From the NCBI GenBank assembly GCA_044342365.1, contig JBIIPY010000002.1, forward strand, positions 34,711 through 98,710: a stretch of 64,000 nt of DNA, written 5' to 3'. The position numbers and the translations under genes were made by a program. This document shows, piece after piece, positions 1-64,000 of the stretch; positions within the stretch are counted from its first letter, which is position 1; each line of letters opens with the position of its first letter. The notes below the pieces were generated by a model, which was not told where the DNA came from, searched no databases, and saw nothing but the letters and a program-made list of their open reading frames with translations. The stretch is from Ferruginibacter sp. (GTDB lineage Bacteria > Bacteroidota > Bacteroidia > Chitinophagales > Chitinophagaceae).

Positions 1-1
1 A

Positions 2-634
2 CAATGCTGCGTTTAATTGTAGGATTACCCTTCCTGCAGACCTCGTATTTTTCTTTTGTTCTTCCTGCATTTGTGCAGATAGTTTTTGAATGAGGCTTTG
101 TTGTTTTTGTTTTTTCAGCTTGAGGGCAGACAATTCGTTTTGTAATTCTGAAGATTTTATTTTGTAATAATCCATCAGCTTTACCAATTCAGCTACGCTG
201 AGTCCGGTTTGAGACCCTTTTATTTCTTTGTTGGATTTTAACACCGTGAGCAGGTCTTCGGTAGTAGCAATGGAAATATTAACTTTCTCCATTTCGTTGT
301 TCACGAGCTCCATCGAATCCGTAATTTTCCGCATGGTGGGGGTACTGTTTTCGTTCACCAAATATTGGTTGCTGAATTCAACACCGAGAATAGTGACCGT
401 GCTGGGGCAATTTACCTGCAAGCTGTTGATATCGATACTGTTGCTAATGCCTTCAATGACCAGTTCGCTGTTGCCTTTGGGCAATCTGGCAGTAGCCGTA
501 TGGATCATTTCTGCACCAGATCTGTAAACAGTGACCGATTTCACATTGGAGGCAACTGTAGATCTATCGTCATTTGAAAAAGCAGCGGTGCTACCTAAAC
601 ATAGGAGCAACAGGAAAGGAAGTGATTTTGTCAT
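2..634 (-). CDS. DUF4140/DUF4139 (MuiA-like) secreted protein, 5' part only; runs off the window start
   Basis: Manual translation from ATG at 634: MTKSLPFLLLLCLGSTAAFSNDDRSTVASNVKSVTVYRSGAEMIHTATARLPKGNSELVIEGISNSIDINSLQV. It has a signal peptide and the 'VTVY..GA' DUF4140 start. It is absent from the ORF track, presumably because no stop lies in the window. Confidence 0.75.
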   Translation of the reverse strand, partial: MTKSLPFLLLLCLGSTAAFSNDDRSTVASNVKSVTVYRSGAEMIHTATARLPKGNSELVIEGISNSIDINSLQVNCPSTVTILGVEFSNQYLVNENSTPTMRKITDSMELVNNEMEKVNISIATTEDLLTVLKSNKEIKGSQTGLSVAELVKLMDYYKIKSSELQNELSALKLKKQKQQSLIQKLSAQMQEEQKKNTRSAGRVILQLNAAL

Positions 635-701
635 AACATCTTTTTTAGTGAATAGAAGAACACCCAAAAGATGACTAGGATAGATCGATTACATAAACAG
701 T

Positions 702-733
702 AAAAAAAAAGCCCTGCAAAATTTTTGCAGGGC
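702..733 (-). terminator. Intrinsic terminator of amt
   Basis: GCCCTGCAAA/TTTGCAGGGC hairpin with an adjacent A9 (U-tract on the minus strand), just downstream of the amt stop. Confidence 0.75.
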
Positions 734-753
734 CCTTCAAGAATATATATTAA

Positions 754-2076
754 TTACAACTTCTCCCCATGCTGGCTCAAATCGAGCCCTTCCTCTTCTT
801 CGGCTTCAGTAACTCTTAATGGGGTGATCAAATCTGTTAGTTTCAACAATAAATAGGTACCTATAAAAACAAACACCGCTACACCAACTGTTGTGAGCAG
901 GTGAACAGTGAATAATTTTGTTTCGCCAAAAAACAAACCGTTTCCAGTGGTATTGGCTGCATTGATGTGTTGATCTGCAAAAACGGCTGTCAATAAAAAT
1001 CCAACAATACCTCCTACCCCATGGCAAGGAAACACATCCAATGTATCATCGATATTGCTTTTGGTGCGCCATTCTACCATCATGTTGCTCACGATGCTGC
1101 TCACCACGCCTACGGTAAGCGAATGCGCAATACTAATGAACCCAGCAGCCGGCGTAATGGCTACCAGCCCAACCACTGCACCAATACAAGTGCCCATGGC
1201 AGATGGTTTGCGACCACGAACCGCATCAAAAATAATCCAAGTGAAAGCAGCGGCGGCAGAAGCGGTGGTGGTAGTGGCCAAAGCATTTACAGAAAGCAAA
1301 TTGGCGCCAAAAGCAGATCCTGCATTAAAACCAAACCATCCAAACCATAACAATCCTGTACCCAACAACACGTAGGTAATTCTCGCCGGCGTATGCACGT
1401 ATGATTTTCTTTTTTTCAAATACATCGCACCTACCAATGCCGCAATACCGGCGCTCATGTGTACTACCGTTCCTCCAGCAAAGTCGAGTACGCCATATTT
1501 AAACAAGATGCCATTGGGATGCCAGGTAGCATGTGCCAGTGGACAATAAATAAAAATGCAAAACAACGAGATGAATAAAATGTAAGAAGTAAACTTGATG
1601 CGTTCTGCAAATGCCCCAGTGATGAGTGCTGGGGTGATGATGGCAAATTTGAGTTGGTAAAAAGCAAACAACATCAAAGGTATAGTAGGCGCTAGCTCCC
1701 AAGGTTTACCATGCAACACGCCTTTCATTAAAAAGAAGGTGGTTGGATTACCGATGAAGCCTCCGATAGAATCGCCAAAGGCAAAACTAAACCCCACTAC
1801 CACCCAGATAATCGTAACCACGGCCATGCAGATATAACTCTGCAACATGGTACTGATCACATTTTTTTTGCTCACCATACCACCGTAGAAAAAAGCGAGC
1901 CCAGGTGTCATGATCAACACCAAACCTGCGGCGGTTAACATCCACGCTGTATCAGCTGCATCAATCGGGTGCGCCACTTTTGGCGGTATGGTAGAAGGAG
2001 AAAAAAACAATGTAGCTGCTACCAACAAGAGAAGCAATAAAAAAGGAAGCAGCGCAAGTTTACGGTTCATCGGCAT
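754..2076 (-). CDS. amt: Ammonium transporter (Amt family)
   Basis: ADTAWML, TPGLAFFYGG, DFAGGTVVHMSAG, WFGWFGFNAGS and DDTLDVFPCHGVGG; both twin-His residues present; polytopic membrane protein. Confidence 0.96.
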   Translation of the reverse strand: MPMNRKLALLPFLLLLLLVAATLFFSPSTIPPKVAHPIDAADTAWMLTAAGLVLIMTPGLAFFYGGMVSKKNVISTMLQSYICMAVVTIIWVVVGFSFAFGDSIGGFIGNPTTFFLMKGVLHGKPWELAPTIPLMLFAFYQLKFAIITPALITGAFAERIKFTSYILFISLFCIFIYCPLAHATWHPNGILFKYGVLDFAGGTVVHMSAGIAALVGAMYLKKRKSYVHTPARITYVLLGTGLLWFGWFGFNAGSAFGANLLSVNALATTTTASAAAAFTWIIFDAVRGRKPSAMGTCIGAVVGLVAITPAAGFISIAHSLTVGVVSSIVSNMMVEWRTKSNIDDTLDVFPCHGVGGIVGFLLTAVFADQHINAANTTGNGLFFGETKLFTVHLLTTVGVAVFVFIGTYLLLKLTDLITPLRVTEAEEEEGLDLSQHGEKL

Positions 2077-2167
2077 ACAAAAAATGGTTTTGGGTTTTGT
2101 ATGGCAGCATCGGCAATGGCTTATCCGCTAAAAATAGTTATTAATTTAATATCAAACGCAGGCTTTT

Positions 2168-2830
2168 TTAACTAAATAATTGCTGCAGTTGCGGATCGGT
2201 GTAATCATCTACCAACATCAGTACATTGTCGAAATGGGCAAACTCTTCTTCCGAATGGTACGTTTTAATTACAACTGCTTTCATACCTGCGTTGCGAGCT
2301 GCTTCTACTCCCTTCGGCGCATCTTCAAACACAATACAGTTTTCGTAGGCTGCACCCAATTTATCGGCGCATTGTAAAAAAACTTCGGGGTTGGGTTTAC
2401 TTACAGAAACATCATCAGCCGTAATGATGGCTCCAAAGTATTGCTGTATGGGCAAATGATTCAACACATAATTTACGTTATATGGGCTAGCGGCTGTGCC
2501 AATAGCCATTGCAATTTGATGAGCCGCTGCTTTTTGTAAAAAGCTATCCAATCCAGCAATGAGTTGAAGGTGCGGCAGAAAAGCTTCTTGGTATTTTTTT
2601 TCTTTTTTGAGTGAATAAGCCGCCGCCTCTTCTGGTTTGAAACGATCTTTGCCAAACACCCTTTCAAACAATTCTTCATTTTTACCATACATGTGGCTTT
2701 TTACATCCGCCATGGTCATGTTGGCATTTAAGTCATTGTTCAATATATCAAACCACGCTTTTTCATGAAAATGCATATCGTTGATCATGGTTCCATTCAT
2801 GTCGAATAAAAAAGCGGTGGAAGCGTTCAT
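2168..2830 (-). CDS. HAD-family phosphatase (beta-phosphoglucomutase-like, subfamily IA)
   Basis: Motif I FDMNGT, motif III KPNPEVF, motif IV VFEDAPKGVEAARNAGM. Start set at MNAST (2830) rather than 2878. Confidence 0.85.
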   Translation of the reverse strand: MNASTAFLFDMNGTMINDMHFHEKAWFDILNNDLNANMTMADVKSHMYGKNEELFERVFGKDRFKPEEAAAYSLKKEKKYQEAFLPHLQLIAGLDSFLQKAAAHQIAMAIGTAASPYNVNYVLNHLPIQQYFGAIITADDVSVSKPNPEVFLQCADKLGAAYENCIVFEDAPKGVEAARNAGMKAVVIKTYHSEEEFAHFDNVLMLVDDYTDPQLQQLFS

Positions 2831-2928
2831 GTTCTTAAAAATTTTTATGATAAAATAATGCTGAAATACAAAGAGCATCCATTTCAGAATGCTCTTTGTT
2901 GTATTAAATGTTATAGATCTTTAAATCA

Positions 2929-5900
2929 TTACATGTCGCGCCCATGGCATTGTTTAAACTTCTTGCCGCTTCCACAAGGACAAGGATCGTTTCTACCAAT
3001 TTTAGGTTCAACCCGAACTGGCTCTTGTTTTACGGGAGCGGATGGATCAAAATAATCTCTTTCGTTGGCTGCATAATCATCACCCGCTGCATCAATCTGC
3101 GCTTTGTTGTTCTGCATGTTGCTCATGTCTGTTTTTCCGCGACTGCCTTCCTGAATGGCCCCTGCAGTTTGTTCCATCGGAATACCTGCATGAGAAAGGA
3201 AGCTCACAATATCTTTGTTTACCTGATCATCCATTTGTTTGAATGCAGCAAAGGCTTCGATCTTGTATATCACCAATGGATCTTTTTGCTCATAGCCTGC
3301 CGTTTGCACACTCTGACGCAGATCATCCATGGCTCTTAAGTGTTCTTTCCAGGCATCGTCAATCATGGCGAGGGTAATGGTGCGTTCTAAAGCCGAGCCC
3401 AATTCCATTCCATTGCTGGAAAGGTATTTGTCTAAATTGGCCAATGCTTGAATGCCTTTTTTACCATCTGTGAAGGGTACAGCAACATTCACAATATGGT
3501 TGCCCTGTTCTTTCCGGATGTTGGTGATGATGGGCATGGTTTGTTCTGCCAGCGCATGTTTCTTTTTATTGTATTGCGCAATGGCTTCGTAGTACAGTTG
3601 TTGTGCAACAGTGTTGATATTACCTTTGGTCAACTCTTCTTCAGTGATACCGGTTTCGATTCCGAAGTTAACAATAGCAGCCAGTTTGAACCCTTCGATA
3701 TCGGCTGTTTCTCTGAATGAATGTATGAGCCCTTCTGCTACAGAATAAAAAGCATTGTCGAGATCCAACGCCAATCTTTCTCCAAACAAGGCATGGTTGC
3801 GTTTTCCGTACACCACGTTTCTTTGCTTGTTCATTACATCATCGTATTCGAGCAAACGTTTGCGGATGCCGAAGTTGTTTTCCTCCACTTTTTTCTGTGC
3901 TCTTTCAATACTTTTAGTGATCATGCTGTGTTGAATCATCTCTCCTTCCTTGTATCCCATTCTATCCATCAAGCCAGCAATTCTTTCGCTACCAAACATG
4001 CGCATCAAATCATCTTCGAGCGAAACAAAGAAAGTAGAACTTCCCGGATCACCTTGTCGTCCTGCTCTACCACGCAACTGCCTGTCTACACGCCTGCTCT
4101 CATGACGTTCTGTTCCAACGATGGCCAAACCGCCCACTTCTTTTACACCTGGCCCGAGCTTGATATCGGTACCACGACCAGCCATGTTGGTGGCAATGGT
4201 AACCGCACCCGGCATACCAGCTTCTGCAACTACTTGCGCTTCTTTGCTGTGTTGTTTTGCGTTCAATACATTGTGCGGAATGTTTTTTTGTTTCAACATT
4301 CTGCTCAACAATTCACTTACTTCTACCGAGGTAGTACCCACCAATGTTGGTCTTTTGGCATTGATGTTGAGTTCTACTTCTTCGATAACAGCCTTGTATT
4401 TCTCTCTTTTGGTTTTATACACTTTATCCTGGTCATCTTTCCTAATCACTTTTACGTTGGTTGGAATAGAAACCACATCTAATTTGTAAATGCTCCACAA
4501 CTCTGCTGCTTCTGTTTCGGCAGTACCCGTCATACCACACAATTTGTGGTACATACGAAAGTAGTTCTGCAGGGTTACTGTTGCGTAGGTTTGGGTAGAA
4601 GCTTCAATTTTTACATTTTCTTTTGCTTCGATGGCCTGGTGCAAACCGTCGCTGTAACGGCGGCCTTCCATGATACGACCAGTTTGTTCATCTACAATTT
4701 TAACGGCTTCCTCCATCACTACATACTCTATATCTTTTTCAAACAAGGTGTAAGCTTTCAGCAATTGCTGAACGGTGTGAATACGATCTGCTTTTAAAGA
4801 ATATTCGTTGATGAGGTTTTCTTTGCGTTGCAATTTTTCTTCCGCTGATAAATCTGTTTTATCTATCTCGCCTAGTTTGGTGGCGATATCGGGAAGAATA
4901 AAAAACTCAGGATCTTCTCCCTGGCGGGTGATGAGTTGAATGCCCTGATCGGTCAATTCTACTTGGTTGTTTTTTTCATCGATGGTAAAAAACAATTCAG
5001 CATCTACCTTGGGCATTTCTTTCTGCTGATCTGCCAAGTAATAGTTTTCACTTTTTTGCAATTTCACCCGCATTCCTGGTTCACTCAAAAACTTAATGAG
5101 TGCACCACTTTTGGGTAACCCACGGTGGGCACGCATCAACGCCAATCCAGCATCTTTGGGGTCGTCGTTGCCTTCAGCAATTTTTTTCTTTGCTTCAATT
5201 AAATATTGATTGGTTGCTTTTTTCTGCGCATCCAACAATCTTTCAATTCTAGGTTTGAGATCGAAGAATTGCTGAACGTTGTCGCTGTGACCAATGGGCC
5301 CACTGATGATCAATGGCGTTCGGGCATCATCAATCAACACACTATCTACCTCATCTACCATGGCAAAATGATGTTTGCGTTGTACCATTTCCTCTGGACT
5401 GTGTACCATATTGTCTCTCAGGTAATCGAAGCCAAATTCGTTGTTGGTACCGTAGGTAATATCGGCATTGTATGCTTTGCGGCGAGCATCGCTGTTGGGT
5501 TCGTGTTTATCGATACAATCTACGCGCAGGCCCAGCCATTCAAAGATGGGACCATTCCATTCACTGTCTCTTTTGGCGAGGTAATCATTTACAGTAACGA
5601 TATGCACACCTTCCTCTGCCAATGCATTGAGGTAAGCAGGCAAGGTACTCACCAGGGTTTTACCTTCGCCGGTGGCCATTTCTGCAATTTTTCCACTGTG
5701 CAAAACAGCACCACCAATGAGCTGTACGTCGTAATGCACCATGTTCCATGTAACGGCTCCTCCAGCGGCAGTCCAGGTGTTTTTGTATTCTACCTGATCA
5801 CCTACGATGGTGATATGCGCTTTTTGTGATGCTAGTTCACGGTCGAGATCGGTTGCGGTAGAAACAACAATTTCATTTTCCTTGAATCGTTTGCCCGTTT

Positions 5901-6252
5901 CTTTCACCACAGCAAATGCTTCTGGCAATATTTCTTTTAGGATTACTTCTATTTCCTGATCACGTTCTTTTTTGAGGGCATCGATTTCCTTGTAAATACC
6001 ATCTCTGCTATTGATCTCTTCTGATGGCAGCGCTTCTGCCTCGGCTTTTTTATTTTGAATGTTTTCATCGATGGTGGCCAAGTGTGCTTTTATACGAGCC
6101 TTGAACTCCACCGTTTTGTTCCGAAGCTCGTCGTTAGTGATGCTTTGGTATTCCCCAAAAAAACGACTGGCTTTTTGAACCAACGGGGTAATAGGTTTTA
6201 GGTCTTTTTCGCTTTTACTGCCTCCAAAGATCTTAGATATGATTCCTAACAT
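2929..6252 (-). CDS. secA: Preprotein translocase subunit SecA
   Basis: AEMATGEGKTL, VDEVDSVLIDDARTPLIISG, IATNMAGRGTDI, QLRGRAGRQGDPG and a C-terminal SEC-C motif GRNDPCPCGSGKKFKQCHG. Confidence 0.99.
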   Translation of the reverse strand: MLGIISKIFGGSKSEKDLKPITPLVQKASRFFGEYQSITNDELRNKTVEFKARIKAHLATIDENIQNKKAEAEALPSEEINSRDGIYKEIDALKKERDQEIEVILKEILPEAFAVVKETGKRFKENEIVVSTATDLDRELASQKAHITIVGDQVEYKNTWTAAGGAVTWNMVHYDVQLIGGAVLHSGKIAEMATGEGKTLVSTLPAYLNALAEEGVHIVTVNDYLAKRDSEWNGPIFEWLGLRVDCIDKHEPNSDARRKAYNADITYGTNNEFGFDYLRDNMVHSPEEMVQRKHHFAMVDEVDSVLIDDARTPLIISGPIGHSDNVQQFFDLKPRIERLLDAQKKATNQYLIEAKKKIAEGNDDPKDAGLALMRAHRGLPKSGALIKFLSEPGMRVKLQKSENYYLADQQKEMPKVDAELFFTIDEKNNQVELTDQGIQLITRQGEDPEFFILPDIATKLGEIDKTDLSAEEKLQRKENLINEYSLKADRIHTVQQLLKAYTLFEKDIEYVVMEEAVKIVDEQTGRIMEGRRYSDGLHQAIEAKENVKIEASTQTYATVTLQNYFRMYHKLCGMTGTAETEAAELWSIYKLDVVSIPTNVKVIRKDDQDKVYKTKREKYKAVIEEVELNINAKRPTLVGTTSVEVSELLSRMLKQKNIPHNVLNAKQHSKEAQVVAEAGMPGAVTIATNMAGRGTDIKLGPGVKEVGGLAIVGTERHESRRVDRQLRGRAGRQGDPGSSTFFVSLEDDLMRMFGSERIAGLMDRMGYKEGEMIQHSMITKSIERAQKKVEENNFGIRKRLLEYDDVMNKQRNVVYGKRNHALFGERLALDLDNAFYSVAEGLIHSFRETADIEGFKLAAIVNFGIETGITEEELTKGNINTVAQQLYYEAIAQYNKKKHALAEQTMPIITNIRKEQGNHIVNVAVPFTDGKKGIQALANLDKYLSSNGMELGSALERTITLAMIDDAWKEHLRAMDDLRQSVQTAGYEQKDPLVIYKIEAFAAFKQMDDQVNKDIVSFLSHAGIPMEQTAGAIQEGSRGKTDMSNMQNNKAQIDAAGDDYAANERDYFDPSAPVKQEPVRVEPKIGRNDPCPCGSGKKFKQCHGRDM

Positions 6253-6352
6253 AATTTTTTAGTATTGATAAATACGATAATACGGTTCGTTCTCTATTTT
6301 GCCAGTCAAATATGGTGCTACTTGTGTTATATAGCCAAATTGACAGGGGGAG

Positions 6353-6360
6353 CAAAGGTA
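6353..6360 (-). promoter_or_regulatory. Bacteroidota sigma-A -7 box for secA
   Basis: TACCTTTG on the minus strand (TAnnTTTG consensus), ~100 bp upstream of secA. Confidence 0.65.
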
Positions 6361-6589
6361 CAAAGAAGTTGTATTAGTAAAACGATCAAATAAAAGGTTT
6401 ACAAAAGGTTGATGGAACCACATACATGATTATGTGTTGTAATGTGAAACAAGCTGTATAAAAGTACATTGAGGCATTGAACAGTTGTACATGGTCAACC
6501 AAAAAAGAAGTTTTTATGGTGATTTACCTGTTTAAAATAATGGCTGTTTTCGCAAAGATTTGGCAGATGGATTTTTAACCCATTTGCCC

Positions 6590-6597
6590 TACCTTTG
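6590..6597 (+). promoter_or_regulatory. Bacteroidota -7 box for atpG
   Basis: TACCTTTG followed by C, 70 bp upstream of the atpG ATG. Confidence 0.7.
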
Positions 6598-6667
6598 CGG
6601 CTCTAAAAAATACCACACATACTAAAAATAGCAGATAAGTGGTTTTACCATAAAACAATACACGACC

Positions 6668-7549
6668 ATGAGCGGTGCATTAAAAGAAGTTAGAAACCGA
6701 ATTAAAAGTGTTCAGAGTACCCAACAAATTACCAAGGCAATGAAAATGGTGAGCGCGGCGAAATTGCGTCGTGCACAGGATGCCATCACACAAATGCGCC
6801 CATATGCGCAGAAGCTGCAAGAAATGTTGAGCAATATTGTGAGCAACAACGATGGGGAAGTTTCTATGGCATTGGCCGCTGAGAGACCGGTAGAAAAAGT
6901 GCTGATCATGGTGGTTACCAGTGATCGTGGTTTGTGTGGTGGCTACAACAGTAACCTGATTAAACTATCAAAACAAATTATAAAAGATAAATACGCAGCT
7001 CAGGCAGCAAAAGGCAATGTACAAATATTGCCGATTGGTAAAAAAGCATACGAGCATTTCAATAAAAATGGTTTCAGTTGTGTAAACCAATATTGGGATC
7101 TGTTTACAGGGTTGAGTTTTGAAAGAGTGCAAACAGCTGCCAAATATGCAATGGATGCTTTTGCAGCCAAAGAAGTAGATGCAGTTGAATTGGTGTACAG
7201 CGAATTTAAAAATGCGGCTACGCAGCAATACATAGCGGAAGCATTTTTACCTGTTCAAAAAGTAAGCAATACACAGTCTGTAAAAAAAGCGGATTTTATT
7301 TACGAGCCAGGCAAAGAAGTGTTGATTGCTGAACTGATGCCGAAGATCCTGAACACCCAATTGTTCAAAGCCGTGTTAGATGGCAATGCCAGTGAACACG
7401 GGGCACGAATGACTGCAATGGATAAAGCAAGTGACAATGCCAACGAATTATTGAAATCATTGAAGATTAGTTACAACAGAGCCAGACAAGCAGCTATTAC
7501 TACAGAATTGACAGAAATTGTAAGTGGAGCAGCGGCATTGCAGGGATAA
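6668..7549 (+). CDS. atpG: F1 ATP synthase gamma subunit
   Basis: QITKAMKMVSAAKL, TSDRGLCGGYN, ASEHGARMTAMDKASDNA and NRARQAAITTELTEIVSGA. Confidence 0.99.
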   Translation: MSGALKEVRNRIKSVQSTQQITKAMKMVSAAKLRRAQDAITQMRPYAQKLQEMLSNIVSNNDGEVSMALAAERPVEKVLIMVVTSDRGLCGGYNSNLIKLSKQIIKDKYAAQAAKGNVQILPIGKKAYEHFNKNGFSCVNQYWDLFTGLSFERVQTAAKYAMDAFAAKEVDAVELVYSEFKNAATQQYIAEAFLPVQKVSNTQSVKKADFIYEPGKEVLIAELMPKILNTQLFKAVLDGNASEHGARMTAMDKASDNANELLKSLKISYNRARQAAITTELTEIVSGAAALQG

Positions 7550-7642
7550 TTGTTCACTTAAATAAAAATCAATACCGATGCCTTGTAACATCGTATTGTG
7601 AAATCTGGTAGATGAACCTCAATAAAAGGAACCAACAACTCA

Positions 7643-8509
7643 ATGAACATTAGCACCATCATCCCACACATAGAAGCATTGATCTTCGCCAGCGATAAGC
7701 CATTGACGGCATTGGAGATAACAGAATATGTAAACAATGCATTGGGTTTTATAGAAGATCGCGCCAGTTTAGACCAAGTAGAAACTGCCATTGAGGGAAT
7801 CAAAGAAAAATACGACACAGAGTTTTACGCATTCGAGCTAAAACAAAGTGGAGGCGGTTTGCAGTTCCTCACCAAGGCAGCCTATCACAAAACGGTAGCA
7901 TTGATAAACGGTGATAAATTCATCAAAAAATTATCAACAGCCTCGCTCGAAACATTGGCCATCATTGCTTACAAGCAGCCCATTACCAAAAGTGAAATTG
8001 AAAGCATTCGTGGTGTAAACTGTGATTATGCAGTGCAGAAATTGTTAGAGAAAGATCTCATCATCATCAGCGGTAGAAATGAAGACGCAGTTGGGAAGCC
8101 CTTGATATATGCCACCTCCAAATCGTTTATGGATTATTTCGGCATCAACAGTGCCGATGATTTGCCAAAGATCAGTGAAGTATTGATCGAAGAATTTACA
8201 AAGGCTACTTCTGTAAACGATATTATGGAAGCCAATGCAGAAGAAGCAGCAGCACTCGAAGCGGCAGGTATAGAAGAAACCATCACAGCAGAGGAAGCAT
8301 TGAGTGTAATGGACGATACTGAAGCTACCTTTACTGAAGATGTGGTGGAGCCAAGCGATTCAAATGATGTTGATATTGTTACAGAAACCGTCGAAGATAA
8401 AGAAGCAGCCCAATCCATTGAATACAGCAACGCATTAACAGAAGATGTTGTGGAAGAAGCAACAGAGAACGAGCATAACACAGAAGATAAACAGGAAGAG
8501 GAAGCCTGA
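7643..8509 (+). CDS. scpB: SMC-Scp complex subunit ScpB with long acidic C-terminal tail
   Basis: IEALIFAS, LSTASLETLAIIAYKQPITKSEIESIRGVN and GKPLIYATSKSFMDYFGI...DLP; the last ~100 aa are Glu/Asp/Ala/Thr rich. Confidence 0.93.
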   Translation: MNISTIIPHIEALIFASDKPLTALEITEYVNNALGFIEDRASLDQVETAIEGIKEKYDTEFYAFELKQSGGGLQFLTKAAYHKTVALINGDKFIKKLSTASLETLAIIAYKQPITKSEIESIRGVNCDYAVQKLLEKDLIIISGRNEDAVGKPLIYATSKSFMDYFGINSADDLPKISEVLIEEFTKATSVNDIMEANAEEAAALEAAGIEETITAEEALSVMDDTEATFTEDVVEPSDSNDVDIVTETVEDKEAAQSIEYSNALTEDVVEEATENEHNTEDKQEEEA

Positions 8510-8534
8510 TAAAATAAAGGTATTTCATTTTATC

Positions 8535-8566
8535 AAAGGCATTTCACTGAGTTGAATGCCTTTTTT
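8535..8566 (+). terminator. Intrinsic terminator after scpB
   Basis: AAAGGCATTTCA...TGAATGCCTTT stem followed by a T-run. Confidence 0.7.
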
Positions 8567-8651
8567 ATTTTTAGGAAATAGGCGTGTATTTGAAATTTAA
8601 AAACATCCATTGTTCATTCATCAAATAAACAAAACCATCCCAACAGCAACA

Positions 8652-9857
8652 ATGTCATCCATTTCTAACAAACAATTTATTGAAATAGCCAAAGCATACG
8701 GCACGCCCGTTTACGTGTACGATGCAGATTACATCACTGCGCAATACCAAAAGCTCAGCGATGCTTTTGCGAACATGAACACCCATTTTTTTTATGCATG
8801 TAAAGCTTTGACAAATGTGAACATTCTGAAACACATTCACAATATCGGCTGTAATGTGGATTGCAGTTCTATCAACGAAGCAAAAATGGCTTTGTTGGCG
8901 GGTTTCGAGCCCAAACAAATTTTGTATACTTCTAACGGTATACATTTTACAGAAATTGAAGAAGCACAATCGCTGGGGTTACACATCAACATCGACAGCA
9001 TCAGCAATTTGGAAAAATTTGGCAAAAAATTCGGGCATCATTATCCGGTAGGAATAAGACTAAGGCCTAACATTATGGCTGGGGGCAATCTTAAAATTTC
9101 TACAGGTCACGATAAAAGTAAATTCGGCATTCCAGTAGAACAATTAAAAGAGGTTTTGGCGTTGGTTGAACAACACGATCTTCACATCCAAAATCTGCAC
9201 ATACATACAGGGAGTGATATAAAAGATGTGGATGTTTTTGTGAAAGGAATTGAAGTGCTATTCGATATCATTCCACATTTTAAAGAATTAACCTCCATTG
9301 ATTTGGGTGGTGGTTTCAAAGTTCCTTATAAAGATGGGGACACTGAAACAGACATGCCGCTGCTTGCACAAAAAGTGCAGGAGGCTTTTGCCAATCATCC
9401 TAACCCCAACGGAAAACCACTGCAGGTTTGGTTTGAACCAGGTAAATATTTAGTGAGTGGTGCTGGGTTTTTATTGGCTTCGGTAAACGTTTTAAAAGAA
9501 ACCCCTGCGGTGTGTTTTGCAGGATTAAATACCGGCTTCAATCATTTAATCAGACCCATGTTCTACGATGCGTATCATGGCATTGAAAACATTAGTAATA
9601 CCGATGGACCAATTCGTGAATACGCGGTAGTGGGCAATATATGCGAAACAGACAGTTTTGCTTGGGACAGGCCACTGAACGAAATTAGAGAAGAAGACAT
9701 CCTGTTGTTTAAAAATGCAGGTGCGTATGGCTTTGAAATGAGTAGCAACTTCAACAGCCGATACAAGCCAGCAGAAGTAATGGTAAAAGAGGGAACGGTT
9801 ACGCTTATACGCAGAAGAGATGTATTTGAAGACCTCTTAACCAACCAGATCTTGTAA
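8652..9857 (+). CDS. lysA: Diaminopimelate decarboxylase
   Basis: GTPVYVYD, FYACKA (PLP Lys), HIHTGS, DLGGGF, EPGKYLV, VVGNICETD and GAYG. Start set at ATG 8652 rather than TTG 8610. Confidence 0.95.
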   Translation: MSSISNKQFIEIAKAYGTPVYVYDADYITAQYQKLSDAFANMNTHFFYACKALTNVNILKHIHNIGCNVDCSSINEAKMALLAGFEPKQILYTSNGIHFTEIEEAQSLGLHINIDSISNLEKFGKKFGHHYPVGIRLRPNIMAGGNLKISTGHDKSKFGIPVEQLKEVLALVEQHDLHIQNLHIHTGSDIKDVDVFVKGIEVLFDIIPHFKELTSIDLGGGFKVPYKDGDTETDMPLLAQKVQEAFANHPNPNGKPLQVWFEPGKYLVSGAGFLLASVNVLKETPAVCFAGLNTGFNHLIRPMFYDAYHGIENISNTDGPIREYAVVGNICETDSFAWDRPLNEIREEDILLFKNAGAYGFEMSSNFNSRYKPAEVMVKEGTVTLIRRRDVFEDLLTNQIL

Positions 9858-9858
9858 T

Positions 9859-9890
9859 AAAAAAACCGATGCATTTGCATCGGTTTTTTT
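9859..9890. terminator. Bidirectional terminator between lysA and the convergent metalloprotease
   Basis: AAAAAAACCGATGC-ATTT-GCATCGGTTTTTTT perfect hairpin with A- and T-runs on both sides. Confidence 0.85.
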
Positions 9891-9907
9891 TGTTTTATTT
9901 TTTTATT

Positions 9908-12454
9908 TTACTTAGGATCCAGTGCCTGATTGATTCTTACTGTCAGGTCTTCCAGATGTGCTTTGCTCATCATGTCGGTGTACAATGGCGCAGCAGCCTT
10001 CATTTCTGCGGCAAGTGATTTGAGGTGCATTCTTGCAACTGAACTTGCATCGCTCGTACTGCTGTAGTTAGATGGTGCTCCAAAACCGCCTCTTCCTGCA
10101 GCAGCTGCAGCAGCCGCTTGATTAGGTTCTTCTAAGTTTGAGATGAGCCTTTCCGCATAAATCTTTTGGAGGTTACGACGGTATACATCAATTGGTTTTT
10201 TGGTAGGCAATTCACTAAAGATACCTTTCTTAAGATCGGTCAACATTTCGTTGGCCGAGTAAGCCGCAGCATTGTCTTCCTGAGCTCTGATTAATTTATC
10301 TAAAGTACTGTTCCCCAATAACCTGTTTAAAACGTTGGATTGTGCACCACTCACAACAGCTAATTTATTGATACCTGTTAAAGAAGGTATGTTGTTTTCA
10401 AACATCCATTTTGGTGTAGTAAACAATTCCTTTTGCAGGAAGGTCATCGCTTCTTTTTGTTTGGCTTTGCTTACATATTCAACAACTGGTCCGGCTTCTT
10501 CAACCATCTTTGGGGTTGTTTGAACACCACCAATATTTTTGGCTACGTGGCCCATGTATCTTTGATACTGTTGCGCTACTTGTCCAAACATATCAGTCAA
10601 TGTACCATAACTTTTATTTTCTTCTTTGGTCCACTCTGGTAATTTAGTTACAATACGTTGTAGGTTTTTTATACCGTAGGTACTTGCCACCATTGCATTA
10701 TCGCCCAAATCTTCGTTTTGTGCACGAGGATCGTCAGGATCTGATTCGGTTAAGAAAAGATGACGTTTGTTTTTTAATTTTTCGATGGTCCATTTGTTCA
10801 GTATAGGCAATTCTGCTTCCGCAGTTTTTGCTTCCGGAATCCAACGGTAACCCCACTCAATAGCCCATTTGTCGTAGTCTCCAATACGAGGGAACAAACC
10901 TTTTTGAGAAATATTGTCTTCGGGTTGTGCTACATAATTAAAACGAGCATAGTCCATAATAGATGGTGTATGACCATTGGCTTCTACCCAACTTTTATCG
11001 CGCAGCTTTTCAACTGGTGTAGTGGAAGAAGAACCGTAGTTATGACGCAGACCCAAGGTGTGTCCTACTTCGTGAGATGATACAAAACGGATGAGTTCTC
11101 CCATCAATGCATCTTCAAATACCAGCGTGCGTGCTTTTGGATCTACTGCAGCCGTTTGTACAAAGTACCAGTTCCGCAATAAACTCATTACGTTGTGGTA
11201 CCAGTTGATGTGTGATTCCAGGATTTCTCCGCTGCGTGGATCGTGAACGTGAGGGCCACTTGCGTTTGGAATATCAGATGGTTTGTAAACGATGGCAGAA
11301 TAGTTAGCGTTTTCTAAGCTCCATTCAGGATCGTTGGCAGGTGCTTCTTTTCCTAAGATGGCATTTTTAAAACCTGCTGCTTCAAATGCAATCTGCCAAT
11401 CATCAACCCCTTTTTTAAGGTACTCTACCCATTTTTTGGGTGTTGCCGGGTCGATGTAAAATATGATTGGTTTTTTAGGTTCTACCAATTCGCCTCTTTT
11501 GTATTTTTCGATGTCCTCTTCTTTTGGTTCTAATTTCCAGCGAGTAATAACTCGAACGCGTTCGATACCCTGTGGATTGGCATCAAAATCGGTATACCCA
11601 GTTGCGAAATAACCAACCCTTGGGTCAAAATATCTTGGTTGCATCACTTTTGCAGGTAGCAAAATCATTGAGCTGCTCAGTTCATAGGTGGTAGGAGAAC
11701 CGGCGCTTGGAGATGGAGGCAAACCCGGAACTGCCGGGGCAGACCTTAGATACGTTTTTACCGTTTTAACCTGTGTATTGCTTGGATAAGATTTGATGGA
11801 TTCAATATAGGAATTATCGCGCTGATAAGCGTTTAAGCCTAAAGAGCGTTTATATCTAGCATCAAAAAACATGATGTCATTATCGCCCATCAAAAAATCT
11901 GTCACTTCTATCACAGAACCTTTGGCTCCTGTGATAGAATCCTTTGCGTAAGCAGCCACTGGGAATGAAGTTGCAATCGGTTGCAGACTAGAGTTGCGTA
12001 CACTTTGGTACATACCGCCGGTGCTGTCAACTGATTTCTCCTGATGTGAAATAGCTTTTACAAAGATTTTATTATTGGGTCCTTTTTCGAATGCAATCAC
12101 ATTTTCGCCAATTTGATCACCTGCATAACCTCCACGTCCTAAATCTGCAGCGGCGGCAGCTTTTGAAATGCGGTTTACAACTAGTATCTCTCTACCCATA
12201 ATCTCATCTGGAATTTCGAAGTAATACTTATCATCTACCTTATGGGTTATCAACAGACCTTTGTCTGTTTTGGCTTTAGAAGTGATAACCTCCGAGTAAG
12301 GTTTTGGCCCCGTAAGCGGTTTTGGTGCTGGGGCTCCTGTGATAGGCGGCGTTGGAGTAGTTCCGGGATTAGCCCCCCCCCCCGTTCTTTGTGCGTCGGC
12401 AACATTGGCAAACAATGAAAGGACTGCAACAAACATGCTTAGAAATATTCTCAT
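9908..12454 (-). CDS. Secreted zinc-dependent metalloprotease (DUF5118/DUF5117/EcxA-like Met-zincin)
   Basis: Signal peptide (ADA|Q), Pro/Gly linker, PRYFDPRVGYF, DPRSGEILESHI, HEVGHTLGLRHN zinc motif and Met-turn SIMDY. Confidence 0.9.
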   Translation of the reverse strand: MRIFLSMFVAVLSLFANVADAQRTGGGANPGTTPTPPITGAPAPKPLTGPKPYSEVITSKAKTDKGLLITHKVDDKYYFEIPDEIMGREILVVNRISKAAAAADLGRGGYAGDQIGENVIAFEKGPNNKIFVKAISHQEKSVDSTGGMYQSVRNSSLQPIATSFPVAAYAKDSITGAKGSVIEVTDFLMGDNDIMFFDARYKRSLGLNAYQRDNSYIESIKSYPSNTQVKTVKTYLRSAPAVPGLPPSPSAGSPTTYELSSSMILLPAKVMQPRYFDPRVGYFATGYTDFDANPQGIERVRVITRWKLEPKEEDIEKYKRGELVEPKKPIIFYIDPATPKKWVEYLKKGVDDWQIAFEAAGFKNAILGKEAPANDPEWSLENANYSAIVYKPSDIPNASGPHVHDPRSGEILESHINWYHNVMSLLRNWYFVQTAAVDPKARTLVFEDALMGELIRFVSSHEVGHTLGLRHNYGSSSTTPVEKLRDKSWVEANGHTPSIMDYARFNYVAQPEDNISQKGLFPRIGDYDKWAIEWGYRWIPEAKTAEAELPILNKWTIEKLKNKRHLFLTESDPDDPRAQNEDLGDNAMVASTYGIKNLQRIVTKLPEWTKEENKSYGTLTDMFGQVAQQYQRYMGHVAKNIGGVQTTPKMVEEAGPVVEYVSKAKQKEAMTFLQKELFTTPKWMFENNIPSLTGINKLAVVSGAQSNVLNRLLGNSTLDKLIRAQEDNAAAYSANEMLTDLKKGIFSELPTKKPIDVYRRNLQKIYAERLISNLEEPNQAAAAAAAGRGGFGAPSNYSSTSDASSVARMHLKSLAAEMKAAAPLYTDMMSKAHLEDLTVRINQALDPK
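12373..12383 (-). repeat. G11 homopolymer in the metalloprotease coding strand
   Basis: 11 consecutive C on the plus strand (ACG GGG GGG GGG GCT on the coding strand), just after the signal peptide. Confidence 0.95.
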
Positions 12455-12775
12455 TTGTGAAAACAAGTTTAGTTTGGTGAATAAAAAAGAAAGGGAAATT
12501 AAACATTGTATGCCATATCAGTGCATTTTGATAAATCGATTTTATTTAAACGAGAAAATTTTTGATGAACGGTATCCATTTAATCGCTATATGGCGGCGG
12601 ACTGAGTGGTTTTAAAGAACCACCCTTATAGCCATATATTAAATTTGATAGAAGCTGTTTAATGTGGAGAGGCTTTTTTTAAAATTTATCTTAACATATT
12701 AGAAGGAAAATAGTTTTTTACTTATCAATAAAAATAATAACATTTATACCTGCAATTAACCAAATCAACCCCTTT

Positions 12776-15700
12776 ATGTTTTTTTTTATTAGAAGCCATT
12801 CTCCCAGACCCATTGTAATATTTTTAACCCTGTTTTTGCTTACCCCGTTTTTATCCTGTAATAAAAAGGCTGTGCAATGGAAATCGGTAGATCCAGCTTA
12901 TTCAAAATATGTAGAAGCTTATAGTACAGGGGTTGTTTCAAAAACGGCCCCCATTATCGTGAAACTGGCCTCAGATGCAAGCACCACGCACTCTGTAGGG
13001 GCGGAAGTGAAAGAAAAATTGTTTTCATTGGTGCCCGCCGTGAAGGGAAAAACGGTGTGGATAGATGCACGTACCATTGAGTTTAAACCTGATAATAATT
13101 TAGCCCCAGATCAGCTGTATGAAATTACTTTTGATTTAGGGAAAGTAACCGCGGTGCCTGATAAATTTGAGAAACTTGTATTCAACATACAAATCCTGAA
13201 ACCTTCTTTTACAGTAACTCAAGAAGGCTTACGGAGTAGTGGTGACAAAACCAATATGTTTCTGGAAGGAAATATTTTAACAGCCGATTGGGAAGAACCT
13301 GCATCCGTAGAAAAACTACTGGTTGCAAAACTCAACAATAGCAAGCTGGCTATTAGCTGGCAACACAGCAATGGCAACAAAACACATCGTTTCAGTATCA
13401 ACCCCATCAAAAGAAATAAAGGGGAACAGCCGTTGCAATTGAGTTGGGACGGCGCTCCATTAAACAGTAACCACAAAGGAGATGTATCGTTAGCTGTTCC
13501 AGCTGAGGGTGATTTTAAACTATTAAATGTAGTAGCTGTAAATGATGTACAACAATATGCTTCCATTCAATTCAGTGATCCTATTGCTATAGACCAAGAC
13601 CTCACTGGCCTTGTTAGTTTTGCCAACCAATCTGATATCACTTATACCATTAATGGCAGTGAAATAAAATTGTATGCTGGTGCTGCGTTGGAAGGTAGTT
13701 TTACTGTAAACAGCAATGCGGGCATCAGAAACAAATGGGGTCAAATACTTGCTGGGAACTTCACTTCAAACATCGTTTTTGAAACTAGAAAACCATCTGT
13801 TAAAATATTTGGAAAAGGCAACATCTTACCCAACAGCGGAAAATTGGTACTGCCTTTTGATGCTGTAAATTTGGCTGCTGTAGACATCAGTATTTTAAAA
13901 ATTTATGAAAACAATGTGCCCCAGTTTTTTCAGGAAAACGAAATGGGCGGCAACAATTCATTGAGAAGAGTAGCCAAACCCATTGTGCAAAAAACACTTC
14001 GATTAGACAATGACAAAAGTTTAGACCTCCACGTAAAACAACGTTTTTCGCTGGATATAGATCAGTTTTTGAAAACAGAACCTGGCGCTATTTATACCAT
14101 CACCATTGGGTTTAGACCAGCCTATTCCTTGTACAGCAAAAATGGAGTGGATACCAGTGCCAAAGACAGTGAAGAAGAAGATTATTATTACGAAGATGAT
14201 TACTACACCAACGACAACAATGGCAAAGATGATGCAGATGCATTCTGGAACAATTACGACAATTTTTATCCCTACGGTTACAACTGGCAAAAAAGAGATG
14301 ACCCTACCCATCGCTCCTATTACAGTAAAGATAAATGGGCCACTCGCAACATTATTGCAAGTAATATTGGCCTTACTGCAAAACGTTCTGGCAATAATCA
14401 TTTACTCGTTGCCGTTAGTGACATTCTGAGTACTGTGCCAATGGCTGGTGTAGCCTTAGAAGTATTGGATTACCAACACCAAGTGATCGGCAAAACCAGC
14501 AGTGCCAGTGACGGTTTCGCCAACATCGACTTAAAACAAAAACCCTATTTACTGATTGCTAAAAAAGGGAAAGAAAGAGGTTATCTTAAAATTGACGATG
14601 GCAATGCACTTGCATTAAGCAGATTTGACGTGAGTGGAGCAGAAATCAAAAACGGCATCAAAGGATTTGTATTTGGCGAGCGAGGTGTATGGAGACCTGG
14701 AGACAGTATTTACCTCAGTTGCATCATCGAAGATAAAACGGGCAACCTTCCTGCCGAACACCCTGTAGAGTTTAGCTTGTATTCGCCACAAGGGCAGTTG
14801 TACCGAAATGCCATACAAACCCTTGGCAGCTATGGTTACCTTGTATTTAAAACCAACACCGATGCAAGCGCACCTACGGGCAACTGGCTGGCGAAAATAA
14901 AAGTAGGAGGCGCTGTGTTTGAAAAAAGAATTAAGATTGAAACGGTTATGCCTAACCGATTAAAAATTAACCTCGATTTTGGCAAAGATCCCATCCTGGG
15001 CAATGGCAGTATCAACAATGGCACCCTCACGGCCGCTTGGTTGTTTGGAGCCCCTGGAAAAAACCTAAAAGCCAAAACAGACGTAGCGCTCAGCAGCAGA
15101 ACCACTACTTTCCCCCAATTTGCCGGATTTGAATTTGACAATCCAGCTACCCCCTATAACACCGTAAGCAAAACCATATATGAAGGAAGTTTGAATGAAG
15201 CGGGCTCCACCATAATACAACCAGATTTTAAGCTTGACGAAAATGCTCCAGGAATGCTCACCGCCAATATTCTAACCAAAGTGTTTGAACCTGGAGGAAG
15301 TTTTAGCATCAATAACATGACGGTTCCCTACAGTCCATTCAGTAGTTATGCCGGCATTAAACTTCCTGCGGGTGAAAAACCATTCGATTTTTTATTAAGT
15401 GGCAAACAACACACCCTTCAAATTGTGAATGTAAATAGAAAGGGTGAGTTGATGAGCGGAACTAATGGCATGGAAATATCTTTTTATAAGATCCAATGGC
15501 GTTGGTGGTGGGATGAAGGGAGCGATAACCTCAGTAATTTTACACAAAATGAATACAACAAACTCATCAAAAAAGAAGAGGTAACCTTAACCAATGGTAG
15601 AGGCCAATGGCAGTTCGGAACTACTGCACAGGAATGGGGACGTTACTTGATTTTAGTGAAAGACAAAGTAAGCGGGCATACTACTGGATCTGCATTTTAT

Positions 15701-18370
15701 ATTGACGAGCCAGGATGGCAAAGCCGTTCTGGTCAGGAAGATCAAACTGCAGCAGCCATGCTTAGCTTCGAAGCCAAAAAAGAAAAATACAATGTGGGCG
15801 AAGAAGTGGTATTGAGCATTCCTTCTGCAAAAGGAGGCAGAATGTTGGTTAGCCTTGAAAATGGCAGCAAAGTGCTGAAACATTTTTGGCAGGAGACCAC
15901 ACAGGGGCAAACCATTGTAAAGTTTAAAGCAGAGGAAGGGATGGCGCCTAACTTGTATGCTACGGTAAGTTTATTGCAACCACATGCCCAAACCATCAAC
16001 GATTTACCCATCAGAATGTATGGCACTATTCCCATTATTGTTGAAGATAAAAACACCATCTTAAAACCCGTTATCAATACACCTGCATCTATACGTCCAG
16101 AAGAAAAGGTATCCGTAACCGTTAGTGAAGAGAATGGAAAAGAAATGACCTACAGCATTGCGGTGGTAGACGAAGGGTTGTTGGATCTTACCAATTACAA
16201 AACGCCCGATCCACACAAAGCATTTTATGCCAGAGAGGCGCTCGGTGTAAAAAGTTTCGATCTGTTTGATTATGTAATTGGTGCCTGGGGCAACGATCTG
16301 GAAAGAATTCTGAGTATTGGAGGTGACAATGATGCAGGACCTGTTACACAAAAAACGGCCAACAGGTTTAAACCGGTCGTAAAATATTTAGGCCCTTTCC
16401 ATTTAAATAAAGGTCAAAAACAAACACAACAATTTACAATGCCTGCCTATATCGGCTCGGTTAAAATGATGGTAGTTGGGGCCCATGAAGGAAGGTATGG
16501 TATGGCTGAAAAAAAAGTGGCAGTAAAAAAACCCTTGATGCTGTTAACCACGATGCCAAGGGTATTGTCGCCAGGTGAAACCATTCAGTTACCCATTACC
16601 GTGTTTGCGATGGAGAACAACATAAAATCGGCGAATGTAACCATTCAAAAAAATGCATTTTTTGAAGTATTGAATGGCGGCAGTCAGCAGTTGTCGTTTT
16701 CTGAAACTGGTGAAAAATTGGCCTATTTTAATGTGCGCATTAAAAATGCGGTTGGCATTGGCAAAGTGAAAATAAATGCGATGAGTGGCAATGAAAAAGC
16801 CACAGATGAAATTGAGATAGATATTAGAAATCCCAATCCCATCATCAACAATGTGCAACAGGTTACCTTACAACCTGGCCAACAATGGCAGGGAACCGCA
16901 GCGCCCATTGGCATAGCTACCAGCAGCAGTGGAAGCATTGAAATATCTTCTATTCCTTCTATGAATCTCCAAAAAAGATTGGGCTATCTAATTCAATATC
17001 CACATGGATGTTTGGAGCAAACAACCTCTGCTGCATTTCCGCAATTGTTGTTGAAACAGTTAACAGATTTGAATGATTTTCAGAAAGCATCGGTAGATAA
17101 AAATGTGAAAGCAGCTATTGGAAAAATGGCCAATTACCATCGTGCCGATGGTGGATTTAATTATTGGCCCGGCAGCAATGATCCAGATGAATGGAGCACC
17201 AACTATGCTGGTCATTTTTTATTAGAAGCCAAAAACAACGGTTACTATGTAAGCGATAATATGCTGCAAATTTGGAAAAACTTCCAAAAAAACAAAGCGA
17301 ATAGCTGGGCACCTTCTACTACTAATTTTTATGGGGGAGATCTTACCCAAGCATATAGATTGTATACTTTGGCACTGGCCAAAGCGCCAGAAATAGGTGC
17401 CATGAATAGGCTTAGAGAGTTTAAATATTTATCTGAGGAAGCAAAGTGGCGGTTGGCTGCAGCTTATCAGCTGGCTGGCAATAACAATGCAGCATTGGAT
17501 CTTATTAGTGGCTTAACCACCACGCCATCTCAAAGGCTTAGTCCTGGCATTAGCTTCGGATCTGCACTCAGAGACCAAGCGATGATTTTAGAAACACTCA
17601 CACTCATGGGTAACCGACAAAAAGCAGGAGAAGTGTTGAATGCCGTGGCGGGTCAATTATCGCAGGACAGTTGGTACAGTACTCAAACCACAGCCTATAG
17701 TTTAATTGCCATTGCAAAGTATTGTGGTAAAAATGCCTCCGATAAAAAAATAATAGCCACTGCCAATATTGCGGGTGTGATCAGTAATATCAACAGCAGT
17801 AGTCACCTTCACCAGATGGCATTGACTTTTAAAAGTGATGACTTGCCTGTGGTCATTAAAAACAATGGAAGCAATGTGTTGTACTTAAGGGTAATTACCC
17901 AAGGACAGCCCCTTACAGGTGATACGGTTTCTGCAGGAAACAATTCTACCTTACTGAGGATGAATATTCAATACATTTCTCAAAATGGGGCTGGCGTAGA
18001 TATTTCAAAACTGCAACAGGGTACCGACTTTATTGCCAAGGTGACGGTAACTAATATTGGTAAATCTGGTACATTCACCCAAATGGCGTTGAGTCAGGTT
18101 TTTGCTTCAGGTTGGGAAATATTAAATGCCAGAATGATGGAAACTGAATCGGCTTTTAAATCATCGGCTTCCAGCTACCAAGATATCAGAGATGACAGGG
18201 TGTATACTTATTTTGACATCTCACAAAATGAAACCCTTACCTATTATATCCAACTAAATGCTGCATATCCGGGCAGGTACTATCTGCCTGCATCACAGTG
18301 CCAGGCTATGTACGACCAACGAATTACGGCTTCGGGTAATGGAAAATGGATTGAAGTAGTTAGACCTTAA
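12776..18370 (+). CDS. Bacterial alpha-2-macroglobulin, lipoprotein, thioester intact
   Basis: Lipobox FLSC, MG2 motif ERGVWRPGD, LSIGGD bait start, thioester YPHGCLEQ (17009-17020), and C-terminal DIRDDRV...AAYPGRYYLP...MYD. Confidence 0.95.
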   Translation: MFFFIRSHSPRPIVIFLTLFLLTPFLSCNKKAVQWKSVDPAYSKYVEAYSTGVVSKTAPIIVKLASDASTTHSVGAEVKEKLFSLVPAVKGKTVWIDARTIEFKPDNNLAPDQLYEITFDLGKVTAVPDKFEKLVFNIQILKPSFTVTQEGLRSSGDKTNMFLEGNILTADWEEPASVEKLLVAKLNNSKLAISWQHSNGNKTHRFSINPIKRNKGEQPLQLSWDGAPLNSNHKGDVSLAVPAEGDFKLLNVVAVNDVQQYASIQFSDPIAIDQDLTGLVSFANQSDITYTINGSEIKLYAGAALEGSFTVNSNAGIRNKWGQILAGNFTSNIVFETRKPSVKIFGKGNILPNSGKLVLPFDAVNLAAVDISILKIYENNVPQFFQENEMGGNNSLRRVAKPIVQKTLRLDNDKSLDLHVKQRFSLDIDQFLKTEPGAIYTITIGFRPAYSLYSKNGVDTSAKDSEEEDYYYEDDYYTNDNNGKDDADAFWNNYDNFYPYGYNWQKRDDPTHRSYYSKDKWATRNIIASNIGLTAKRSGNNHLLVAVSDILSTVPMAGVALEVLDYQHQVIGKTSSASDGFANIDLKQKPYLLIAKKGKERGYLKIDDGNALALSRFDVSGAEIKNGIKGFVFGERGVWRPGDSIYLSCIIEDKTGNLPAEHPVEFSLYSPQGQLYRNAIQTLGSYGYLVFKTNTDASAPTGNWLAKIKVGGAVFEKRIKIETVMPNRLKINLDFGKDPILGNGSINNGTLTAAWLFGAPGKNLKAKTDVALSSRTTTFPQFAGFEFDNPATPYNTVSKTIYEGSLNEAGSTIIQPDFKLDENAPGMLTANILTKVFEPGGSFSINNMTVPYSPFSSYAGIKLPAGEKPFDFLLSGKQHTLQIVNVNRKGELMSGTNGMEISFYKIQWRWWWDEGSDNLSNFTQNEYNKLIKKEEVTLTNGRGQWQFGTTAQEWGRYLILVKDKVSGHTTGSAFYIDEPGWQSRSGQEDQTAAAMLSFEAKKEKYNVGEEVVLSIPSAKGGRMLVSLENGSKVLKHFWQETTQGQTIVKFKAEEGMAPNLYATVSLLQPHAQTINDLPIRMYGTIPIIVEDKNTILKPVINTPASIRPEEKVSVTVSEENGKEMTYSIAVVDEGLLDLTNYKTPDPHKAFYAREALGVKSFDLFDYVIGAWGNDLERILSIGGDNDAGPVTQKTANRFKPVVKYLGPFHLNKGQKQTQQFTMPAYIGSVKMMVVGAHEGRYGMAEKKVAVKKPLMLLTTMPRVLSPGETIQLPITVFAMENNIKSANVTIQKNAFFEVLNGGSQQLSFSETGEKLAYFNVRIKNAVGIGKVKINAMSGNEKATDEIEIDIRNPNPIINNVQQVTLQPGQQWQGTAAPIGIATSSSGSIEISSIPSMNLQKRLGYLIQYPHGCLEQTTSAAFPQLLLKQLTDLNDFQKASVDKNVKAAIGKMANYHRADGGFNYWPGSNDPDEWSTNYAGHFLLEAKNNGYYVSDNMLQIWKNFQKNKANSWAPSTTNFYGGDLTQAYRLYTLALAKAPEIGAMNRLREFKYLSEEAKWRLAAAYQLAGNNNAALDLISGLTTTPSQRLSPGISFGSALRDQAMILETLTLMGNRQKAGEVLNAVAGQLSQDSWYSTQTTAYSLIAIAKYCGKNASDKKIIATANIAGVISNINSSSHLHQMALTFKSDDLPVVIKNNGSNVLYLRVITQGQPLTGDTVSAGNNSTLLRMNIQYISQNGAGVDISKLQQGTDFIAKVTVTNIGKSGTFTQMALSQVFASGWEILNARMMETESAFKSSASSYQDIRDDRVYTYFDISQNETLTYYIQLNAAYPGRYYLPASQCQAMYDQRITASGNGKWIEVVRP

Positions 18371-18420
18371 TAATATCAAAGGCGGATACAATGATATGAT
18401 TGTATCCGCTATTTTACATC

Positions 18421-20811
18421 ATGCTTCCAACTAAAGTAAAAAAATCAAGGTTCAAAACTCAGTATCCATTATGGTTGATAGCATTGCTCTGTGTGTTGCT
18501 CTTGCTTTTTTATTGTTCGCTACCAAATAAAATTTTCGACACACCCACCAGTTATACGATCGAAGATAGATCTGGCAATTTGCTCAATGCGAGTATTGCA
18601 GCAGATGGGCAGTGGCGTTTTCCGCCTCCCGAATTTGTTCCAGCAAAATTCATTGATTGTATCACAACCTTTGAAGACAAGCGGTTTTTTACGCATCCTG
18701 GCGTTGATGTAAAAGCGATGGGAAGAGCATTGTTGTCAAATGTAAAAGGGAATACTACCCAGGGTGGAAGTACCATCAGTATGCAGGTAATTAGATTATC
18801 GCAACAAAACAAACGCACCATCTTTTCAAAAATAAAAGAGAGTGTGCTTGCATTAAGACTTGAGTTTGGTTACAGCAAAAAAGAAATTCTAGCACTGTAT
18901 GCAGCCAATGCCCCTTTTGGTGGTAATGTAGTGGGTTTAGATGCTGCATCCTGGCGGTATTTTGGCCGTAGTGCCCAACATCTAAGCTGGGGAGAAATGG
19001 CTACTTTGGCAGTGCTGCCCAATGCCCCTTCATTGGTTCATCTTGGTAAAAACAGGCAGGCGTTGTTGTTGAAAAGAAACAAACTGCTGCAAAAATTACA
19101 AGAGGCTGGTCGCATCAGTGAAACTGATGCGAGCCTAGCGATGCAGGAACCTTTACCAAACCAACCTTTGGCACTTCCGCAAAGTGCACCACATCTGTTA
19201 CAATTGTTTAAAAAAGAGAATAAGGAATTACAACTCCCTACTGGGATTAGAACCAGCATTGACGGCAACTTGCAGAAAAATGTAAACCAGATCATTGAAC
19301 AACATCACGATGTTTTAAAAGGCAACAACATCAATAATATTTGTGCATTAGTTTTGGATGTTGCTTCTGGCGAAGTTTTGGCTTATGTTGGAAATATTTA
19401 TCAACCCCAAAATAAGGAATTAGAAAGTAATGTTGATATCATACAAGCGCCACGCAGCCCTGGCAGTACGCTCAAACCCATACTGTATGCTGCCATGCTC
19501 AGCGATGGGATGTTGCTACCCAATATGTTGGTGCCCGATATTCCCACGCAGATCAGTGGTTATGCCCCACAGAATTTCGATCTTGGCTATGATGGCGCTG
19601 TTCCCGCAAAACTTGCTCTGGCAAGGAGTTTAAATGTACCCGCTGTTAGGTTGTTGCAGCAATATAAATACCCGAGGCTCTATGAAGTACTTCAGCGATA
19701 TGGTATTCGCACGCTAAAAAATCCGGCTGATTTTTATGGACTCAGTTTGATATTGGGGGGCTGTGAAGTAACCATGTGGGACATGGCAGGCATGTATGCA
19801 TCCTTAGCCAGAATATTAAATGAGCAGCAAAAAAACAGTGGCAATATAAATACTTCAGACATTCATGCACCCTTATACAGAATCGTAAAAAACAAGGCTG
19901 ATAAGAACTATCTGGCAAATTTCCCTATAGATGCTACCTCTATCTACACAACATTTGAAGCCATGCAAGATGTAATGAGGCCAGGAGAGGAAGGCTTATG
20001 GCAACAATTCAATTCATCGAAGCGCATTGCTTGGAAAACCGGTACCAGCTTCGGTTTCAGAGATGCATGGTCTGTTGGCATCACCCCTCAATACGTGGTA
20101 GCGGTATGGGTGGGCAATGCCGATGGAGAGGGAAGAGCAGGACTCACTGGCATTGAAACAGCGGCTCCCGTTATGTTTGATATTTTTAGAAGTCTGCCAG
20201 AAAACGGTAAACGTTGGTTTACAAAACCAACCTTCAATTATAGCTTCGTACCCATTTGTAGGCAAACAGGCTTTAGAGCCAATGTAGATTGCTACGAAAC
20301 AGATACACTGCAAATGCCGCCCTTGGGTGGCAGATCCCCCCTTTGCCCTTACCATACCATTGTGCAGTTAGACGCCACGGGAACTTACCGTGTAAATGAA
20401 GGATGTGAAACACCATCGGCCATGCAACAAAAGTCGTGGTTTGTGTTGCCCCCTACCATTGAATTTTATTACCGGCAACGCAACCATGATTACAAAATTT
20501 TACCTGTATTAAAACCTGGATGTGTGGATGCGAACATGAGTAACCAAATGGAGATTGTATATCCACAACCCAATACCAGTATTTATGTTCCGCTTGAAAT
20601 AGATGGACAAAGAGGCAAAACGGTTTTTACCGCAACCCATAAAAATGCTAATGCCACTATATTTTGGAGCTTGGATGATTCCTTTATGGGAAGTACAGAA
20701 AGATACCATCAACTGGCTTTGAGCCCTGTTGCAGGAAAGCACCTGCTTAACATTACCGATAACAAAGGCAACAGCGTTTCTAGGGTATTTGAGGTGATTG
20801 AAAAAAAATAA
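18421..20811 (+). CDS. pbpC: Penicillin-binding protein 1C
   Basis: Transglycosylase motifs FEDKRF..HPGVD and QGGSTISMQ; transpeptidase motifs SxxK (GSTLKP), SLN and KTGTS; BiPBP_C-like tail; canonical position after A2M. Confidence 0.95.
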   Translation: MLPTKVKKSRFKTQYPLWLIALLCVLLLLFYCSLPNKIFDTPTSYTIEDRSGNLLNASIAADGQWRFPPPEFVPAKFIDCITTFEDKRFFTHPGVDVKAMGRALLSNVKGNTTQGGSTISMQVIRLSQQNKRTIFSKIKESVLALRLEFGYSKKEILALYAANAPFGGNVVGLDAASWRYFGRSAQHLSWGEMATLAVLPNAPSLVHLGKNRQALLLKRNKLLQKLQEAGRISETDASLAMQEPLPNQPLALPQSAPHLLQLFKKENKELQLPTGIRTSIDGNLQKNVNQIIEQHHDVLKGNNINNICALVLDVASGEVLAYVGNIYQPQNKELESNVDIIQAPRSPGSTLKPILYAAMLSDGMLLPNMLVPDIPTQISGYAPQNFDLGYDGAVPAKLALARSLNVPAVRLLQQYKYPRLYEVLQRYGIRTLKNPADFYGLSLILGGCEVTMWDMAGMYASLARILNEQQKNSGNINTSDIHAPLYRIVKNKADKNYLANFPIDATSIYTTFEAMQDVMRPGEEGLWQQFNSSKRIAWKTGTSFGFRDAWSVGITPQYVVAVWVGNADGEGRAGLTGIETAAPVMFDIFRSLPENGKRWFTKPTFNYSFVPICRQTGFRANVDCYETDTLQMPPLGGRSPLCPYHTIVQLDATGTYRVNEGCETPSAMQQKSWFVLPPTIEFYYRQRNHDYKILPVLKPGCVDANMSNQMEIVYPQPNTSIYVPLEIDGQRGKTVFTATHKNANATIFWSLDDSFMGSTERYHQLALSPVAGKHLLNITDNKGNSVSRVFEVIEKK

Positions 20812-20881
20812 AATTATTCAGCTTTATCGCCGCTCATTTTTTACCTTCATCAAAAGTTAAACAACACAAAAACCAACAGTT

Positions 20882-22483
20882 ATGGCTCTGCACATGGTAG
20901 ACGATCCGCAGGATCAGGAAGAATATAATGACAATTCTGGTAATACAGGCGACTCAAGAAATACAGGGGGTAGCAGTAGCGGCGGATTGTTTTCACTGTT
21001 GCCCATGTTGTTTGGTTTATTTGGCAGAGGTGGTGGCGGTAAGGGTGGCGGAAAAGGGGGCCTGCTCCTCCTTTTGTTGATAGCAGGTGCTGCTTATTTT
21101 TTGTTCAACAAGGGCGGTGGCAGTGGCGGAGCAGTAAACAATATAGTACAAACCCTTTTTTCGCAAAGCGGGTACAGCTATGATCCTGAACAATTTCGGC
21201 AGGCCAGTGTGTATGAAGGTTTGGAAGACAACAACGCCAAAAATCCATTGCCAGAATCAATTTCATTAGCAGCGTATGCACCCCAACGAATGAACCAGGG
21301 CAAACAAGGCAGCTGTGTGGCATGGAGTGCAACCTATGCAGCCAGAACCATTCTGGAAGCCAGCGCCAGCAACGCTGATCCAAATTCTTTGGCTTATAGT
21401 CCTGCATTTATTTACAACAATATTGCGTTGGAAGATTGCCAGGGTAGCTACTTGCTAAATGCTATGAAGTTTATGCAAAAAGCAGGCGCGGTTCCTTTCC
21501 AGGATTTCCCTTACAATGAAAATGATTGCCGCAGACAAGCTACCAACACATTGTACCAAAAAGCAGCTGAAAATAAAATTCATGGCTTTCAGCGACTTAC
21601 AGAAACAGACAATGTAAATAACATCAATATCCGGGCCATCAAAGAACACCTTGCAAAAGATGCACCTGTGGTGATTGGCATGATGGTGGGTGGTTCTTTT
21701 ATGCAAGGCATGATGGGGCAAAAAGTATGGCGCCCTACTGGTGCAGACCGCCAACAGAGAGGATTTGGCGGCCATGCTATGTGTGTAATTGGTTACGACG
21801 ATCGGGTACAGGGTGGTGCATTTGAGATCATGAACAGTTGGGGACCCGAGTGGGGGCAAAATGGAATTGGATTTGTACGCTATGCCGATTTCAAAGAATT
21901 TGTGAGAGAAGCATACGGCATTGATCCCCTGCCAAAAAAAGGAGCTGCACTAAATACCGCCATGGAATGTTTGGTAGGTTTGGTGAGCAACGATACCCGA
22001 CAAAATATAGCACTAAAACCTTCGGGTTCTAACACTTACAAGACGGTGACGCCCATCAAAAAAGGAGCCCGCTTTAAAATAGAAATCAAAAACAATACTG
22101 CCTGCTACATTTACATTTTTACACCCGATGTAAATCAAAAAAGTTTTGTGTTGTTTCCATACAAACCCATTCATTCGCCTTATTGTGGTATCACTGGCTA
22201 CCGGTTGTTTCCAAAAAGCGAATCCATCATGGCAGATGATATTGGCAACAAAGAAGTGATGGGGATAGTGATCAGTAAAAAAGAGCTAGACTACAACGCC
22301 ATCAACAATGCCATCAACCAACAGTCGGGTGACAGCTATGCGCAACAATTGAATAGTGCTATTGGCAGTACCACCGACAAAAATGTACAATTCAGTGCGG
22401 GTGCAAATGGTTCGGTACAATTCAGGTCTTCTTCGGCAGACAATAGCGTGGTGTTAACTGTAGTGGAAATAGACAAACAATAA
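20882..22483 (+). CDS. Membrane-anchored papain-family (C1) cysteine peptidase with C-terminal DUF4384-like domain
   Basis: NQGKQGSCVAWS (Gln/Cys), GGHAMCVIGYDD (His) and IMNSWG (Asn); Gly-rich N-terminus with a hydrophobic anchor. Confidence 0.88.
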   Translation: MALHMVDDPQDQEEYNDNSGNTGDSRNTGGSSSGGLFSLLPMLFGLFGRGGGGKGGGKGGLLLLLLIAGAAYFLFNKGGGSGGAVNNIVQTLFSQSGYSYDPEQFRQASVYEGLEDNNAKNPLPESISLAAYAPQRMNQGKQGSCVAWSATYAARTILEASASNADPNSLAYSPAFIYNNIALEDCQGSYLLNAMKFMQKAGAVPFQDFPYNENDCRRQATNTLYQKAAENKIHGFQRLTETDNVNNINIRAIKEHLAKDAPVVIGMMVGGSFMQGMMGQKVWRPTGADRQQRGFGGHAMCVIGYDDRVQGGAFEIMNSWGPEWGQNGIGFVRYADFKEFVREAYGIDPLPKKGAALNTAMECLVGLVSNDTRQNIALKPSGSNTYKTVTPIKKGARFKIEIKNNTACYIYIFTPDVNQKSFVLFPYKPIHSPYCGITGYRLFPKSESIMADDIGNKEVMGIVISKKELDYNAINNAINQQSGDSYAQQLNSAIGSTTDKNVQFSAGANGSVQFRSSSADNSVVLTVVEIDKQ

Positions 22484-22530
22484 AAAGATCTTTTAAAAAT
22501 TTATAACAAATGTTGCTTTCAATTTAAGTC

Positions 22531-23019
22531 ATGACAAACGCCGAAAAATTTTTTGACCTGGTTAGGCATCCCATCAAATTTCGCTTTTTTTTATTGTCTA
22601 AATTACCCAGTGCTTTTTTTTCGGGTGTGCGTGTACGTTATGTAGATGAAGAAAAGTGTGAAGTATTGGTTCCATTTAAATGGTTTAGCCAGAATCCATT
22701 CCGAAGTACTTATTTCGCCTGTTTAAGCATGGCGGCGGAAATGAGTACAGGCTTGTTGGCGATGGCTCATACTTATCAACAAGACCCTGCTGTAAGCATG
22801 TTGGTGTTAAAACTAGAAGCCAATTTTGTAAAGAAAGCAACTGGTGTCACAAAATTTACCTGCGGGGATGGCCATTTGGTAAAACAGCTGGTAAGAGATG
22901 CTTACGCTTCTGGGAAGGCCACCACCGCCATTATGCGCAGTACCGGTATAAACAACAAAGGGGAAACAGTAGCCGAGTTTGCCATTACATGGACTTTTAA
23001 AGTAAAATCCAATGGATAG
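22531..23019 (+). CDS. DUF4442 / hotdog-fold thioesterase-like protein
   Basis: LPSAFFSGVRV, WFSQNPFRSTYFACLSMAAEMSTG and FVKKATG...FTC pattern. Confidence 0.75.
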   Translation: MTNAEKFFDLVRHPIKFRFFLLSKLPSAFFSGVRVRYVDEEKCEVLVPFKWFSQNPFRSTYFACLSMAAEMSTGLLAMAHTYQQDPAVSMLVLKLEANFVKKATGVTKFTCGDGHLVKQLVRDAYASGKATTAIMRSTGINNKGETVAEFAITWTFKVKSNG

Positions 23020-23163
23020 CCCTGTTTAGATCGGGCTGTTGTAAATGTTGTAAATTGCAGCCACAAGCATTTAGAATTTTTATTTAAATCAGGTGTCCTG
23101 GTTTAGTTCAGCATTGTAGCGTAAACAATTTGTTTCAAAAGTTGGCTGAATAAAAAAAACATT

Positions 23164-25503
23164 ATGGCAACAGAACTTCGAAAACAGCAGGCATTAGAAT
23201 ATCACGCAAAGGGCCGTCCGGGGAAAATAGAAGTTATTCCCACCAAAGAAGCAAAAACACAAAGAGATCTTTCGTTAGCATACTCTCCCGGAGTAGCAGA
23301 ACCCTGTAAAGAAATTGCAGCAAATCAAGAAAATGTTTATAAGTATACGGCAAAAGGAAACCTCGTAGGTGTAATTACCAATGGCACTGCTGTGTTAGGA
23401 CTAGGAAATATTGGACCCGAAGCCAGCAAACCAGTGATGGAAGGGAAAGCGGTACTGTTTAAAATTTTTGCAGATATCGATGTATTTGATATTGAGATCA
23501 ATGAAACCGATCCAGTGAAATTTGTGCAGATAGTAAAATCGCTCGAACCCACTTTTGGTGGCATAAACTTAGAAGACATCAAGGCGCCGGAATGCTTCTA
23601 CATTGAGCAGGAATTAAGGAAGCAATGTAATATTCCGGTGATGCATGACGACCAGCATGGTACTGCCATTATATCAGCAGCCGCGATGATCAATGCATTG
23701 GAACTGCAAAAGAAAAAAATTGACAAAGTGCGTTTTGTGGTGAATGGAGCAGGCGCAGCTGCCATGGCTTGTATAAAATTGTATGAAGAGTTAGGCGCAA
23801 AGTCAGCCAATTTTATGCTGTTTGATAAAGATGGTATTTTGTACAAAGGCCGACCAGATATTGAAGAAATGAAACATCGATTTTGTGTAGATGCAAAATT
23901 GAAAGACTACAAACTTACGCAGGCAATGAAAGATGCGGATGTGTTTTTGGGGTTGAGTGTAGGCAATGTGGTAACGCCAGAAATGATTAAATTGATGGCA
24001 AAAAATCCGATTGTATTTGCGATGGCAAATCCGGATCCTGAAATCAGTTATGAAGCAGCTGTGGCGGTGAGAAAAGACCTAATTATGGCTACTGGCAGAA
24101 GCGACTACCCTAACCAAGTGAACAATGTATTGGGCTTCCCATACATTTTTCGCGGAGCATTAGACGTGAGGGCAACGCAGATTAATGAAGCCATGAAGCT
24201 GGCAGCAGTGAAAGCGCTGGCGGCCTTGGCAAAAGAAGCGGTACCAGATATTGTAAACCTCGCTTACAATGACAACAATATTTCGTTTGGTGCAACCTAT
24301 ATTATTCCCAAGCCAATAGATCCAAGGTTATTGTCTACAGTTGCACCTGCGGTTGCCAAAGCTGCCATTGAAAGTGGTGCAGCCAGAACGATGATCACAG
24401 ATTGGGAGGGTTACAAAATTGAGTTGGATAAAAGGTTGGGCATAGATAACCAACTGAGCAGGGTGATTGGAGCCAAAGCCAGGAAACAACCCAAACGTGT
24501 GGTGTTTGCAGATGCAGAAAATGCGAAGATTCTGAAAGCAGCACAATTGGTGTTGGATGAAGGTGTGGGTTTCCCCATCTTGTTGGGTAATGAAAAAAAG
24601 ATCAGAGAGATGGCAGAGGCACAGGCCATAGATTTGGAAGGCATGCCAATTATAGATCCAAAAGACGAAGAATCGGAAGAACTGCGTAAGCAATTTGGAG
24701 AATTGTTTTTTGTGAAGCGCCAACGCAAAGGGGTGAACCGTTATGAAGCTCCGAAAATTATGAAGGAGCGCAACCATTTTGGGGCAATGATGGTAGAAAC
24801 AGGTATGGCAGATTGTATGATCAGTGGATTGAGTAGAAATTATCCTGATACCATCAAACCTGCCATTCAAATAATAGGAACAGAGCCTGGCGTTAAAAAA
24901 ATTGCAGGTATGTATTTGTTGTTTACCAAAAGAGGTCCTCTTTTTTTAGCAGATACCACTGTAAACTTCAACCCTACTGCTGAAGAACTGGCTGAAATTA
25001 CCCTGATGGTAGCCAAAGAAGTGCGGAATTTTAACATCGTTCCTAGGATAGCGATGTTGTCCTACTCCAATTTTGGAAGCAGTAATTCTGAAGAAGCCAA
25101 TTTGGTAAGAAGAGCCCGTACGATTGTAAAACAGAAAGATGCCAATTTAATTTGCGATGGTGAAATGCAAGGAATACTGGCTTTTAACAAGGATATCCTG
25201 AAAGAAAATTACCCCTTTACAGAATTGGCCAATGGGGATGTAAATACGCTCATTTTCCCCAATTTGGCCGCAGGTAATATTGCATACAATTTATTGCAGG
25301 AAGTAGGCGGTGCTGACAGCATCGGCCCTATTCTATTAGGCCTAAATAAACCGGTACACGTATTGCAGTTGGGTAGTTCAATACGTAGTATCTTTAACAT
25401 GGTGGTAATAGCTGTGATAGATGCACAGGTGAAGTCGAAAACCAATGCGATTGAAGAAATGAAAAAAAGCAAATGGTGGCAACGCGGTCGAAAAAAAGCT
25501 TAA
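23164..25503 (+). CDS. maeB: NADP-dependent malic enzyme with PTA-like domain
   Basis: [63 protein letters not shown] and a C-terminal phosphotransacetylase-like domain. Confidence 0.97.
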
Positions 25504-25536
25504 GCAAACCCTTTTACAAATAGGTAAAATAACCCA

Positions 25537-26274
25537 ATGAATTTTTTTACACATTTCGGAAAGTACATCCTCATGCTCAAAGGCATGTTTAGTAAACCGG
25601 AAAACGCCAAACTATACTGGAAAGAATTCATGCACCAATGTTCAGATATTGGCATTGGTTCTCTGGGCATTGTATCCATTATATCTGTATTTATGGGTGC
25701 GGTAAGTACGGTACAAACAGCGTATCAGCTTGTATCCCCATTAATTGCAAAAACAGCCATTGCACAAATTGTTAGAGACACTGTAATTCTTGAATTTGCA
25801 CCCACTTTGGTTTGTATAGTTCTGGCAGGTGTGGTAGGTAGTAAAATTGCAAGTGAACTGGGTAATATGAGGGTAAGTGAACAAATTGATGCTTTGGAAA
25901 TTATGGGAATAAATACCAAAACATTTTTAATTATGCCTAAAATTCTGGCGGCAATCATTACCATTCCAATGTTGGTTGTTATGGCCATGGTTTTGGGAAT
26001 TTATGGAGGGCGTTTAGCAGGTTCCACAGCGGGTATACTATCAACCGAAACTTTCGACAGAGGATTAGCGGAGGGATTCATGCCATTTAACGTAACGTTC
26101 TCTCTCATCAAGGCATACACATTTGCATTTATTATTAGCTCTATCCCTGCTTATTATGGCTATTATGTAAAAGGGGGTGCTTTGGAAATAGGAAGATCCA
26201 GCACAAAATCTGTAGTAGTAAGTTGTATTATGATTTTGTTGGCAGATTATGCATTGGCCGCTTTGCTCTTGTAA
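25537..26274 (+). CDS. mlaE: MlaE-family ABC transporter permease
   Basis: EFAPTLVCIVLAGVVGSKIASELGNMRVSEQIDALEIMG and GRSSTKSVV. Confidence 0.92.
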   Translation: MNFFTHFGKYILMLKGMFSKPENAKLYWKEFMHQCSDIGIGSLGIVSIISVFMGAVSTVQTAYQLVSPLIAKTAIAQIVRDTVILEFAPTLVCIVLAGVVGSKIASELGNMRVSEQIDALEIMGINTKTFLIMPKILAAIITIPMLVVMAMVLGIYGGRLAGSTAGILSTETFDRGLAEGFMPFNVTFSLIKAYTFAFIISSIPAYYGYYVKGGALEIGRSSTKSVVVSCIMILLADYALAALLL

Positions 26275-26301
26275 CCATATTTATGAACCGTAATTGCAAT
26301 C

Positions 26302-27099
26302 ATGATTGAATTTAACAATATCAAAAAAAGTTTTGGAGACAAGGTTGTGCTTGATGGGGTGAGTCATGTGATGGAAACCGGTAAAACCAACCTCATTATT
26401 GGCACCAGTGGAAGTGGAAAAACGGTGTTGCAAAAATGTTTGGTGGGCTTGTTTGAACCCGATGAAGGGGAGATCATCTACGACGGTGTGAGTTTTACCG
26501 ACATGACCAATGAAGAACGAAAAATGTTGCGCCAACAAGTGGGGATGCTGTTTCAGGGTTCTGCTTTGTTTGACAGTATGACGGTAGAAGAAAACATCAT
26601 GTTTCCCTTAAGCATGTTTACCAATGATGGTTATGAAAAAAAGTTGAAGCGGGTGAATGAGGTATTAGACAGGGTAAACCTAGTAGATGCCAATAAAAAA
26701 TTTCCTGCAGAAATAAGTGGTGGGATGAAAAAAAGGGTGGGTATTGCAAGAGCCGTGGTTCTAAATCCAAAATATCTTTTTTGCGATGAGCCCAACTCTG
26801 GATTAGATCCTCAAACTTCTATGGTAATTGATAAGCTCATCAAGGAACTTACTATTGAATACAATATGACCACCATCATCAACACCCACGACATGAACAG
26901 CGTGATGGAGATTGGGGATAATATTTTGTACATGGTGCTGGGAAAAAAAGAGTGGAGCGGAAACAGTGAAGAAATTATTTTTTCGGAAAACAAACTACTC
27001 AATGAGTTTATATTTGCATCCGAGTTTTTACAAGATGCTAAGAACATGCGTATGATGCAGGCCAAAGGCGAGATTGATGAGGATGGGAATATTGCATGA
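26302..27099 (+). CDS. mlaF: MlaF-family ABC ATPase
   Basis: Walker A GTSGSGKT, GMLFQGSALFDSMTV, signature ISGGMKKRVGIARA and DEPNSGLDP; directly follows mlaE. Confidence 0.9.
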   Translation: MIEFNNIKKSFGDKVVLDGVSHVMETGKTNLIIGTSGSGKTVLQKCLVGLFEPDEGEIIYDGVSFTDMTNEERKMLRQQVGMLFQGSALFDSMTVEENIMFPLSMFTNDGYEKKLKRVNEVLDRVNLVDANKKFPAEISGGMKKRVGIARAVVLNPKYLFCDEPNSGLDPQTSMVIDKLIKELTIEYNMTTIINTHDMNSVMEIGDNILYMVLGKKEWSGNSEEIIFSENKLLNEFIFASEFLQDAKNMRMMQAKGEIDEDGNIA

Positions 27100-27147
27100 T
27101 TAGAATTAACATTATACCAACTAACTAATATAGAAAAAGTAATTTTT

Positions 27148-27888
27148 ATGGGAATACTTAAGGATTTAAAAAAAGTGCTGAAATTAACGAATGAAGATAC
27201 TGGGATTTTACCTAAAGATTTTGAACCGCATCATGTGAACATTTTTAAAAAAGTTCAGCCTTATACCATGACAAGTGCAGAAAGGATATACGCTCTTATT
27301 GAGGCAGTCAACTATATCTCCAAACACAATGTAGAAGGAGCTATTGTAGAGTGTGGCGTATGGAAAGGCGGAAGCATGTTGGCGGTAGCGGAAACGTTGA
27401 CTAGCCTTCAAAGATCAGACAGACTATTGTACCTCTACGATACTTATGAAGGAATGCCTGCACCCACAGAACACGATCAGGATTTTACAGGTAAAGATGC
27501 AGAAAGTATCCTCAATAAAAACCATAACAAAGAAGAAAATCTTGTTTGGGCTTATTCACCCTTAGGTACGGTTCAAAAAACACTTTCAATGTCTTCATAT
27601 ATTCAAGAAAATATCAAATATGTAGTGGGTAAAGTTGAGGACACCATACCTGCAGACATTCCAGAAAAAATTGCATTACTCAGACTTGATACCGATTGGT
27701 ATGAATCTACCAAACACGAACTCATTCATTTATTTCCAAGGTTACAAAAGGGGGGGGTTCTTATAATTGATGATTATGGTTTTTGGAAGGGAGCAAGAAA
27801 AGCGGTTGACGAATACTTTGCAGAAAATAATATTCAAATATTACTCAATAGAATTGATGATACAGGTAGAATGGCCATTAAACTGTAA
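27148..27888 (+). CDS. TylF/MycF/NovP-family O-methyltransferase
   Basis: VECGVWKGGS, LYDTYEG, LLRLDTDWYEST and GGVLIIDDYG. Confidence 0.92.
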   Translation: MGILKDLKKVLKLTNEDTGILPKDFEPHHVNIFKKVQPYTMTSAERIYALIEAVNYISKHNVEGAIVECGVWKGGSMLAVAETLTSLQRSDRLLYLYDTYEGMPAPTEHDQDFTGKDAESILNKNHNKEENLVWAYSPLGTVQKTLSMSSYIQENIKYVVGKVEDTIPADIPEKIALLRLDTDWYESTKHELIHLFPRLQKGGVLIIDDYGFWKGARKAVDEYFAENNIQILLNRIDDTGRMAIKL

Positions 27889-27894
27889 TTCACT

Positions 27895-28605
27895 ATGTCT
27901 ATTACAACAAAAGTTCCATACGATTTCAATCCCGACCTCAGACATCCCTCCTTTATTATCAGAAACGGATTGTACCAAGCCGTAAAAAAATACGCTCCAA
28001 GATTATCCGGTAACTTGATGGATCTTGGTTGTGGTACAAAACCATATCAATCGCTGTTTAATGTTGAAAGTTATATAGGGGTTGATTATGCCAGCGAAGG
28101 ACATCCTCACGACAAGGAGGATATTGATGTGTATTACGACGGCATCACACTTCCCTTCCCCAACCAACATTTTGATGCAGTATTTAGCAGCGAAGTGTTT
28201 GAACACGTCTTCAACTTAGAACAACTTCTCCCAGAAGTGAATAGGGTGATGAAAACCGGAGCAAAAATTTTGGTTACCTGCCCATTTGTAATTTGCGAAC
28301 ACGAAGTTCCCAATGATTATGCCCGTTACACTTCTTTTGCAATTAAACATTTGTTTGAAAAAAATGGATTTAGCGTATTGAACTACGAAAAAACGGGCAC
28401 ATATGTAACAGCCATTATGCAACTCAGAATTATGTATATGCACCAACATGTATTGCCTATTTTTAGGAAGATTCCTTTGGTACGATCTGGATTAAGATTG
28501 ATCGTTTATACAGGAATGAACATCTGTGCATTGATCAAAAACAAGCTACTTCCAAAAAAGACAGACCTTTATTTAAACAATGTGATAGTTTGCGAAAAAA
28601 TTTAA
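27895..28605 (+). CDS. Class I SAM-dependent methyltransferase
   Basis: MDLGCGTKPY, FDAVFSSEVFEHV and HEVPNDYARYT. Confidence 0.88.
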   Translation: MSITTKVPYDFNPDLRHPSFIIRNGLYQAVKKYAPRLSGNLMDLGCGTKPYQSLFNVESYIGVDYASEGHPHDKEDIDVYYDGITLPFPNQHFDAVFSSEVFEHVFNLEQLLPEVNRVMKTGAKILVTCPFVICEHEVPNDYARYTSFAIKHLFEKNGFSVLNYEKTGTYVTAIMQLRIMYMHQHVLPIFRKIPLVRSGLRLIVYTGMNICALIKNKLLPKKTDLYLNNVIVCEKI

Positions 28606-28608
28606 TTA

Positions 28609-29754
28609 ATGAAAATAGCAGTCGTTTCAATGATACATGAGCCCTGGGGAGGAAGTGAAGAGCTCTGGGCTTCAATGGCTGATAATGCATTGGATATGGA
28701 GCATGTGATTTTTCATTCAACACTTTCACCAGACCCTTTGCATCCAAAGCTGAATAGCCTAATTAACAGGGGAATGCAGCAAACAAAAAGAAGGGGGCTA
28801 GTTTCTCCTGGAACAAAAAGAATAAAAAGAATTTTTTACAAAATAATCTGGTTTGTAATAAACAAATTCATCAGCAATCCCTTTTCTGCTATTTTTAAAA
28901 CAACACAAGATATTGTAGTTTATAACGGCACCTGTTATTCAATTGCTGACGATGAAGCACTCTTGAAAAAAGTAGATCAACATAAAACAAGGTTCTTCAT
29001 CATTGCTCACTATAATATTGACAATCAAAGAATGATTAGTGAATATGAATGTGAAAAAATAAAATTAGCTTACAAAAAAGCAGAAAGTGTATTTTTTGTA
29101 TCGGAAAGAAATCTAGCCACTGCAAGAAGACAATTAATTGATCCAATTTTAAATGCAAAGATTATTCGAAATCCAGTAAACCTAGCTTCCACGGAAATTG
29201 TTCCATACCCCAAGGAATCAGTTACACAATTTGCAATGGTGGGCAATTTGCTAGTAAATCATAAAGGACAGGATCTGATACTTGAAGTTTTAAGCAAAAA
29301 CATATGGAAAGCTAGAGATTGGCATTTGAATATTTACGGTAATGGTAGAGACAAAGTTTACCTAGAAGCGTTAATTGAAATGTACGGGTTGAAAAACAGC
29401 ATTACCTTTCACGGAAGAGTTACTGACATAAGAAAAGTTTGGAGCAACAACCATTTATTACTCATGCCATCCTTCATGGAAGGTATGCCCCTTGCAGTTG
29501 TAGAAGCCATGATCTGCGGCAGACCGGCCTTGGTAACAGATGTAGGGGGCCATACAGAATGGATCACGGATGGTATAGAAGGATTTGTGGCACCCGCAGC
29601 TTCCGTTGCAGCATTTGAAAAAACAATGGAAATTTGCTGGGAACAAAAAGATAACTGGGAACAAATTGGAATGGCTGCTCACAAAAGAGCTTTGCAGTTA
29701 TACGACCCAAACCCCGGACAAACTTTGCTGGATTTGATGACACAAAAAAAATGA
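28609..29754 (+). CDS. GT4 (GT-B) glycosyltransferase
   Basis: EPWGGSEELW and LMPSFMEGMPLAVVEAMICGRPALVTDVGG (EX7E). Confidence 0.9.
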   Translation: MKIAVVSMIHEPWGGSEELWASMADNALDMEHVIFHSTLSPDPLHPKLNSLINRGMQQTKRRGLVSPGTKRIKRIFYKIIWFVINKFISNPFSAIFKTTQDIVVYNGTCYSIADDEALLKKVDQHKTRFFIIAHYNIDNQRMISEYECEKIKLAYKKAESVFFVSERNLATARRQLIDPILNAKIIRNPVNLASTEIVPYPKESVTQFAMVGNLLVNHKGQDLILEVLSKNIWKARDWHLNIYGNGRDKVYLEALIEMYGLKNSITFHGRVTDIRKVWSNNHLLLMPSFMEGMPLAVVEAMICGRPALVTDVGGHTEWITDGIEGFVAPAASVAAFEKTMEICWEQKDNWEQIGMAAHKRALQLYDPNPGQTLLDLMTQKK

Positions 29755-30872
29755 TCTTGAAAAAAATTCTTTTCATATTTGGCACTAGGCCAGAAGCCAT
29801 TAAGATGGCACCATTGATTGCTGCTTGCAAACTACAACCTCAATGGTGGGATTGCAAAGTCTGCATCACCGGGCAACACAAAGAAATGTTGCAACAGGTA
29901 TTGGATTTTTTTAAGATTGAAGCCGATCACGACTTGGCATTGATGAAACACAACCAAACACTGTTCGATATTACCGCTGATGCCCTTAAAGGTTTACAAG
30001 GAATTCTATCTACTGAAAAACCTGACGTAGTAGTTGTACAAGGAGATACCACTACCGCTTTTGTGGGAGCCCTTGCGGCCTTCTACTTAAAAATAAAAGT
30101 AGCGCATGTAGAGGCAGGACTCAGAAGTGGCGACAAACAATCTCCTTTTCCAGAAGAAGTGAACAGAAAATTAGTAGGGGTGATAGCAGATTATCATTTT
30201 GCACCTACACCAAAAGCTGCCGAAAACCTACGAATTGAACAGATTACCAAAGATGTATTTGTAACCGGTAATACCGTCATTGATGCATTGCTTTGGGGGG
30301 TGTCTATTGTAAAGAACAATCCAACCTATGCAGCAACATTTTCTTTTTTAGATCCAAACAAAAAAGTGATTCTCGTTACTGGCCACCGCAGAGAAAGTTT
30401 TGGAGCACCTTTCGAAAATATTTGCAAGGCCATTGCTTTTATCGCAAATAAATACAACGACAGCGTTCAAGTTGTTTACCCGGTTCATCTGAACCCACAA
30501 GTGCAGGAACCGGTAAACAGATTGTTAACTGGAATGAACAATGTACATTTAATTGCACCTTTAGATTATCCTCATTTACTTTGGTTACTCGAAAAAAGTT
30601 ACATCGTACTCACAGATTCTGGTGGCATTCAGGAAGAAGCGCCCTCATTGGGAAAACCAGTGTTGGTAATGAGGGTCGTTACAGAACGCGTTGAAGGCAT
30701 AGAAGCTGGAACAGCTGAACTGGTAGGTACCAATGCAGATCTAATCATTGAAAGAATGGAAGCCTTGCTCACAAATGAACAATTATACCAGCAAATGAGC
30801 ACAGCCACCAACCCATATGGCGATGGCAACTCCGCAAGCAATATCTTAGCAATTTTACAAAACCTTCCATAA
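29751..30872 (+). CDS. wecB: UDP-N-acetylglucosamine 2-epimerase (non-hydrolysing)
   Basis: FGTRPEAIKMAP, VQGDTTT, HVEAGLRS, TGHRRES, DSGGIQEEAPSLGKP and NPYGDG. Confidence 0.97.
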   Translation: MILKKILFIFGTRPEAIKMAPLIAACKLQPQWWDCKVCITGQHKEMLQQVLDFFKIEADHDLALMKHNQTLFDITADALKGLQGILSTEKPDVVVVQGDTTTAFVGALAAFYLKIKVAHVEAGLRSGDKQSPFPEEVNRKLVGVIADYHFAPTPKAAENLRIEQITKDVFVTGNTVIDALLWGVSIVKNNPTYAATFSFLDPNKKVILVTGHRRESFGAPFENICKAIAFIANKYNDSVQVVYPVHLNPQVQEPVNRLLTGMNNVHLIAPLDYPHLLWLLEKSYIVLTDSGGIQEEAPSLGKPVLVMRVVTERVEGIEAGTAELVGTNADLIIERMEALLTNEQLYQQMSTATNPYGDGNSASNILAILQNLP

Positions 30873-30876
30873 CTCC

Positions 30877-31812
30877 ATGTCAGCATTAGTATCGATCATA
30901 TTACCCACATACAATGGAGAAAAATACATACGTACTTCGGTAGAAAGTTGTTTGAACCAAACGTACACCAACATAGAGCTCATTATCGTAAACGATTGTT
31001 CCAAAGACAATACGCTGGCTATTGCAGAAGCTTATGCAAAACAAGATACCCGCGTTAAAGTCATTAACAATCCCATCAATAAAAAATTACCCTTATCCTT
31101 AAACGAAGGTTTTAAACACGCTACTGGAGCCTATTACACCTGGACTTCTGATGACAATTATTACAGCCCAATAGCGATAGAGACCATGGTAAATAGCTTA
31201 GAAAAAACTGGTAAAGACTTGCTGTATGCTAATTACAAAATCATTGATGATGAAGGAAAAGTAACCGATGAAAAATGGTTTGGCAACATCAACGAAAGTT
31301 TCGTAAAATGGCTAGGTTGCGGTGCATGTTTTCTTTATAAAAAAGAAGTGCACGAACGCAACAACGGCTACGACCCCTCTACATTTTTAATTGAGGACTA
31401 CGACTTTTTTCTTCGAGCGTTTTTTCACAGCACTTTCGAATACCTACCACAACAAGATTTATATTTTTACAGGCATCATGGCGGTTCACTTACTTCCTCT
31501 ATGTCGGACGCAGTGTTTGAGATGCAAAAAATATTTGTCGAAAAAAAAATGCCGCTCCTGCTTCCCAAATTATCAAAGCAAGACCATGTATTACTTTTTA
31601 GGAAATACGCAGTGTACAACGCTTTGTATAAAAACAATGCAGATAAATCCTATTACTACTTAGCGCAGCTTCAACAGTTATCTACCGCTCAGGCATTCAT
31701 CACCGTAACCTACATCGCTGTAAAAAAAGCGATCTACTGGTTTCGGATAGTCCCTTTCCTGTTTTTCTCTTTTTTCAAATTACTTTTTACCCAAAAAGGC
31801 GGCAAGAAATAA
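30877..31812 (+). CDS. GT2 (GT-A) glycosyltransferase
   Basis: LVSIILPTYNGE, ELIIVNDCSKD, YYTWTSDDN (DXD-like) and EDYDFFLR. Confidence 0.92.
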   Translation: MSALVSIILPTYNGEKYIRTSVESCLNQTYTNIELIIVNDCSKDNTLAIAEAYAKQDTRVKVINNPINKKLPLSLNEGFKHATGAYYTWTSDDNYYSPIAIETMVNSLEKTGKDLLYANYKIIDDEGKVTDEKWFGNINESFVKWLGCGACFLYKKEVHERNNGYDPSTFLIEDYDFFLRAFFHSTFEYLPQQDLYFYRHHGGSLTSSMSDAVFEMQKIFVEKKMPLLLPKLSKQDHVLLFRKYAVYNALYKNNADKSYYYLAQLQQLSTAQAFITVTYIAVKKAIYWFRIVPFLFFSFFKLLFTQKGGKK

Positions 31813-31997
31813 ACAACCCAGTTCAATTTCATTCATTGAATAATTTAGTGGGTTATGATAAAAATAGCTTCTATAAAATTTAGCGTTGTTGGCTAGTATG
31901 CTTCCACAAGCGGATATCATTCATCAAAACAGTGCTTCACAGCAGTATTTTAAGTAAAATACCCTTAAATTGCTTCACGTAATCTAAAAAGATATTT

Positions 31998-34508
31998 ATG
32001 AAGTTCGATTTTAAAAAATTACTACCTCATCTTATTGCAGTAGCTATTTTCTTAATTGTTGCTGTTGTTTTTTGCAAACCAGCGCTGGAGGGCAAAGTGG
32101 TGTATCAACATGATCTTCAAGGTTGGAGAGGCATGGTGCAACAGTCAGAAGAATTCAAAGCAACTTATGGCCATTATCCATTGTGGACAAATAGCCTGTT
32201 TAGTGGTATGCCCGCCTACCAAATTGCAATGAATGCTACCCATTGGCTCAGTTTGGGTCATTTTGAGAAAATCATTACACTGGGATTACCTCAACCGATC
32301 AACTTCTTTTTTGTAGCCTGTATTTGCCTTTATTTTTTATGTGTGGTGCTTCGCATCAGTCCATGGGTAGGCGTGATGGCAGGATTGGCCTATGCCTATT
32401 CCACCTACGACCCGGTGATCATCATGGTGGGCCACGTTACCAAAATGGCATCCATGGCTTATGCACCAGCAATACTGGCTTCTTTTTTATTGATACTTCA
32501 GAAAAAATACTGGACGGGTACTGCCTTCCTTATACTTTTTTCAACCATCATGATCTCTCACAACCACGTGCAGATCGTGTATTATACTTTATTAATTGCG
32601 CTCGCTATCGCCATTGCCTACGCCGTAAAAGCTTTCAAGGAAAAACAAGTAGCGCATTTACTCATTGCTGCAGCTTTTTCAATTGTAGCAGGCTTGGTTG
32701 GTTTGGCGGGCGCCGCTGTTACCCTGATGCCTACTGCAGAATATGTAAAAGAAACCATGAGAGGTGGCAGGTCTGAACTTACTGATTCTACCAATGTTGG
32801 TAACAAAACCAAAGGTGGGTTAGACAAAGACTATGCATTTAGCTGGAGTTATGGCATAGGTGAAACAGTTACTTTATTGGTGCCAGGAGCTTTTGGCGGC
32901 AGTTCGGGAGGAGAATTAAAAGAAAATTCTGCTGTGTCTAAAACACTCATAGAACAAGGTGTTCCAGAAGAAAATGCCAACCAATATGCAGCGAGTTTGC
33001 CTACTTATTGGGGACCTCAACCCAACACTTCTGGTCCGGTATATTTAGGCGCTATCATCTGCTTTTTATTTATACTCGGCTTGGTTTATTTAGATAGTTG
33101 GCACAAATGGTGGATAGCAGGTATCACACTTTTCGCTATTATACTTGCTTGGGGTAGCAATTTTAAAGGGCTGAATTATTTCTTGTTCGATTACATGCCC
33201 ATGTACAACAAATTTAGGGCCCCTACCATGGCCTTGGTAATACCACAGCTAACAGCTGCGCTCATGGCAGGCCTGGTTGTTCAACAGTTTTTATTTGGAG
33301 GGGATGCCAAAGAATTATTATTTAAAAAATTGAAGCTGAGTGTTTACATCACTGCAGGCGTAGTAGCCATTGCAGCACTGCTTTATTTTAGCAGCGATTA
33401 CAATGGAAGCAACGATGCCAGAATAAAAGAAAGTTTTGCCAACATGTTGTTGTCATCTGCACAAGGCAAAGCGGGCGATCCTACATTGAATGCACAAGCC
33501 AATGAGTTTGGTCAATCAGTAGTAAGATCACTTGCCGAAGACCGTAAATCAATGTTTGGAGGCGATCTCTTAAGGTCCATCATTTTTATGGCACTTTCAA
33601 TTGTAGTGCTGGGATTGTTTAGTAAAAATAAACTGAGCGGTACCGTTGCAGCTATTGTATTGGCAGCATTGGTATTGGTAGATTTATATCCAGTGGCAAA
33701 AAGGTATCTCAACGAAAATAATTTTGTGGAGGCTGGAAACATTGAAGAAGAGTTTGCCATGAGTGAGGCAGACCGCATCATTAAAGCTGATCCCGATCAT
33801 AAGAATTTTAGAATTTACAACGGAGATGATCCGTACAACAATGCAAAACCTTCTTACCATCACAATTCTATTGGTGGTTACAACCCGGCTAAAATTGCGC
33901 TTTATCAAGATTTGATCGAGCGCCAGTTGAGCAAAGGAAATATGAAGGTATTTAACATGCTCAATACCAAATATTTTGTGGTACAAAACCCACAAACAGG
34001 CGCACCAATGGCACAGACGAATCCTGATGCAATGGGTAATGTATGGTTGGTAAAATCTTTACAATATGAAGCCAACGCAGATGCTGAAATGAAAGCACTG
34101 GATAATTTTAATCCAAGAGATACAGCTATCATAGACCAGCGTTACAAAGAAAAAATAAAGACTGCTCCACAGTTCGATTCTTTAGCTGTGATTAGACTAG
34201 TAGAAAATATCAACGATACCATCCGTTATGAATACAATGCTGCTACCCCACAGTTTGCAGTGTTCAGCGAAATTTATTACGACAAAGGCTGGAATGCTTA
34301 CATCGACGGAAACAAATCAGATTATGTTAGGGTAAACTATGTATTGAGAGGAATGCCATTACCAGCAGGCAAACACAACATCGAATTTATATTTGAACCC
34401 GAGAGTTTCAAAAAGGGCAATACCATTGCCTTCTGGAGTGCAGTAGTTGGTTTAATTGCCCTATTGGCAGCATTGGCCATGAGTGTGAAAAAGAAAAAAA
34501 TCGTTTAA
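31998..34508 (+). CDS. YfhO-family (GT-C) polytopic membrane protein
   Basis: PLWTNSLFSGMPAY, YWGPQP.TSGPVYLG, YNKFRAP, FSEIYYDKGW and RVNYVLRGM.LPAGKHNIEFIFEP; many TM segments. Confidence 0.88.
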   Translation: MKFDFKKLLPHLIAVAIFLIVAVVFCKPALEGKVVYQHDLQGWRGMVQQSEEFKATYGHYPLWTNSLFSGMPAYQIAMNATHWLSLGHFEKIITLGLPQPINFFFVACICLYFLCVVLRISPWVGVMAGLAYAYSTYDPVIIMVGHVTKMASMAYAPAILASFLLILQKKYWTGTAFLILFSTIMISHNHVQIVYYTLLIALAIAIAYAVKAFKEKQVAHLLIAAAFSIVAGLVGLAGAAVTLMPTAEYVKETMRGGRSELTDSTNVGNKTKGGLDKDYAFSWSYGIGETVTLLVPGAFGGSSGGELKENSAVSKTLIEQGVPEENANQYAASLPTYWGPQPNTSGPVYLGAIICFLFILGLVYLDSWHKWWIAGITLFAIILAWGSNFKGLNYFLFDYMPMYNKFRAPTMALVIPQLTAALMAGLVVQQFLFGGDAKELLFKKLKLSVYITAGVVAIAALLYFSSDYNGSNDARIKESFANMLLSSAQGKAGDPTLNAQANEFGQSVVRSLAEDRKSMFGGDLLRSIIFMALSIVVLGLFSKNKLSGTVAAIVLAALVLVDLYPVAKRYLNENNFVEAGNIEEEFAMSEADRIIKADPDHKNFRIYNGDDPYNNAKPSYHHNSIGGYNPAKIALYQDLIERQLSKGNMKVFNMLNTKYFVVQNPQTGAPMAQTNPDAMGNVWLVKSLQYEANADAEMKALDNFNPRDTAIIDQRYKEKIKTAPQFDSLAVIRLVENINDTIRYEYNAATPQFAVFSEIYYDKGWNAYIDGNKSDYVRVNYVLRGMPLPAGKHNIEFIFEPESFKKGNTIAFWSAVVGLIALLAALAMSVKKKKIV

Positions 34509-34519
34509 GGGTAATCGTT

Positions 34520-35218
34520 ATGGTGATTGGAAACGGTATGATCGCAACAAGGTTTGCTGCTTACGCAGCAGAAAAAAACATCACTGTTTTTGCATCTGGC
34601 GTTTCCAATTCATCCTCCAACGAAGCAGCCAATTTTGAAAGAGAAATTGCTTTACTCAATGATTGTATAAAAAAAAATCCCCACAACCTGCTGGTCTATT
34701 TTAGTACCTGTAGTATTTACGACAGTTCGCTACAATCGTCTGCATACGTTCAACACAAACTAAATGTAGAAGCAGTCATACAAAAAGAAGTAACCCGTTA
34801 CCTCATTTTTAGAGTGAGTAATCCCGTGGGTATAACCCGTAATCCGCACACATTGCTTAACTATCTGGTGAACCATATTGTACAACAACGTCCTTTTCAC
34901 GCATGGGAATATGCCAGCAGAAACATCATTGATATAGACCACATGTATCAGATCTGCGACACACTCATCAAAACAGCACCACAACCCAGCCGCATCATCA
35001 ATGTAGCCAATCCGGTTAATTATCCGGTCATCAGCATCATTCAACAAATAGAACAACACTTTCAAACAAAAGCACATTACACCCTTGTTTCCGAAGGGAA
35101 TAGTCCAATAATTGATACCAGCCAAATTAAACCCATTTTTGAAAGCTTACAGTTGCGTTTCGATAAAGACTATCTTTTCAGGGTTTTAAAGAAATATTAC
35201 CCCATACATGACGTTTAA
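34520..35218 (+). CDS. Atypical short NAD-dependent epimerase/dehydratase (SDR-like)
   Basis: VIGNGMIA, FASGVSNS, YFSTCSIYD and YVQHK (YxxxK); located in the glycan locus. Confidence 0.7.
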   Translation: MVIGNGMIATRFAAYAAEKNITVFASGVSNSSSNEAANFEREIALLNDCIKKNPHNLLVYFSTCSIYDSSLQSSAYVQHKLNVEAVIQKEVTRYLIFRVSNPVGITRNPHTLLNYLVNHIVQQRPFHAWEYASRNIIDIDHMYQICDTLIKTAPQPSRIINVANPVNYPVISIIQQIEQHFQTKAHYTLVSEGNSPIIDTSQIKPIFESLQLRFDKDYLFRVLKKYYPIHDV

Positions 35219-36389
35219 AAAAGCCCAACAAAAGTTATTGTTAGAGCGCATAGCCATGGCGCCTTTTGTGTGGCTGGGGAAATGTGTAGGTTATCTGTTT
35301 CCGTTAAAACGTGACCACCCCTATTTCCTTTTTTTCCCAAATGCTGATATTGGTGGCTCTCCAAAAGTGAATGCCGACATTACGGAGTTATTGCAACAGC
35401 AACATCCACTGATTGTATTTTCTAAAAAAGCACTCAACAACCAATACTTAGAACGTTACCAGCAAACAGGCGTGCGCATCATGGACCTCCATCGGTACAT
35501 CGATAATAAATTCTTGCATTTCGTCAATTTCTTTTTCAGAGGGCTACTGGCAGCTTGGATCAACCAACAAAAAAATCCGGTGGTGTTTGGGGGCGAGAGC
35601 ATCTTTTTTTACAAAGTAATTCCACACTTAAGAAAAGATATCCGCTGCGTAGAGTTAACCCACGTAGATGTTTGGCTGAATTATACCATCGGTTTTGTAC
35701 ACAGAATGGATGCCCGCATATTCAGCACGCGCAAGGGTATGCAAAAAGTGATGGAACAATACCAGCAGAACAACTTGCCCCCCAGCTATCAAAAAAAATT
35801 ACATTTTATAGAAAACGCAGTTAACATCCCCCAAACGTCTATTACGCAAAACGAACTGTTAGAAATATTTTTTATTGGCCGGGGTGCTACACAAAAAAGA
35901 GTGCATTTGGTTGCTGCCATTGCTACCGCCTTGCATCAACAACAACTCCCCGTACACTTCAATTTTGTGGGCGATGTCGAAAAGATAATTGATCCTACCA
36001 CCCTGCCGTTTTGCAGCTTTTATGGTATCGTAAAAGAGGAAGATAAAATGCAGGCCATCTATGAAAAAGCCGATGTATTAATACTCACCTCGACATTTGA
36101 AGGCTTACCAGTAGTAATCATGCAAATGATGGCGTACGGCAAAGTAGTATTGAGCACGGCTGTGAGTGGCATTCCAGATTATATTTTTCACCAAGAGAAC
36201 GGACTGCTCATACACGCAACAGCAGAAACCGCCATTGTAGAAGAAGCCATCCAACATATAAAACTATTGATTCAGCAGCCGGCCCTTCGTTTAAAATTAG
36301 GCGCTGCGGCCAGGCAGGATGCCATCCGAAAGTTTAGTAGGGATATTTTTAATGCAGAATACCTATCCCTTTTAAATGGCAATACTTAG
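35208..36389 (+). CDS. GT4 glycosyltransferase
   Basis: DIGGSPKV, LTSTFEGLPVVIMQMMAYGK and VSGIPDYI..ENG; overlaps the upstream gene's 3' end. Confidence 0.88.
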   Translation: MTFKKAQQKLLLERIAMAPFVWLGKCVGYLFPLKRDHPYFLFFPNADIGGSPKVNADITELLQQQHPLIVFSKKALNNQYLERYQQTGVRIMDLHRYIDNKFLHFVNFFFRGLLAAWINQQKNPVVFGGESIFFYKVIPHLRKDIRCVELTHVDVWLNYTIGFVHRMDARIFSTRKGMQKVMEQYQQNNLPPSYQKKLHFIENAVNIPQTSITQNELLEIFFIGRGATQKRVHLVAAIATALHQQQLPVHFNFVGDVEKIIDPTTLPFCSFYGIVKEEDKMQAIYEKADVLILTSTFEGLPVVIMQMMAYGKVVLSTAVSGIPDYIFHQENGLLIHATAETAIVEEAIQHIKLLIQQPALRLKLGAAARQDAIRKFSRDIFNAEYLSLLNGNT

Positions 36390-36469
36390 GTTACATCCCC
36401 CCTATTTCATATAGCAATTAAATTTCCTATCTATTAAAAATTGTGCTTTTCTCAATAGCCCGCTTGCCC

Positions 36470-36477
36470 TATCTTTG
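36470..36477 (+). promoter_or_regulatory. -7 box for sucD
   Basis: TATCTTTG followed by C, ~30 bp upstream of the ATG at 36509. Confidence 0.7.
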
Positions 36478-36508
36478 CGCCACAAATTTTTCACTTATAA
36501 TAACCGAT

Positions 36509-37384
36509 ATGGCTGTTTTAGTTAATAAAGATTCTAAAGTAATTGTACAAGGTTTTACCGGTACAGAGGGTACTTTCCACGCTACCCAAATGATAGAATA
36601 TGGAACCAACGTAGTAGGTGGTGTTACACCAGGCAAGGGTGGTACCAGTCATCTCGACAAACCAGTGTTCAACACCGTGGAAGATGCGGTTAAAACTACA
36701 GCGGCCAATGTGAGTATCATTTTTGTACCCCCTTCGTTTGCAGCCGATGCCATTTTAGAGGCGGCAGAAGCAGGAATTGCTTTGGTGATTTGCATTACAG
36801 AAGGCATTCCGGTTTCAGACATGGTAAAAGTGAAAAATTATTTGAAAGACAGCAGCACACGTTTAATTGGACCAAACTGTCCGGGTGTAATTACTGCAGA
36901 TGAGTGCAAAGTGGGTATCATGCCAGGCTTTATTTTCAAAAAAGGGCGCATTGGTATCGTATCAAAATCTGGAACACTTACCTACGAAGCCGCCGACCAG
37001 GTTGCAAAAGCAGGGTTGGGTATTTCAACTGCCATCGGTATTGGTGGAGATCCCATCATCGGCACTACTACCAAAGAAGCGGTGGAGTTGTTTATGAATG
37101 ATGATGAAACAGATGCCATTGTTATGATAGGTGAAATTGGTGGTGGTATGGAAGCAGAAGCAGCCCAATACATCAAAAGTACTGGCAACAAAAAACCGGT
37201 CGTTGGTTTCATCGCTGGCCAAACAGCGCCTCCGGGTAGGAGAATGGGCCATGCTGGCGCCATCGTAGGTGGAGCCGATGATACTGCAGAAGCCAAAATG
37301 AAAATCATGGGCGAATGTGGTATTCATGTAGTAGCTAGCCCTGCCGACATTGGTAAAACAATGGCTGAAGTAATGAGCAAATAA
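36509..37384 (+). CDS. sucD: Succinyl-CoA ligase alpha subunit
   Basis: [42 protein letters not shown] and RMGHAGAI (phospho-His). Start set at MAVLV. Confidence 0.98.
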
Positions 37385-37402
37385 ATTAGAACGATCTTAT
37401 AC

Positions 37403-37434
37403 AAATGCCACCGGAAACTTTCGGTGGCATTTTT
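37403..37434 (+). terminator. Intrinsic terminator after sucD
   Basis: AAATGCCACCG-GAAACTTT-CGGTGGCATTT followed by a T-run. Confidence 0.85.
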
Positions 37435-37472
37435 CTATTAGAGCATCAACATTTCTTCTTTTATCAACTTTA

Positions 37473-37534
37473 GTATCCGGCTTTTCGCTGCAAGTCCTCG
37501 CTGCGCTGCGGGCTTTCCGCTACAATCCGGGCTA
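37473..37534 (-). ncRNA. Flavo-1-like repeated structured RNA/REP-like element
   Basis: Minus strand reads TAGCCCGGATTGTAGCGGAAAGCCCGCAGCGCAGCGAGGACTTGCAGCGAAAAGCCGG. It is a GC-rich island with two AGCG(G/A)AAAGCC units. Resemblance to the Bacteroidota Flavo-1 motif is recalled, not computed. Confidence 0.5.
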
Positions 37535-37555
37535 TGCTCAACATTTTTTTCTCTT

Positions 37556-37697
37556 ATACCGATTGGACAAACAAAATAGTCCAATATCGGCTGTCGCCTC
37601 ATTGTACTATTTGTTTGATACCATCGGCATTTACTCCCGAAAGCATTCGGAATAAGATTTATAAAATATTGGCATATTATATAAATCACATTGGTAT
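37556..37697 (-). mobile_element. 142-bp MITE-like repeat, copy 1
   Basis: Reverse complement matches 50715-50856 at 136/142 positions (hand count); ends ATACC...GGTAT; non-coding. Confidence 0.7.
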
Positions 37698-37850
37698 TAT
37701 CAACCTACTTGCTATCTCTTAATGACTATTGAAGCCATGCATTCTCTGTATAATGGCCACGCAATTATACAGTGAAGGCCCGAGCAAAAGCTCGAACCCC
37801 CTAAAGTATAGCCATTAAAAAAACTACGTATTCATCATAGCACTCTTGCA

Positions 37851-37946
37851 CTATCTTCCTGTTCTCACCGGAATAGGAATCGGTTGTAAAGGCTTGCCAA
37901 AAATGGTTGCAATCAACTCTTCTAAAAAACTATTTAACTGTCTCAT
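37851..37946 (-). CDS. Putative 31-aa small protein MRQLNSFLEELIATIFGKPLQPIPIPVRTGR
   Basis: Manual translation ATG(37946) to TAG; amphipathic helix plus a P-I-P-I-P-V-R tail; below the ORF-track cutoff. Confidence 0.5.
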   Translation of the reverse strand: MRQLNSFLEELIATIFGKPLQPIPIPVRTGR

Positions 37947-38065
37947 CTTAATCGCTGGTTTAATAAACGGAATGTTGTAGCATATAGATTCAAAACTCGT
38001 TCCGAAGTATTATGCCACAAGCATAAAAAATAGTTAAAGCCCATTTTTACACTTGTTTGTGCAAA

Positions 38066-38073
38066 TACATTTG
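38066..38073 (+). promoter_or_regulatory. Candidate -7 box for the second A2M gene
   Basis: TACATTTG ~150 bp upstream of the ATG at 38221. Confidence 0.45.
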
Positions 38074-38220
38074 TAGCATCATCTTATAAACTTAAACAGT
38101 GATCCCTTGGTTATAAAAAGCAAAGGAAATCACATCTATTTAATTACTTATACCGTTGCTGAATCTACTAACAACAAACAAACTCAAAATTGTATCTTGT
38201 ATTCACTTAAACACACCTAC

Positions 38221-41200
38221 ATGAAGGATTTCTTTAAAATAATCACCGTATTTTTTTTACTGTTCAATTTTACCAACGTGGATGCACAACCGAACAACGA
38301 ATTTCTACAAGAATGGAAACAGGTAGAAGCTTTCGAAGCCAAAGGACTTACGCAAGATGCACTCAATGAAGTGAATCAAATTTTTGACAAAGCCATTACG
38401 GCTTCCATGCAGCCGCAACAAATAAAAGCCGCCATGTACCTCATGAAATACAGAAACATGGTGCAGGAAGACAATCAGGAAAAAAATTTATTTTACATAG
38501 ATACCCTTATCAATAGAACCAAGGCTCCGGCTAAAAATATACTGCAGTCGATGCAAGCCGAACTTTTTGCCAGTTACCTCAACAACCATCGATATGAATT
38601 GTTCGATCGTACAGCAATCGTTGCAGAAAATAGCAAAGACATTTCTACTTGGAGTATCGAGAAATTACATTTTACCAGTAACCAATTGTACAAAGCTTCG
38701 CTGCAGGATATCATCATTTTACAAAAAACGCCCATCGATGCATTTGAAGCCATCCTAACCCCTGGAAAAAATACCCGCACGCTGCGCCCAACCTTGTATG
38801 ATTTTTTAGCATTCCGTGCTCTCGATCATTTTATTGCTGCAGATGAAGTATTACCAAGTAATACCGCCAATAAATTTATCATCAATGATGAAAAAGCATT
38901 TGCACCCATCCCAACATTTGTGGCACACAGATTCACAACTACCAATACCAGTTCGAGTTATTTTGATGCCTTGCAATTACTGCAACAAATACTGGCCTTT
39001 CACCAGAACGATGCAAATAAAGATCCCCTACTAGATGCAGACCTTATTCGTTTGGCTTTTGTTCAGCAAAACGGTGTTTTTAGCAACAAAGAAAAATTGT
39101 ATTCAGCTGCATTGCTGCAAATTGAACAAACCTATACCAGCAGTTCTTTCGCAGGAATGGCCATGTTTTTACGTGCCCAAGAATGGCAAAACAAGGGCAT
39201 GGAGTATAGCCCCAGCAACAAAACAAATCAATTTGATTTAATCAAAGCCATCGAAATTGCTACAGCCATCCAGCAAAAATATCCGGGTACCGAAGGGGCT
39301 AAAAAAAGCAGCAATTTAATTGCAGATATCTCACAGCCTTCGTTTAATGTAACCACCGAGAAAGTGAACTTACCCAATGAACCCATGCGCTGTTTGGCAA
39401 CCTATCGCAACGTTCCTTCTTTGCACTTCCGGCTCATTAAAACCAACAAGACAGAAATGGAACTATTTGGAACTGACGATGATTCCATTTGGAAGACTTT
39501 GATCAACATGCCCATGTTGCGCAGTTGGAACCAAGTGCTACCCGATGAAAAAGATTACCAAGAACACAGCACTGAAATTAAAATAGACGCACTGCCACTA
39601 GGCACTTACATGTTATTGGCCAGTGTAAAACCTGACTTCACACTTACCGACAATATTTTGAGCAGTCAAATGCTCTACATCAGCAACATCAGTTACATCG
39701 AAAACAATGAAAAAGGAATCTTTGTACTGCACCGCAAAACCGGACAGCCATTGAGCAATGCAACCATTCAGGTCTGGGAAAATGAATATGATTACAACAG
39801 CAGAAAAAATAATTCAAAGCAAGCCGAAAAATTTACAACAGATGCAAATGGTTTCGCTACCATCCAATTAGACCAGCGTAAGTACAACACCCGGTTACAG
39901 ATATTGCACAAAAAAGATGAACTGTTTACAGATGACAACTACTATCATTATGATTACAACAGTAACAATGTAAATAAAAAAGTAAAAACATTTTTGTTTA
40001 CGGACCGGGCCATCTATCGGCCAGGACAAACCGTATTTTTTAAAGGGATTGTATTAAGCAAGTACGATTCCCTCCACACAAACAGTGTGATTGCCAATTA
40101 CAAAAGCACCATGCTGCTCATAAATAGCAATGGAGAAAAAGCAGGGAGCGTAGAAGTAACCAGCAATGAGTTTGGATCTTTCACAGGAAACTTTGTTTTG
40201 CCAACGGGTGTTCTCAATGGCAATTTTAGTTTGATAGACAGCAGCAGTAAAGACGTTTTTAATTTTAGTGTAGAAGAATACAAACGACCCAAATTCATCA
40301 CTTCTATTGACAAACCAGCAGGTACTTATAAATTGAATGATACCATTGTGGTGAAAGGAAAAGCCACCGCCTATGCAGGCAATACCATCAACGATGCCAA
40401 AGTGAGTTACAGAGTAGTGAGAAGAACCCGGTATCCCATTTGGTGGGGCTGGGGCAACTATGTAAAATCATTGCCACCATTCGGTAATAATGTGTCGGCA
40501 GAAATTACCAATGGATTTACCAGCACAGATGCAGATGGTATTTTTGTAATTAAATTCAAAGCCATCCCCGACGAAAAAATAGATGCCAAAGATCCCGTAA
40601 CATTTTATTATGAAGTAAGTGCAGATGTAACCGATTTAAATGGTGAAACCCGAAGCGCATCCAACGACGTAGCCGTTGCGCGTCATGCATTGGAACTGAA
40701 TGTTCAGTTACCAGAGAGATTGGCTGCTGCTGATTTCAAAAAAATACAAGTATTGAGCACCAACCTCAACGGCTTATTTGAACAATCCAAAGTACAACTG
40801 GAATTGTTCTCCCTTCAACAACCCAATAAAATGTACAGAGAACGATTTTGGGAAACACCTGATTTGTTTGTGATGGATAAAAAAACGTTTGAATCCTTTT
40901 TTCCATACGATGAATATGCCAATGAAGCCGATCCAAAAAATTGGAGCATCAACAAAAGAGAATGGGCTACTACAGATACTACCCAACGCAATGGAAATTT
41001 TAATGTGCAGTACAAAACCATTCAGCCCGGTTATTATAAACTCATCGCCAGCACCACCGACCAATTTGGCGAATTGGTGAAAACAGAGAAAATTATCCGC
41101 ATTTATGATCCTAAAAAACCATCGATACTAGACCCTTTTGTATTGGATGTAAAAAACCCAACGGCTACTCCAGGTGAATCATTGGCATATGACTTTCACA

Positions 41201-44200
41201 CTGGATTCGACAAAATTTGGTTGATCAACCAGCTTACAAAAATGGATAAATCAACTGCTTTCGAGTACAGTAATCTAACCAAGAAAAAAGGTATTCAAAA
41301 AGAAATAGCAGTAACTGAAAAGGACAGAGGAGGAATGGCCATGCAGTATATGTTTGTAAAAAACAACCGATTCTACAACGGCGGTTCAGCTTTTGATATT
41401 CCTTGGAGCAACAAGGCACTCAAGATTACCTATGAAACTTTCCGAGAAAAATTATTGCCAGGTAATAAAGAAGAATGGAAAGTAAAAATTAGTGGTATCA
41501 ATAGTGATAAAGTAGCTGCTGAAATGTTGGTGAATATGTACGATGCATCTTTAGACCAGTTTAAACAACATGATTGGGAAAAACTATCTAGCATTTGGCC
41601 AAAAGTAAATTCCTATAACAGCTGGACTAGTAAAAACTTCAGCAGCGAACGCTCCAATGAAAAATTTAATTGGATCGATAAGTATGAAATTATGGAAGAG
41701 AAGTATTACGATGTATTGGTAAACAATGGATGGAACGAAGGAAAATATGGTTATGCCAAGCATATGAAACTGTCTAGAGAGTCTGTAGATGCTGATATGG
41801 ATGGTGCACCGGCGCCTCCTGAAATCAATCAGGTCAAATTTACTCCTCCAACAATTGTAGCAGACGCTGAAGTAAACGAAGATGGAGTAAAGGACACTCA
41901 AAACAACACAGCCAATACTAACATCCGCAGCAACCTCAAAGAAACGGCTTTCTTTTTTCCGCAGCTTAAAACCGATGCTGCAGGCAATGTAACGTTCAGT
42001 TTCGACATTCCAGAAGCGCTTACTCAATGGAAATTGATGACAATGGTGCACGACAAATCATTGGCGAGTGGGTACGACGAAAGAACCGTGGTAACGCAGA
42101 AACCATTGATGGTGCAGCCCAATGGCCCAAGGTTTATGAGAGAAGGAGATGCCATGGAACTGGTGACAAAAGTGGCCAACCTCAGTAAAGAAGAAATCAC
42201 TGGAACCGTTCAATTAGAATTGTTTGATGCCATCAACAACAAGCCAGTAGATGGTTGGTTAAAAAATATTTTTCCAACTCAATATTTTACAGCACCGGCC
42301 GGACAATCAGTTGCGGTAAAATTCCCCATCGAAATACCGTTTTATTTTAGTGGCGCTTTAACGTACAGGATTAAAGCCATTTCGCAAGACCAGCAATTTA
42401 GTGATGGCGAAGAAAATACCATACCCGTGTTTACCAACAGAATGCTGGTAACAGAATCGTTGCCCCTCAACGTTCGCAATACGAATTCAAAAACATTCAA
42501 GTTTGAAAAACTTTTGCAATCAGGCAACAGCGAAACTTTGAAAAATCACGCACTCACGGTTACGTATAGCAGCAATCCATCTTGGTACGTGGTACAAGCT
42601 TTGCCTTATTTGATGGAGAACAAGGATGACAATGCCGACCAGCATTTCAACAGACTTTATGCCAATATCCTTGCTGAAAGTATTGCCAATAGCAGTCCAA
42701 AAGTAAGCGCGATTTTTAACCAATGGAAAAATTTGGATACCGTTGCATTGCAATCGAACCTACAAAAAAACGAAGCCTTAAAAGCTGCTTTGTTAGAAGA
42801 AACGCCTTGGGTATTGGATGCCAAAAACGAACAGGCTCAAAAGAAAAATATTGCCCTACTATTCGATTTGGTGAAACTGAATGCTGAAACCAAAAGCAGT
42901 CTCACTCAACTTCAAAACATGCAACTCCCCAACGGAGGCTTTGGCTGGTTCAAAGGTGGGCCAGACGATCGATACATTACACAATACATTCTTACAGGAA
43001 TTGGCCATTTGAAAAAGCTCAACGTACTCAACACTACCGATGCGGCCAATTTGCAACCAATGATCAACAAAGCCTTGGTTTATTTAGATGCACGCATCAA
43101 AGACGAATACGAGCAACTGCTGAAAAACAAAGCCAATCTTGCAGAAAAACAATTGTCGGCCACAGCCATTCAATATGGTTATATGAGAAGCTTTTTTACA
43201 GAAATACCAGTACCAGAAGCCAGCAACCCAGCTATAAATTTTTATAAAGAACAAAGCAAAAAATTCTGGGTAAAAGAATCAAAATACATGCAGGCTATGA
43301 TTGCTTTGAGTTTGCACCGCAACAACCAAACATCTGTAGCAAAAGCAATTTTAAAATCGTTGCATCAAAACGCCATCGTAAAAGAAGACTTGGGTATGTA
43401 TTGGAAAGAATTTAATACGGCTGGTTATTATTGGCACCAGGCGCCCATCGAAGCACAGGCCTTGATGATTGAAGCCTTTACAGATATTGAAAACAACACC
43501 CGTACGGTGAATGATCTCAAAACATGGTTGCTCACCCAAAAACAAACCAACAACTGGCGCAGCAGCCGTGCCACTGCAGATGCTTGTTATGCATTGTTAC
43601 TAGGCGGCGGTAGCAATTGGATAGCCGAAGAAGCAGAAGTGAATATACAGTTGGGAGAAACAAATATCCGTTCTACTGATAATATAATAGAAGCCGGTTC
43701 CGGATATTTTTCAGAAACGATTGTAGCCGAAAAAGTAAAAGCAGCCATGGGCAATATTGTGGTGAGTGTGAAAAGGCCAGACAATCAAACTTCCCAACCT
43801 GGTTTTGGTGCCGTGTACTGGCAATACACAGAAGATCTTGATAAAATTACACCGGCTGCTACGCCATTGCAACTGGAGAAAAAAATATACAAAGAAAGCA
43901 ATTCAGATAATGGGGCAGTATTGACTGAATTGAAAGAAGGCGATGTTTTAAAAGTGGGTGACAAAATCAACATTCGTATTGTATTAAAAGTAGACCGAAA
44001 CATGGAGTACGTGCACATGAAAGACATGCGTGCTGCAGCCATGGAGCCCATCAATGTACTAAGTGGATACAAGTGGCAGGGCGGTTTGGGTTATTACGAA
44101 AGCACCAAGGATGCCAGTACCCATTTCTTCTTTGGAACCCTACCCAGAGGCAGCTATGTATTTGAATATGGGTTGTTTGCCACGCATGCGGGTAATTTCA

Positions 44201-44283
44201 GCAATGGCATCACCAGCATTCAATGCATGTATGCTCCAGAATTTACGAGCCACAGTGAAGGCATTAGAATCAACATCGAATAA
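38221..44283 (+). CDS. Alpha-2-macroglobulin family protein (second type), thioester motif absent
   Basis: Sec signal peptide (VDA|Q), MG2 motif FTDRAIYRPGQTV, FSVEEYKRPKF, RSNLKETAFFFPQL, PEALTQWK and MYAPEF. The thioester position reads NADQ. Start set at MKDFF. Confidence 0.92.
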   Translation: MKDFFKIITVFFLLFNFTNVDAQPNNEFLQEWKQVEAFEAKGLTQDALNEVNQIFDKAITASMQPQQIKAAMYLMKYRNMVQEDNQEKNLFYIDTLINRTKAPAKNILQSMQAELFASYLNNHRYELFDRTAIVAENSKDISTWSIEKLHFTSNQLYKASLQDIIILQKTPIDAFEAILTPGKNTRTLRPTLYDFLAFRALDHFIAADEVLPSNTANKFIINDEKAFAPIPTFVAHRFTTTNTSSSYFDALQLLQQILAFHQNDANKDPLLDADLIRLAFVQQNGVFSNKEKLYSAALLQIEQTYTSSSFAGMAMFLRAQEWQNKGMEYSPSNKTNQFDLIKAIEIATAIQQKYPGTEGAKKSSNLIADISQPSFNVTTEKVNLPNEPMRCLATYRNVPSLHFRLIKTNKTEMELFGTDDDSIWKTLINMPMLRSWNQVLPDEKDYQEHSTEIKIDALPLGTYMLLASVKPDFTLTDNILSSQMLYISNISYIENNEKGIFVLHRKTGQPLSNATIQVWENEYDYNSRKNNSKQAEKFTTDANGFATIQLDQRKYNTRLQILHKKDELFTDDNYYHYDYNSNNVNKKVKTFLFTDRAIYRPGQTVFFKGIVLSKYDSLHTNSVIANYKSTMLLINSNGEKAGSVEVTSNEFGSFTGNFVLPTGVLNGNFSLIDSSSKDVFNFSVEEYKRPKFITSIDKPAGTYKLNDTIVVKGKATAYAGNTINDAKVSYRVVRRTRYPIWWGWGNYVKSLPPFGNNVSAEITNGFTSTDADGIFVIKFKAIPDEKIDAKDPVTFYYEVSADVTDLNGETRSASNDVAVARHALELNVQLPERLAAADFKKIQVLSTNLNGLFEQSKVQLELFSLQQPNKMYRERFWETPDLFVMDKKTFESFFPYDEYANEADPKNWSINKREWATTDTTQRNGNFNVQYKTIQPGYYKLIASTTDQFGELVKTEKIIRIYDPKKPSILDPFVLDVKNPTATPGESLAYDFHTGFDKIWLINQLTKMDKSTAFEYSNLTKKKGIQKEIAVTEKDRGGMAMQYMFVKNNRFYNGGSAFDIPWSNKALKITYETFREKLLPGNKEEWKVKISGINSDKVAAEMLVNMYDASLDQFKQHDWEKLSSIWPKVNSYNSWTSKNFSSERSNEKFNWIDKYEIMEEKYYDVLVNNGWNEGKYGYAKHMKLSRESVDADMDGAPAPPEINQVKFTPPTIVADAEVNEDGVKDTQNNTANTNIRSNLKETAFFFPQLKTDAAGNVTFSFDIPEALTQWKLMTMVHDKSLASGYDERTVVTQKPLMVQPNGPRFMREGDAMELVTKVANLSKEEITGTVQLELFDAINNKPVDGWLKNIFPTQYFTAPAGQSVAVKFPIEIPFYFSGALTYRIKAISQDQQFSDGEENTIPVFTNRMLVTESLPLNVRNTNSKTFKFEKLLQSGNSETLKNHALTVTYSSNPSWYVVQALPYLMENKDDNADQHFNRLYANILAESIANSSPKVSAIFNQWKNLDTVALQSNLQKNEALKAALLEETPWVLDAKNEQAQKKNIALLFDLVKLNAETKSSLTQLQNMQLPNGGFGWFKGGPDDRYITQYILTGIGHLKKLNVLNTTDAANLQPMINKALVYLDARIKDEYEQLLKNKANLAEKQLSATAIQYGYMRSFFTEIPVPEASNPAINFYKEQSKKFWVKESKYMQAMIALSLHRNNQTSVAKAILKSLHQNAIVKEDLGMYWKEFNTAGYYWHQAPIEAQALMIEAFTDIENNTRTVNDLKTWLLTQKQTNNWRSSRATADACYALLLGGGSNWIAEEAEVNIQLGETNIRSTDNIIEAGSGYFSETIVAEKVKAAMGNIVVSVKRPDNQTSQPGFGAVYWQYTEDLDKITPAATPLQLEKKIYKESNSDNGAVLTELKEGDVLKVGDKINIRIVLKVDRNMEYVHMKDMRAAAMEPINVLSGYKWQGGLGYYESTKDASTHFFFGTLPRGSYVFEYGLFATHAGNFSNGITSIQCMYAPEFTSHSEGIRINIE

Positions 44284-44304
44284 TTTACTTCATTCATTAA
44301 TACG

Positions 44305-44334
44305 AGCCCTTTGGAATTTTTCAGAGGGCTTTTT
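44305..44334 (+). terminator. Intrinsic terminator after the second A2M
   Basis: AGCCCT...AGGGCT stem followed by a T-run. Confidence 0.7.
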
Positions 44335-44362
44335 ATTTATATTCGCGTTCTAAACCCATTAC

Positions 44363-44797
44363 ATGCAAGCGCAAACAGAAAAAGGCAATCATATCAGTCT
44401 CCAAGCCAATAGCAACGGAGAGGCATTTTACAAAATACCCGAGCGATACCGCAAGATGGAAAATTTGCACATCGTATTTTGGTTGTTCAAAGACATTGCC
44501 TGGTGCATGCTTTGGAAACCACTTGGGATTTTAATGGTATTCCCTACCCTTTTAATTGCCATCATCATCAGTTGGAGAACCAAAAACATTGTGAGTGAGC
44601 TTTGCCACAATCTCGCCATCGTACTTTGGATTTCTGCCAACTCCTATTGGATGATCAGTGAATTTTTACATTTCGATAGCATCATCATTACCGGTACAAT
44701 TACCTACAAGCACATTGCTATCATACCGTTTGTATTGGGTATTTTGATATTGGGTTGGTTTTATTTGTGGTATGTACCGAGGTACAAACGGGTTTAA
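44363..44797 (+). CDS. Hypothetical 4-TM membrane protein
   Basis: Four hydrophobic segments; ENLHIVFWLFKD and HNLAIVLWISANSYW look like a duplicated unit. Confidence 0.75.
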   Translation: MQAQTEKGNHISLQANSNGEAFYKIPERYRKMENLHIVFWLFKDIAWCMLWKPLGILMVFPTLLIAIIISWRTKNIVSELCHNLAIVLWISANSYWMISEFLHFDSIIITGTITYKHIAIIPFVLGILILGWFYLWYVPRYKRV

Positions 44798-44864
44798 GAT
44801 AAATGTTTCAGGCCGCAATAAGAAACTCTCAAAAATAAAGATACTTGCAAAAATGGCCAGCCAT

Positions 44865-45896
44865 CTATAGCTGCAACAATTCTTTTAAATGTGCCGCACT
44901 AGAAATTATCCTTGTATTGGCCTGTAGGTTTTGCTGCAGTTCTTTAATATTATTGATGTCATATTTTATCCTGGTTTCTACCGACGGCGGTTTCTTTCCA
45001 TGCATATAAAAAGATTCATTTGATCCAAAGCTGTGAAATATATTTTGTTGAAGGATTCTTTTCAAAGCCTCCAGCTTTTTTTTCATAGAGTTGTTGTATA
45101 ATTTTAGCAATTGCAAAGAATAGGTTTTTTCGGAGCTGCTTGTTTTATTAATCACATCTGCTTTTTGTTTGATAAACAACATGGCATGAATATCTGCCTT
45201 GTCTTTGGCAGCAGTTAATTCTTTCATCAATTCCTCTTTGCGATAACGGATAGCCTCGTCCTGCTCAAGGTCGGGATGGATGAGTTTAGCCAGTTCTTTG
45301 TATAATTCAGAAATAGATTTTTTCTCCATATCATCTGCCAACTTTTTTTTGGTTTCATTATTTGACCGGCTAAAAGGTTGTTCTCTTGAATAATCGTCAT
45401 CTTCATTTAAATAAGTTTCTTCATCTTCCTCCTGCTGCAATGCAGGCGCTTTTTTCGTTTTTGGAAACAGGCCCAATTGCCAGTTGAGGTAATTATCCAT
45501 TTTATCTTTGGCGGCCTCCAGGTGTACGGCTGCGTCCTGCAGGATAAATATGGCAAATGCCACAAAACTTCTTTCCATGTTTTTAGAAAATTTGTTGGCA
45601 TAAAATATTGCTTCCAGTTTTTCTATAAACAACAGTTGTGTGTGGGCCAGCTCAATTAAAAAGGGCTGTACTTTCGAAAAGAATAACTGCTGGTATTTTT
45701 CATCTTCCATCTTTTGCCGCTCATTTTCCTTTTCCTGTTCCTTCAGTTCTTTAATCAGTTTATTAAAACGCCGCATTTCTTTTTCAAGAGGGGTATCATT
45801 TTTAGAAGCTTTCTTTTGGGTAAGCTGAATGAGCGGCAGTATATCTGCCTGGTCATTTTCCAATTGTTCTGTCATATCTAAATATTTTTTATCCAT
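44865..45896 (-). CDS. Coiled-coil protein with degenerate J-domain-like HPD motif
   Basis: 343-aa ORF with an N-terminal coiled coil, an acidic stretch, and ISELYKELAKLIHPDLEQ...ELMKELTAAK. Confidence 0.75.
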   Translation of the reverse strand: MDKKYLDMTEQLENDQADILPLIQLTQKKASKNDTPLEKEMRRFNKLIKELKEQEKENERQKMEDEKYQQLFFSKVQPFLIELAHTQLLFIEKLEAIFYANKFSKNMERSFVAFAIFILQDAAVHLEAAKDKMDNYLNWQLGLFPKTKKAPALQQEEDEETYLNEDDDYSREQPFSRSNNETKKKLADDMEKKSISELYKELAKLIHPDLEQDEAIRYRKEELMKELTAAKDKADIHAMLFIKQKADVINKTSSSEKTYSLQLLKLYNNSMKKKLEALKRILQQNIFHSFGSNESFYMHGKKPPSVETRIKYDINNIKELQQNLQANTRIISSAAHLKELLQL

Positions 45897-46221
45897 TTAA
45901 GATTGATGATTAGCGAAGTGCAAATCTCGTCAAATTTTAAATTGCTGCCACTCATCATACTTACTTTACCATTGATGAAAGAAATGTTTCCGCCCTTAAC
46001 GGATTTATTCCTACAATTGCGAGCTTCTATATATCTTCGTATTCCAAATTTAAATGGAGCATGCTCCCATATAAAATGTACCATCTTTTCGCAAAGCGAT
46101 TTTTCAATTTTCGCCAATGAGTTTAACTGGCGTCTAATGATTACTATTTACTTGAGTCGCTTTTTTTACAAACTATTTAGGGCAAATTATATTACAGCAC
46201 CATAAAAATTAAACCAGTACA

Positions 46222-46557
46222 ATGAATAAATATAAAATAATATTAACCGGAGTATTCCTTTCTGCTACTATTATTTTTTCATCCTGTGAAGATGAAAAGA
46301 ACGAAGATCTTACCCAAACCGTTAATAAAAACGGATCTGTTGAAACATCTGTAACCGTGGAGCATTTAGACAGCGTGAATGACATACTGGTGACCAAGCA
46401 TGCCGTTTGGCACAAGGGTTCTATCAATAAAACTTTTGAACACAGGGATACTGTGCCTGCCCTTGGATCGGAAAAGACAGCTATAAAAGACGATTTTGGT
46501 AACGATAAAAATGTAGAAGCAAAAAAAGAATACGAGATTTTTATTACGGTGAAGTAG
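46222..46557 (+). CDS. Small hypothetical lipoprotein
   Basis: Lipobox FSSC followed by acidic EDEKNED; the mature part appears beta-rich. Confidence 0.8.
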   Translation: MNKYKIILTGVFLSATIIFSSCEDEKNEDLTQTVNKNGSVETSVTVEHLDSVNDILVTKHAVWHKGSINKTFEHRDTVPALGSEKTAIKDDFGNDKNVEAKKEYEIFITVK

Positions 46558-46603
46558 GAGAAAGCTGATTGGTGAAATCTTCAAAGAGCTACGGAAATTA
46601 GAG

Positions 46604-47007
46604 GTTGAAAAACGTTGAACGGCTTGAACTTCTTGAACCTTGAACCTCTTGAACGTTGAACCTCTTGAAAGTTGAACCTCTTGAACGTTGAACCTCTTGA
46701 ACGTTGAACCTCTTGAACGTTGAACTTCTTGAACGTTGAACCTCTTGAACGTTGAACCTCTTGAACGTTGAACCTCTTGAACGTTGAACTTCTTGAACGT
46801 TGAACCTCTTGAACGTTGAACCTCTTGAACGTTGAACCTCTTGAACGTTGAACCTCTTGAACGTTGAACCTCTTGAACGTTGAACTTCTTGAACGTTGAA
46901 CCTCTTGAACGTTGAACTTCTTGAACGTTGAACTTCTTGAACGTTGAACTTCTTGAACGTTGAACCTCTTGAACGTTGAACCCCTTGAACGTTGAACCCC
47001 TTAAACT
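46604..47007 (+). repeat. 16-bp tandem repeat array (TTGAAC[C/T]TC TTGAACG), ~23 regular units at 46640-47007 with a degenerate left edge
   Basis: Counted by hand. Units 6, 10, 16, 18, 19 and 20 have TTC, units 22-23 have CCC, unit 2 has TTGAAAG. No unique spacers. Confidence 0.97.
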
Positions 47008-47036
47008 TTTGAAACATCTTAAACATTAAAAGACGA

Positions 47037-47381
47037 ATGAAAAAAACAAAAACAATACAACTCATTTTAATTACTGCAGCCCTAGCATCCTGTGCCGAAA
47101 AAAAGAAAGAGCCCGAGTGGGGCAGCGGCAATAAAACTTATGTGAGGGGCGATAGTACCGCACCTTATACCCGCACTCACCACGGCGGCGGAGGCATGCT
47201 GGGTGTGGCGCTATGGTATTATGCCTTCAGGCCCTATGGAGGTTTTAATAATGGAACTTATTCACGGGCTGGATATTATTCCAATGCAATACCACACAAT
47301 GCCAACATAGGAGCCAACGGATTAAAAGGAAAAGCAGTGAGGGGCGGATTTGGAAGAACAGGGGTTAGAGCAGGCAGCTAA
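47037..47381 (+). CDS. Small Gly/Tyr/Arg-rich lipoprotein, YgiB/YjfM-like (RGGFG tail)
   Basis: Lipobox LASC, Gly/Tyr-rich body and C-terminal AVRGGFGRTGVRAGS; directly upstream of a GSP-synthase-like gene, as in E. coli ygiB-ygiC. Confidence 0.75.
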   Translation: MKKTKTIQLILITAALASCAEKKKEPEWGSGNKTYVRGDSTAPYTRTHHGGGGMLGVALWYYAFRPYGGFNNGTYSRAGYYSNAIPHNANIGANGLKGKAVRGGFGRTGVRAGS

Positions 47382-47383
47382 GC

Positions 47384-47616
47384 AGATGTATGATGTTGGA
47401 TGTGCTATGTAGGATTTCCTCCCGTTCGATTAAATTTTTTGTTTACAAATTTTTTAACTGTAAAAAGAAAACAGAAAAATCGGCCCTTATCATGCAAAAG
47501 AAATTTTAAAACCCCTTATACATTTCGAATCATTCATAACATGATGTAGATATTCTCTTTTCATGAATGCTCTTTCATTTTAAAAGAAATCATACATCAC
47601 ATATCATAAATCATCT
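47384..47616. repeat. Inverted degenerate heptad-repeat arms bracketing the intergenic region
   Basis: AGATGTATGATGTTGGATGTGCTATGTAGGATTT (47384-47417) is imperfectly complementary to AAATCATACATCACATATCATAAATCATCT (47587-47616). Confidence 0.55.
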
Positions 47617-47619
47617 ATT

Positions 47620-48750
47620 TTGGAACGGATTAAAACACAACCCAGGAGAAACTGGCAGGCGGAGGTAGAAAAACTGGGTTTTGGATTTCATACCAGTGAC
47701 ATGCCTTATTGGGATGAAACAGCCTACTACCGTTTTAGCATAGACGAAATAAATCATGTAGAAAAAGCAACTGCTACTTTATGGGAGCTTTGCCTTGGAG
47801 CTGTTCAGCATGTTATAGATAACAAATTATACAGCCAGCTCAAGATCCCAGAAAATTTTATTCCCTACATAGAAAAAACATGGGACGAAGAACATCCTTC
47901 TATTTATGGCCGCTTTGACCTTTGCTATAAAAACGGCAAAATAAAAATGCTTGAGTTTAATGCCGATACCCCCACAAGCCTTTACGAAGCAGGCATCGTA
48001 CAGTGGTTTTGGTTGCAGGATCTTGATAAAAACAAGGACCAGTTTAACAGCATACATGAAAAACTGATTGCTTACTGGACCTATTTAAAAGTATACCTGC
48101 AGCCCGGCATACTGCATTTTACCTGCATCAAAGATTCTCTCGAAGATTTGACCAATACAGAATACATGCGTGACTGTGCCTTACAGGCGGGCATTGAAAC
48201 CAAACTGGTATTTACAGATGATATTGGATGGGAACAGGAGAGCGCACAATTTGCAGACATGGAAATGGAACCAATCAAAAATATTTTCAAACTATACCCT
48301 TGGGAGTGGCTGGCTGCAGAGCAGTTTGGCCAGAATATTTTGCTGGATACCAATAAAACATTCTGGATAGAACCTGCATGGAAAATGATTTTATCCAACA
48401 AAGCCATTCTTCCAATACTCTGGCAATTGTATCCCAATTGTGAATACCTGCTTCCTGCTTACTTTGAAGAACATGACCTGAAAGATTATGTAAAAAAACC
48501 AATCTTTTCTCGGGAAGGTTCCAATATTGAAATGGTAAAACATTACGGAACCATTGAAAAAACATCCGGCGAATATGGGGCCGAGGGTTTTATTTATCAG
48601 CAACTTTTTAAGCTACCCGAATTTGATGACAACTATCCCGTCATCGGCAGTTGGATCATAGGACAGGAACCTGCAGGCCTCGGCATCAGGGAAGCAAACG
48701 GTTTGATTACAGATAACAAGAGCAGGTTTGTGCCGCATTTGATTGGTTGA
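47620..48750 (+). CDS. Glutathionylspermidine synthase family ATP-grasp ligase (YgiC/YjfC-like, no amidase domain)
   Basis: TTG start; YGRFD, LEFNADTPTSLYEA, EPAWKMILSNKAILPILW, YVKKPIFSREGSNI and PVIGSWIIG. Confidence 0.93.
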   Translation: MERIKTQPRRNWQAEVEKLGFGFHTSDMPYWDETAYYRFSIDEINHVEKATATLWELCLGAVQHVIDNKLYSQLKIPENFIPYIEKTWDEEHPSIYGRFDLCYKNGKIKMLEFNADTPTSLYEAGIVQWFWLQDLDKNKDQFNSIHEKLIAYWTYLKVYLQPGILHFTCIKDSLEDLTNTEYMRDCALQAGIETKLVFTDDIGWEQESAQFADMEMEPIKNIFKLYPWEWLAAEQFGQNILLDTNKTFWIEPAWKMILSNKAILPILWQLYPNCEYLLPAYFEEHDLKDYVKKPIFSREGSNIEMVKHYGTIEKTSGEYGAEGFIYQQLFKLPEFDDNYPVIGSWIIGQEPAGLGIREANGLITDNKSRFVPHLIG

Positions 48751-48782
48751 AATGAATATTTGAGCATAAAGACTGCACAGTT

Positions 48783-48790
48783 TATCTTTG
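48783..48790 (+). promoter_or_regulatory. -7 box for aspS
   Basis: TATCTTTG followed by C, 21 bp upstream of the ATG. Confidence 0.7.
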
Positions 48791-48811
48791 CCGCGAAATA
48801 AATAGATAAAA

Positions 48812-50638
48812 ATGTTCAGAACGCACACTTGCGGACAATTAAGGATTTCCGATATTAATAGCAATACCACACTAGCGGGTTGGGTACAAACAGTACGTAA
48901 ATTTGGCAGCATCACTTTTGTAGATCTAAGAGACCGTTACGGCATTACCCAACTGCTTTTTTCTGAATCGCTCAATGAACAATTGGAAGCCAATCCACTG
49001 GGCCGTGAGTTTGTTTTACAAGCCACGGGTACCGTAAACGAACGCAGCAACAAAAACGCCAACATCCCCACAGGTGATATAGAAATAGTGGTTACTTCTT
49101 TTAAGATCCTCAACAAATCTGCCGTACCGCCTTTTAAAATTGAAGACGATACAGATGGTGGTGATGACCTGAGAATGAAATACCGTTTCATGGATCTAAG
49201 AAGAAACGCAGTAAAAAAGAATTTAGAATTGCGCTACGCCGTTGGCCGCAGCACCAGAAATTATTTGCATGAGAACCAGTTCATGGATATTGAAACCCCC
49301 TTCCTCATCAAATCTACCCCGGAAGGTGCCAGAGATTTTGTAGTGCCCAGCCGCATGAACCCAGGCCAGTTTTACGCCTTGCCTCAAAGTCCGCAAACAT
49401 TTAAACAACTGCTGATGGTAAGCGGCTACGATCGTTACTATCAAATTGTAAAATGTTTCAGAGACGAAGATCTCCGTGCCGACAGGCAGCCAGAGTTTAC
49501 CCAGATAGATTGTGAAATGGCCTTTGTAGAACAAGAAGATATTCTACAGATGTTTGAAGGATTGGTAAAAAGAATTTTTAAAGATGTAAAAAACATCGAT
49601 TACACCGAACAAGTAGAACGCATGACATGGCAACAAGCCATGTGGACCTATGGCAACGACAAGCCAGACATTCGGTTTGAAATGAAGTTGACCAACCTGA
49701 AATTTCCTGCTCATACTTTTCCAGAACAGGCCGATATATCATCACTTATTACTGGTGTAGATTTTAAAGTATTTGACGAAGCAGAAACGATAATTGCCAT
49801 TGCAGCACCAGGTTGCAGCGAGTACAGTCGCAAACAAACCGACGAACTTACGGAATGGGTTAAACGCCCGCAAGTGGGTATGAAGGGATTGGTATTTGTA
49901 AAATGTAACGCTGATGGTACTTTTAAAAGCAGCGTAGACAAGTTTTACAATGAAGACAAATTAAATGCGATTACTGCGGCTACCAACGCTAAAGCGGGCG
50001 ACTTACTATTAATATTGGCAGGGCCTGAAGAAAGAACCCGCAAAGCTGCCAGCGACCTGCGCATGTACATGGGTACTACACTCGGATTGCGCAAGGCAGC
50101 TGAATTTAAATTGTTGTGGGTATTGGATTTCCCGCTGTTTGAGTATGCCGAAGACAACAACCGTTGGGTGGCTAGGCATCATCCGTTTACAAGCCCCAAA
50201 CCCTCCGACATTGATACGATGATCAACAACAATCCAGTGATAGAAAATGCTGCTGAATATTTAAAACATCCATATGCCAGCATCAAAGCCAATGCTTACG
50301 ATATGGTATTGAATGGCAACGAAATTGGTGGTGGTTCTATCCGGATCTTCCAAAGGGAGTTACAAGAAAAAATGTTTGCAGCTTTGGGCATGGATGCAGC
50401 AGAGCAACAACACAAGTTTGGATTCCTACTGGGCGCTTTCGAATACGGCGCACCCCCACACGGTGGTATAGCCTTTGGTTTCGACAGACTTTGTTCTATT
50501 CTGGGTGGAAGCGAAAGTATCCGAGACTTTATTGCCTTCCCAAAAAACAACAGTGGCAGAGATGTGATGATAGATGCTCCGAGTGAAATAGACCAACAAC
50601 AATTTGATGAGTTACAGATAAAACTGAACCTGAAATAA
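48812..50638 (+). CDS. aspS: Aspartate--tRNA ligase
   Basis: [60 protein letters not shown] and [14 protein letters not shown]. Confidence 0.99.
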
Positions 50639-50714
50639 TTCATCATCATTACTTTTAAAAGAATGCTAGCAATAGTGGTCTTTTTTATACCCTTTACGAT
50701 CCCTTTAAATTGTT

Positions 50715-50856
50715 ATACCAATGTGATTTATATAATATGCCAATATTTTATAGATGTTATCCCGAATGCTTTCGGGAGTAAATGCCGATGGTATCAAACA
50801 AATAGTACAATGAGGCGATAGCCGATATTGGACTATATTGTTTGTTCAATCGGTAT
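50715..50856 (+). mobile_element. 142-bp MITE-like repeat, copy 2
   Basis: Inverted near-identical copy of 37556-37697; internal hairpin TCCCGAA-TGCT-TTCGGGA; palindromic 3' half. Confidence 0.7.
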
Positions 50857-50886
50857 TAAATTGAAGTTGATACCATAAACCCTTTT

Positions 50887-50894
50887 TATCTTTG
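50887..50894 (+). promoter_or_regulatory. -7 box immediately upstream of the 50903 gene
   Basis: TATCTTTG ends 8 nt before the ATG. Confidence 0.5.
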
Positions 50895-50902
50895 AAACAT
50901 AC

Positions 50903-52183
50903 ATGAAGCCATTATTAAAAACATTTTTTTTATTCATTACGGCCATTGGTTTTGCAATAGGCTGCGAGGCACAACTGTTTTTCAGGAATACGCTCAAAGC
51001 CAATCGGGATAAACTGTATCAAAACCTCACTAAAAACGCTATTCAAAAAAACTTATCGGTTTCTCTTACCGATTCAACCGAAGAAGATTGGCAAGGTGCT
51101 TTTTATGCAATGGAGCTTCTTCAATACAAAAGCCCATGGGTGAACAAAAGGATTGATAGTGCGGCTTTTTTAATGCACAGCTTGTCACCCGGTTTTCAAA
51201 GGGCTGCGCTGGAAATGCTGTATAGCAACTATCCAGAAAAATATTACCAGGAGGTAAAGCTTTTGTTGATGCAAACAACAGATGCAAAAATTTTTGCCAT
51301 GTGTGCTGCCTATATTTTAAACAGTAGCAAAGCCCAGGAAGACCTTTCTTTTTTGAAAGTAAAAACGCAGCAACAACTAGAGGGCCAGCCCAACCATCCC
51401 ATATTGGAACAATTACAGTACCAGTTACAAATGTTTGGTATAAAGTTAGATGTGCCCGATCTGAGTCCTTTGTTGTTACCAGATTATTTAAAAGGCCACA
51501 ATATTGTATTCAGTTTCCAAAGAAAAAACAGGGATTATCCCGGATTGGTATTGGTGCGAAAAGCAGATGGCAGCTTTGTTCGCGATAGCAGCAGTGGTTT
51601 TCCATTTGCAGTTCCACAACTGGCCAGAAGCATCAACAATTTACCCGGTTACATTACCAATGGCAACACACCAGAAGGCATTTTTAGAATGAAGGGATAC
51701 GATGTTTCTACCAATGGTTTTATTGGACCCACCGTAAACGTACAATTAACCATGCCTTTCGAGCGCAGTGCTGGCCATTTTACCGCCAATGAAAACAACC
51801 AAGATACGGTTTGGGATATCCGCTATTATCAACAATTATTGCCCAGCGCTCTACAACATTATTATCCCTTGCTACAAAGTTATTTTGCTGGTAAAACGGG
51901 GCGTACCGAGATCATCATACACGGTACCACCGTAAATCCTGAATACTATCGCCAACAACCTTATTATCCATTAACACCTACCATGGGTTGCCTCACCAGC
52001 AAAGAAATTTGGGATGAGGCCACTGGCAGAAGAGTAGAAAGTGATCAACAAAAAATAATTCAGGCGCTCATTGCTGCCGGAGGTGCAAATGGTTATACCA
52101 TTGTGGTAAACATTAATGAGGAACAAAGGCCTGTAATGCTGGCCGACATCCTCCCACTCCTCTACAAAGCCGGCCTTAAATAA
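50903..52183 (+). CDS. Exported hypothetical protein with L,D-transpeptidase (YkuD)-like catalytic motifs
   Basis: Signal peptide or lipobox (AIGC); GNTPEGIF, IIIHGT and PTMGCL. Confidence 0.7.
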   Translation: MKPLLKTFFLFITAIGFAIGCEAQLFFRNTLKANRDKLYQNLTKNAIQKNLSVSLTDSTEEDWQGAFYAMELLQYKSPWVNKRIDSAAFLMHSLSPGFQRAALEMLYSNYPEKYYQEVKLLLMQTTDAKIFAMCAAYILNSSKAQEDLSFLKVKTQQQLEGQPNHPILEQLQYQLQMFGIKLDVPDLSPLLLPDYLKGHNIVFSFQRKNRDYPGLVLVRKADGSFVRDSSSGFPFAVPQLARSINNLPGYITNGNTPEGIFRMKGYDVSTNGFIGPTVNVQLTMPFERSAGHFTANENNQDTVWDIRYYQQLLPSALQHYYPLLQSYFAGKTGRTEIIIHGTTVNPEYYRQQPYYPLTPTMGCLTSKEIWDEATGRRVESDQQKIIQALIAAGGANGYTIVVNINEEQRPVMLADILPLLYKAGLK

Positions 52184-52206
52184 AAGCGTATCAGTAACTT
52201 TACAGC

Positions 52207-53475
52207 ATGAACCTGGCACCGCTTGCAGAAAGAATGCGCCCCCAAACATTGGATGATCTGATTGGTCAGCAACAGCTCACCGGTAAGGGAAGCATTTTGC
52301 GCACTTCCATCGAAAATGGCAGTATCCCATCTATGATTTTATGGGGACCTCCCGGCGTAGGTAAAACCACCATCGCCAACATCATCGCACACAATTTGGG
52401 CAAACCTTATTTTCAACTCAGTGCCATTGCCGCGGGCGTAAAAGAAGTAAGAGAAATTATAGAACAAGCCAAACATTTAACAGGTGCCGTATTGTTTATT
52501 GATGAGATTCATCGCTTCAACAAAGGGCAACAAGATGCCTTATTGGGTGCGGTAGAAAAAGGTATCATCACTTTGATAGGCGCCACCACAGAAAATCCTT
52601 CATTTGAAGTAAACAGCGCCTTACTCAGCAGAAGCCAGGTTTACATTTTAAAAGCTTTGGAGAACACTGATTTGGTAGCATTGTTACAACAAGCCATTAG
52701 CAGAGATGAGGTATTGGTTTCAAAAAATATTAGTCTAAAAGAAACGGAAGCACTCATTAATATATCGGGTGGCGATGCCAGAAAATTATTGAACTTGCTG
52801 GAGTTGGTGGTTACCACTTTATTCAAAGAAGGCAAGCCTACCCTCATCACAGATGAAGCTGTGATGAATGTGGCGCAACAAAAAATTGCACTCTACGATA
52901 AAAAAGGAGAACAGCATTACGACATTATTTCAGCCTTTATTAAAAGCATGCGAGGAAGCGATCCCAATGCGGCTGTGTATTGGCTGGCCAGAATGATTGA
53001 AGCGGGAGAAGATGTAAAATTCATTGCCCGTCGGATGCTCATTTTTGCCAGTGAAGACGTTGGCAATGCCAACCCCAACGCACTCCTATTGGCCACCAAT
53101 TGTTTTAATGCAGTGAATATGATTGGCTATCCGGAAAGCAGGATCATTTTATCGCAGTGTGCAGTGTATCTAGCCACTTCTACTAAAAGTAATGCTTCTT
53201 ATGTTGCCATCAACGAGGCATTGGATGCTGTTAAAAAATACGGCGATTTACCTGTGCCGCTTCATTTGCGTAATGCCCCTACCAAACTAATGAAGGATTT
53301 AAACTATGGCAAGGATTACCAGTATGCACACCAGTTTGAAAACAATTTTGTGTTACAACAATTTTTGCCGGATAAATTAGACGGTCATCGTTTTTACAGT
53401 CCACAAAAAAATGCAAGAGAAGAGGAAATCAGGAAATTTTTAAAAGAGCGTTGGAAAGATAAATATGAATACTAA
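52207..53475 (+). CDS. rarA: Replication-associated recombination protein A
   Basis: PLAERMRP, WGPPGVGKTT, FIDEIHRFNKGQQD, HYDIISAFIKSMRGSDP and PVPLHLRNAPT. Confidence 0.97.
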   Translation: MNLAPLAERMRPQTLDDLIGQQQLTGKGSILRTSIENGSIPSMILWGPPGVGKTTIANIIAHNLGKPYFQLSAIAAGVKEVREIIEQAKHLTGAVLFIDEIHRFNKGQQDALLGAVEKGIITLIGATTENPSFEVNSALLSRSQVYILKALENTDLVALLQQAISRDEVLVSKNISLKETEALINISGGDARKLLNLLELVVTTLFKEGKPTLITDEAVMNVAQQKIALYDKKGEQHYDIISAFIKSMRGSDPNAAVYWLARMIEAGEDVKFIARRMLIFASEDVGNANPNALLLATNCFNAVNMIGYPESRIILSQCAVYLATSTKSNASYVAINEALDAVKKYGDLPVPLHLRNAPTKLMKDLNYGKDYQYAHQFENNFVLQQFLPDKLDGHRFYSPQKNAREEEIRKFLKERWKDKYEY

Positions 53476-53560
53476 TTTACCTAATAGGGAAGAGATCAAC
53501 AGCAGGGTAGCTATTTAAAAAAGAATAGCCGCTTTTTTATAAAAAGAATTCAACCTCAAT

Positions 53561-54019
53561 ATGAAGCAAGCAATCAAATGGCAATTGAAAACAATGGACC
53601 AACTTTCTGTTTCCGAGCTGTACAAAATATTACAGCTTCGAAGTGAGGTTTTTGTGGTAGAACAAAACTGCGTTTACATGGATGCAGACGGAAAAGATGA
53701 AAAAGGCCATCACCTATGTGGATGGATCGACGGGGAATTGGCGGCATATTGCAGACTACTCCCCGTTGCGGTTTCCTATCCTGATAAAGCCAGCATTGGC
53801 CGGGTACTTACCAATCCTCAACATAGAAATACAGGCGCAGGAAAACAATTAATGGAAAAAGCCATAGAAGCCACTTATGAATTATATAAGGTAGATTCCA
53901 TAAAAATTGGTGCGCAATTGTACTTGCTAAAATTTTATAGCGAATTGGGTTTCAAACAAATAGGCGATACCTATCTGGAAGATGGCATACCCCATATAGA
54001 GATGCTTCATAGCCAATAA
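53561..54019 (+). CDS. GNAT acetyltransferase, ElaA family
   Basis: LYKILQLRSEVFVVEQNCVY.D.DGKD, SIGRV, IGAQLYL..FY and YLEDGIPHIEM. Confidence 0.9.
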   Translation: MKQAIKWQLKTMDQLSVSELYKILQLRSEVFVVEQNCVYMDADGKDEKGHHLCGWIDGELAAYCRLLPVAVSYPDKASIGRVLTNPQHRNTGAGKQLMEKAIEATYELYKVDSIKIGAQLYLLKFYSELGFKQIGDTYLEDGIPHIEMLHSQ

Positions 54020-54338
54020 TAGGTTCATCTGTACAATAAGTAGTTTAAGTCTTCGTTATAGGTCTAAGCCGAACCACCTAGGGTTTTGCCTATATCCAAA
54101 TTATCTATTTAAAAACTTAAACTGAATCTTGGTGAAGCCATGTCTACCTGCAACTAATTGTCATAAGTTCCTACTACTCTATTGTAGTTTTTTTTTACAC
54201 ATCTCTTATTTTTCTACCGTAATAAAATTAGGTGTTGCAATGGGCGCAATATATGACAGTTGCGATCAAAAAAGAGCAGCTCGCCAAACCAGCTATCCAC
54301 ATTTTTATTGATTATTTTAATTTTCAAATACTTGTCTC

Positions 54339-54722
54339 ATGATAAAACAATTTACCAATCTCAAAATTATTGTCCGCTTATTATCCGTAATACTCTGCTT
54401 ATTGTTCTGGGTATTTTTTTCAAAAGCCATTGCGGGTAATGACAACCGCAGTAAAAAAGCGGATAAAACCGAAGTGCATTTTAGCAGACACCACTCTGGA
54501 AATGTACTGGTAGAAATAAAAGCGGTTGAGAACAAAAATACAGCAGTTTATATTTTTGATGCAGAAGGCGACCTCGTTCAAAAAATGGAGGCTGGAGCTA
54601 AAAAAATAGACAATGTTTTAGCATTGCCTAACGGACAATATTTTTACCAGTGTTTCAACAAAGATGCACAACTGAAAACAGGAAAGCTTTTTGTAAGCCA
54701 AAATAACATCAGTTATGATTGA
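54339..54722 (+). CDS. Small secreted protein resembling a stand-alone T9SS type A C-terminal domain
   Basis: Signal peptide (AIA|G); VYIFDAEGDLV...LPNGQYFY...KTGKLFV pattern. Confidence 0.6.
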   Translation: MIKQFTNLKIIVRLLSVILCLLFWVFFSKAIAGNDNRSKKADKTEVHFSRHHSGNVLVEIKAVENKNTAVYIFDAEGDLVQKMEAGAKKIDNVLALPNGQYFYQCFNKDAQLKTGKLFVSQNNISYD

Positions 54723-54870
54723 ATAAATAAGATGCAAGGTATACAACAGAAGTAACCCCGGAGAGCAATGTATAGTCATATACAATGATAACCCCTGAAA
54801 CCACAACTTTCGCTTCGTTACTATACTTTGCCTTATTTTTTTAATCTAATTATATCCGATCCTCTTAAAG

Positions 54871-54898
54871 AAAAACCATGGCGTTGAACCATGGTTTT
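54871..54898. terminator. Terminator hairpin downstream of uvrA (possibly bidirectional)
   Basis: AAAAACCATGG-CGTTGAA-CCATGGTTTT. Confidence 0.7.
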
Positions 54899-54938
54899 AT
54901 TATTTAAATTCATTTCGAATGCTATTCTCTCCATGGGT

Positions 54939-57812
54939 TTACGCAAACTCCGCTTTGAGATATGTAGCAGTAAAACTTTCTTTTACATTCAACATCCCTT
55001 TGGGCTCACCTTGGTACAATACAGTTCCTCCACCACTACCACCTTCAGGGCCAATATCTATGATATGATCTGCTACTTTAATCATGTCTATATTGTGCTC
55101 AATCACCAATACAGTGTTGCCTCTATCTACCAGTTTATTCAATACCTCGAGCAAATGCTGAATGTCTTGAAAATGCAATCCAGTGGTAGGTTCGTCTAAA
55201 ATGTAAAAGGTTTTTCCGGTATCTCTTTTTCCCAATTCGGTAGCCAGTTTCACCCGCTGCGCTTCGCCCCCACTAAGGGTTACCGCACTTTGACCAAGGG
55301 TGATGTAACCCAAACCAACTTCCTGCAACACCTTAATTTTACGATAGATAAAAGGTACGGCACTAAAAAATTCAACTGCATCATCAACGGTCATATCTAG
55401 CACATCGCTGATAGATTTTCCTTTGTATCTAATTTCCAATGTTTCTCTGTTGTACCTTTTGCCATTGCATTTTTCGCAGTGAACATACACATCGGGTAAA
55501 AAATTCATTTCAATTACCCGCATGCCTCCTCCTTCGCACACTTCACATCGGCCGCTTTTTACATTAAATGAAAAACGGCCTGCATTGTATCCCCTTATTT
55601 TTGCTTCTGGCACCGCAGAAAACAAGGTTCTGATGTCTGTAAAAAAACCACAATAAGTTGCAGGGTTGCTACGAGGTGTTCTACCGATCGGGCTCTGGTC
55701 AATCTCAATTACTTTATCTATATTTTCTAAACCCTTGATGCTTTCATAAGGTAGTGGCAGTTGTTTAGAATTGTAGCAAAAAGTGGCCAACAATGGATAC
55801 AGCGTATCATTTACCAGCGTTGATTTTCCACTGCCGCTTACGCCTGTTACCAAAATTAATTTACCCAACGGAAAACCAACATTGATGCTTTTGAGGTTGT
55901 GGCCACTCACTCCTTTCAGATCTATCGTCTTCCCATTTCCCTTCCTGATTTCTGCTGGAATCGCAATGCTTTTTTTGCCACTTAGGTAGAGTGCCGTTTC
56001 TGAGCCAGAGGCCAGTACTTCTGAAGGCGTACCTGCTGCCACCACCCTGCCACCGTGGGTGCCAGCACGTGGACCAATATCCACCAAATGATCAGCGGCC
56101 AGCATGATGTCTTTGTCGTGTTCTACCACCAAAACACTGTTGCCCAAGTCGCGTAGATTTTGCAAGGCCAAAATCAATCGTTGGTTATCGCGTTGGTGAA
56201 GCCCAATGCTGGGTTCATCTAAAATATAGGTGATGCCTTGTAGTTGAGATCCTATTTGCGTAGCCAATCGTATGCGCTGGTACTCTCCGCCACTTAAGCT
56301 TTTAGAAGGACGGTACAACGTGAGGTAAGTAAGCCCAACGTTGAGCAAAAAACCCAATCTTTCTCTGATCTCTTTTAAAATATCTTTGGCAATGGTATTT
56401 TGTTTTTTGTCGAGCCGTTTTTCTATTCCATCAAACCATCCCTGCAAATGATCGAGATCCATCTCACTTAATTGGGCAATGTTTTTTTCATCTACTTTAA
56501 ACCAAATACTTTCTTTGCGAAGCCTAGTTCCCTCACATACATTACAAGTTTTCAATTTCATAAACTTCTCTACCCAATCACGCATGTTCTCTGTACTCGT
56601 AGTAGAAGAAAACCAACGCTTCAGCATGTTGATAATGCCTTCGTATTCGGTGGCATAATAAATAGGCCCATCATTGGGTGCATCCATATCAATATCCACC
56701 TCTGCATCTTCTGTTGCTTCTTCTTTGCCATACAACAAAATGTTTAGCGCTTTTGGCGTCAAGTCTTTCAGTGGCTTATCGAGCGGAATCTTGTATTTTT
56801 TAGAAAGTTGTTGTACTTGCTTAAACACGTGCGCTTCCCGTTCTTCTCCTAAGGCTACTATGCCACCGTTGTTTACAGAAACATTCCAATCTGGAATAAC
56901 GGCATCCATGTTTATTTGATACACGGTACCGAGACCTTTGCAGGTAGGGCAGGCACCATAAGGAGAGTTAAATGAGAAAGCGTTGGGGCTTGGTTCTTCA
57001 TAACTGATACCTGTGTCAATACACATCAGTTGTTTGCTGTACTGCACTACTTTGTTGTCGTCGTTAATTAAAAGAAACAACAGATCTTTCCCCATGCCTA
57101 GTGTTTTTTGAACACTCTGGCTCAGCCTCACCCGCATATCTTCTGTTACGGGCATTCGATCTACCACCACTTCAATATCATGGATCTTGTATCTATCTAA
57201 TTGTAATCTAGGTGTAAGGTCAACGATCTCGCCATCAATCCTTGCTTTTAAAAATCCTTTTTTTCGAATGTCTTCAAACAGTTCACGGTAATGGCCTTTT
57301 CGTCCTCGAACCAGCGGTGCCAGTAAACTTATTTTCTTGTTTTTAAATTTATCGAAAATGGAAAATACGATTTCTTCCTCGCTAAATTTCACCATCTTCT
57401 TGCCCGTGTTGTAGCTGTAAGCCTCACCCACCCTCGCGTACAGCAGACGGAGAAAATCATATATCTCTGTGATGGTGCCAACGGTACTTCTTGGATTTTT
57501 GTTGGTGGTTTTTTGTTCGATTGAAATTACTGGCGACAATCCGGTGATCTTATCCACGTCGGGCCGTTCCATATCTCCTACAAACTGGCGTGCATACGCA
57601 CTGAAACTTTCCATGTAGCGACGTTGCCCTTCATTGTAAATGGTATCGAAGGCCAAGGAAGATTTACCACTTCCGCTTACCCCTGTAAATACCACCAGTT
57701 TATTTTTGGGAATAGAAATATCTATGTTCTTCAGATTGTGTTCACGAGCTCCCGTTACTTCTATAAATTCATCCGTTGCGATTGGTGCAACCACTGCTTT
57801 TTTTGTTGCCAT
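54939..57812 (-). CDS. uvrA: Excinuclease ABC subunit A
   Basis: GAREHNL, TGVSGSGKSSLAFDT, FSFNSPYGACPTC, two ABC modules, GRFSFNVKSGRCEVC and LSGGEAQRVKLA. Confidence 0.99.
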   Translation of the reverse strand: MATKKAVVAPIATDEFIEVTGAREHNLKNIDISIPKNKLVVFTGVSGSGKSSLAFDTIYNEGQRRYMESFSAYARQFVGDMERPDVDKITGLSPVISIEQKTTNKNPRSTVGTITEIYDFLRLLYARVGEAYSYNTGKKMVKFSEEEIVFSIFDKFKNKKISLLAPLVRGRKGHYRELFEDIRKKGFLKARIDGEIVDLTPRLQLDRYKIHDIEVVVDRMPVTEDMRVRLSQSVQKTLGMGKDLLFLLINDDNKVVQYSKQLMCIDTGISYEEPSPNAFSFNSPYGACPTCKGLGTVYQINMDAVIPDWNVSVNNGGIVALGEEREAHVFKQVQQLSKKYKIPLDKPLKDLTPKALNILLYGKEEATEDAEVDIDMDAPNDGPIYYATEYEGIINMLKRWFSSTTSTENMRDWVEKFMKLKTCNVCEGTRLRKESIWFKVDEKNIAQLSEMDLDHLQGWFDGIEKRLDKKQNTIAKDILKEIRERLGFLLNVGLTYLTLYRPSKSLSGGEYQRIRLATQIGSQLQGITYILDEPSIGLHQRDNQRLILALQNLRDLGNSVLVVEHDKDIMLAADHLVDIGPRAGTHGGRVVAAGTPSEVLASGSETALYLSGKKSIAIPAEIRKGNGKTIDLKGVSGHNLKSINVGFPLGKLILVTGVSGSGKSTLVNDTLYPLLATFCYNSKQLPLPYESIKGLENIDKVIEIDQSPIGRTPRSNPATYCGFFTDIRTLFSAVPEAKIRGYNAGRFSFNVKSGRCEVCEGGGMRVIEMNFLPDVYVHCEKCNGKRYNRETLEIRYKGKSISDVLDMTVDDAVEFFSAVPFIYRKIKVLQEVGLGYITLGQSAVTLSGGEAQRVKLATELGKRDTGKTFYILDEPTTGLHFQDIQHLLEVLNKLVDRGNTVLVIEHNIDMIKVADHIIDIGPEGGSGGGTVLYQGEPKGMLNVKESFTATYLKAEFA

Positions 57813-58026
57813 TGTTTAATTTCCTTGCGGTAAAGATACTAACAAACAAGGCGTGGTTTTGTTATTATTCAGCGTTGTGCCTATCAAAATAACACTGTTC
57901 CTCCATGTGTATTTTGGCACCAAACGAACTGCAGAAAGTGCTGTAAATACAGTATTCTACGGCAAAAAAAACGCCTTTTAACAAAGTGGAATAAAAAAAT
58001 ATTTGGAAGTTAAAAAAATACCCGCC

Positions 58027-58034
58027 TATCTTTG
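58027..58034 (+). promoter_or_regulatory. -7 box for the met operon
   Basis: TATCTTTG followed by C, ~35 nt upstream of the riboswitch. Confidence 0.75.
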
Positions 58035-58067
58035 CAACAGTTCTTTAAACCTCGGGGAACCGAGATC

Positions 58068-58181
58068 ACTTATCAAGAAAGGCAGAGGGTAATGGCCCTG
58101 TGAAGCCTTGACAACCTATCCCGACCATCGTTGGGAAAAGGTGCCAACTCCATCCTTGCAGCAATGCTTGGAAAGATAAGT
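58068..58181 (+). promoter_or_regulatory. SAM-I (S-box) riboswitch aptamer
   Basis: CTTATCAAGAAAGGCAGAGGG..TGGCCC.GTGAAGCC..GACAACC...AAGGTGCCAA.TCC...GAAAGATAAG. P1 pairs CTTATC/GATAAG. It lies upstream of Met biosynthesis genes. Confidence 0.93.
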
Positions 58182-58218
58182 CAGATAATCGCCACGATAT
58201 TTTTTACTCAAAATATTC

Positions 58219-58251
58219 AAAGCTCATCTGATGCATCGGATGAGCTTTTTT
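58219..58251 (+). terminator. Riboswitch expression-platform terminator
   Basis: AAAGCTCATC-TGATGCATCG-GATGAGCTTTTTT. Confidence 0.85.
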
Positions 58252-58406
58252 GTTGTGGGTACATTAACCGCACATGGTTGCAAACATGTAGGCTGCTCCA
58301 CATCAACAACGCTCTACCGATTTTTTTCTTAGGAACATCTTGTAAGTGCTTGCATTTTTATTTTTCATTTTCCGTGCATGAATTGCGCAGAAACAAAACA
58401 AAAATT

Positions 58407-59597
58407 ATGAGCAACGCAACACAACTCATTCACAGCATTACCTGCGACCCCCAAACGGGTGCACTCAGCGTGCCCATTTACCAAACCAGCACATTTGTGC
58501 AGGAAGCGCCCGGTGTAAACCGAGGCTACGATTATGCCCGCTCTAACAATCCAACCAGAGCAACTTTGGAAAATTTGGTAGCCTCTTTAGAAAAAGGTGA
58601 AATTGCCTCAGCCTTTGGCAGTGGTTTGGCCGCTATAGATGCTGTAGTAAAACTGCTGAAAACAGGCGATGAGATACTGGCGGTAGATGATATTTATGGC
58701 GGTGCTTTTCGCCTGTTTACGCAGATATATGAAAAGTTTGGCATCAAGGTAAATTACGTAGACACCAGTAATGCCGAAAATATTTTTAATGCCATTACAC
58801 CCAACACAAAATTAATTTGGCTGGAAACCCCCACCAATCCCACTTTAAAAATAAGCGACATACGGGCCATTGCAAATATTGCAAAGGCGCATTCCTGTTT
58901 ACTTTGCGTGGATAATACTTTTGCATCACCTGCCCTGCAACAGCCTCTCACGCTGGGAGCTGATCTTGTAGTGCACAGCGCCACCAAGTACATGGGTGGC
59001 CACAGCGATTTGATTGCTGGAATCGTAGTAGCCAAAACAAAAGAGCTGGGTGAAAAAATTCGATTTTTTCAAAATGCCACTGGCGCAATCCTTGGCCCGT
59101 TTGATAGCTGGCTGGTCATTCGTGGTTTAGAAACATTGCACTTACGCATCAAACAACATGGTAGCAATGCACAAGCAGTAGCTGAATTTTTGGAAACACA
59201 TCCCGCAGTAGACAAAGTGTTTTACCCAGGTTTGCCCTCTCATCCCAATCACGACATTGCTACCAAACAAAGTAAGGGTTATGGTGGAATTGTATCGTTT
59301 ACATTAAAAAATGACACCGATGCTGCAGCCATTGAGTTGGTAACAGCCACCCATTATTTTAAACTAGCAGAAAGCCTTGGTGGTATCAAAAGTTTGGTAT
59401 CGCACCCCGCCAACATGACGCACAAATCTATCCTTGCTCCCATTAGAAGAGCAGCCGGCGTTGCAGATAGTTTAATCAGGCTGAGCGTGGGATTAGAAGA
59501 TGCCGAAGATTTAATAGAAGACCTGCAACAAGCACTCAATCCATTATCTCCCATCAATGATCCACTTCCACAAGAAAAGGCAGTGCCGTTTTGTTAA
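58407..59597 (+). CDS. Cys/Met metabolism PLP enzyme (cystathionine gamma-synthase / beta-lyase, MetB/MetC-like)
   Basis: [52 protein letters not shown] and IRLSVGLE. True start MSNAT; the track's upstream extension runs through the riboswitch. Confidence 0.93.
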
Positions 59598-59627
59598 TCA
59601 TTTACCGCAATAAAATCACTCTTTTAT

Positions 59628-60911
59628 ATGTCAAATTTAAATAAAATCCCCGCCTTACCTGCATCCAAAACTTTAACACTGGGCGTTGTAGGTTTCGGCG
59701 TTGTAGGAAAGGGATTGTACGATGTGTTGCAATCTTCACCGGCATTACAAGCCAGCATCAAAAAGATTTGCATCAAAAACCCCACAAAAAAAAGAGCCAT
59801 TCCCGAGCATCATTTTACGACCGATGTAAACGAATTACTCAACGATGAAAGCATCAACGTAATTGTTGAATTAATTGATGACGCAGATGCCGCGTACCAC
59901 ATTGTAAAATCGGCTTTGCAAAAAGGGAAGGCTGTGGTGAGCGCCAATAAAAAAATGATCGCGGCCCATTTTGAGGAATTGTTGCACCTCCAACACCAGC
60001 ACAATACTGCCTTTTTATACGAGGCGGCCTGTTGTGCAAGTATCCCCATCATTAGAAATTTAGAAGAATATTACGACAATGATTTACTCTCATCTGTAAA
60101 AGGAATTTTAAATGGTAGTACCAACTTTATCCTCACCAAAATATTTCAGGATGGACTTACTTTTAAAGACGCTTTGATGAAAGCACAACAATTGGGTTTT
60201 GCAGAAAGCAATCCAGCATTGGATATTGAAGGGCACGACGCAGCCAATAAATTATCGATCCTGCTCGCCCATGCATTTGGCAACATAGCTGCCCCTGATA
60301 CTTTTCTATACAACGGCATTACATCCATCAAAGCCACCGATGCTGTTTTTGCCAGTCAGAAAAATCTCAGTATTAAACTGGTAGCTACTGCACAAAAAAT
60401 AAACGATACCCAACTGGCAGCATTTGTATTGCCTCAATTTGTAGAAGCCATTGATGAATTATTCAATGTATCCAATGAATTTAACGGACTCATCACAGAA
60501 AGTAGTTTTGCCGATAAACATTTTTTTAAAGGTAAAGGAGCCGGCGCATATCCTACAGCTGCAGCAGTTTTGAGTGATATTGCCGCGCTTCGTTATCAGT
60601 ACAAATATGAATACAAAAAATACCTTCAGCAGCAAAAACCCATTCTTACCAACGATTATTACTTGAAGGTATTTGTGAGTGCGGACGAAATAAATAAAAT
60701 AGAGAAGGCCGAATTTGAATGGATGGAAGAGTGGCACAACCAAGCCCACAACAATTGGTTGATTGGAATCATTCATGCTCAAAAATTGATTGCAAACCAT
60801 TGGTGGAAACAAGATGGGGTATCATTGATTTTGCACCAACAACCCATCGTACAAAATACAGCGTACCGAAAAATTGGAAAAAGAAGCTTGGAACTGGCTG
60901 GGGTGGTGTAA
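59628..60911 (+). CDS. hom: Homoserine dehydrogenase
   Basis: GVVGFGVVGKG, VVSANKK, YEAACCASIPII, GILNGSTNFIL, AQQLGFAESNPALDIEG.DAANK and GKGAG.YPTA. Confidence 0.93.
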   Translation: MSNLNKIPALPASKTLTLGVVGFGVVGKGLYDVLQSSPALQASIKKICIKNPTKKRAIPEHHFTTDVNELLNDESINVIVELIDDADAAYHIVKSALQKGKAVVSANKKMIAAHFEELLHLQHQHNTAFLYEAACCASIPIIRNLEEYYDNDLLSSVKGILNGSTNFILTKIFQDGLTFKDALMKAQQLGFAESNPALDIEGHDAANKLSILLAHAFGNIAAPDTFLYNGITSIKATDAVFASQKNLSIKLVATAQKINDTQLAAFVLPQFVEAIDELFNVSNEFNGLITESSFADKHFFKGKGAGAYPTAAAVLSDIAALRYQYKYEYKKYLQQQKPILTNDYYLKVFVSADEINKIEKAEFEWMEEWHNQAHNNWLIGIIHAQKLIANHWWKQDGVSLILHQQPIVQNTAYRKIGKRSLELAGVV

Positions 60912-61137
60912 TTTTTTGTAATTGGAGAAATGGCGTTACACATTGAATGTTGGATATTTTATACCCGTTTAGCCTACAAAACAGCCGTTTGATAAACCTG
61001 TCTTGTTTTTTGACAGGGATAAATTTTATCAATTTTAAACAACCCTGCACTGTTAAAAACATCTGTGGCATTATACTTGGGTTACACTGCTTTACATTAA
61101 AGCATGAAATATGATATTATTTGTGATTAAAAAAAAC

Positions 61138-61596
61138 ATGGGTGCAAAATTATTGGCATTATCGCTTCTCTTAGTAGGTTTGGTTTCTTGTAACAGCAGT
61201 AGAAACAGCATAGCCATAGAAGAAGGTTGGGAATTAATTGGCGAAAGCAAAGCCAATTTTGTGAGAGACAGAGATGTAATTGATGTGGTGAATGCCAACC
61301 GTTATACAACTGTGAGATACAAAGTTCTCAATAAAGATGTAAGAATACAAGACATGAAAGTGGTATTTCCTAATGGCGACAAGTTAACGCCCGTTATCAA
61401 TGCCAACCTCGTAGAAGGGCAATACAGCAAAGACATTGAATTGGGGGCAGACGGCAAACAAATTCGTAGCATTGAGTTCAGCTATCGTTCTAGAGGAAGT
61501 ATCTTTAAAGGAAGAGCAAAAGTACTGGTGTTTGGGAAAAGATATGTGCAGGCTTATTATCCGGTGCCGGTTCCAACTCAATATTATAAAGCTTGA
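61138..61596 (+). CDS. Lipoprotein, possibly DUF2541/YaaI-like beta-sandwich
   Basis: Lipobox LVSC; WELIG...DRDVI.V...MKVVFPNGD...IRSIEFSY pattern. Confidence 0.6.
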   Translation: MGAKLLALSLLLVGLVSCNSSRNSIAIEEGWELIGESKANFVRDRDVIDVVNANRYTTVRYKVLNKDVRIQDMKVVFPNGDKLTPVINANLVEGQYSKDIELGADGKQIRSIEFSYRSRGSIFKGRAKVLVFGKRYVQAYYPVPVPTQYYKA

Positions 61597-61623
61597 GAAA
61601 ACAGCCAATAACATTGTAGGCTT

Positions 61624-61649
61624 AAAACCCCATTTAATAATGGGCTTTT
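61624..61649. terminator. Terminator-like hairpin between convergent genes
   Basis: AAAACCCCATT...AATGGGCTTTT. Confidence 0.55.
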
Positions 61650-61654
61650 GTTAT

Positions 61655-62191
61655 TTAAGCTTTCTTTTGATGCCATTCATTTTCTAAGATACCCATTTCT
61701 ATGAGGCTCCACCATTTGCCCTCATGCAATAAAACCTCCCGCAAGGTACCTTCGATGCTAAAACCTGCGGCCTGGTAGCATTTTAAAGCAGCTGTATTGT
61801 AGTCGTACACACCTAAACTGATGCGGTGTAATTGCATTTCATCGAAACCAATTTTTAATACTTCTGTGATCATTTGTTTGCAATAACCTTTGCCCTTGTT
61901 GGCGGCGTCCCCAATGAGTACTCTGCTTATTCTGGCACTTTTATTTTTTCTGCTGATGCCACCCAATGAAATATGACCAATGGTTTCACCGGTTTCTGTT
62001 TCCACAGCTTTGTATACCAGTGCACCTGAAGTATTCAAATCATTGGTATCACCCAAGTACCATTCCATACTGCTTTGGGTGAGGGGGAAACTAAATAGGG
62101 AACCCGACCAACTGATGAGCAATGATTCTGTGTCGATCCATTGCATGAGTTGTTCAAAATCATCTTTGGTAAAAAATTCCAATTTGATCAT
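61655..62191 (-). CDS. GNAT acetyltransferase (RimJ/RimL-like)
   Basis: IGHISL, ARISRVLIG..NKGKGYC, HRISLGVYDYNTAALKCYQAAGF and EGTLRE. Confidence 0.88.
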   Translation of the reverse strand: MIKLEFFTKDDFEQLMQWIDTESLLISWSGSLFSFPLTQSSMEWYLGDTNDLNTSGALVYKAVETETGETIGHISLGGISRKNKSARISRVLIGDAANKGKGYCKQMITEVLKIGFDEMQLHRISLGVYDYNTAALKCYQAAGFSIEGTLREVLLHEGKWWSLIEMGILENEWHQKKA

Positions 62192-62271
62192 AACGGGTTA
62201 AAATAAATTGATGGCTATAAAAATGCTGGGCAAATGTAAATGAACGCCCATCAATCGAAGAAAAATTTTTA

Positions 62272-63015
62272 TTAGAGCGCTTGTTTCATGAGAGGTGCCA
62301 ACAAAGCCGCCCATCGACCGTATTGTATGCCGGATGGATGCAGTCCATCCGAAGCATGTAGACTTTGATTGGTTCTGCCTTCTCTAGATATGGGAGTGAT
62401 ATCGATGTAGGTTACGCCAGCTGCTGTGGTAATAGTTTTATTGATAGCATTGAACTCATTAATCTGTTGAGAAATATAGGCAGTATCGCTGTTGATGGCA
62501 TAAGGGGTAACGGAATAGTCTGGAATAGACAATACAAATACCCGATTTCGTCTGTTTCCTGCGTAGGCAATGGAGCGGTTGAGCAGGGTCGTAAACTCTG
62601 CTCTGTATTCATCTTTGCTTCTTCCTTGAAACTGGTTGTTGACGCCAATGAGTAAGGTTACAAAATCGAATCCATTTCCGGGATTGTTAAAGTTAAGCGC
62701 ATCCAGCAGGTTCCCTGTTGTCCAACCGGTAGTGGCTACTACAGTTAGTTGTTGAATGGTGACTTGCTCGTTTGCCAATAGCAATGTTGCTTGCACTGGA
62801 AAACGTTGATTGGTGGGTACAGATTGACCAATGGTATAAGAATCGCCCAATGCGAGGTATTTGTAGGTTGGCGGAGGCGGGGGTACACTATCGATGGGAA
62901 TTGGAATAATGGGTTCTGTGATGATTTGCTTCTCTGTGCAAGCAGAAAACAACAACATCATCAACAAAGAAAATAAGCTGATGTAGGAAGCGATGTAGTT
63001 TTTTGTTAGACCCAT
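62272..63015 (-). CDS. SGNH/GDSL hydrolase, probable lipoprotein
   Basis: YLALGDSYTIG, TGWTT, LIGVNNQ and DGLHPS; lipobox FSAC. Confidence 0.9.
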   Translation of the reverse strand: MGLTKNYIASYISLFSLLMMLLFSACTEKQIITEPIIPIPIDSVPPPPPTYKYLALGDSYTIGQSVPTNQRFPVQATLLLANEQVTIQQLTVVATTGWTTGNLLDALNFNNPGNGFDFVTLLIGVNNQFQGRSKDEYRAEFTTLLNRSIAYAGNRRNRVFVLSIPDYSVTPYAINSDTAYISQQINEFNAINKTITTAAGVTYIDITPISREGRTNQSLHASDGLHPSGIQYGRWAALLAPLMKQAL

Positions 63016-63082
63016 CTTTTATAAGTATGCTATTTTGAATTGGAATGTTTGTAAATATTACAACAGTATTCTCTGACAAATG

Positions 63083-63667
63083 TTAAAAAACACGAATCAC
63101 TTTCACAAAACGAGGTATAAAATAACTATTGAGTGAACTGATCATTACCCCTTTTCCACCCCCAGAAGCTGCATGAATGAAAAATACATCCTGTTGGGTA
63201 TTTTTAGTAACAATACCCATATGCCCTACCACGCCCGACTTCGCATCGCTCCCTGTAAATAAAATCAAGTCGCCCTCTTTGCTATCTTTAATGGGAACTT
63301 CTTTACCTGCATTGGTAAAATCGACCGTAGTTCTAGGCACTTTTACGTTAAAATGATTGAACACATAATTGATGAAACCAGAACAATCGAAACCGTTTTC
63401 CTTTTTCATTGATCCATATTTGTAAGGCACCCCCAACAATGTTTTAGAAAACTGAACAACAGCACCAGCGCTTACATTTTTGGTATCGATTTTTATGGCT
63501 GGAACTTCCTTTTTAATTACTACACTGCTCTTCATCGATGCTAGGGTTCGGGAGGTGCTGCTGACAGATTTTTTACTACTGCTACAAGCGCTCATCAAAA
63601 ACAATAGAGATAGCAATAATGCGCAACAAAAAGGGAGTGATTGATATTTTCGCAATAGATATACCAT
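63083..63667 (-). CDS. NlpC/P60 (C40) peptidoglycan endopeptidase lipoprotein
   Basis: LLGVPYKYG, GFDCSGF, GDLILF, GHMGI and FIHAAS; lipobox MSAC. Confidence 0.92.
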   Translation of the reverse strand: MVYLLRKYQSLPFCCALLLSLLFLMSACSSSKKSVSSTSRTLASMKSSVVIKKEVPAIKIDTKNVSAGAVVQFSKTLLGVPYKYGSMKKENGFDCSGFINYVFNHFNVKVPRTTVDFTNAGKEVPIKDSKEGDLILFTGSDAKSGVVGHMGIVTKNTQQDVFFIHAASGGGKGVMISSLNSYFIPRFVKVIRVF

Positions 63668-64000
63668 TATAACCTGCGGATGTTGATGATACGAATTTTG
63701 TCTATAAAACTTTCTCCATTGCTTTTTTTGTTTTGAATTTTAGACAGCACATCCATTCCTTCTACCACATTTCCGAAAGCGGCATAGCCTAAACCATCGG
63801 AGCCTACCCGGCTGCTGCTGTCAAATTGTTGTTGGTCGCCCACACAAATAAAAAATTCGGTAGTTGCTGAACCGGGGGTAGTTCTTGCCATAGAAATGGT
63901 ACCGCTTGTGTGGGACAAACCCGTTACCCTTGGCGACTCATGTTCGGTACCCTTCAACTGTTGATGAAGAGCTGGGTTGCTGTGAAAAATACCCCCTTGA
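63667..64000 (-). CDS. Cyclophilin-type peptidyl-prolyl isomerase, 3' part (5' end outside window)
   Basis: Frame is open to the window edge (QGG...). Motifs HTSGTISMAR..PGSATTEFFICVGD and GYAAFGNVVEGMDV. The stop overlaps the next start (TAATG). Confidence 0.88.
   Translation of the reverse strand, partial: QGGIFHSNPALHQQLKGTEHESPRVTGLSHTSGTISMARTTPGSATTEFFICVGDQQQFDSSSRVGSDGLGYAAFGNVVEGMDVLSKIQNKKSNGESFIDKIRIINIRRL

Follow-up and report, generated by a model that had tools for sequence, protein, structure and literature searches.

A non-coding MITE with 3-bp TWA target-site duplications in a Ferruginibacter genome, from a family scattered over Bacteroidota

The inverted repeat studied here is a MITE of a family without prior description that is scattered over Bacteroidota. 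In the explanation that fits best, which we consider highly probable, it is a non-coding MITE that would be moved in trans by a DDE-type transposase. The preliminary description had proposed an uncharacterised non-autonomous element, and this proposal was borne out by 121 full and 43 partial copies, concordant TWA duplications, alleles with an empty site and the lack of a matching Rfam family.

Copies, boundaries and target-site duplications

The window, that is, the whole stretch of 64,000 nt that was analysed, corresponds to C144:34711-98710 of a draft genome (G000) of 2.96 Mb in 174 contigs with 40% G+C. A repeat search of the window identified two inverted arms, 37556-37697 and 50715-50856, each 142 nt long, 96% complementary and spaced by 13,017 nt. 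Two copies cannot match in this way by chance, and the six mismatches between them are three private departures of each copy from the genome-wide consensus. The first account of a 142-bp element occurring as an inverted pair 13 kb apart holds within the window but not genome-wide, where about 160 copies are present: the BLASTN search of the genome that had been proposed as a copy-number check returned 164 non-overlapping loci, 121 of them full-length and 43 partial. Chance and assembly artefact were ruled out by this copy number and by independent metagenome contigs. Among the 43 partial copies, 21 lie exactly at contig ends, indicating that the element is a major source of assembly breaks. 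The mean identity of the genome copies to their consensus is 97.8%, with few shared variants and star-like differences, as expected from a recent burst.

To define the boundaries, 120 copies were aligned with 30-nt flanks. Similarity ends abruptly at the boundaries, the base before ATACC being the same as the base after GGTAT, and the element proper is 140 nt, TACCGATTGG...CATTGGTA. Two size classes, 142 nt and 129 nt as first delimited, dominate the genome. With 140 nt, the element falls among short, non-coding MITEs (about 50-800 bp) and cannot accommodate a transposase; the ORFs that overlap it extend out into the flanks. The imperfect TIRs that had been noticed at the termini were confirmed: in this genome the ends ATACCGATTGG... 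and ...CCAATGTGAT enclose two palindromic modules, and ATACCGATTGG pairs with ATACCAATGTG at 8 of 11 positions. In a relative from the same genus, ATACCGATTATAC and ATACCAATTGTAA pair at 10 of 13 positions, and overall the TIRs are short and imperfect (about 7-13 nt). The many dispersed copies are accompanied by insertion polymorphism, with empty copy-1 alleles in the metagenome runs X2 and X5, as described below.

The trinucleotides flanking the 140-nt element are identical in 93 of the 120 copies (TTA/TTA 48, TAA/TAA 43, TGA/TGA 2), a fixed-length target-site duplication (TSD) of 3 bp, TWA. The middle base of TWA agrees in 91 of the 110 TWA/TWA pairs (binomial p = 2e-12), and the 19 disagreements exceed the expectation from 2-4% divergence alone. 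None of the internal sites tested was associated with TTA versus TAA, showing that the middle base is copied from the target rather than carried by the element and excluding subfamilies with a TWA of their own. The 3-bp model was the only one to fit when TA and other duplication lengths were considered. A TA duplication of the IS630/Tc1-mariner type is not what the 142-nt unit displays, its flanks being TT/TA in 48 copies, TA/AA in 43 and TA/TA in only 11.

Both window copies carry perfect TTA duplications. In copy 1, TTA at 37554-37556 and at 37697-37699 bracket the 140-nt element TACCGATTGG...CACATTGGTA (37557-37696, plus strand), a member of the 142-nt subfamily with three private differences from the consensus. 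Copy 2 (50716-50855) lies in the opposite orientation, on the minus strand, between TTA, as read on the plus strand, at 50713-50715 and TTA at 50856-50858. The initial impression of no clean TSD was thus mistaken, the 3-bp duplication overlapping the outermost base that had been assigned to the element.

The length of the duplication also bears on the class of the element. Correia elements of Neisseria and RUP elements of Streptococcus pneumoniae duplicate TA and have been linked to IS630-type or related transposases. They resemble the present element in being non-autonomous and highly structured, with a length of 100-150 nt, tens to hundreds of copies per genome and mainly intergenic positions beside genes. 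However, the duplication here is the 3-bp TWA, the TA model fails for half of the copies and there is no sequence similarity, so that the comparison with IS630-mobilised RUP and Correia elements made at the outset is a misfit. A TWA duplication is that of IS5 / PIF-Harbinger (Tourist-like) MITEs, and it is kept in other lineages of the family. The Tourist-like and IS5-family MITEs (ISL2, IS1031 and IS427 groups) share with this element the 3-bp TWA (TTA/TAA) duplication, the small, non-coding form, the high copy number, the AT-rich, mainly intergenic sites and the presumed mobilisation in trans.

Fold of the element and candidate mobilising enzymes

Folded as single-stranded DNA, the element had an MFE of -27.2 kcal/mol, compared with -10.7 +/- 2.6 for shuffled sequences (z = -6.35), in agreement with the internal hairpin reported for the copies at first reading. 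The 142-nt form folds into three hairpins, at its positions 4-72 (HP1), 80-97 (a GC mini-hairpin) and 101-132 (HP2). In copy 1, HP1, the long 5' hairpin with the conserved half-sites ATAGTCCAAT and ATTGTACTAT and a small apical GC stem, occupies 37559-37627; the optional GC-rich mini-hairpin, with the consensus CCCGAAAGCATTCGGG, lies at 37635-37652; and the 3' hairpin HP2, with the apex ATATTGGCATAT, spans 37656-37687, all on the plus strand. The 129-nt subfamily has CACTGT in place of the mini-hairpin, and this form folds into two hairpins, with the HP2 stem reaching the 3' terminus. Eight family members from different genomes were compared: six had z-scores between -5.8 and -8.5, and the remaining two (about -2.2 and -2.35) had MFE folds that do not show both hairpins.

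In 17 diverse members with 76% mean column identity, the HP1 pair cells were paired in 89.3% of cases, versus 28-47% when the partners were slid. Eleven HP1 pairs had changes on both sides, and the observed covariation score was reached by none of 500 shuffles. The check for covariation among copies, suggested from the outset, therefore came out in favour of the hairpin, with compensatory changes keeping HP1 paired across divergent relatives. The RNAalifold consensus on the MAFFT alignment missed HP2 because the alignment shifts, and the per-sequence folds show it.

The most conserved letters are internal, namely ATATAGTCCAAT and ATTGTACTATT in HP1 and TTGGACTAT (or a variant) at the HP2 apex. 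The motif ATTGGACTAT, or close variants of it, occurs in three copies per element. In one lineage all three motifs of this type were changed jointly to ATTGGTCTAT / ATTGTTCTAT in a single event, which hints that the ATTGGACTAT motif may be a putative protein-binding site. Other lineages carry analogous, unrelated GC hairpins at the position of the mini-hairpin.

In the proposed mechanism, a DDE-type transposase supplied in trans would bind the ends and the repeated motif, cut TWA with a 3-nt stagger and paste the element in, duplicating 3 bp. The enzyme type to which the TWA duplication would point most is IS5 / PIF-Harbinger-like. Such an enzyme would not be encoded in this assembly, and may lie on unbinned DNA or have been lost. 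Its autonomous partner element would be expected to be bounded by TWA, to start with TACCGATTGG and to end with a CCAATGTGGTA-like sequence. Effects on neighbouring genes, such as read-through RNA hairpins or altered promoter spacing, would be by-products.

We searched for this partner among the transposases of the MITE carriers. Neither the ends nor the core motif occurs outside the MITE copies in this genome, whose transposase complement comprises only one gene of the IS30 family, one of the IS1634 family and a decayed DDE fragment. The IS30-family gene (G000:C37:3032-4024) is intact and single-copy and encodes 330 aa (NF033563, 226 bits); its inverted ends, GTTCAA[C/G]T[A/G]ATAAGTGCAACA, are unlike those of the MITE. 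The IS1634-family gene (G000:C128:9932-11494; 520 aa, NF033559, 374 bits) stops 129 nt before the contig end. IS1634-like genes of about 460-520 aa are present in several MITE carriers and have diverged with their hosts, with 65% DNA identity to the gene of the MAG JAPLEF01. Both the IS30 and the IS1634 genes were rejected as partners, their ends differing from the MITE.

Other candidates were likewise discarded. A 34-nt perfect palindrome, TACCGATTGGACTAAATTGTTTGTCCAATCGGTA, with TTA/TTA flanks (G000:C120:5034-5078), is a minimal derivative built from two left ends; the DDE_Tnp_1 pseudogene that it adjoins, the decayed DDE fragment mentioned above, belongs to an unrelated element. Ordinary genes were the neighbours of the solo ends at C108:25257 and C49:20783, and likewise of the truncated copies on C148, C131 and C94. 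On G079:C8, from a near-complete carrier, two end motifs in +/- orientation and separated by 1,063 bp proved to be a chance match in a large ordinary ORF together with a normal MITE. An insertion sequence with DDE_Tnp_4 in a carrier of the same genus has the ends TAGACCTCTTGCATTA, which do not match.

DDE_Tnp_4 (PF13359), the domain of IS5/Harbinger type that a TWA duplication would lead one to expect, was not found in this genome and was absent from 16 of 20 other carriers, and DDE_Tnp_1 and rve were absent from many MITE-rich genomes, one of which is 100% complete in 20 contigs. The PF01609 matches were IS1634-like or other elements with different ends, so that the shared ends expected of an IS5/Harbinger element were lacking. 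In MITE-rich genomes, MITEs lay within about 1.5 kb of 4 of 13 DDE_Tnp_1 loci, never as the ends of the locus. Overall, no related autonomous element with the same ends was found in this genome or near DDE or Y1 matches in about 30 carrier genomes, mostly MAGs. The search for a transposase with matching TIRs that had been called for was thus unsuccessful, and of the outcomes named in advance as speaking against a mobile element, this is the only one that applies. MAGs often lose multi-copy insertion sequences, and most of the genomes examined are MAGs, which makes the absence of a transposase weak, suggestive evidence. In two respects the element is also unlike the IS5/Harbinger group. The usual IS5 and Harbinger terminal repeats begin with GG or GA according to ISfinder descriptions, and the MITE ends, TACCGATTGG..., do not resemble typical ends of either; in addition, an element that combines DDE_Tnp_4 or DDE_Tnp_1 with matching ends was found neither in this genome nor in most carriers.

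The mover might also be of a type other than the recognised IS5/Harbinger one, although we think this unlikely. An unannotated transposase, or a chromosomal enzyme widespread in Bacteroidota such as a ubiquitous Y1 HUH protein or another domesticated recombinase, would then read the thrice-repeated ATTGGACTAT on hairpin or cruciform DNA and still yield 3-bp TWA duplications. Such an enzyme would explain complete carriers without a DDE element with matching ends.

A distinctly improbable reading is that a HUH (Y1) tyrosine transposase mobilises the hairpin element in single-stranded form, in a REPIN/RAYT- or PATE-like manner, with TWA as the target or cleavage motif. Like REP/REPIN-RAYT sequences and IS200/IS605-derived PATEs, the element is a hairpin extragenic repeat with two inverted modules, here two adjacent imperfect palindromes with strong single-strand folds, in hosts with Y1 genes. 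An empty site with one TWA is likewise predicted by this reading, which is also favoured by the lack of a DDE transposase with matching ends in any host examined. However, REP/REPIN-RAYT sequences and PATEs make no TSD and cluster around the RAYT gene, whereas the data here support a true duplication: the left and right middle bases are concordant without an internal correlate, and an element-borne right TWA would not track the target. Y1_Tnp genes were present in 16/16 genomes tested, three of them in this genome, but equally in relatives without the MITE, and the three Y1 genes have neither the element nor its motifs within 1.2 kb. The insertions also show no one-sided target motif and are found in either orientation.

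Genomic context and variation among lake strains

We mapped the copies relative to genes with a crude ORF map that assigns 87% of the genome to ORFs; 114 copies could be placed. Intergenic copies accounted for 109 of the 114, with 44 in convergent, 55 in tandem and 10 in divergent contexts, against 292, 1343 and 337 background regions, respectively; insertions thus favour the space between convergent genes. In tandem contexts the orientation relative to the flanking genes is mixed (22 same, 33 opposite). This context bias is the usual footprint of selection against promoter or gene disruption.

The two window copies had been placed just downstream of sucD and aspS, and the domain matches agree. 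The ORF at 36443-37384 encodes succinyl-CoA ligase alpha (sucD; CoA_binding and Ligase_CoA domains), with copy 1 located 172 nt 3' of its stop codon, and the ORF at 48812-50638 encodes AspRS (aspS; tRNA_anti-codon, tRNA-synt_2 and GAD domains), with copy 2 located 77 nt 3' of its stop codon and 47 nt 5' of the next start codon. The gap between sucD and copy 1 contains a hairpin followed by a T-run, as read from the sequence, and a Flavo-1 RNA motif (RF01705; 37470-37537, minus strand; 46.1 bits against a gathering score of 42), which adjoins the MITE. A link between Flavo-1 and the MITE was dismissed, as the approximately four related Flavo-1-like copies found in the genome by BLAST are not generally close to MITEs. 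Elsewhere in the window, a SAM riboswitch (RF00162, 73 bits) lies at 58067-58182 on the plus strand, and 46544-47103 is a tandem array of about 24 or more 16-bp units.

A second, GC-rich, REP-like hairpin repeat, e.g. CGCCGTTGGTCAAAGCCCAGACGGCG, occurs at about 2830-3130 of C95 and in the flanks of MITEs on C125, C94 and C64. On C95 it forms tandem units beside a weak Y1_Tnp-like ORF, and on C125 two inverted copies bracket one MITE.

We judge it very unlikely that the element serves chiefly as a structured RNA or a regulatory module, for instance as an sRNA gene, a terminator or a stabiliser of 3'-UTRs, that has multiplied in the genome and whose sequence is maintained by selection for the RNA fold. 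The location of most copies downstream of genes and the stable hairpins with compensatory changes would suit such a module, but pairing between transposase-binding sites predicts the palindromic covariation equally. Lake metatranscriptome contigs cover the 5' hairpin HP1 at low depth; this signal is weak, is limited to contigs and would fit read-through. TSDs together with presence/absence alleles denote insertion at the DNA level. The copy number among close relatives is erratic, from 0 to more than 100, with 21 of the 24 sampled genomes of the same genus lacking a match at E <= 0.001. The mixed orientation in tandem contexts and the absence of a T-run after the GC hairpin also argue against an RNA module. 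In the Rfam scan, the best matches over the element had E >= 0.09, far under the gathering scores, and the scan of the whole window returned only the Flavo-1 motif and the SAM riboswitch, both outside the element. The repeated ncRNA offered earlier as an alternative is thus not needed to explain the data.

In the lake metatranscriptome run X21, a 191-nt contig is identical to window positions 37744-37934, a region 5' of the second A2M gene that contains a small ORF.

Copy 1 is an insertion polymorphism among lake strains. Contigs covering both flanks showed that it is absent from related strains in the lake metagenome runs X2 (a contig of 2,220 nt) and X5 (230 nt), in which window positions 37549/37555 are joined to 37697/37700; the check for empty sites proposed at the outset thus succeeded with alleles from public lake metagenomes. 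The empty site reads ...TTTTTTCTC-TTA-TCAACC... in X2, with TTT replacing TTA in X5, and these strains diverge from the window by a few per cent. In contrast to copy 1, copy 2 is present in X1, X3 and X5, where flanking contigs enter the element, and hence in every strain readable there; the X2 contig flanking the copy 2 site ends before the element. Since the X5 strain has copy 2 without copy 1, copy 2 is the older and copy 1 the later insertion. The X2 empty-site contig is colinear with the assembly across copy 1, which likewise indicates that the assembly order is ancestral and that copy 1 arrived after copy 2.

The idea that the window pair serves as a recombination substrate inverting the 13-kb A2M-ligase-aspS segment is extremely unlikely: homologous recombination between inverted copies that are 96% identical and 13 kb apart is possible in principle, but the X2 contig gave no sign of it, no strand-switching joints were reported (a weak test, as contigs are interrupted within the repeat), a length of 142 nt is short for a substrate and, with about 160 equivalent copies in the genome, the window pair does not stand out.

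Summed over the MITE (window 37534-37725 and 50708-50877, runs X1-X6), contig depth was thousands-fold that of the single-copy flanks, for example about 30,000 in X1 compared with about 8.5 at the flanks. Such a depth is far beyond 160 copies in one organism, indicating that the element or its close relatives are abundant in other members of the lake community.

Distribution of the family, related systems and significance

In a sample of 24 genomes of the same genus, 21 had no match at E <= 0.001; one genome had 13 copies, which fall into both size classes and are about 78% identical, another a single copy at 82% identity and a third a weak partial match only (E = 3.3e-5). An exact-pattern scan of 185,579 species genomes found at least 79 loci, and the matches listed include MAGs labelled Chitinophagaceae/Chitinophagales, Sphingobacteriales, Flavobacteriaceae, Bacteroidales, Paludibacter and others. 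The relatives in these listed MAGs agree in their ends, in the TWA duplications and in the plan of two hairpins; the stems are specific to each lineage, and GC hairpins are optional. With a covariance model trained on 17 members, the family was recognised in 28 of the 301 genomes of the order, representing 13 of 129 genera and at least ten families, and many genomes had at least 11 scored matches; in a phylum-wide sample, only 3 of 400 other genomes matched. End motifs number about 75 per strand in one near-complete carrier, where a control pattern gave 11-17.

Many copies in the MAG JAPLEF01, which comes from Lake Pavin, show 96.7-100% identity to the consensus of this genome, although the genes shared by the two genomes are only 74-81% identical. 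Judged from these identities, this difference points to a probable recent horizontal transfer of an active MITE lineage. Five JAPLEF01 contigs (L047, L058, L077, L099 and L110) hold 187-240-nt variants in which the HP1 module is tandemly duplicated and joined via TTA, which suggests that the module is capable of being copied or inserted independently.

A search for DNA transferred together with the MITE between the two genomes found only one other highly similar stretch, of 4.9 kb and containing neither rRNA nor a transposase. This stretch (G000:C60:11960-16875) is 92.6% identical to JAPLEF010000107 and encodes one secreted protein of 1488 aa, the C-terminal region of which resembles, by eye, a type IX secretion sorting domain; the stretch may have been transferred horizontally in an event of its own. 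As for carriage by phages or plasmids, BLAST found no match in 72,556 plasmids and 50,697 phage records, and the core pattern was not matched in IMG/VR.

MITEs described in Bacteroidota (PMC9769881, PMC4596501, PMC11602168) share the phylum and the element class with this family. The MITE of Cardinium cOegib is restricted to its lineage, and its IS982 parent has been identified (PMC9769881), and those of Porphyromonas gingivalis are different elements (PMC4596501). An automated census predicted 81,380 Bacteroidota MITEs (cMITEs) without describing families (PMC11602168), and may well include members of the TWA family among its predictions. In the literature searched, which included the text of the census, we found no description of the TWA family, its duplication or its architecture.

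For annotation, one element accounts for about 160 intergenic repeats, roughly 0.8% of the genome and at least 21 contig breaks. It also accounts for look-alike 'structured' intergenic sequences in many Bacteroidota MAGs, which could otherwise be mistaken for small-RNA genes. The element would gain considerably in interest if a complete genome turned out to lack a DDE partner. The family is a tractable case of recent MITE bursts and cross-species transfer in freshwater Bacteroidota, and since presence/absence alleles are visible in public lake metagenomes, single insertions can be used as strain markers.

What the first reader, a model, noticed from the sequence alone, without database searches (positions are those of the whole stretch)
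46222..48750. Candidate novel system: two lipoproteins plus a GSP-synthase-like ATP-grasp ligase
Seen: three co-oriented genes, namely a lipoprotein with an acidic post-Cys stretch (C-EDEKNED), a Gly/Tyr/Arg-rich lipoprotein with a basic post-Cys stretch and an RGGFG tail, and a cytoplasmic ligase lacking the amidase domain. Known: E. coli ygiB-ygiC and yjfM-yjfC pair such an RGGFG protein with a ligase that does not make glutathionylspermidine, often beside PspA and DUF350 genes; acidic residues after the Cys act as a surface-export signal in Bacteroidota. No PspA or DUF350 gene is present here, and the first lipoprotein is extra. Inference: a minimal peptide- or polyamine-ligation envelope-stress system in which the small RGG protein is the substrate or precursor (RiPP-like) or a cofactor.
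Basis: partly seen in the sequence, partly recalled or inferred. Interest (0 to 1): 0.75.

Follow-up and report, generated by a model that had tools for sequence, protein, structure and literature searches.

The report
Bacteroidota lipoprotein pair plus polyamine ligase
This lake bacterium carries a conserved three-gene unit: two small lipoproteins and an enzyme of the type that joins peptides to polyamines. It is the Bacteroidota form of the poorly understood E. coli ygiB-ygiC pair, and comparing many genomes points to the second lipoprotein's conserved tail as the enzyme's likely natural target.

Summary
Three co-oriented intact genes are present:
- g1, 46222-46557, a lipoprotein with an acidic neck.
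- g2, 47037-47381, a lipoprotein ending RGGFG plus 8 residues.
- A 376-aa ligase, 47620-48750. It matches PF03738 over its full length, is 45% identical to E. coli YgiC, and has no amidase domain.

The association is far beyond chance:
- 72 of 74 ligase loci from several phyla have an exported or membrane-anchored protein with an RGGFG-type tail directly upstream.
- In 201 Bacteroidota genomes, g1 and g2 occur only beside the ligase.
- Within the genus, g2 and the ligase are present together in 3 of 37 genomes and absent together from the rest; g1 lies beside them in all 3. The unit sits as an insertion or deletion between conserved neighbours.

g2 is not a Pfam DUF1190 member. It shares only the signal/lipobox and the RGGFG tail with YgiB and YjfM, and it is predicted to be disordered. 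g1 is a confident five-strand beta domain with no solved relative, and it is restricted to Bacteroidota and Ignavibacteria.

Verdict: a new variant of the known ygiBC/yjfMC module, not a categorically new system. The idea that g2's tail is the ligase substrate is plausible, at roughly 35-40%, but untested. It requires modification before export. A 16-bp tandem-repeat array and a 238-bp spacer interrupt the operon in this strain only.

The parts
46222..46557 (+). g1: 111-aa lipoprotein (lipobox Cys22 at 46285-46287) with the acidic neck EDEKNED and a five-strand beta domain
   Evidence: The ORF is. It has no Pfam family. It is conserved directly upstream of g2 in about 55 loci. The AF2 mature domain has pLDDT above 90, with no PDB fold match. 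The family has 558 clusters, all unnamed. In the phylum sample it is found only inside the cassette.
46624..47006 (.). 16-bp x 24 tandem repeat (TTGAACCTCTTGAACG) in the g1-g2 spacer. It is a strain-specific insertion, not a conserved part of the cassette.
   Evidence: Tandem Repeats Finder result. The array is absent from relatives. The same unit forms two other arrays on this contig outside the window. Short-read contigs break inside it, and one lake sample carries a form that skips 351 bp.
47037..47381 (+). g2: 114-aa lipoprotein (lipobox Cys19 at 47091-47093), predicted disordered and rich in Gly, Tyr and Arg, with a LWYYAFRPYG aromatic patch
   Evidence: The ORF is. PF06693 is not matched even at E<=10. 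The family has 376 clusters at 90% identity and 241 clusters at 50% identity, all in the 150 best matches listed 59-161 aa. Alignments are A1 and A2. AF2 pLDDT is 55, with a short helix at residues 54-63.
47340..47378 (+). The C-terminal RGGFG motif (47340-47354) plus the 8-residue tail RTGVRAGS, which is the candidate recognition element and substrate end
   Evidence: R, G, G, F and G are at least 90% conserved across A2. An equivalent tail is present in 72 of 74 ligase loci and in E. coli YgiB and YjfM. After removing signal peptides, it is the best-scoring stretch shared by the g2 profile and a DUF1190-type profile.
47382..47619 (.). 238-bp AT-rich spacer between g2 and the ligase. It is unique in the genome and unusually long for this cassette.
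   Evidence: An independent metagenome contig spans 46953-48393 with no differences.
47620..48750 (+). YgiC-type ATP-grasp acid-amine ligase (peptide-polyamine ligase), 376 aa, TTG start, with no signal peptide and no amidase domain
   Evidence: PF03738 E 7e-148. It is 45% identical to YgiC (E 4e-120) and 39% identical to YjfC, both over the full length. PDB matches are 7UK8 YgiC at E 8e-108 and 7UK6 YjfC at E 9e-86. It is a single copy in the genome.

Best explanation
**What it is (about 90% sure).** This is a self-contained three-gene envelope cassette, the Bacteroidota/Ignavibacteria form of the E. coli ygiB-ygiC and yjfM-yjfC modules.
- Gene 3 is a cytoplasmic YgiC-type ATP-grasp ligase. 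In E. coli this enzyme type joins a peptide carboxylate to spermidine in vitro and does not make glutathionylspermidine.
- Gene 2 is a lipidated, exported, largely disordered protein. It keeps the one feature common to all partners of such ligases, a C-terminal RGGFG motif followed by a short tail of small residues.
- Gene 1 is a small beta-sheet lipoprotein found only in this lineage. Its acidic neck suggests that it is flipped to the cell surface.

**How it works (inferred, about 35-40%).**
1. The ligase docks on the RGGFG segment of newly made g2.
2. It activates the free C-terminal carboxylate, 8 residues further on, as an acyl phosphate.
3. It amidates that carboxylate with a polyamine (spermidine or homospermidine) before Sec export and lipidation.
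4. The cationic, carboxylate-free tail then acts in the periplasm or outer membrane, possibly together with g1. It might bind anionic envelope polymers or escape C-terminus-reading proteases.

**Shown:** gene identities, conservation, adjacency, motif conservation, and predicted disorder of the tail.
**Inferred:** the substrate relationship, the timing of modification, the identity of the amine, and the envelope role.
For: - The ligase is YgiC-like over its whole length. RefSeq names YgiC and YjfC 'peptide--spermidine ligase'. A review cites the in vitro activity and says the physiological substrate is unknown.
- An RGGFG-type-tailed protein lies directly upstream of the ligase in 72 of 74 loci from Bacteroidota, Ignavibacteria, Planctomycetota, Acidobacteriota, Gemmatimonadota and CPR (candidate phyla radiation). 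The stop and start codons often overlap or are 0-3 bp apart.
- The rest of the partner protein is not conserved between phyla. Only the signal peptide and the RGGFG stretch align between the profiles.
- The tail after the motif is 8 residues long in nearly all Bacteroidota loci (range 7-12) and ends in Ser, Gly or Ala. Proteobacterial partners end in Gly-Gly, like the Gly carboxylate that Gsp synthetase uses.
- AF2 predicts the tail to be disordered, with pLDDT below 50, as expected of a linear motif.
- Co-occurrence is strict: g2 and the ligase in 3 of 37 genus genomes, with g1 beside them in all 3. In 201 phylum genomes, g1 and g2 are found only next to the ligase.
- The cassette is an insertion or deletion between mem144 and aspS.
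Against: - Every partner has a signal peptide, lipobox or N-in anchor. Its tail therefore ends up outside the cytoplasm while the ligase stays inside, so modification would have to come before export.
- The fixed tail length does not hold in E. coli, where YgiB has 25 residues after RGGFG and YjfM has 12.
- No direct evidence exists for any modified partner protein.
- The peptide preference reported for YgiC and YjfC could not be read here because the paper is not held.
- In this strain the operon is loosened by 479-bp and 238-bp spacers, and no RNA data exist to show co-expression.
- No clear spermidine synthase was found in the genome.
- Earlier agents in this scan reached the same idea. That is not independent evidence.
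Confidence: 0.4

Rival explanations
1. The ligase acts on a small cytoplasmic peptide rather than on g2. Candidates are a peptidoglycan stem or recycling peptide with a gamma-Glu link, or another glutathione-like peptide, which would be joined to a polyamine. The two lipoproteins work in the same pathway outside the cell, for example by binding polyamine-modified wall or exported conjugate, or by sensing envelope state, but they are not substrates.
For: - The only reported activity of YgiC and YjfC is on free peptides in vitro.
- This reading fits the topology without requiring modification before export.
- Related ligase subfamilies sit beside membrane spermidine-synthase-like genes, and published operons link such ligases to polyamine metabolism.
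Against: - It does not explain why the only conserved feature of the partner across phyla is a terminal linear motif with a short, small-residue end.
- It does not explain the frequent translational coupling of partner and ligase.
Confidence: 0.3
2. RiPP-like reading: g2 is a precursor whose C-terminal peptide is modified by the ligase, cut off, and released as a small bioactive or signalling peptide.
For: g2 is a short, disordered protein with a highly conserved C-terminal peptide next to an ATP-grasp enzyme. ATP-grasp enzymes do modify some ribosomal peptides; this is general knowledge and was not tested here.
Against: - The cassette has no protease, no dedicated exporter and no immunity gene, either here or in about 70 related loci.
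- g2 has a classic lipoprotein signal rather than a leader peptide.
- The whole mature protein, not only the tail, is well conserved within Bacteroidota, including the DSTAPYT and LWYYAFRPYG blocks.
Confidence: 0.05
3. The genes are only neighbours that are co-regulated or co-inherited, with no direct functional link between the lipoproteins and the ligase.
For: In this strain the genes are separated by long spacers and may have separate promoters. The neighbour mem144 looked linked at first but turned out to be a simple synteny neighbour.
Against: - The adjacency holds across at least six phyla, with different flanking genes.
- Joint presence and absence are strict.
- The cassette moves as a unit to another site in G017.
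Confidence: 0.05

Closest known systems
E. coli YgiB-YgiC (tolC-ygiB-ygiC locus; YgiC structures PDB 7UK8/7UKA)
   Same: - The ligase is 45% identical over its full length, has the same domain and lacks the amidase domain.
- The gene order is the same, with the partner directly upstream of the ligase.
- The partner has a lipobox signal, a disordered body and an RGGFG motif near the C-terminus.
   Different: - g2 is half the size (114 aa against 223 aa).
- It lacks the Cys-rich DUF1190 core and does not match PF06693.
- Its tail after RGGFG is 8 residues ending in Ser, not 25 residues ending in Gly-Gly.
- There is no tolC linkage.
- An extra lipoprotein, g1, precedes the pair.
E. coli YjfM-YjfC within yjfIJKLMC (PspA-family, DUF350, DUF2491 context; YjfC structures PDB 7UK6/7UK7)
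   Same: The ligase is 39% identical. The partner ends in RGGYG plus 12 residues. The system has been proposed as a polyamine-linked envelope system.
   Different: No PspA, DUF350, DUF2170 or DUF2491 genes are present here. The nearby 4-TM protein mem144 is only a synteny neighbour.
Bifunctional glutathionylspermidine synthetase/amidase GspS (PDB 2IO7) and trypanothione synthetase (PDB 2VOB)
   Same: The same ATP-grasp synthetase fold family, PF03738. The chemistry is amidation of a C-terminal Gly carboxylate with spermidine.
   Different: There is no N-terminal amidase domain, and the equivalog model scores far below its cut-off. The E. coli YgiC and YjfC homologues do not make glutathionylspermidine.
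RimK / ribosomal protein S6 (ATP-grasp ligase acting on a protein's C-terminus); an analogy from general knowledge
   Same: An ATP-grasp enzyme dedicated to the C-terminal carboxylate of one specific protein.
   Different: RimK belongs to a different ATP-grasp family, adds glutamates rather than an amine, and has a cytoplasmic substrate. The resemblance is only conceptual and was not tested.

Membership tests
YgiC/YjfC-type GSP_synth ATP-grasp ligases (PF03738 without amidase) | Full-length match to PF03738 above the gathering score | tested here: met
   493 bits against a cut-off of 29.3, covering profile positions 1-371 of 371
YgiC/YjfC-type GSP_synth ATP-grasp ligases (PF03738 without amidase) | End-to-end similarity to the structurally characterised YgiC and YjfC | tested here: met
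   45% identity to YgiC (E 4e-120) and 39% to YjfC (E 1e-94). PDB 7UK8 at E 8e-108. Blocks such as NADTPTSLYEA, KPIFSREG and GIGIRE are conserved in the alignment.
YgiC/YjfC-type GSP_synth ATP-grasp ligases (PF03738 without amidase) | Peptide-polyamine ligase activity | not testable with these tools
   This needs an enzyme assay. The activity is reported for the E. coli enzymes only.
Bifunctional glutathionylspermidine synthetase/amidase (NF007801) | N-terminal CHAP amidase domain and an equivalog score of at least 882 bits | tested here: not met
   173 bits, with only the C-terminal part of the model matched. The protein is 376 aa against 619 aa.
DUF1190 / UPF0441 (YgiB, YjfM; PF06693), tested for g2 | Match to PF06693 at or above its gathering score of 22 bits | tested here: not met
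   No hit even at E<=10. YgiB scores 187 bits and YjfM 64 bits.
DUF1190 / UPF0441 (YgiB, YjfM; PF06693), tested for g2 | Profile-profile similarity beyond the signal peptide | tested here: inconclusive
   With hhalign, the full profiles align only over the signal peptide (probability 93%). After trimming it, the best local hit is the 14-column xxVxRGGFGxxx stretch (P 1e-4, probability 57%). More distant partners give sub-threshold PF06693 hits at the model's C-terminal end (E 0.011-0.34).
DUF1190 / UPF0441 (YgiB, YjfM; PF06693), tested for g2 | N-terminal signal/lipobox, C-terminal RGG[FY]G tail, and a gene directly upstream of a YgiC-type ligase | tested here: met
PspA-linked polyamine/ATP-grasp operons (Ravi et al. 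2024, PMC11237479) | PspA-family, CesT/Tir-like, DUF350 or DUF2491 genes in the same operon | tested here: not met
   The neighbours are an alpha-2-macroglobulin-like giant protein, mem144 (no Pfam family), a DnaJ-like gene on the opposite strand, and aspS. mem144 is present in 22 of 37 genus genomes regardless of the cassette.
Bacteroidetes surface lipoproteins carrying the lipoprotein export signal (PMC5080379), tested for g1 | K-(D/E)2 or Q-A-(D/E)2 just after the lipidated Cys | tested here: inconclusive
   The window g1 has C-EDEKNED, which is acidic but lacks K at position +2. Many orthologues have C-KDE, C-KDD or C-KEE. Surface exposure itself cannot be tested here. g2 (C-AEKKKE) lacks the signal.
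RiPP precursor / modifying enzyme clusters | Leader peptide, dedicated protease and/or exporter in the cluster | tested here: not met
   None of these is present in the window or in the related loci inspected.

The most novel reading that the evidence does not exclude
The RGGFG-tailed lipoprotein is the long-sought physiological substrate of YgiC-type ligases. In this reading the enzyme caps the protein's C-terminal carboxylate with a polyamine in the cytoplasm before Sec export. This would be an undescribed bacterial protein modification, C-terminal polyamination of an exported lipoprotein, shared from E. coli to Bacteroidota, with g1 as a lineage-specific outer-membrane or surface partner of the modified protein.
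Probability: 0.35. Interest if true: 0.8.

Novelty: new variant of a known kind. Interest (0 to 1): 0.5.

Why it matters
YgiB/YgiC and YjfM/YjfC have been linked to TolC-dependent and Cpx envelope-stress phenotypes for over a decade, and the ligase's natural substrate is still unknown. The Bacteroidota cassette is a stripped-down natural experiment. The partner has lost everything that defines DUF1190 except the export signal and the RGGFG tail, yet it stays strictly coupled to the ligase. That narrows the functional link to about 13 C-terminal residues and makes it directly testable with peptides and mass spectrometry. The work also defines two unannotated protein families, g1 and g2, each with hundreds of members and no Pfam model. 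If the tail is the substrate, this would be a new kind of protein modification in the bacterial envelope.

Tried and rejected
1. **mem144 (44363-44797) as a DUF350-like fourth component: rejected.** It lies next to the cassette in many Chitinophagaceae loci. However, it is present in 22 of 37 genus genomes against 3 for the cassette, and it abuts aspS directly in genomes that lack the cassette. It has no Pfam hit even at E<=10.
2. **g2 as a DUF1190 homologue: not established.** Pfam gives no hit. Profile-profile comparison finds only the signal peptide and the motif. A profile search of 1.8 billion representatives found 241 clusters; all of the 150 best matches listed are short (59-161 aa), with no 200-aa DUF1190-type proteins. 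The YgiB homologue search returned only close enterobacterial relatives, which were of little use for building a diverse profile.
3. **Fold of g1.** The model is confident, but Foldseek against the PDB gave nothing significant (best E 0.18, TM 0.34). The NCBIfam MAG3240 hit for g1 (22 bits against a cut-off of 160) reflects signal-peptide or composition similarity only.
4. **Fold of g2.** The model has low confidence (pLDDT 55), so no fold search was made.
5. **Regulatory elements.** Sigma-70-type promoter and terminator scans were at background level. There is no Bacteroidota TAnnTTTG box in the three upstream regions and no Rfam family.
6. **Expression.** Only DNA metagenomes from lake water hold this sequence. 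No RNA runs were found.
7. **Amine supply.** There is no clear spermidine synthase (24-bit partial hit). Three saccharopine-dehydrogenase-like proteins could include carboxyspermidine dehydrogenase or homospermidine synthase, but NCBIfam did not resolve them.
8. **The primary YgiC/YjfC papers could not be read**.
Full report
**1. What is in the sequence.**

The window holds three intact, co-oriented ORFs at the stated coordinates.
- g1 (46222-46557, 111 aa) has a lipoprotein signal ending FSSC, followed by EDEKNED.
- g2 (47037-47381, 114 aa) has a signal ending LASC, followed by AEKKKE. Its mature part is rich in Gly, Tyr and Arg, and its C-terminus reads ...KAVRGGFGRTGVRAGS.
- The third ORF (47620-48750, 376 aa, TTG start) matches Pfam GSP_synth (PF03738) over the whole model (E 7e-148). 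It reaches only 173 of the 882 bits needed for the bifunctional glutathionylspermidine amidase/synthetase equivalog.
- It is 45% identical to E. coli YgiC and 39% identical to YjfC from end to end. Its best PDB matches are YgiC (7UK8, E 8e-108) and YjfC (7UK6).
- g1 and g2 match no Pfam family, even at E<=10.

The g1-g2 gap is 479 bp and contains a 16-bp x 24 tandem repeat at 46624-47006. The gap between g2 and the ligase is 238 bp.

**2. Is the grouping real?**

Within the genus (37 genomes), g2 and the ligase are each present in exactly the same three genomes, and they are adjacent in all three. g1 sits directly upstream in all three.

A scan of one genome per species returned 80 loci around ligase relatives.
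- The order g1-g2-ligase recurs in about 55 of these loci. They come from Chitinophagaceae, Sphingobacteriaceae (Pedobacter, Mucilaginibacter), Saprospiraceae, Prolixibacteraceae, a Microbacter MAG, Weeksellaceae/Flavobacteriales and an Ignavibacteriaceae MAG.
- In a sample of 201 good-quality Bacteroidota genomes, four carry this ligase type.
  - Three of the four have a full-length g2 match right beside the ligase.
  - The fourth (G074) has a membrane-anchored 148-aa protein ending RNAGFGRFGSRFSLGS, whose stop codon overlaps the ligase start.
  - No genome has g1 or g2 without the ligase.

The 144-aa membrane protein upstream (44363-44797) looked like a fourth member at first, but it is not. 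It occurs in 22 of 37 genus genomes, and in genomes without the cassette it lies directly next to aspS. The three genes therefore form a cassette that is inserted or deleted at a conserved site. In one relative (G017) the whole cassette sits elsewhere in the genome.

**3. The partner protein.**

Within Bacteroidota the g2 family is strongly conserved: 376 clusters at 90% identity and 241 at 50% identity, with the 150 best matches listed 59-161 aa long, and none named. The alignments show four conserved elements:
- an invariant lipobox Cys;
- a DSTAPYT block;
- an aromatic patch, LWYYAFRPYG;
- a nearly invariant RGGFG.

AlphaFold2 gives a low-confidence, mostly disordered model (pLDDT 55). It has one short helix over the aromatic patch and a tail below pLDDT 50. 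A review says the same of the E. coli YgiB model.

Outside the Bacteroidota/Ignavibacteria group, the gene directly upstream of the ligase encodes proteins of unrelated sequence. This holds for Planctomycetota, Acidobacteriota, Gemmatimonadota and CPR (candidate phyla radiation). These proteins again begin with a signal peptide, lipobox or N-in membrane anchor, and they end with RGGFG plus about 10 small residues.

Counting all loci with enough upstream DNA:
- 68 of 74 have RGG[FYMW]G within 40 residues of the end of an ORF that stops no more than 700 bp before the ligase, and usually less than 120 bp before it;
- four more have one-residue variants (RNGFG, SGGFG, TGGFG, FGGFG);
- two have no partner.

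The tail after the motif is 8 residues long in nearly all Bacteroidota loci (range 7-12) and ends in Ser, Gly or Ala.

E. coli YgiB (…[29 protein letters not shown]) and YjfM (…SRGGYGRSSSARGHWGG) carry the same motif, but with longer tails that end in Gly-Gly. A second GSP_synth subfamily in Bacteroidota has 200-aa partners ending …GRSGYGSGRSTRSYGG or …GFGSRGGSRGFGG.

**4. Is g2 a DUF1190 protein?**

By the family's own criterion it is not. PF06693 does not match g2, whereas YgiB and YjfM score 187 and 64 bits.
- Profile-profile comparison of the g2 family with a DUF1190-type alignment aligns only the signal peptide.
- With signal peptides removed, the top local match is the 14-column stretch around RGGFG (P 1e-4, probability 57%).
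- Distant partners from Gemmatimonadota, Planctomycetota and Weeksellaceae give sub-threshold PF06693 hits confined to the C-terminal end of the model (E 0.011-0.34).

I therefore treat g2 as a functional counterpart of YgiB and YjfM. It shares their two terminal modules and their genomic position, but it lacks the Cys-rich core that defines DUF1190. Common ancestry is possible but not shown.

**5. g1.**

The g1 family (558 clusters, about 110 aa, all 'hypothetical') is confined to this cassette in the genomes sampled. It is missing from a sub-variant in which g2 is Cys-rich (L059, L070, G216).
- AlphaFold2 predicts a confident five-strand antiparallel beta domain, with pLDDT above 90 for residues 38-101.
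- Foldseek finds no significant solved relative (best E 0.18).
- The stretch after the lipidated Cys is acidic throughout the family. In many members it reads K-D-E, K-D-D or K-E-E. This is the published Bacteroidetes lipoprotein export signal K-(D/E)2 (PMC5080379).
- The window copy (EDEKNED) is acidic but lacks the Lys at position +2. g2 has a basic neck and no such signal.

Surface exposure of g1 and a periplasmic location for g2 are thus reasonable predictions, not findings.

**6. Mechanism.**

What is established elsewhere:
- YgiC and YjfC do not make glutathionylspermidine.
- They have peptide-spermidine ligase activity in vitro, and their physiological substrate is unknown.
- ygiB is Cpx-regulated, contributes to fitness under stress, and its protein accumulates in a tail-specific-protease mutant.

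What the comparison here adds is that the only element of the partner kept across phyla is a disordered C-terminal linear motif a short distance from a small C-terminal residue. It is encoded immediately before the ligase gene and is often translationally coupled to it. This is what would be expected if the ligase recognises RGGFG and amidates the terminal carboxylate, by analogy with the glycine carboxylate of glutathione in Gsp synthetase.

The main difficulty is topology, because all partners are exported or anchored N-in/C-out. The ligase would therefore have to act before Sec translocation. For a protein of about 110 aa this is feasible in principle but unproven.

My estimates are:
- about 35-40% for the substrate model;
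- about 30% that the ligase makes a small peptide-polyamine conjugate, for example from wall-derived or glutathione-like peptides, which the lipoproteins then use or sense;
- small odds for a RiPP-like cleaved product, since no protease, exporter or leader peptide is present;
- small odds for mere neighbourhood.

Which amine is used is open. No clear spermidine synthase was found, and three saccharopine-dehydrogenase-family proteins remain unresolved.

**7. The state of the cassette in this strain.**

The tandem repeat between g1 and g2 is not part of the conserved cassette.
- Relatives have 5-30 bp at this position, and the closest relative has only a 31-bp trace.
- The same 16-bp unit forms two more arrays on the contig, outside the window.
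- Short-read contigs from four lake metagenomes break inside the array, so its copy number is unverified. One sample carries a form that skips 351 bp.
- The 238-bp spacer between g2 and the ligase is unique in the genome and is confirmed by an independent contig.

All three ORFs are intact, but co-transcription cannot be assumed here, and no RNA data exist.

**8. Comparison and verdict.**

The closest known systems are E. coli ygiB-ygiC and yjfM-yjfC. The window's cassette is the same in four respects:
- the ligase family and its lack of an amidase domain;
- the gene order;
- the exported, disordered partner;
- the RGGFG tail.

It differs in four respects:
- a much smaller partner that fails the DUF1190 test;
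- a fixed 8-residue Ser-ended tail;
- an additional conserved beta-sheet lipoprotein;
- no tolC, PspA or DUF350 context.

It is a new variant of a known kind. Earlier notes in this scan on E. coli and phage copies of the pair proposed the same substrate idea. They agree with my reading, but they are not independent evidence.

Interest is moderate. The locus is ordinary in that its core is a known module. It is useful in that it reduces the unexplained YgiB-YgiC link to a short peptide that can be tested directly.

Noticed in passing
window 46624-47006; also C144:25522-25651 and C144:27347-27604 (outside the window): The 16-bp unit TTGAACCTCTTGAACG forms three separate intergenic tandem arrays within about 56 kb of one contig. 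The array inside the cassette is strain-variable: one lake metagenome has a form that skips 351 bp. Short-read assemblies break inside it, so the count of 24 copies is unverified.
   Followed up: partly
window 44865-45896 (- strand): A 343-aa Lys/Glu-rich protein with a weak J-domain hit (PF00226, E 0.003) lies between mem144 and g1. It is present only here and in the closest relative L066, so it is a lineage-specific insertion next to the cassette.
   Followed up: partly
window 45948-46123 (upstream of g1): A stretch of about 175 bp upstream of g1 is conserved at the DNA level (73-87% identity) downstream of mem144 in several relatives, including some without the cassette (L101, L102, L104). 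No Rfam family matches it. It may be a conserved terminator, promoter or small RNA of the mem144 region.
   Followed up: no
L116 (G200:C65), 1902-3446: In a second Bacteroidota GSP_synth subfamily, the ligase-partner pair is divergently adjacent to a 514-aa multi-pass membrane protein. By eye it resembles the membrane-fused spermidine-synthase-like proteins described in PspA-linked operons. It was not checked with a profile.
   Followed up: no
L062 3689-3999 and G038:C30:61947-63068: Possible decay of the module in some genomes. In the Saprospiraceae MAG L062, g2 is split over two reading frames, either by a frameshift or by an assembly error. The G038 ligase homologue carries an in-frame TAG.
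   Followed up: no
L059, L070, L118 (G216): A sub-variant of g2 has several Cys residues in its mature part and an RGGFG or RGGWG tail. It lacks g1. In G216, the gene upstream is instead a 390-aa protein ending ...YGIF, like an outer-membrane beta-barrel.
   Followed up: partly
window 38107-44283 and 50903-52183: The cassette's conserved flanks are a 2058-aa alpha-2-macroglobulin-like protein plus mem144 on one side. All are envelope-related neighbours, but they are not co-distributed with the cassette.
   Followed up: partly

Follow-up and report, generated by a model that had tools for sequence, protein, structure and literature searches.

The tandem repeat between two lipoprotein genes in a 64,000-nt stretch of Ferruginibacter sp. 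DNA (the window) is a non-coding, hypervariable array of the bacterial heptamer class. The array was probably derived, by slippage, from one arm of a gene-less hairpin element akin to the intervening sequences (IVS) of 23S rRNA. Its word, its polarity and its placement recur in arrays and hairpins at other operon junctions of the same genome and its relatives, where the loop may hold a gene of family PF05635.

Analysis of the window with TRF gives a single array with a period of 16, 23.9 copies (a figure that comes from one assembly), 96% matches, no indels and the consensus TTGAACCTCTTGAACG, in agreement with the initial annotation, which had described a 16-bp repeat with a 9+7 unit and an AACGTT palindrome. 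Counted word by word, the repeat comprises 51 TTGAAC-type words from 46615 to 47024 (48 TTGAAC and three degenerate), and the spacers between them alternate between 1 nt (G in 22) and 3 nt (CTC in 15, TTC in 7, CCC in 2 and GGC in 1). From the upstream stop codon, the intergenic region thus reads as 42 unique nt, AGAGGTTGAA, AAACG, the 48 TTGAAC words, the three degenerate words, 12 A-rich nt and the ATG (Table 1). The array ends at 47006, leaving 30 nt before the ATG at 47037, as first described, and the last degenerate word ends 12 nt before this codon. Decay to TTAAAC at the 3' end is also seen in TTGAAC arrays of many genomes and in the arms of relatives, and GGTTGAA is a left-arm word in the relative G010 as well. 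The exact 16-mer TTGAACCTCTTGAACG occurs 27 times in the 2.96-Mb genome, against about 0.001 expected by chance, and all 27 copies are confined to the focal array and one sister array. The focal array is the top-scoring short-period array of the genome.

Table 1. Features of the focal operon and of related loci in the same genome. Unprefixed positions are those of the window; C-prefixed positions refer to contigs of the same genome (G000).
Feature	Position	Strand	Basis or remark
111-aa lipoprotein gene (signal peptide and Cys), first of the operon	46222..46557	+	ORF list, translation
Unique left flank of the inserted spacer	46558..46599		Absent from G017 ortholog; no other copy in genome
Spurious 177-aa ORF through the array, not a gene	46598..47131	-	16-residue periodic, low-complexity translation
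Vestigial inverted unit AGAGGTTGAA, putative left-arm remnant	46600..46609	+	90% complementary to TTGAACCTCT in every array unit
First word of array, variant TTGAAC-GGC	46615..46623	+	Word table; GGC spacers dominate in short allele L100
Core array, 23.9 copies of TTGAACCTCTTGAACG (one assembly), 9+7 compound unit	46624..47006	+	TRF, sequence, unit table
Degenerate tail words TTAAAC, TTGAAAC, TTAAAC	47001..47024	+	Sequence
A-rich 12-nt leader ATTAAAAGACGA ahead of start codon	47025..47036	+	Sequence; conserved in all conspecific contigs
114-aa Gly/Tyr/Arg-rich lipoprotein gene, in YgiB position	47037..47381	+	Translation; 70% identical ortholog in G017
YgiC-like ATP-grasp ligase, glutathionylspermidine-synthase family, without amidase domain	47620..48750	+	Pfam PF03738, E = 7e-148
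aspS, aspartate--tRNA ligase	48812..50638	+	NCBIfam NF001750, E = 2.5e-233
Array A, (TTGAACCTC)x14	C144:25522-25651		One arm around PF05635 gene; inverted arm at C144:25017-25051
Array B, same 16-mer as focal array, x15.9	C144:27350-27604		Fills DeoC-ALDH1 spacer
PF05635 gene between atpD and atpC	C156:28867-29269		
PF05635 gene between rfbB and rfbA	C120:3460-3938		
PF05635 gene between era and der	C127:10428-10928		

The array lies between two ORFs and does not code for protein. The initial annotation had noted TGA in all plus-strand frames, and there are 16 stop codons in each of the three; its companion statement that the minus strand has no stops is nearly exact, two frames having none and the third a single stop, which comes from the terminal TTAAAC word. 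The 177-aa minus-strand ORF has no Pfam match, and its best NCBIfam match is far below threshold (19 bits against a cut-off of 200 bits). We rejected it as a coding repeat: the translation is periodic and belongs to no family, the ORF extends over the beginning of the 114-aa gene, and a 16-bp unit is not divisible by three. The ORF is a by-product of the stop-free repeat. With its 7-9-nt words between two ORFs, the array is well described as an expanded heptamer-type intergenic repeat, which is how it had been read at the outset.

Searches for signals in the spacer found no terminator-like site, consistent with the initial remark that no terminator was evident, and no sigma-70-like site; nothing promoter-like was found in or after the array, and an Rfam search of 45500-48000 gave no match at E ≤ 1. 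Inspection by eye for a promoter of the Bacteroidota type (TTG ... TAnnTTTG) yielded a single 5-of-6 match, AACTTTTG, poorly spaced to any TTG and unconvincing. An ECF-sigma site, which the 16-nt period might have supplied as TGAAC-N15-CGTT, was dropped, the spacing being one short and CGT being absent from the arrays of other genomes. A CRISPR was likewise rejected, as the array has no unique spacers of similar length: its units are contiguous, with variable positions of 1 or 3 nt. The spacer as a whole folds better than its shuffles (z = -5.2), exclusively via AACGUU self-pairing, because each 7-nt junction creates an AACGUU that pairs with other units. The 5' left-arm hairpin of the spacer folds no better than chance (z = -0.12). 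The AACGTT palindrome is not general to TTGAAC arrays, the junction base being C or T in most other genomes.

The focal gap between the two plus-strand lipoprotein genes measures 479 nt. An ortholog of the 114-aa gene is present in one of 30 relatives, G017 of the same genus, and there the gap between the two lipoprotein genes is 5 nt (...GTAAAGTAATCAGCATGAAAAAAAC...). The whole 479-nt spacer is therefore a gain of this lineage, within an operon that was compact, and the placement of the repeat within the ligase operon in the initial annotation is borne out. The A-rich leader and 57 nt of unique sequence on the left are part of this gain, which comprises about 96 nt of non-repeat sequence in addition to the array. 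Neither a PF05635 match nor a remnant of such a gene was found in the focal spacer, and its non-repeat flanks occur nowhere else in the genome. The next spacer of the operon, at 47382-47619, separates the 114-aa gene from the ligase gene. It is 238 nt long, versus roughly 54 nt in G017, and is bounded by a perfect 10-nt inverted repeat (47385-47394 and 47589-47598); the operon may therefore have received another small insertion at this position.

The array is present in several populations and is polymorphic between them. Twelve contigs of other metagenomes, from lakes and other environments, encode an identical 114-aa protein, and every such contig that reaches upstream, in eight other assemblies, has TTGAAC units at the same site. 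The order of the terminal units is ...ttc ttc ttc ctc ccc ccc in the focal array, and ...ctc ttc ctc ctc ctc ccc or ...ttc ttc ttc ccc ccc gcc in other samples; in two samples the array is joined directly to ATAAACATT, and in two there is an extra 35-nt tail. A short allele, L100 (2826-3001 of a 12.7-kb Logan contig of SRR24908283), has a spacer of 174 bp with about eight words, rich in GGC spacers. It is not a collapsed repeat, because its every 31-mer is unique. Another contig has a spacer of 188 bp. With spacers of 479, 174 and 188 bp and differing unit orders, the initial label of VNTR is a fair one. The ordered C/T variants that had been taken to record stepwise expansion are real; their order differs between samples, and they give no readable stepwise record. 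These variants reflect ongoing gain, loss and conversion of units, and the GGC spacers of L100 suggest that the 16-mer with CTC and G spacers is the subunit that expanded in the strain of the window. Most short-read contigs start within the array, one scaffold has an N gap there, and the Logan contigs of four runs end at both array edges. Such arrays break short-read assemblies and yield false ORFs, and annotators of Bacteroidota should expect both.

The genome-wide census of TTGAAC repeats that had been suggested as a check returned two sister arrays, making three in the genome; both lie beyond the window, 54-56 kb upstream on the contig that carries the focal array. Arrays A and B flank an aldehyde dehydrogenase gene, ALDH1, in a minus-strand operon of a DeoC-type aldolase, ALDH1, a PF05635 '23S rRNA intervening-sequence protein' and ALDH2. 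Read in the direction of transcription, the ALDH1-ALDH2 junction consists of the ALDH1 stop, (GAGGTTCAA)14, the PF05635 gene, four TTGAAC words and the ALDH2 ATG, and the DeoC-ALDH1 junction of the DeoC stop, (CGTTCAAGAGGTTCAA)16, about 175 nt, one sense unit with TTAAAC words and the ALDH1 ATG. Isolated units are found just upstream of both ALDH genes. Both sister loci are hairpin-type elements in which the GTTCAA arm comes first and the TTGAAC arm second, one of them with a PF05635 gene in its loop. The focal spacer has before its array only the single inverted unit, compared to both arms at each of the sister loci.

The PF05635 gene with its arms between the two aldehyde dehydrogenase genes (L001 7017-7652, G000:C144:25017-25651, outside the window) has a counterpart in a Chitinophagaceae MAG, L014, which has the same layout with 2-unit arms. 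Comparison of the two junctions across relatives reveals a series of states. In G033 the genes overlap at both junctions, and in G007 both have a plain spacer, of about 50 nt at DeoC-ALDH1 and about 40 nt at ALDH1-ALDH2. G001 has a gene-less spacer with its own inverted ends at each. A PF05635 gene occupies DeoC-ALDH1 in G012, the ALDH1-ALDH2 spacer of which is 94 nt with no PF05635 gene. G010 has a gene-less (GTTTAA)n...(TTAAAC)n hairpin at the former and, at the latter, five tandem hairpin units of about 120 bp followed by a PF05635 gene. L014 has a PF05635 gene at both, with the right arm at ALDH1-ALDH2 being exactly (TTGAACCTCTTGAACG)x2, and our genome has array B with no PF05635 gene at DeoC-ALDH1 and array A, a PF05635 gene and a sense arm at ALDH1-ALDH2. 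Our DeoC-ALDH1 spacer aligns with that of L014 on both sides of the L014 PF05635 gene (77-79% identity), and array B replaces this gene; the gene-less expanded array and the PF05635-bearing element are therefore alternative states of one site. Within one genus, the same operon junction is seen in four states: empty, with a short two-armed hairpin, with a hairpin that holds a PF05635 gene, and with a gene-less array of 16-24 units. The five-unit stretch of G010 (L110 3142-3819, G010:C36), between ALDH1 and the PF05635 gene, is a higher-order repeat of hairpin elements, each unit being a (GTTTAAGG)3 ... (TTAAACNN)n hairpin.

The association of PF05635 genes with such arms extends beyond this operon. 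Judged from the flanking sequence, all four PF05635 genes of our genome lie between conserved operon partners (atpD-atpC, rfbB-rfbA, era-der and ALDH1-ALDH2), and all four are bracketed by inverted 7-9-nt tandem arms, each with its own word: AGTACTN / CTNAGTA, GGTTGAG / CTCAACCAT, CAGTGGG / CCCACTG-like and GTTCAA / TTGAAC. The focal array shares with these elements the insertion between adjacent co-directional genes and the absence from some relatives (G017). Three of the four genes reach z ≥ 6 in flank complementarity; the arms of the fourth, on C120, were seen by eye only, because its computed ORF runs into the (CTCAACCAT)16 arm. Among the five best short-period arrays of the genome, three adjoin PF05635 genes and the other two are array B and the focal array. 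We then sampled 40 PF05635 genes from 17 related genomes, 39 of them with usable flanks, and compared the 160 nt upstream with the 160 nt downstream. Complementary flanks (z ≥ 4), mostly of 7-9-nt tandem words, were found for 29 of these 39 genes versus 4 of 300 random genes of our genome, one of the four positive control genes being ALDH1 itself. Such arms are thus about 50 times as frequent around PF05635 genes as around control genes. An exception is L142 (G034:C1:2623205-2624719), where the PF05635 gene lies between direct, same-orientation GGGCAAT arrays and flank complementarity is z = 0.6. In the literature that we searched, we found no account of systematic arm bracketing of non-rRNA PF05635 genes, nor of the allelic series at the two ALDH junctions.

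To place the array in a wider context we used the pattern TTGAAC-N3-TTGAAC-N-TTGAAC-N3-TTGAAC, for which about 0.004 occurrences are expected by chance in 596 Gb. This strict four-word pattern gave 87 stretches in other genomes, nearly all of them Bacteroidota (Cytophagales, Chitinophagales, Bacteroidales, Flavobacteriales and Saprospiraceae); the cultured Ferruginibacter sp. HRS2-29 and Terrimonas rubra KCTC 23299 are among the carriers. The pattern gave none in 24 same-genus and 16 same-order representative genomes, in which looser TTAAAC/TTGAAC arms are common. Only five PF05635 ORFs were found in the 87 loci, and most TTGAAC arrays are therefore gene-less. The arrays have a clear polarity: a gene boundary lies within 20 nt of the 3' end of the TTGAAC strand in 67 of 108 evaluable arrays, and within 20 nt of the 5' end in 6 of 108, with median distances to the boundary of 10 nt and 130 nt, respectively. 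The 67 cases at the 3' end comprise 32 same-strand starts and 35 convergent stops. When one repeat-rich MAG is left out the polarity is 43 versus 14, and by genome it is 21 versus 5 (p = 0.0025). The focal array and both sister arrays obey the same rule. A hairpin of fixed arm order (GTTCAA, then TTGAAC) that fills a spacer would give this polarity, and a solo array would therefore be half of such a hairpin.

One Cytophagales MAG, JAAFIN01 (bin16; loci L012-L096), has at least 50 TTGAAC arrays in a single genome, often preceded by a second word family of the CAGGAT / GTCAGGA type. Of its 51 evaluable arrays, 38 have a gene boundary no more than 20 nt from their 3' end. This genome would lend itself well to the study of TTGAAC arrays.

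The STRR of cyanobacteria were reportedly described by Mazel and colleagues in 1990, and to our knowledge the heptamer-type class, known since that year, has never been explained. The focal array is not an STRR in the strict cyanobacterial sense (STRR1-3 of heterocystous cyanobacteria), its word being TTGAAC and the nearest named contigs being Chitinophagaceae and Ferruginibacter. Together with the run labels, these contigs point to an uncultured freshwater Bacteroidota as the host. The focal array does belong to the broader heptamer class of long simple-sequence repeats (LSSR), as it is built of a head-to-tail 7-9-nt word, is intergenic and non-coding, varies in unit steps and uses a recurrent word with fixed polarity. 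Heptamers are over-represented in bacteria, and slippage or unequal exchange is the usual explanation of the class (PMC4692102). The published examples resemble the focal array in being tandem 7-9-nt intergenic words that vary in length by unit steps between close strains, in having forward stops in all frames with the array end a few nt before a start codon, and in lying much nearer to one neighbouring gene, whatever its orientation. The last of these is described for the GGGAATC repeats of Xanthomonas (PMC4692102), and TAACTGA repeats, which occur in Beggiatoaceae, Cyanobacteria and Bacteroidetes with long arrays in the Bacteroidetes, lie a few nt ahead of start codons and contain stops in every forward frame (PMC4679880). 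The focal array differs from them, and is new, in its word, its compound 9+7 unit of 16 nt and its unusual length of about 48 words; there are also three arrays in the genome rather than hundreds, and the word is shared with the arms around a PF05635 gene.

Two further systems bear on what such an array may do. RNase III excises the 23S IVS of Coxiella, which carries an S23p ORF and the stem of which contains heptameric repeats that vary between strains (PMC4990558). Like the IVS with S23p/PF05635 ORFs in Coxiella and Leptospira (PMC4990558), sister array A and its inverted arm bracket a PF05635 ORF as a stem-loop. The elements described here, however, are found between protein-coding genes of operons rather than within 23S rRNA, the focal array lacks an ORF and all but a trace of a second arm, and RNase III processing is putative. 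In Haemophilus influenzae, the heptamer hairpin in the 5'-UTR of hmw is cut by RNase III, with expression inverse to repeat number (PMC12721329). The (ATCTTTC)n repeats of hmw1A/hmw2A (PMC12721329) are similar to the focal array in that a heptamer array of variable copy number, capable of forming a long RNA hairpin, precedes a surface-protein gene. The polarity of the arms is opposite, however, and the focal array would pair mainly with itself; the effect on expression and the cleavage by RNase III are demonstrated for hmw, whereas the focal array is known here from its sequence.

We propose that the two co-transcribed lipoprotein genes were separated by the insertion of a short hairpin-type element, its arms being of the form (GTTYAA)n ... 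(TTRAAC)n. Elements of this type sit at operon junctions in this genus, and their loop may or may not hold a PF05635 gene. Replication slippage or unequal recombination may then have expanded the C-richer right arm, which abuts the downstream start codon, to about 24 units; the left arm would have dwindled to one degenerate unit, and the array would keep changing in 16-bp steps between populations. As the focal flanks have no other copy in the genome and the spacer holds no PF05635 remnant, descent from an element is argued from the shared 16-mer, the architecture and the polarity. We infer transcription with the operon because the ancestral junction is 5 nt. If so transcribed, the array would lengthen the intercistronic leader by about 0.4 kb of RNA that pairs with itself (AACGUU with AACGUU), and would therefore have only a passive effect downstream, through leader length, leader structure or access of RNase III, rather than act as a dedicated switch. 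Processing by RNase III is suggested by analogy, because there are two precedents in the Coxiella 23S IVS and H. influenzae hmw.

The main competitor to this origin is an independent microsatellite, in which a chance or motif-derived TTGAAC seed at the junction was expanded by slippage with no historical link to a PF05635 element. The unique flanks, the lack of a PF05635 remnant or a clear left arm, the many TTGAAC arrays elsewhere with no PF05635 neighbour and the general attribution of heptamer-class repeats to polymerase slippage (PMC4692102) are all as this would predict. Slippage on a local seed does not explain why non-repeat sequence came in with the array relative to G017, nor why array B and the PF05635 arm of L014 have exactly this compound 16-mer. 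The polarity and the TTAAAC decay are as in element arms, and the TTGAAC arrays of the genome are all on one contig near the PF05635 element. We therefore consider a microsatellite of independent origin unlikely. A selected contingency or tuning locus, the copy number of which sets expression of the lipoprotein and the ligase via the length or structure of the 5'-UTR or access of RNase III, is less likely again. The array does lie directly upstream of a lipoprotein gene and vary between populations, its RNA is predicted to self-pair, hmw offers a precedent (PMC12721329), and a role as post-transcriptional sites has been proposed for the TAACTGA repeats ahead of start codons (PMC4679880). The sister arrays, however, abut stop codons in antisense, where such a role is impossible, and half of the TTGAAC arrays elsewhere abut the stop of a convergent gene and not a start. 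A dedicated regulatory or contingency role for the focal array is thus possible but unsupported.

We regard as very improbable an array of binding sites, for instance for a dimeric regulator on the near-palindrome TTGAACGTTGAA or for a nucleoid protein. The 7-nt junction does create a 12-nt near-palindrome with an AACGTT core, and isolated units stand just upstream of two ALDH genes; yet the C or T at this position in most other genomes abolishes the palindrome, there are only three sites in the genome, and in relatives the architecture persists although the words vary between elements, an argument against a single sequence-specific binder. Least credible of all is an assembly artefact, which the initial annotation had named as grounds for discarding its reading, or a coding repeat in the form of the 177-aa ORF. 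The array exceeds short-read resolution, and a 69-aa minus-strand ORF appears in one gene caller's annotation of another sample. An artefact is contradicted by the same-site array in eight independent assemblies, with differing unit orders and one short allele, and a coding repeat by the shift of reading frame with each 16-bp unit change and by the overlap of the ORF, which has no family match, with the start of the conserved 114-aa gene.

The preferred reading of the focal array as an expanded element arm can be extended, more tentatively. The heptamer-type (STRR-like) intergenic repeats, at least those of Bacteroidota, could be the arms of one class of selfish hairpin elements that insert at gene junctions, an idea that may well prove too broad and that we hold with less conviction than the origin proposed for the focal array. 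The complete form would carry the PF05635 four-helix-bundle gene in its loop, as a 'free-living' counterpart of the 23S rRNA intervening sequences, and arrays of the focal type would be gene-less, one-armed, slippage-expanded remnants. A fixed order of arms, the G-richer before the C-richer, would explain the published polarity towards the nearest gene, and RNase III processing of the stem would be the common molecular activity. The association of PF05635 genes with arms offers a concrete, testable origin of heptamer-type repeats, and links them to the RNase III-processed intervening sequences of rRNA.

The genome also has long tandem arrays of 47-50-bp and 190-197-bp units (G000:C94:1-725, C139:3815-4575, C120:21415-22546 and C140:69345-70558). 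These contain hairpins such as CACCCCGATGGGGTG and GAAGTTGGAGTTATCTCCAACTTC, and are REP-like and unrelated to TTGAAC.
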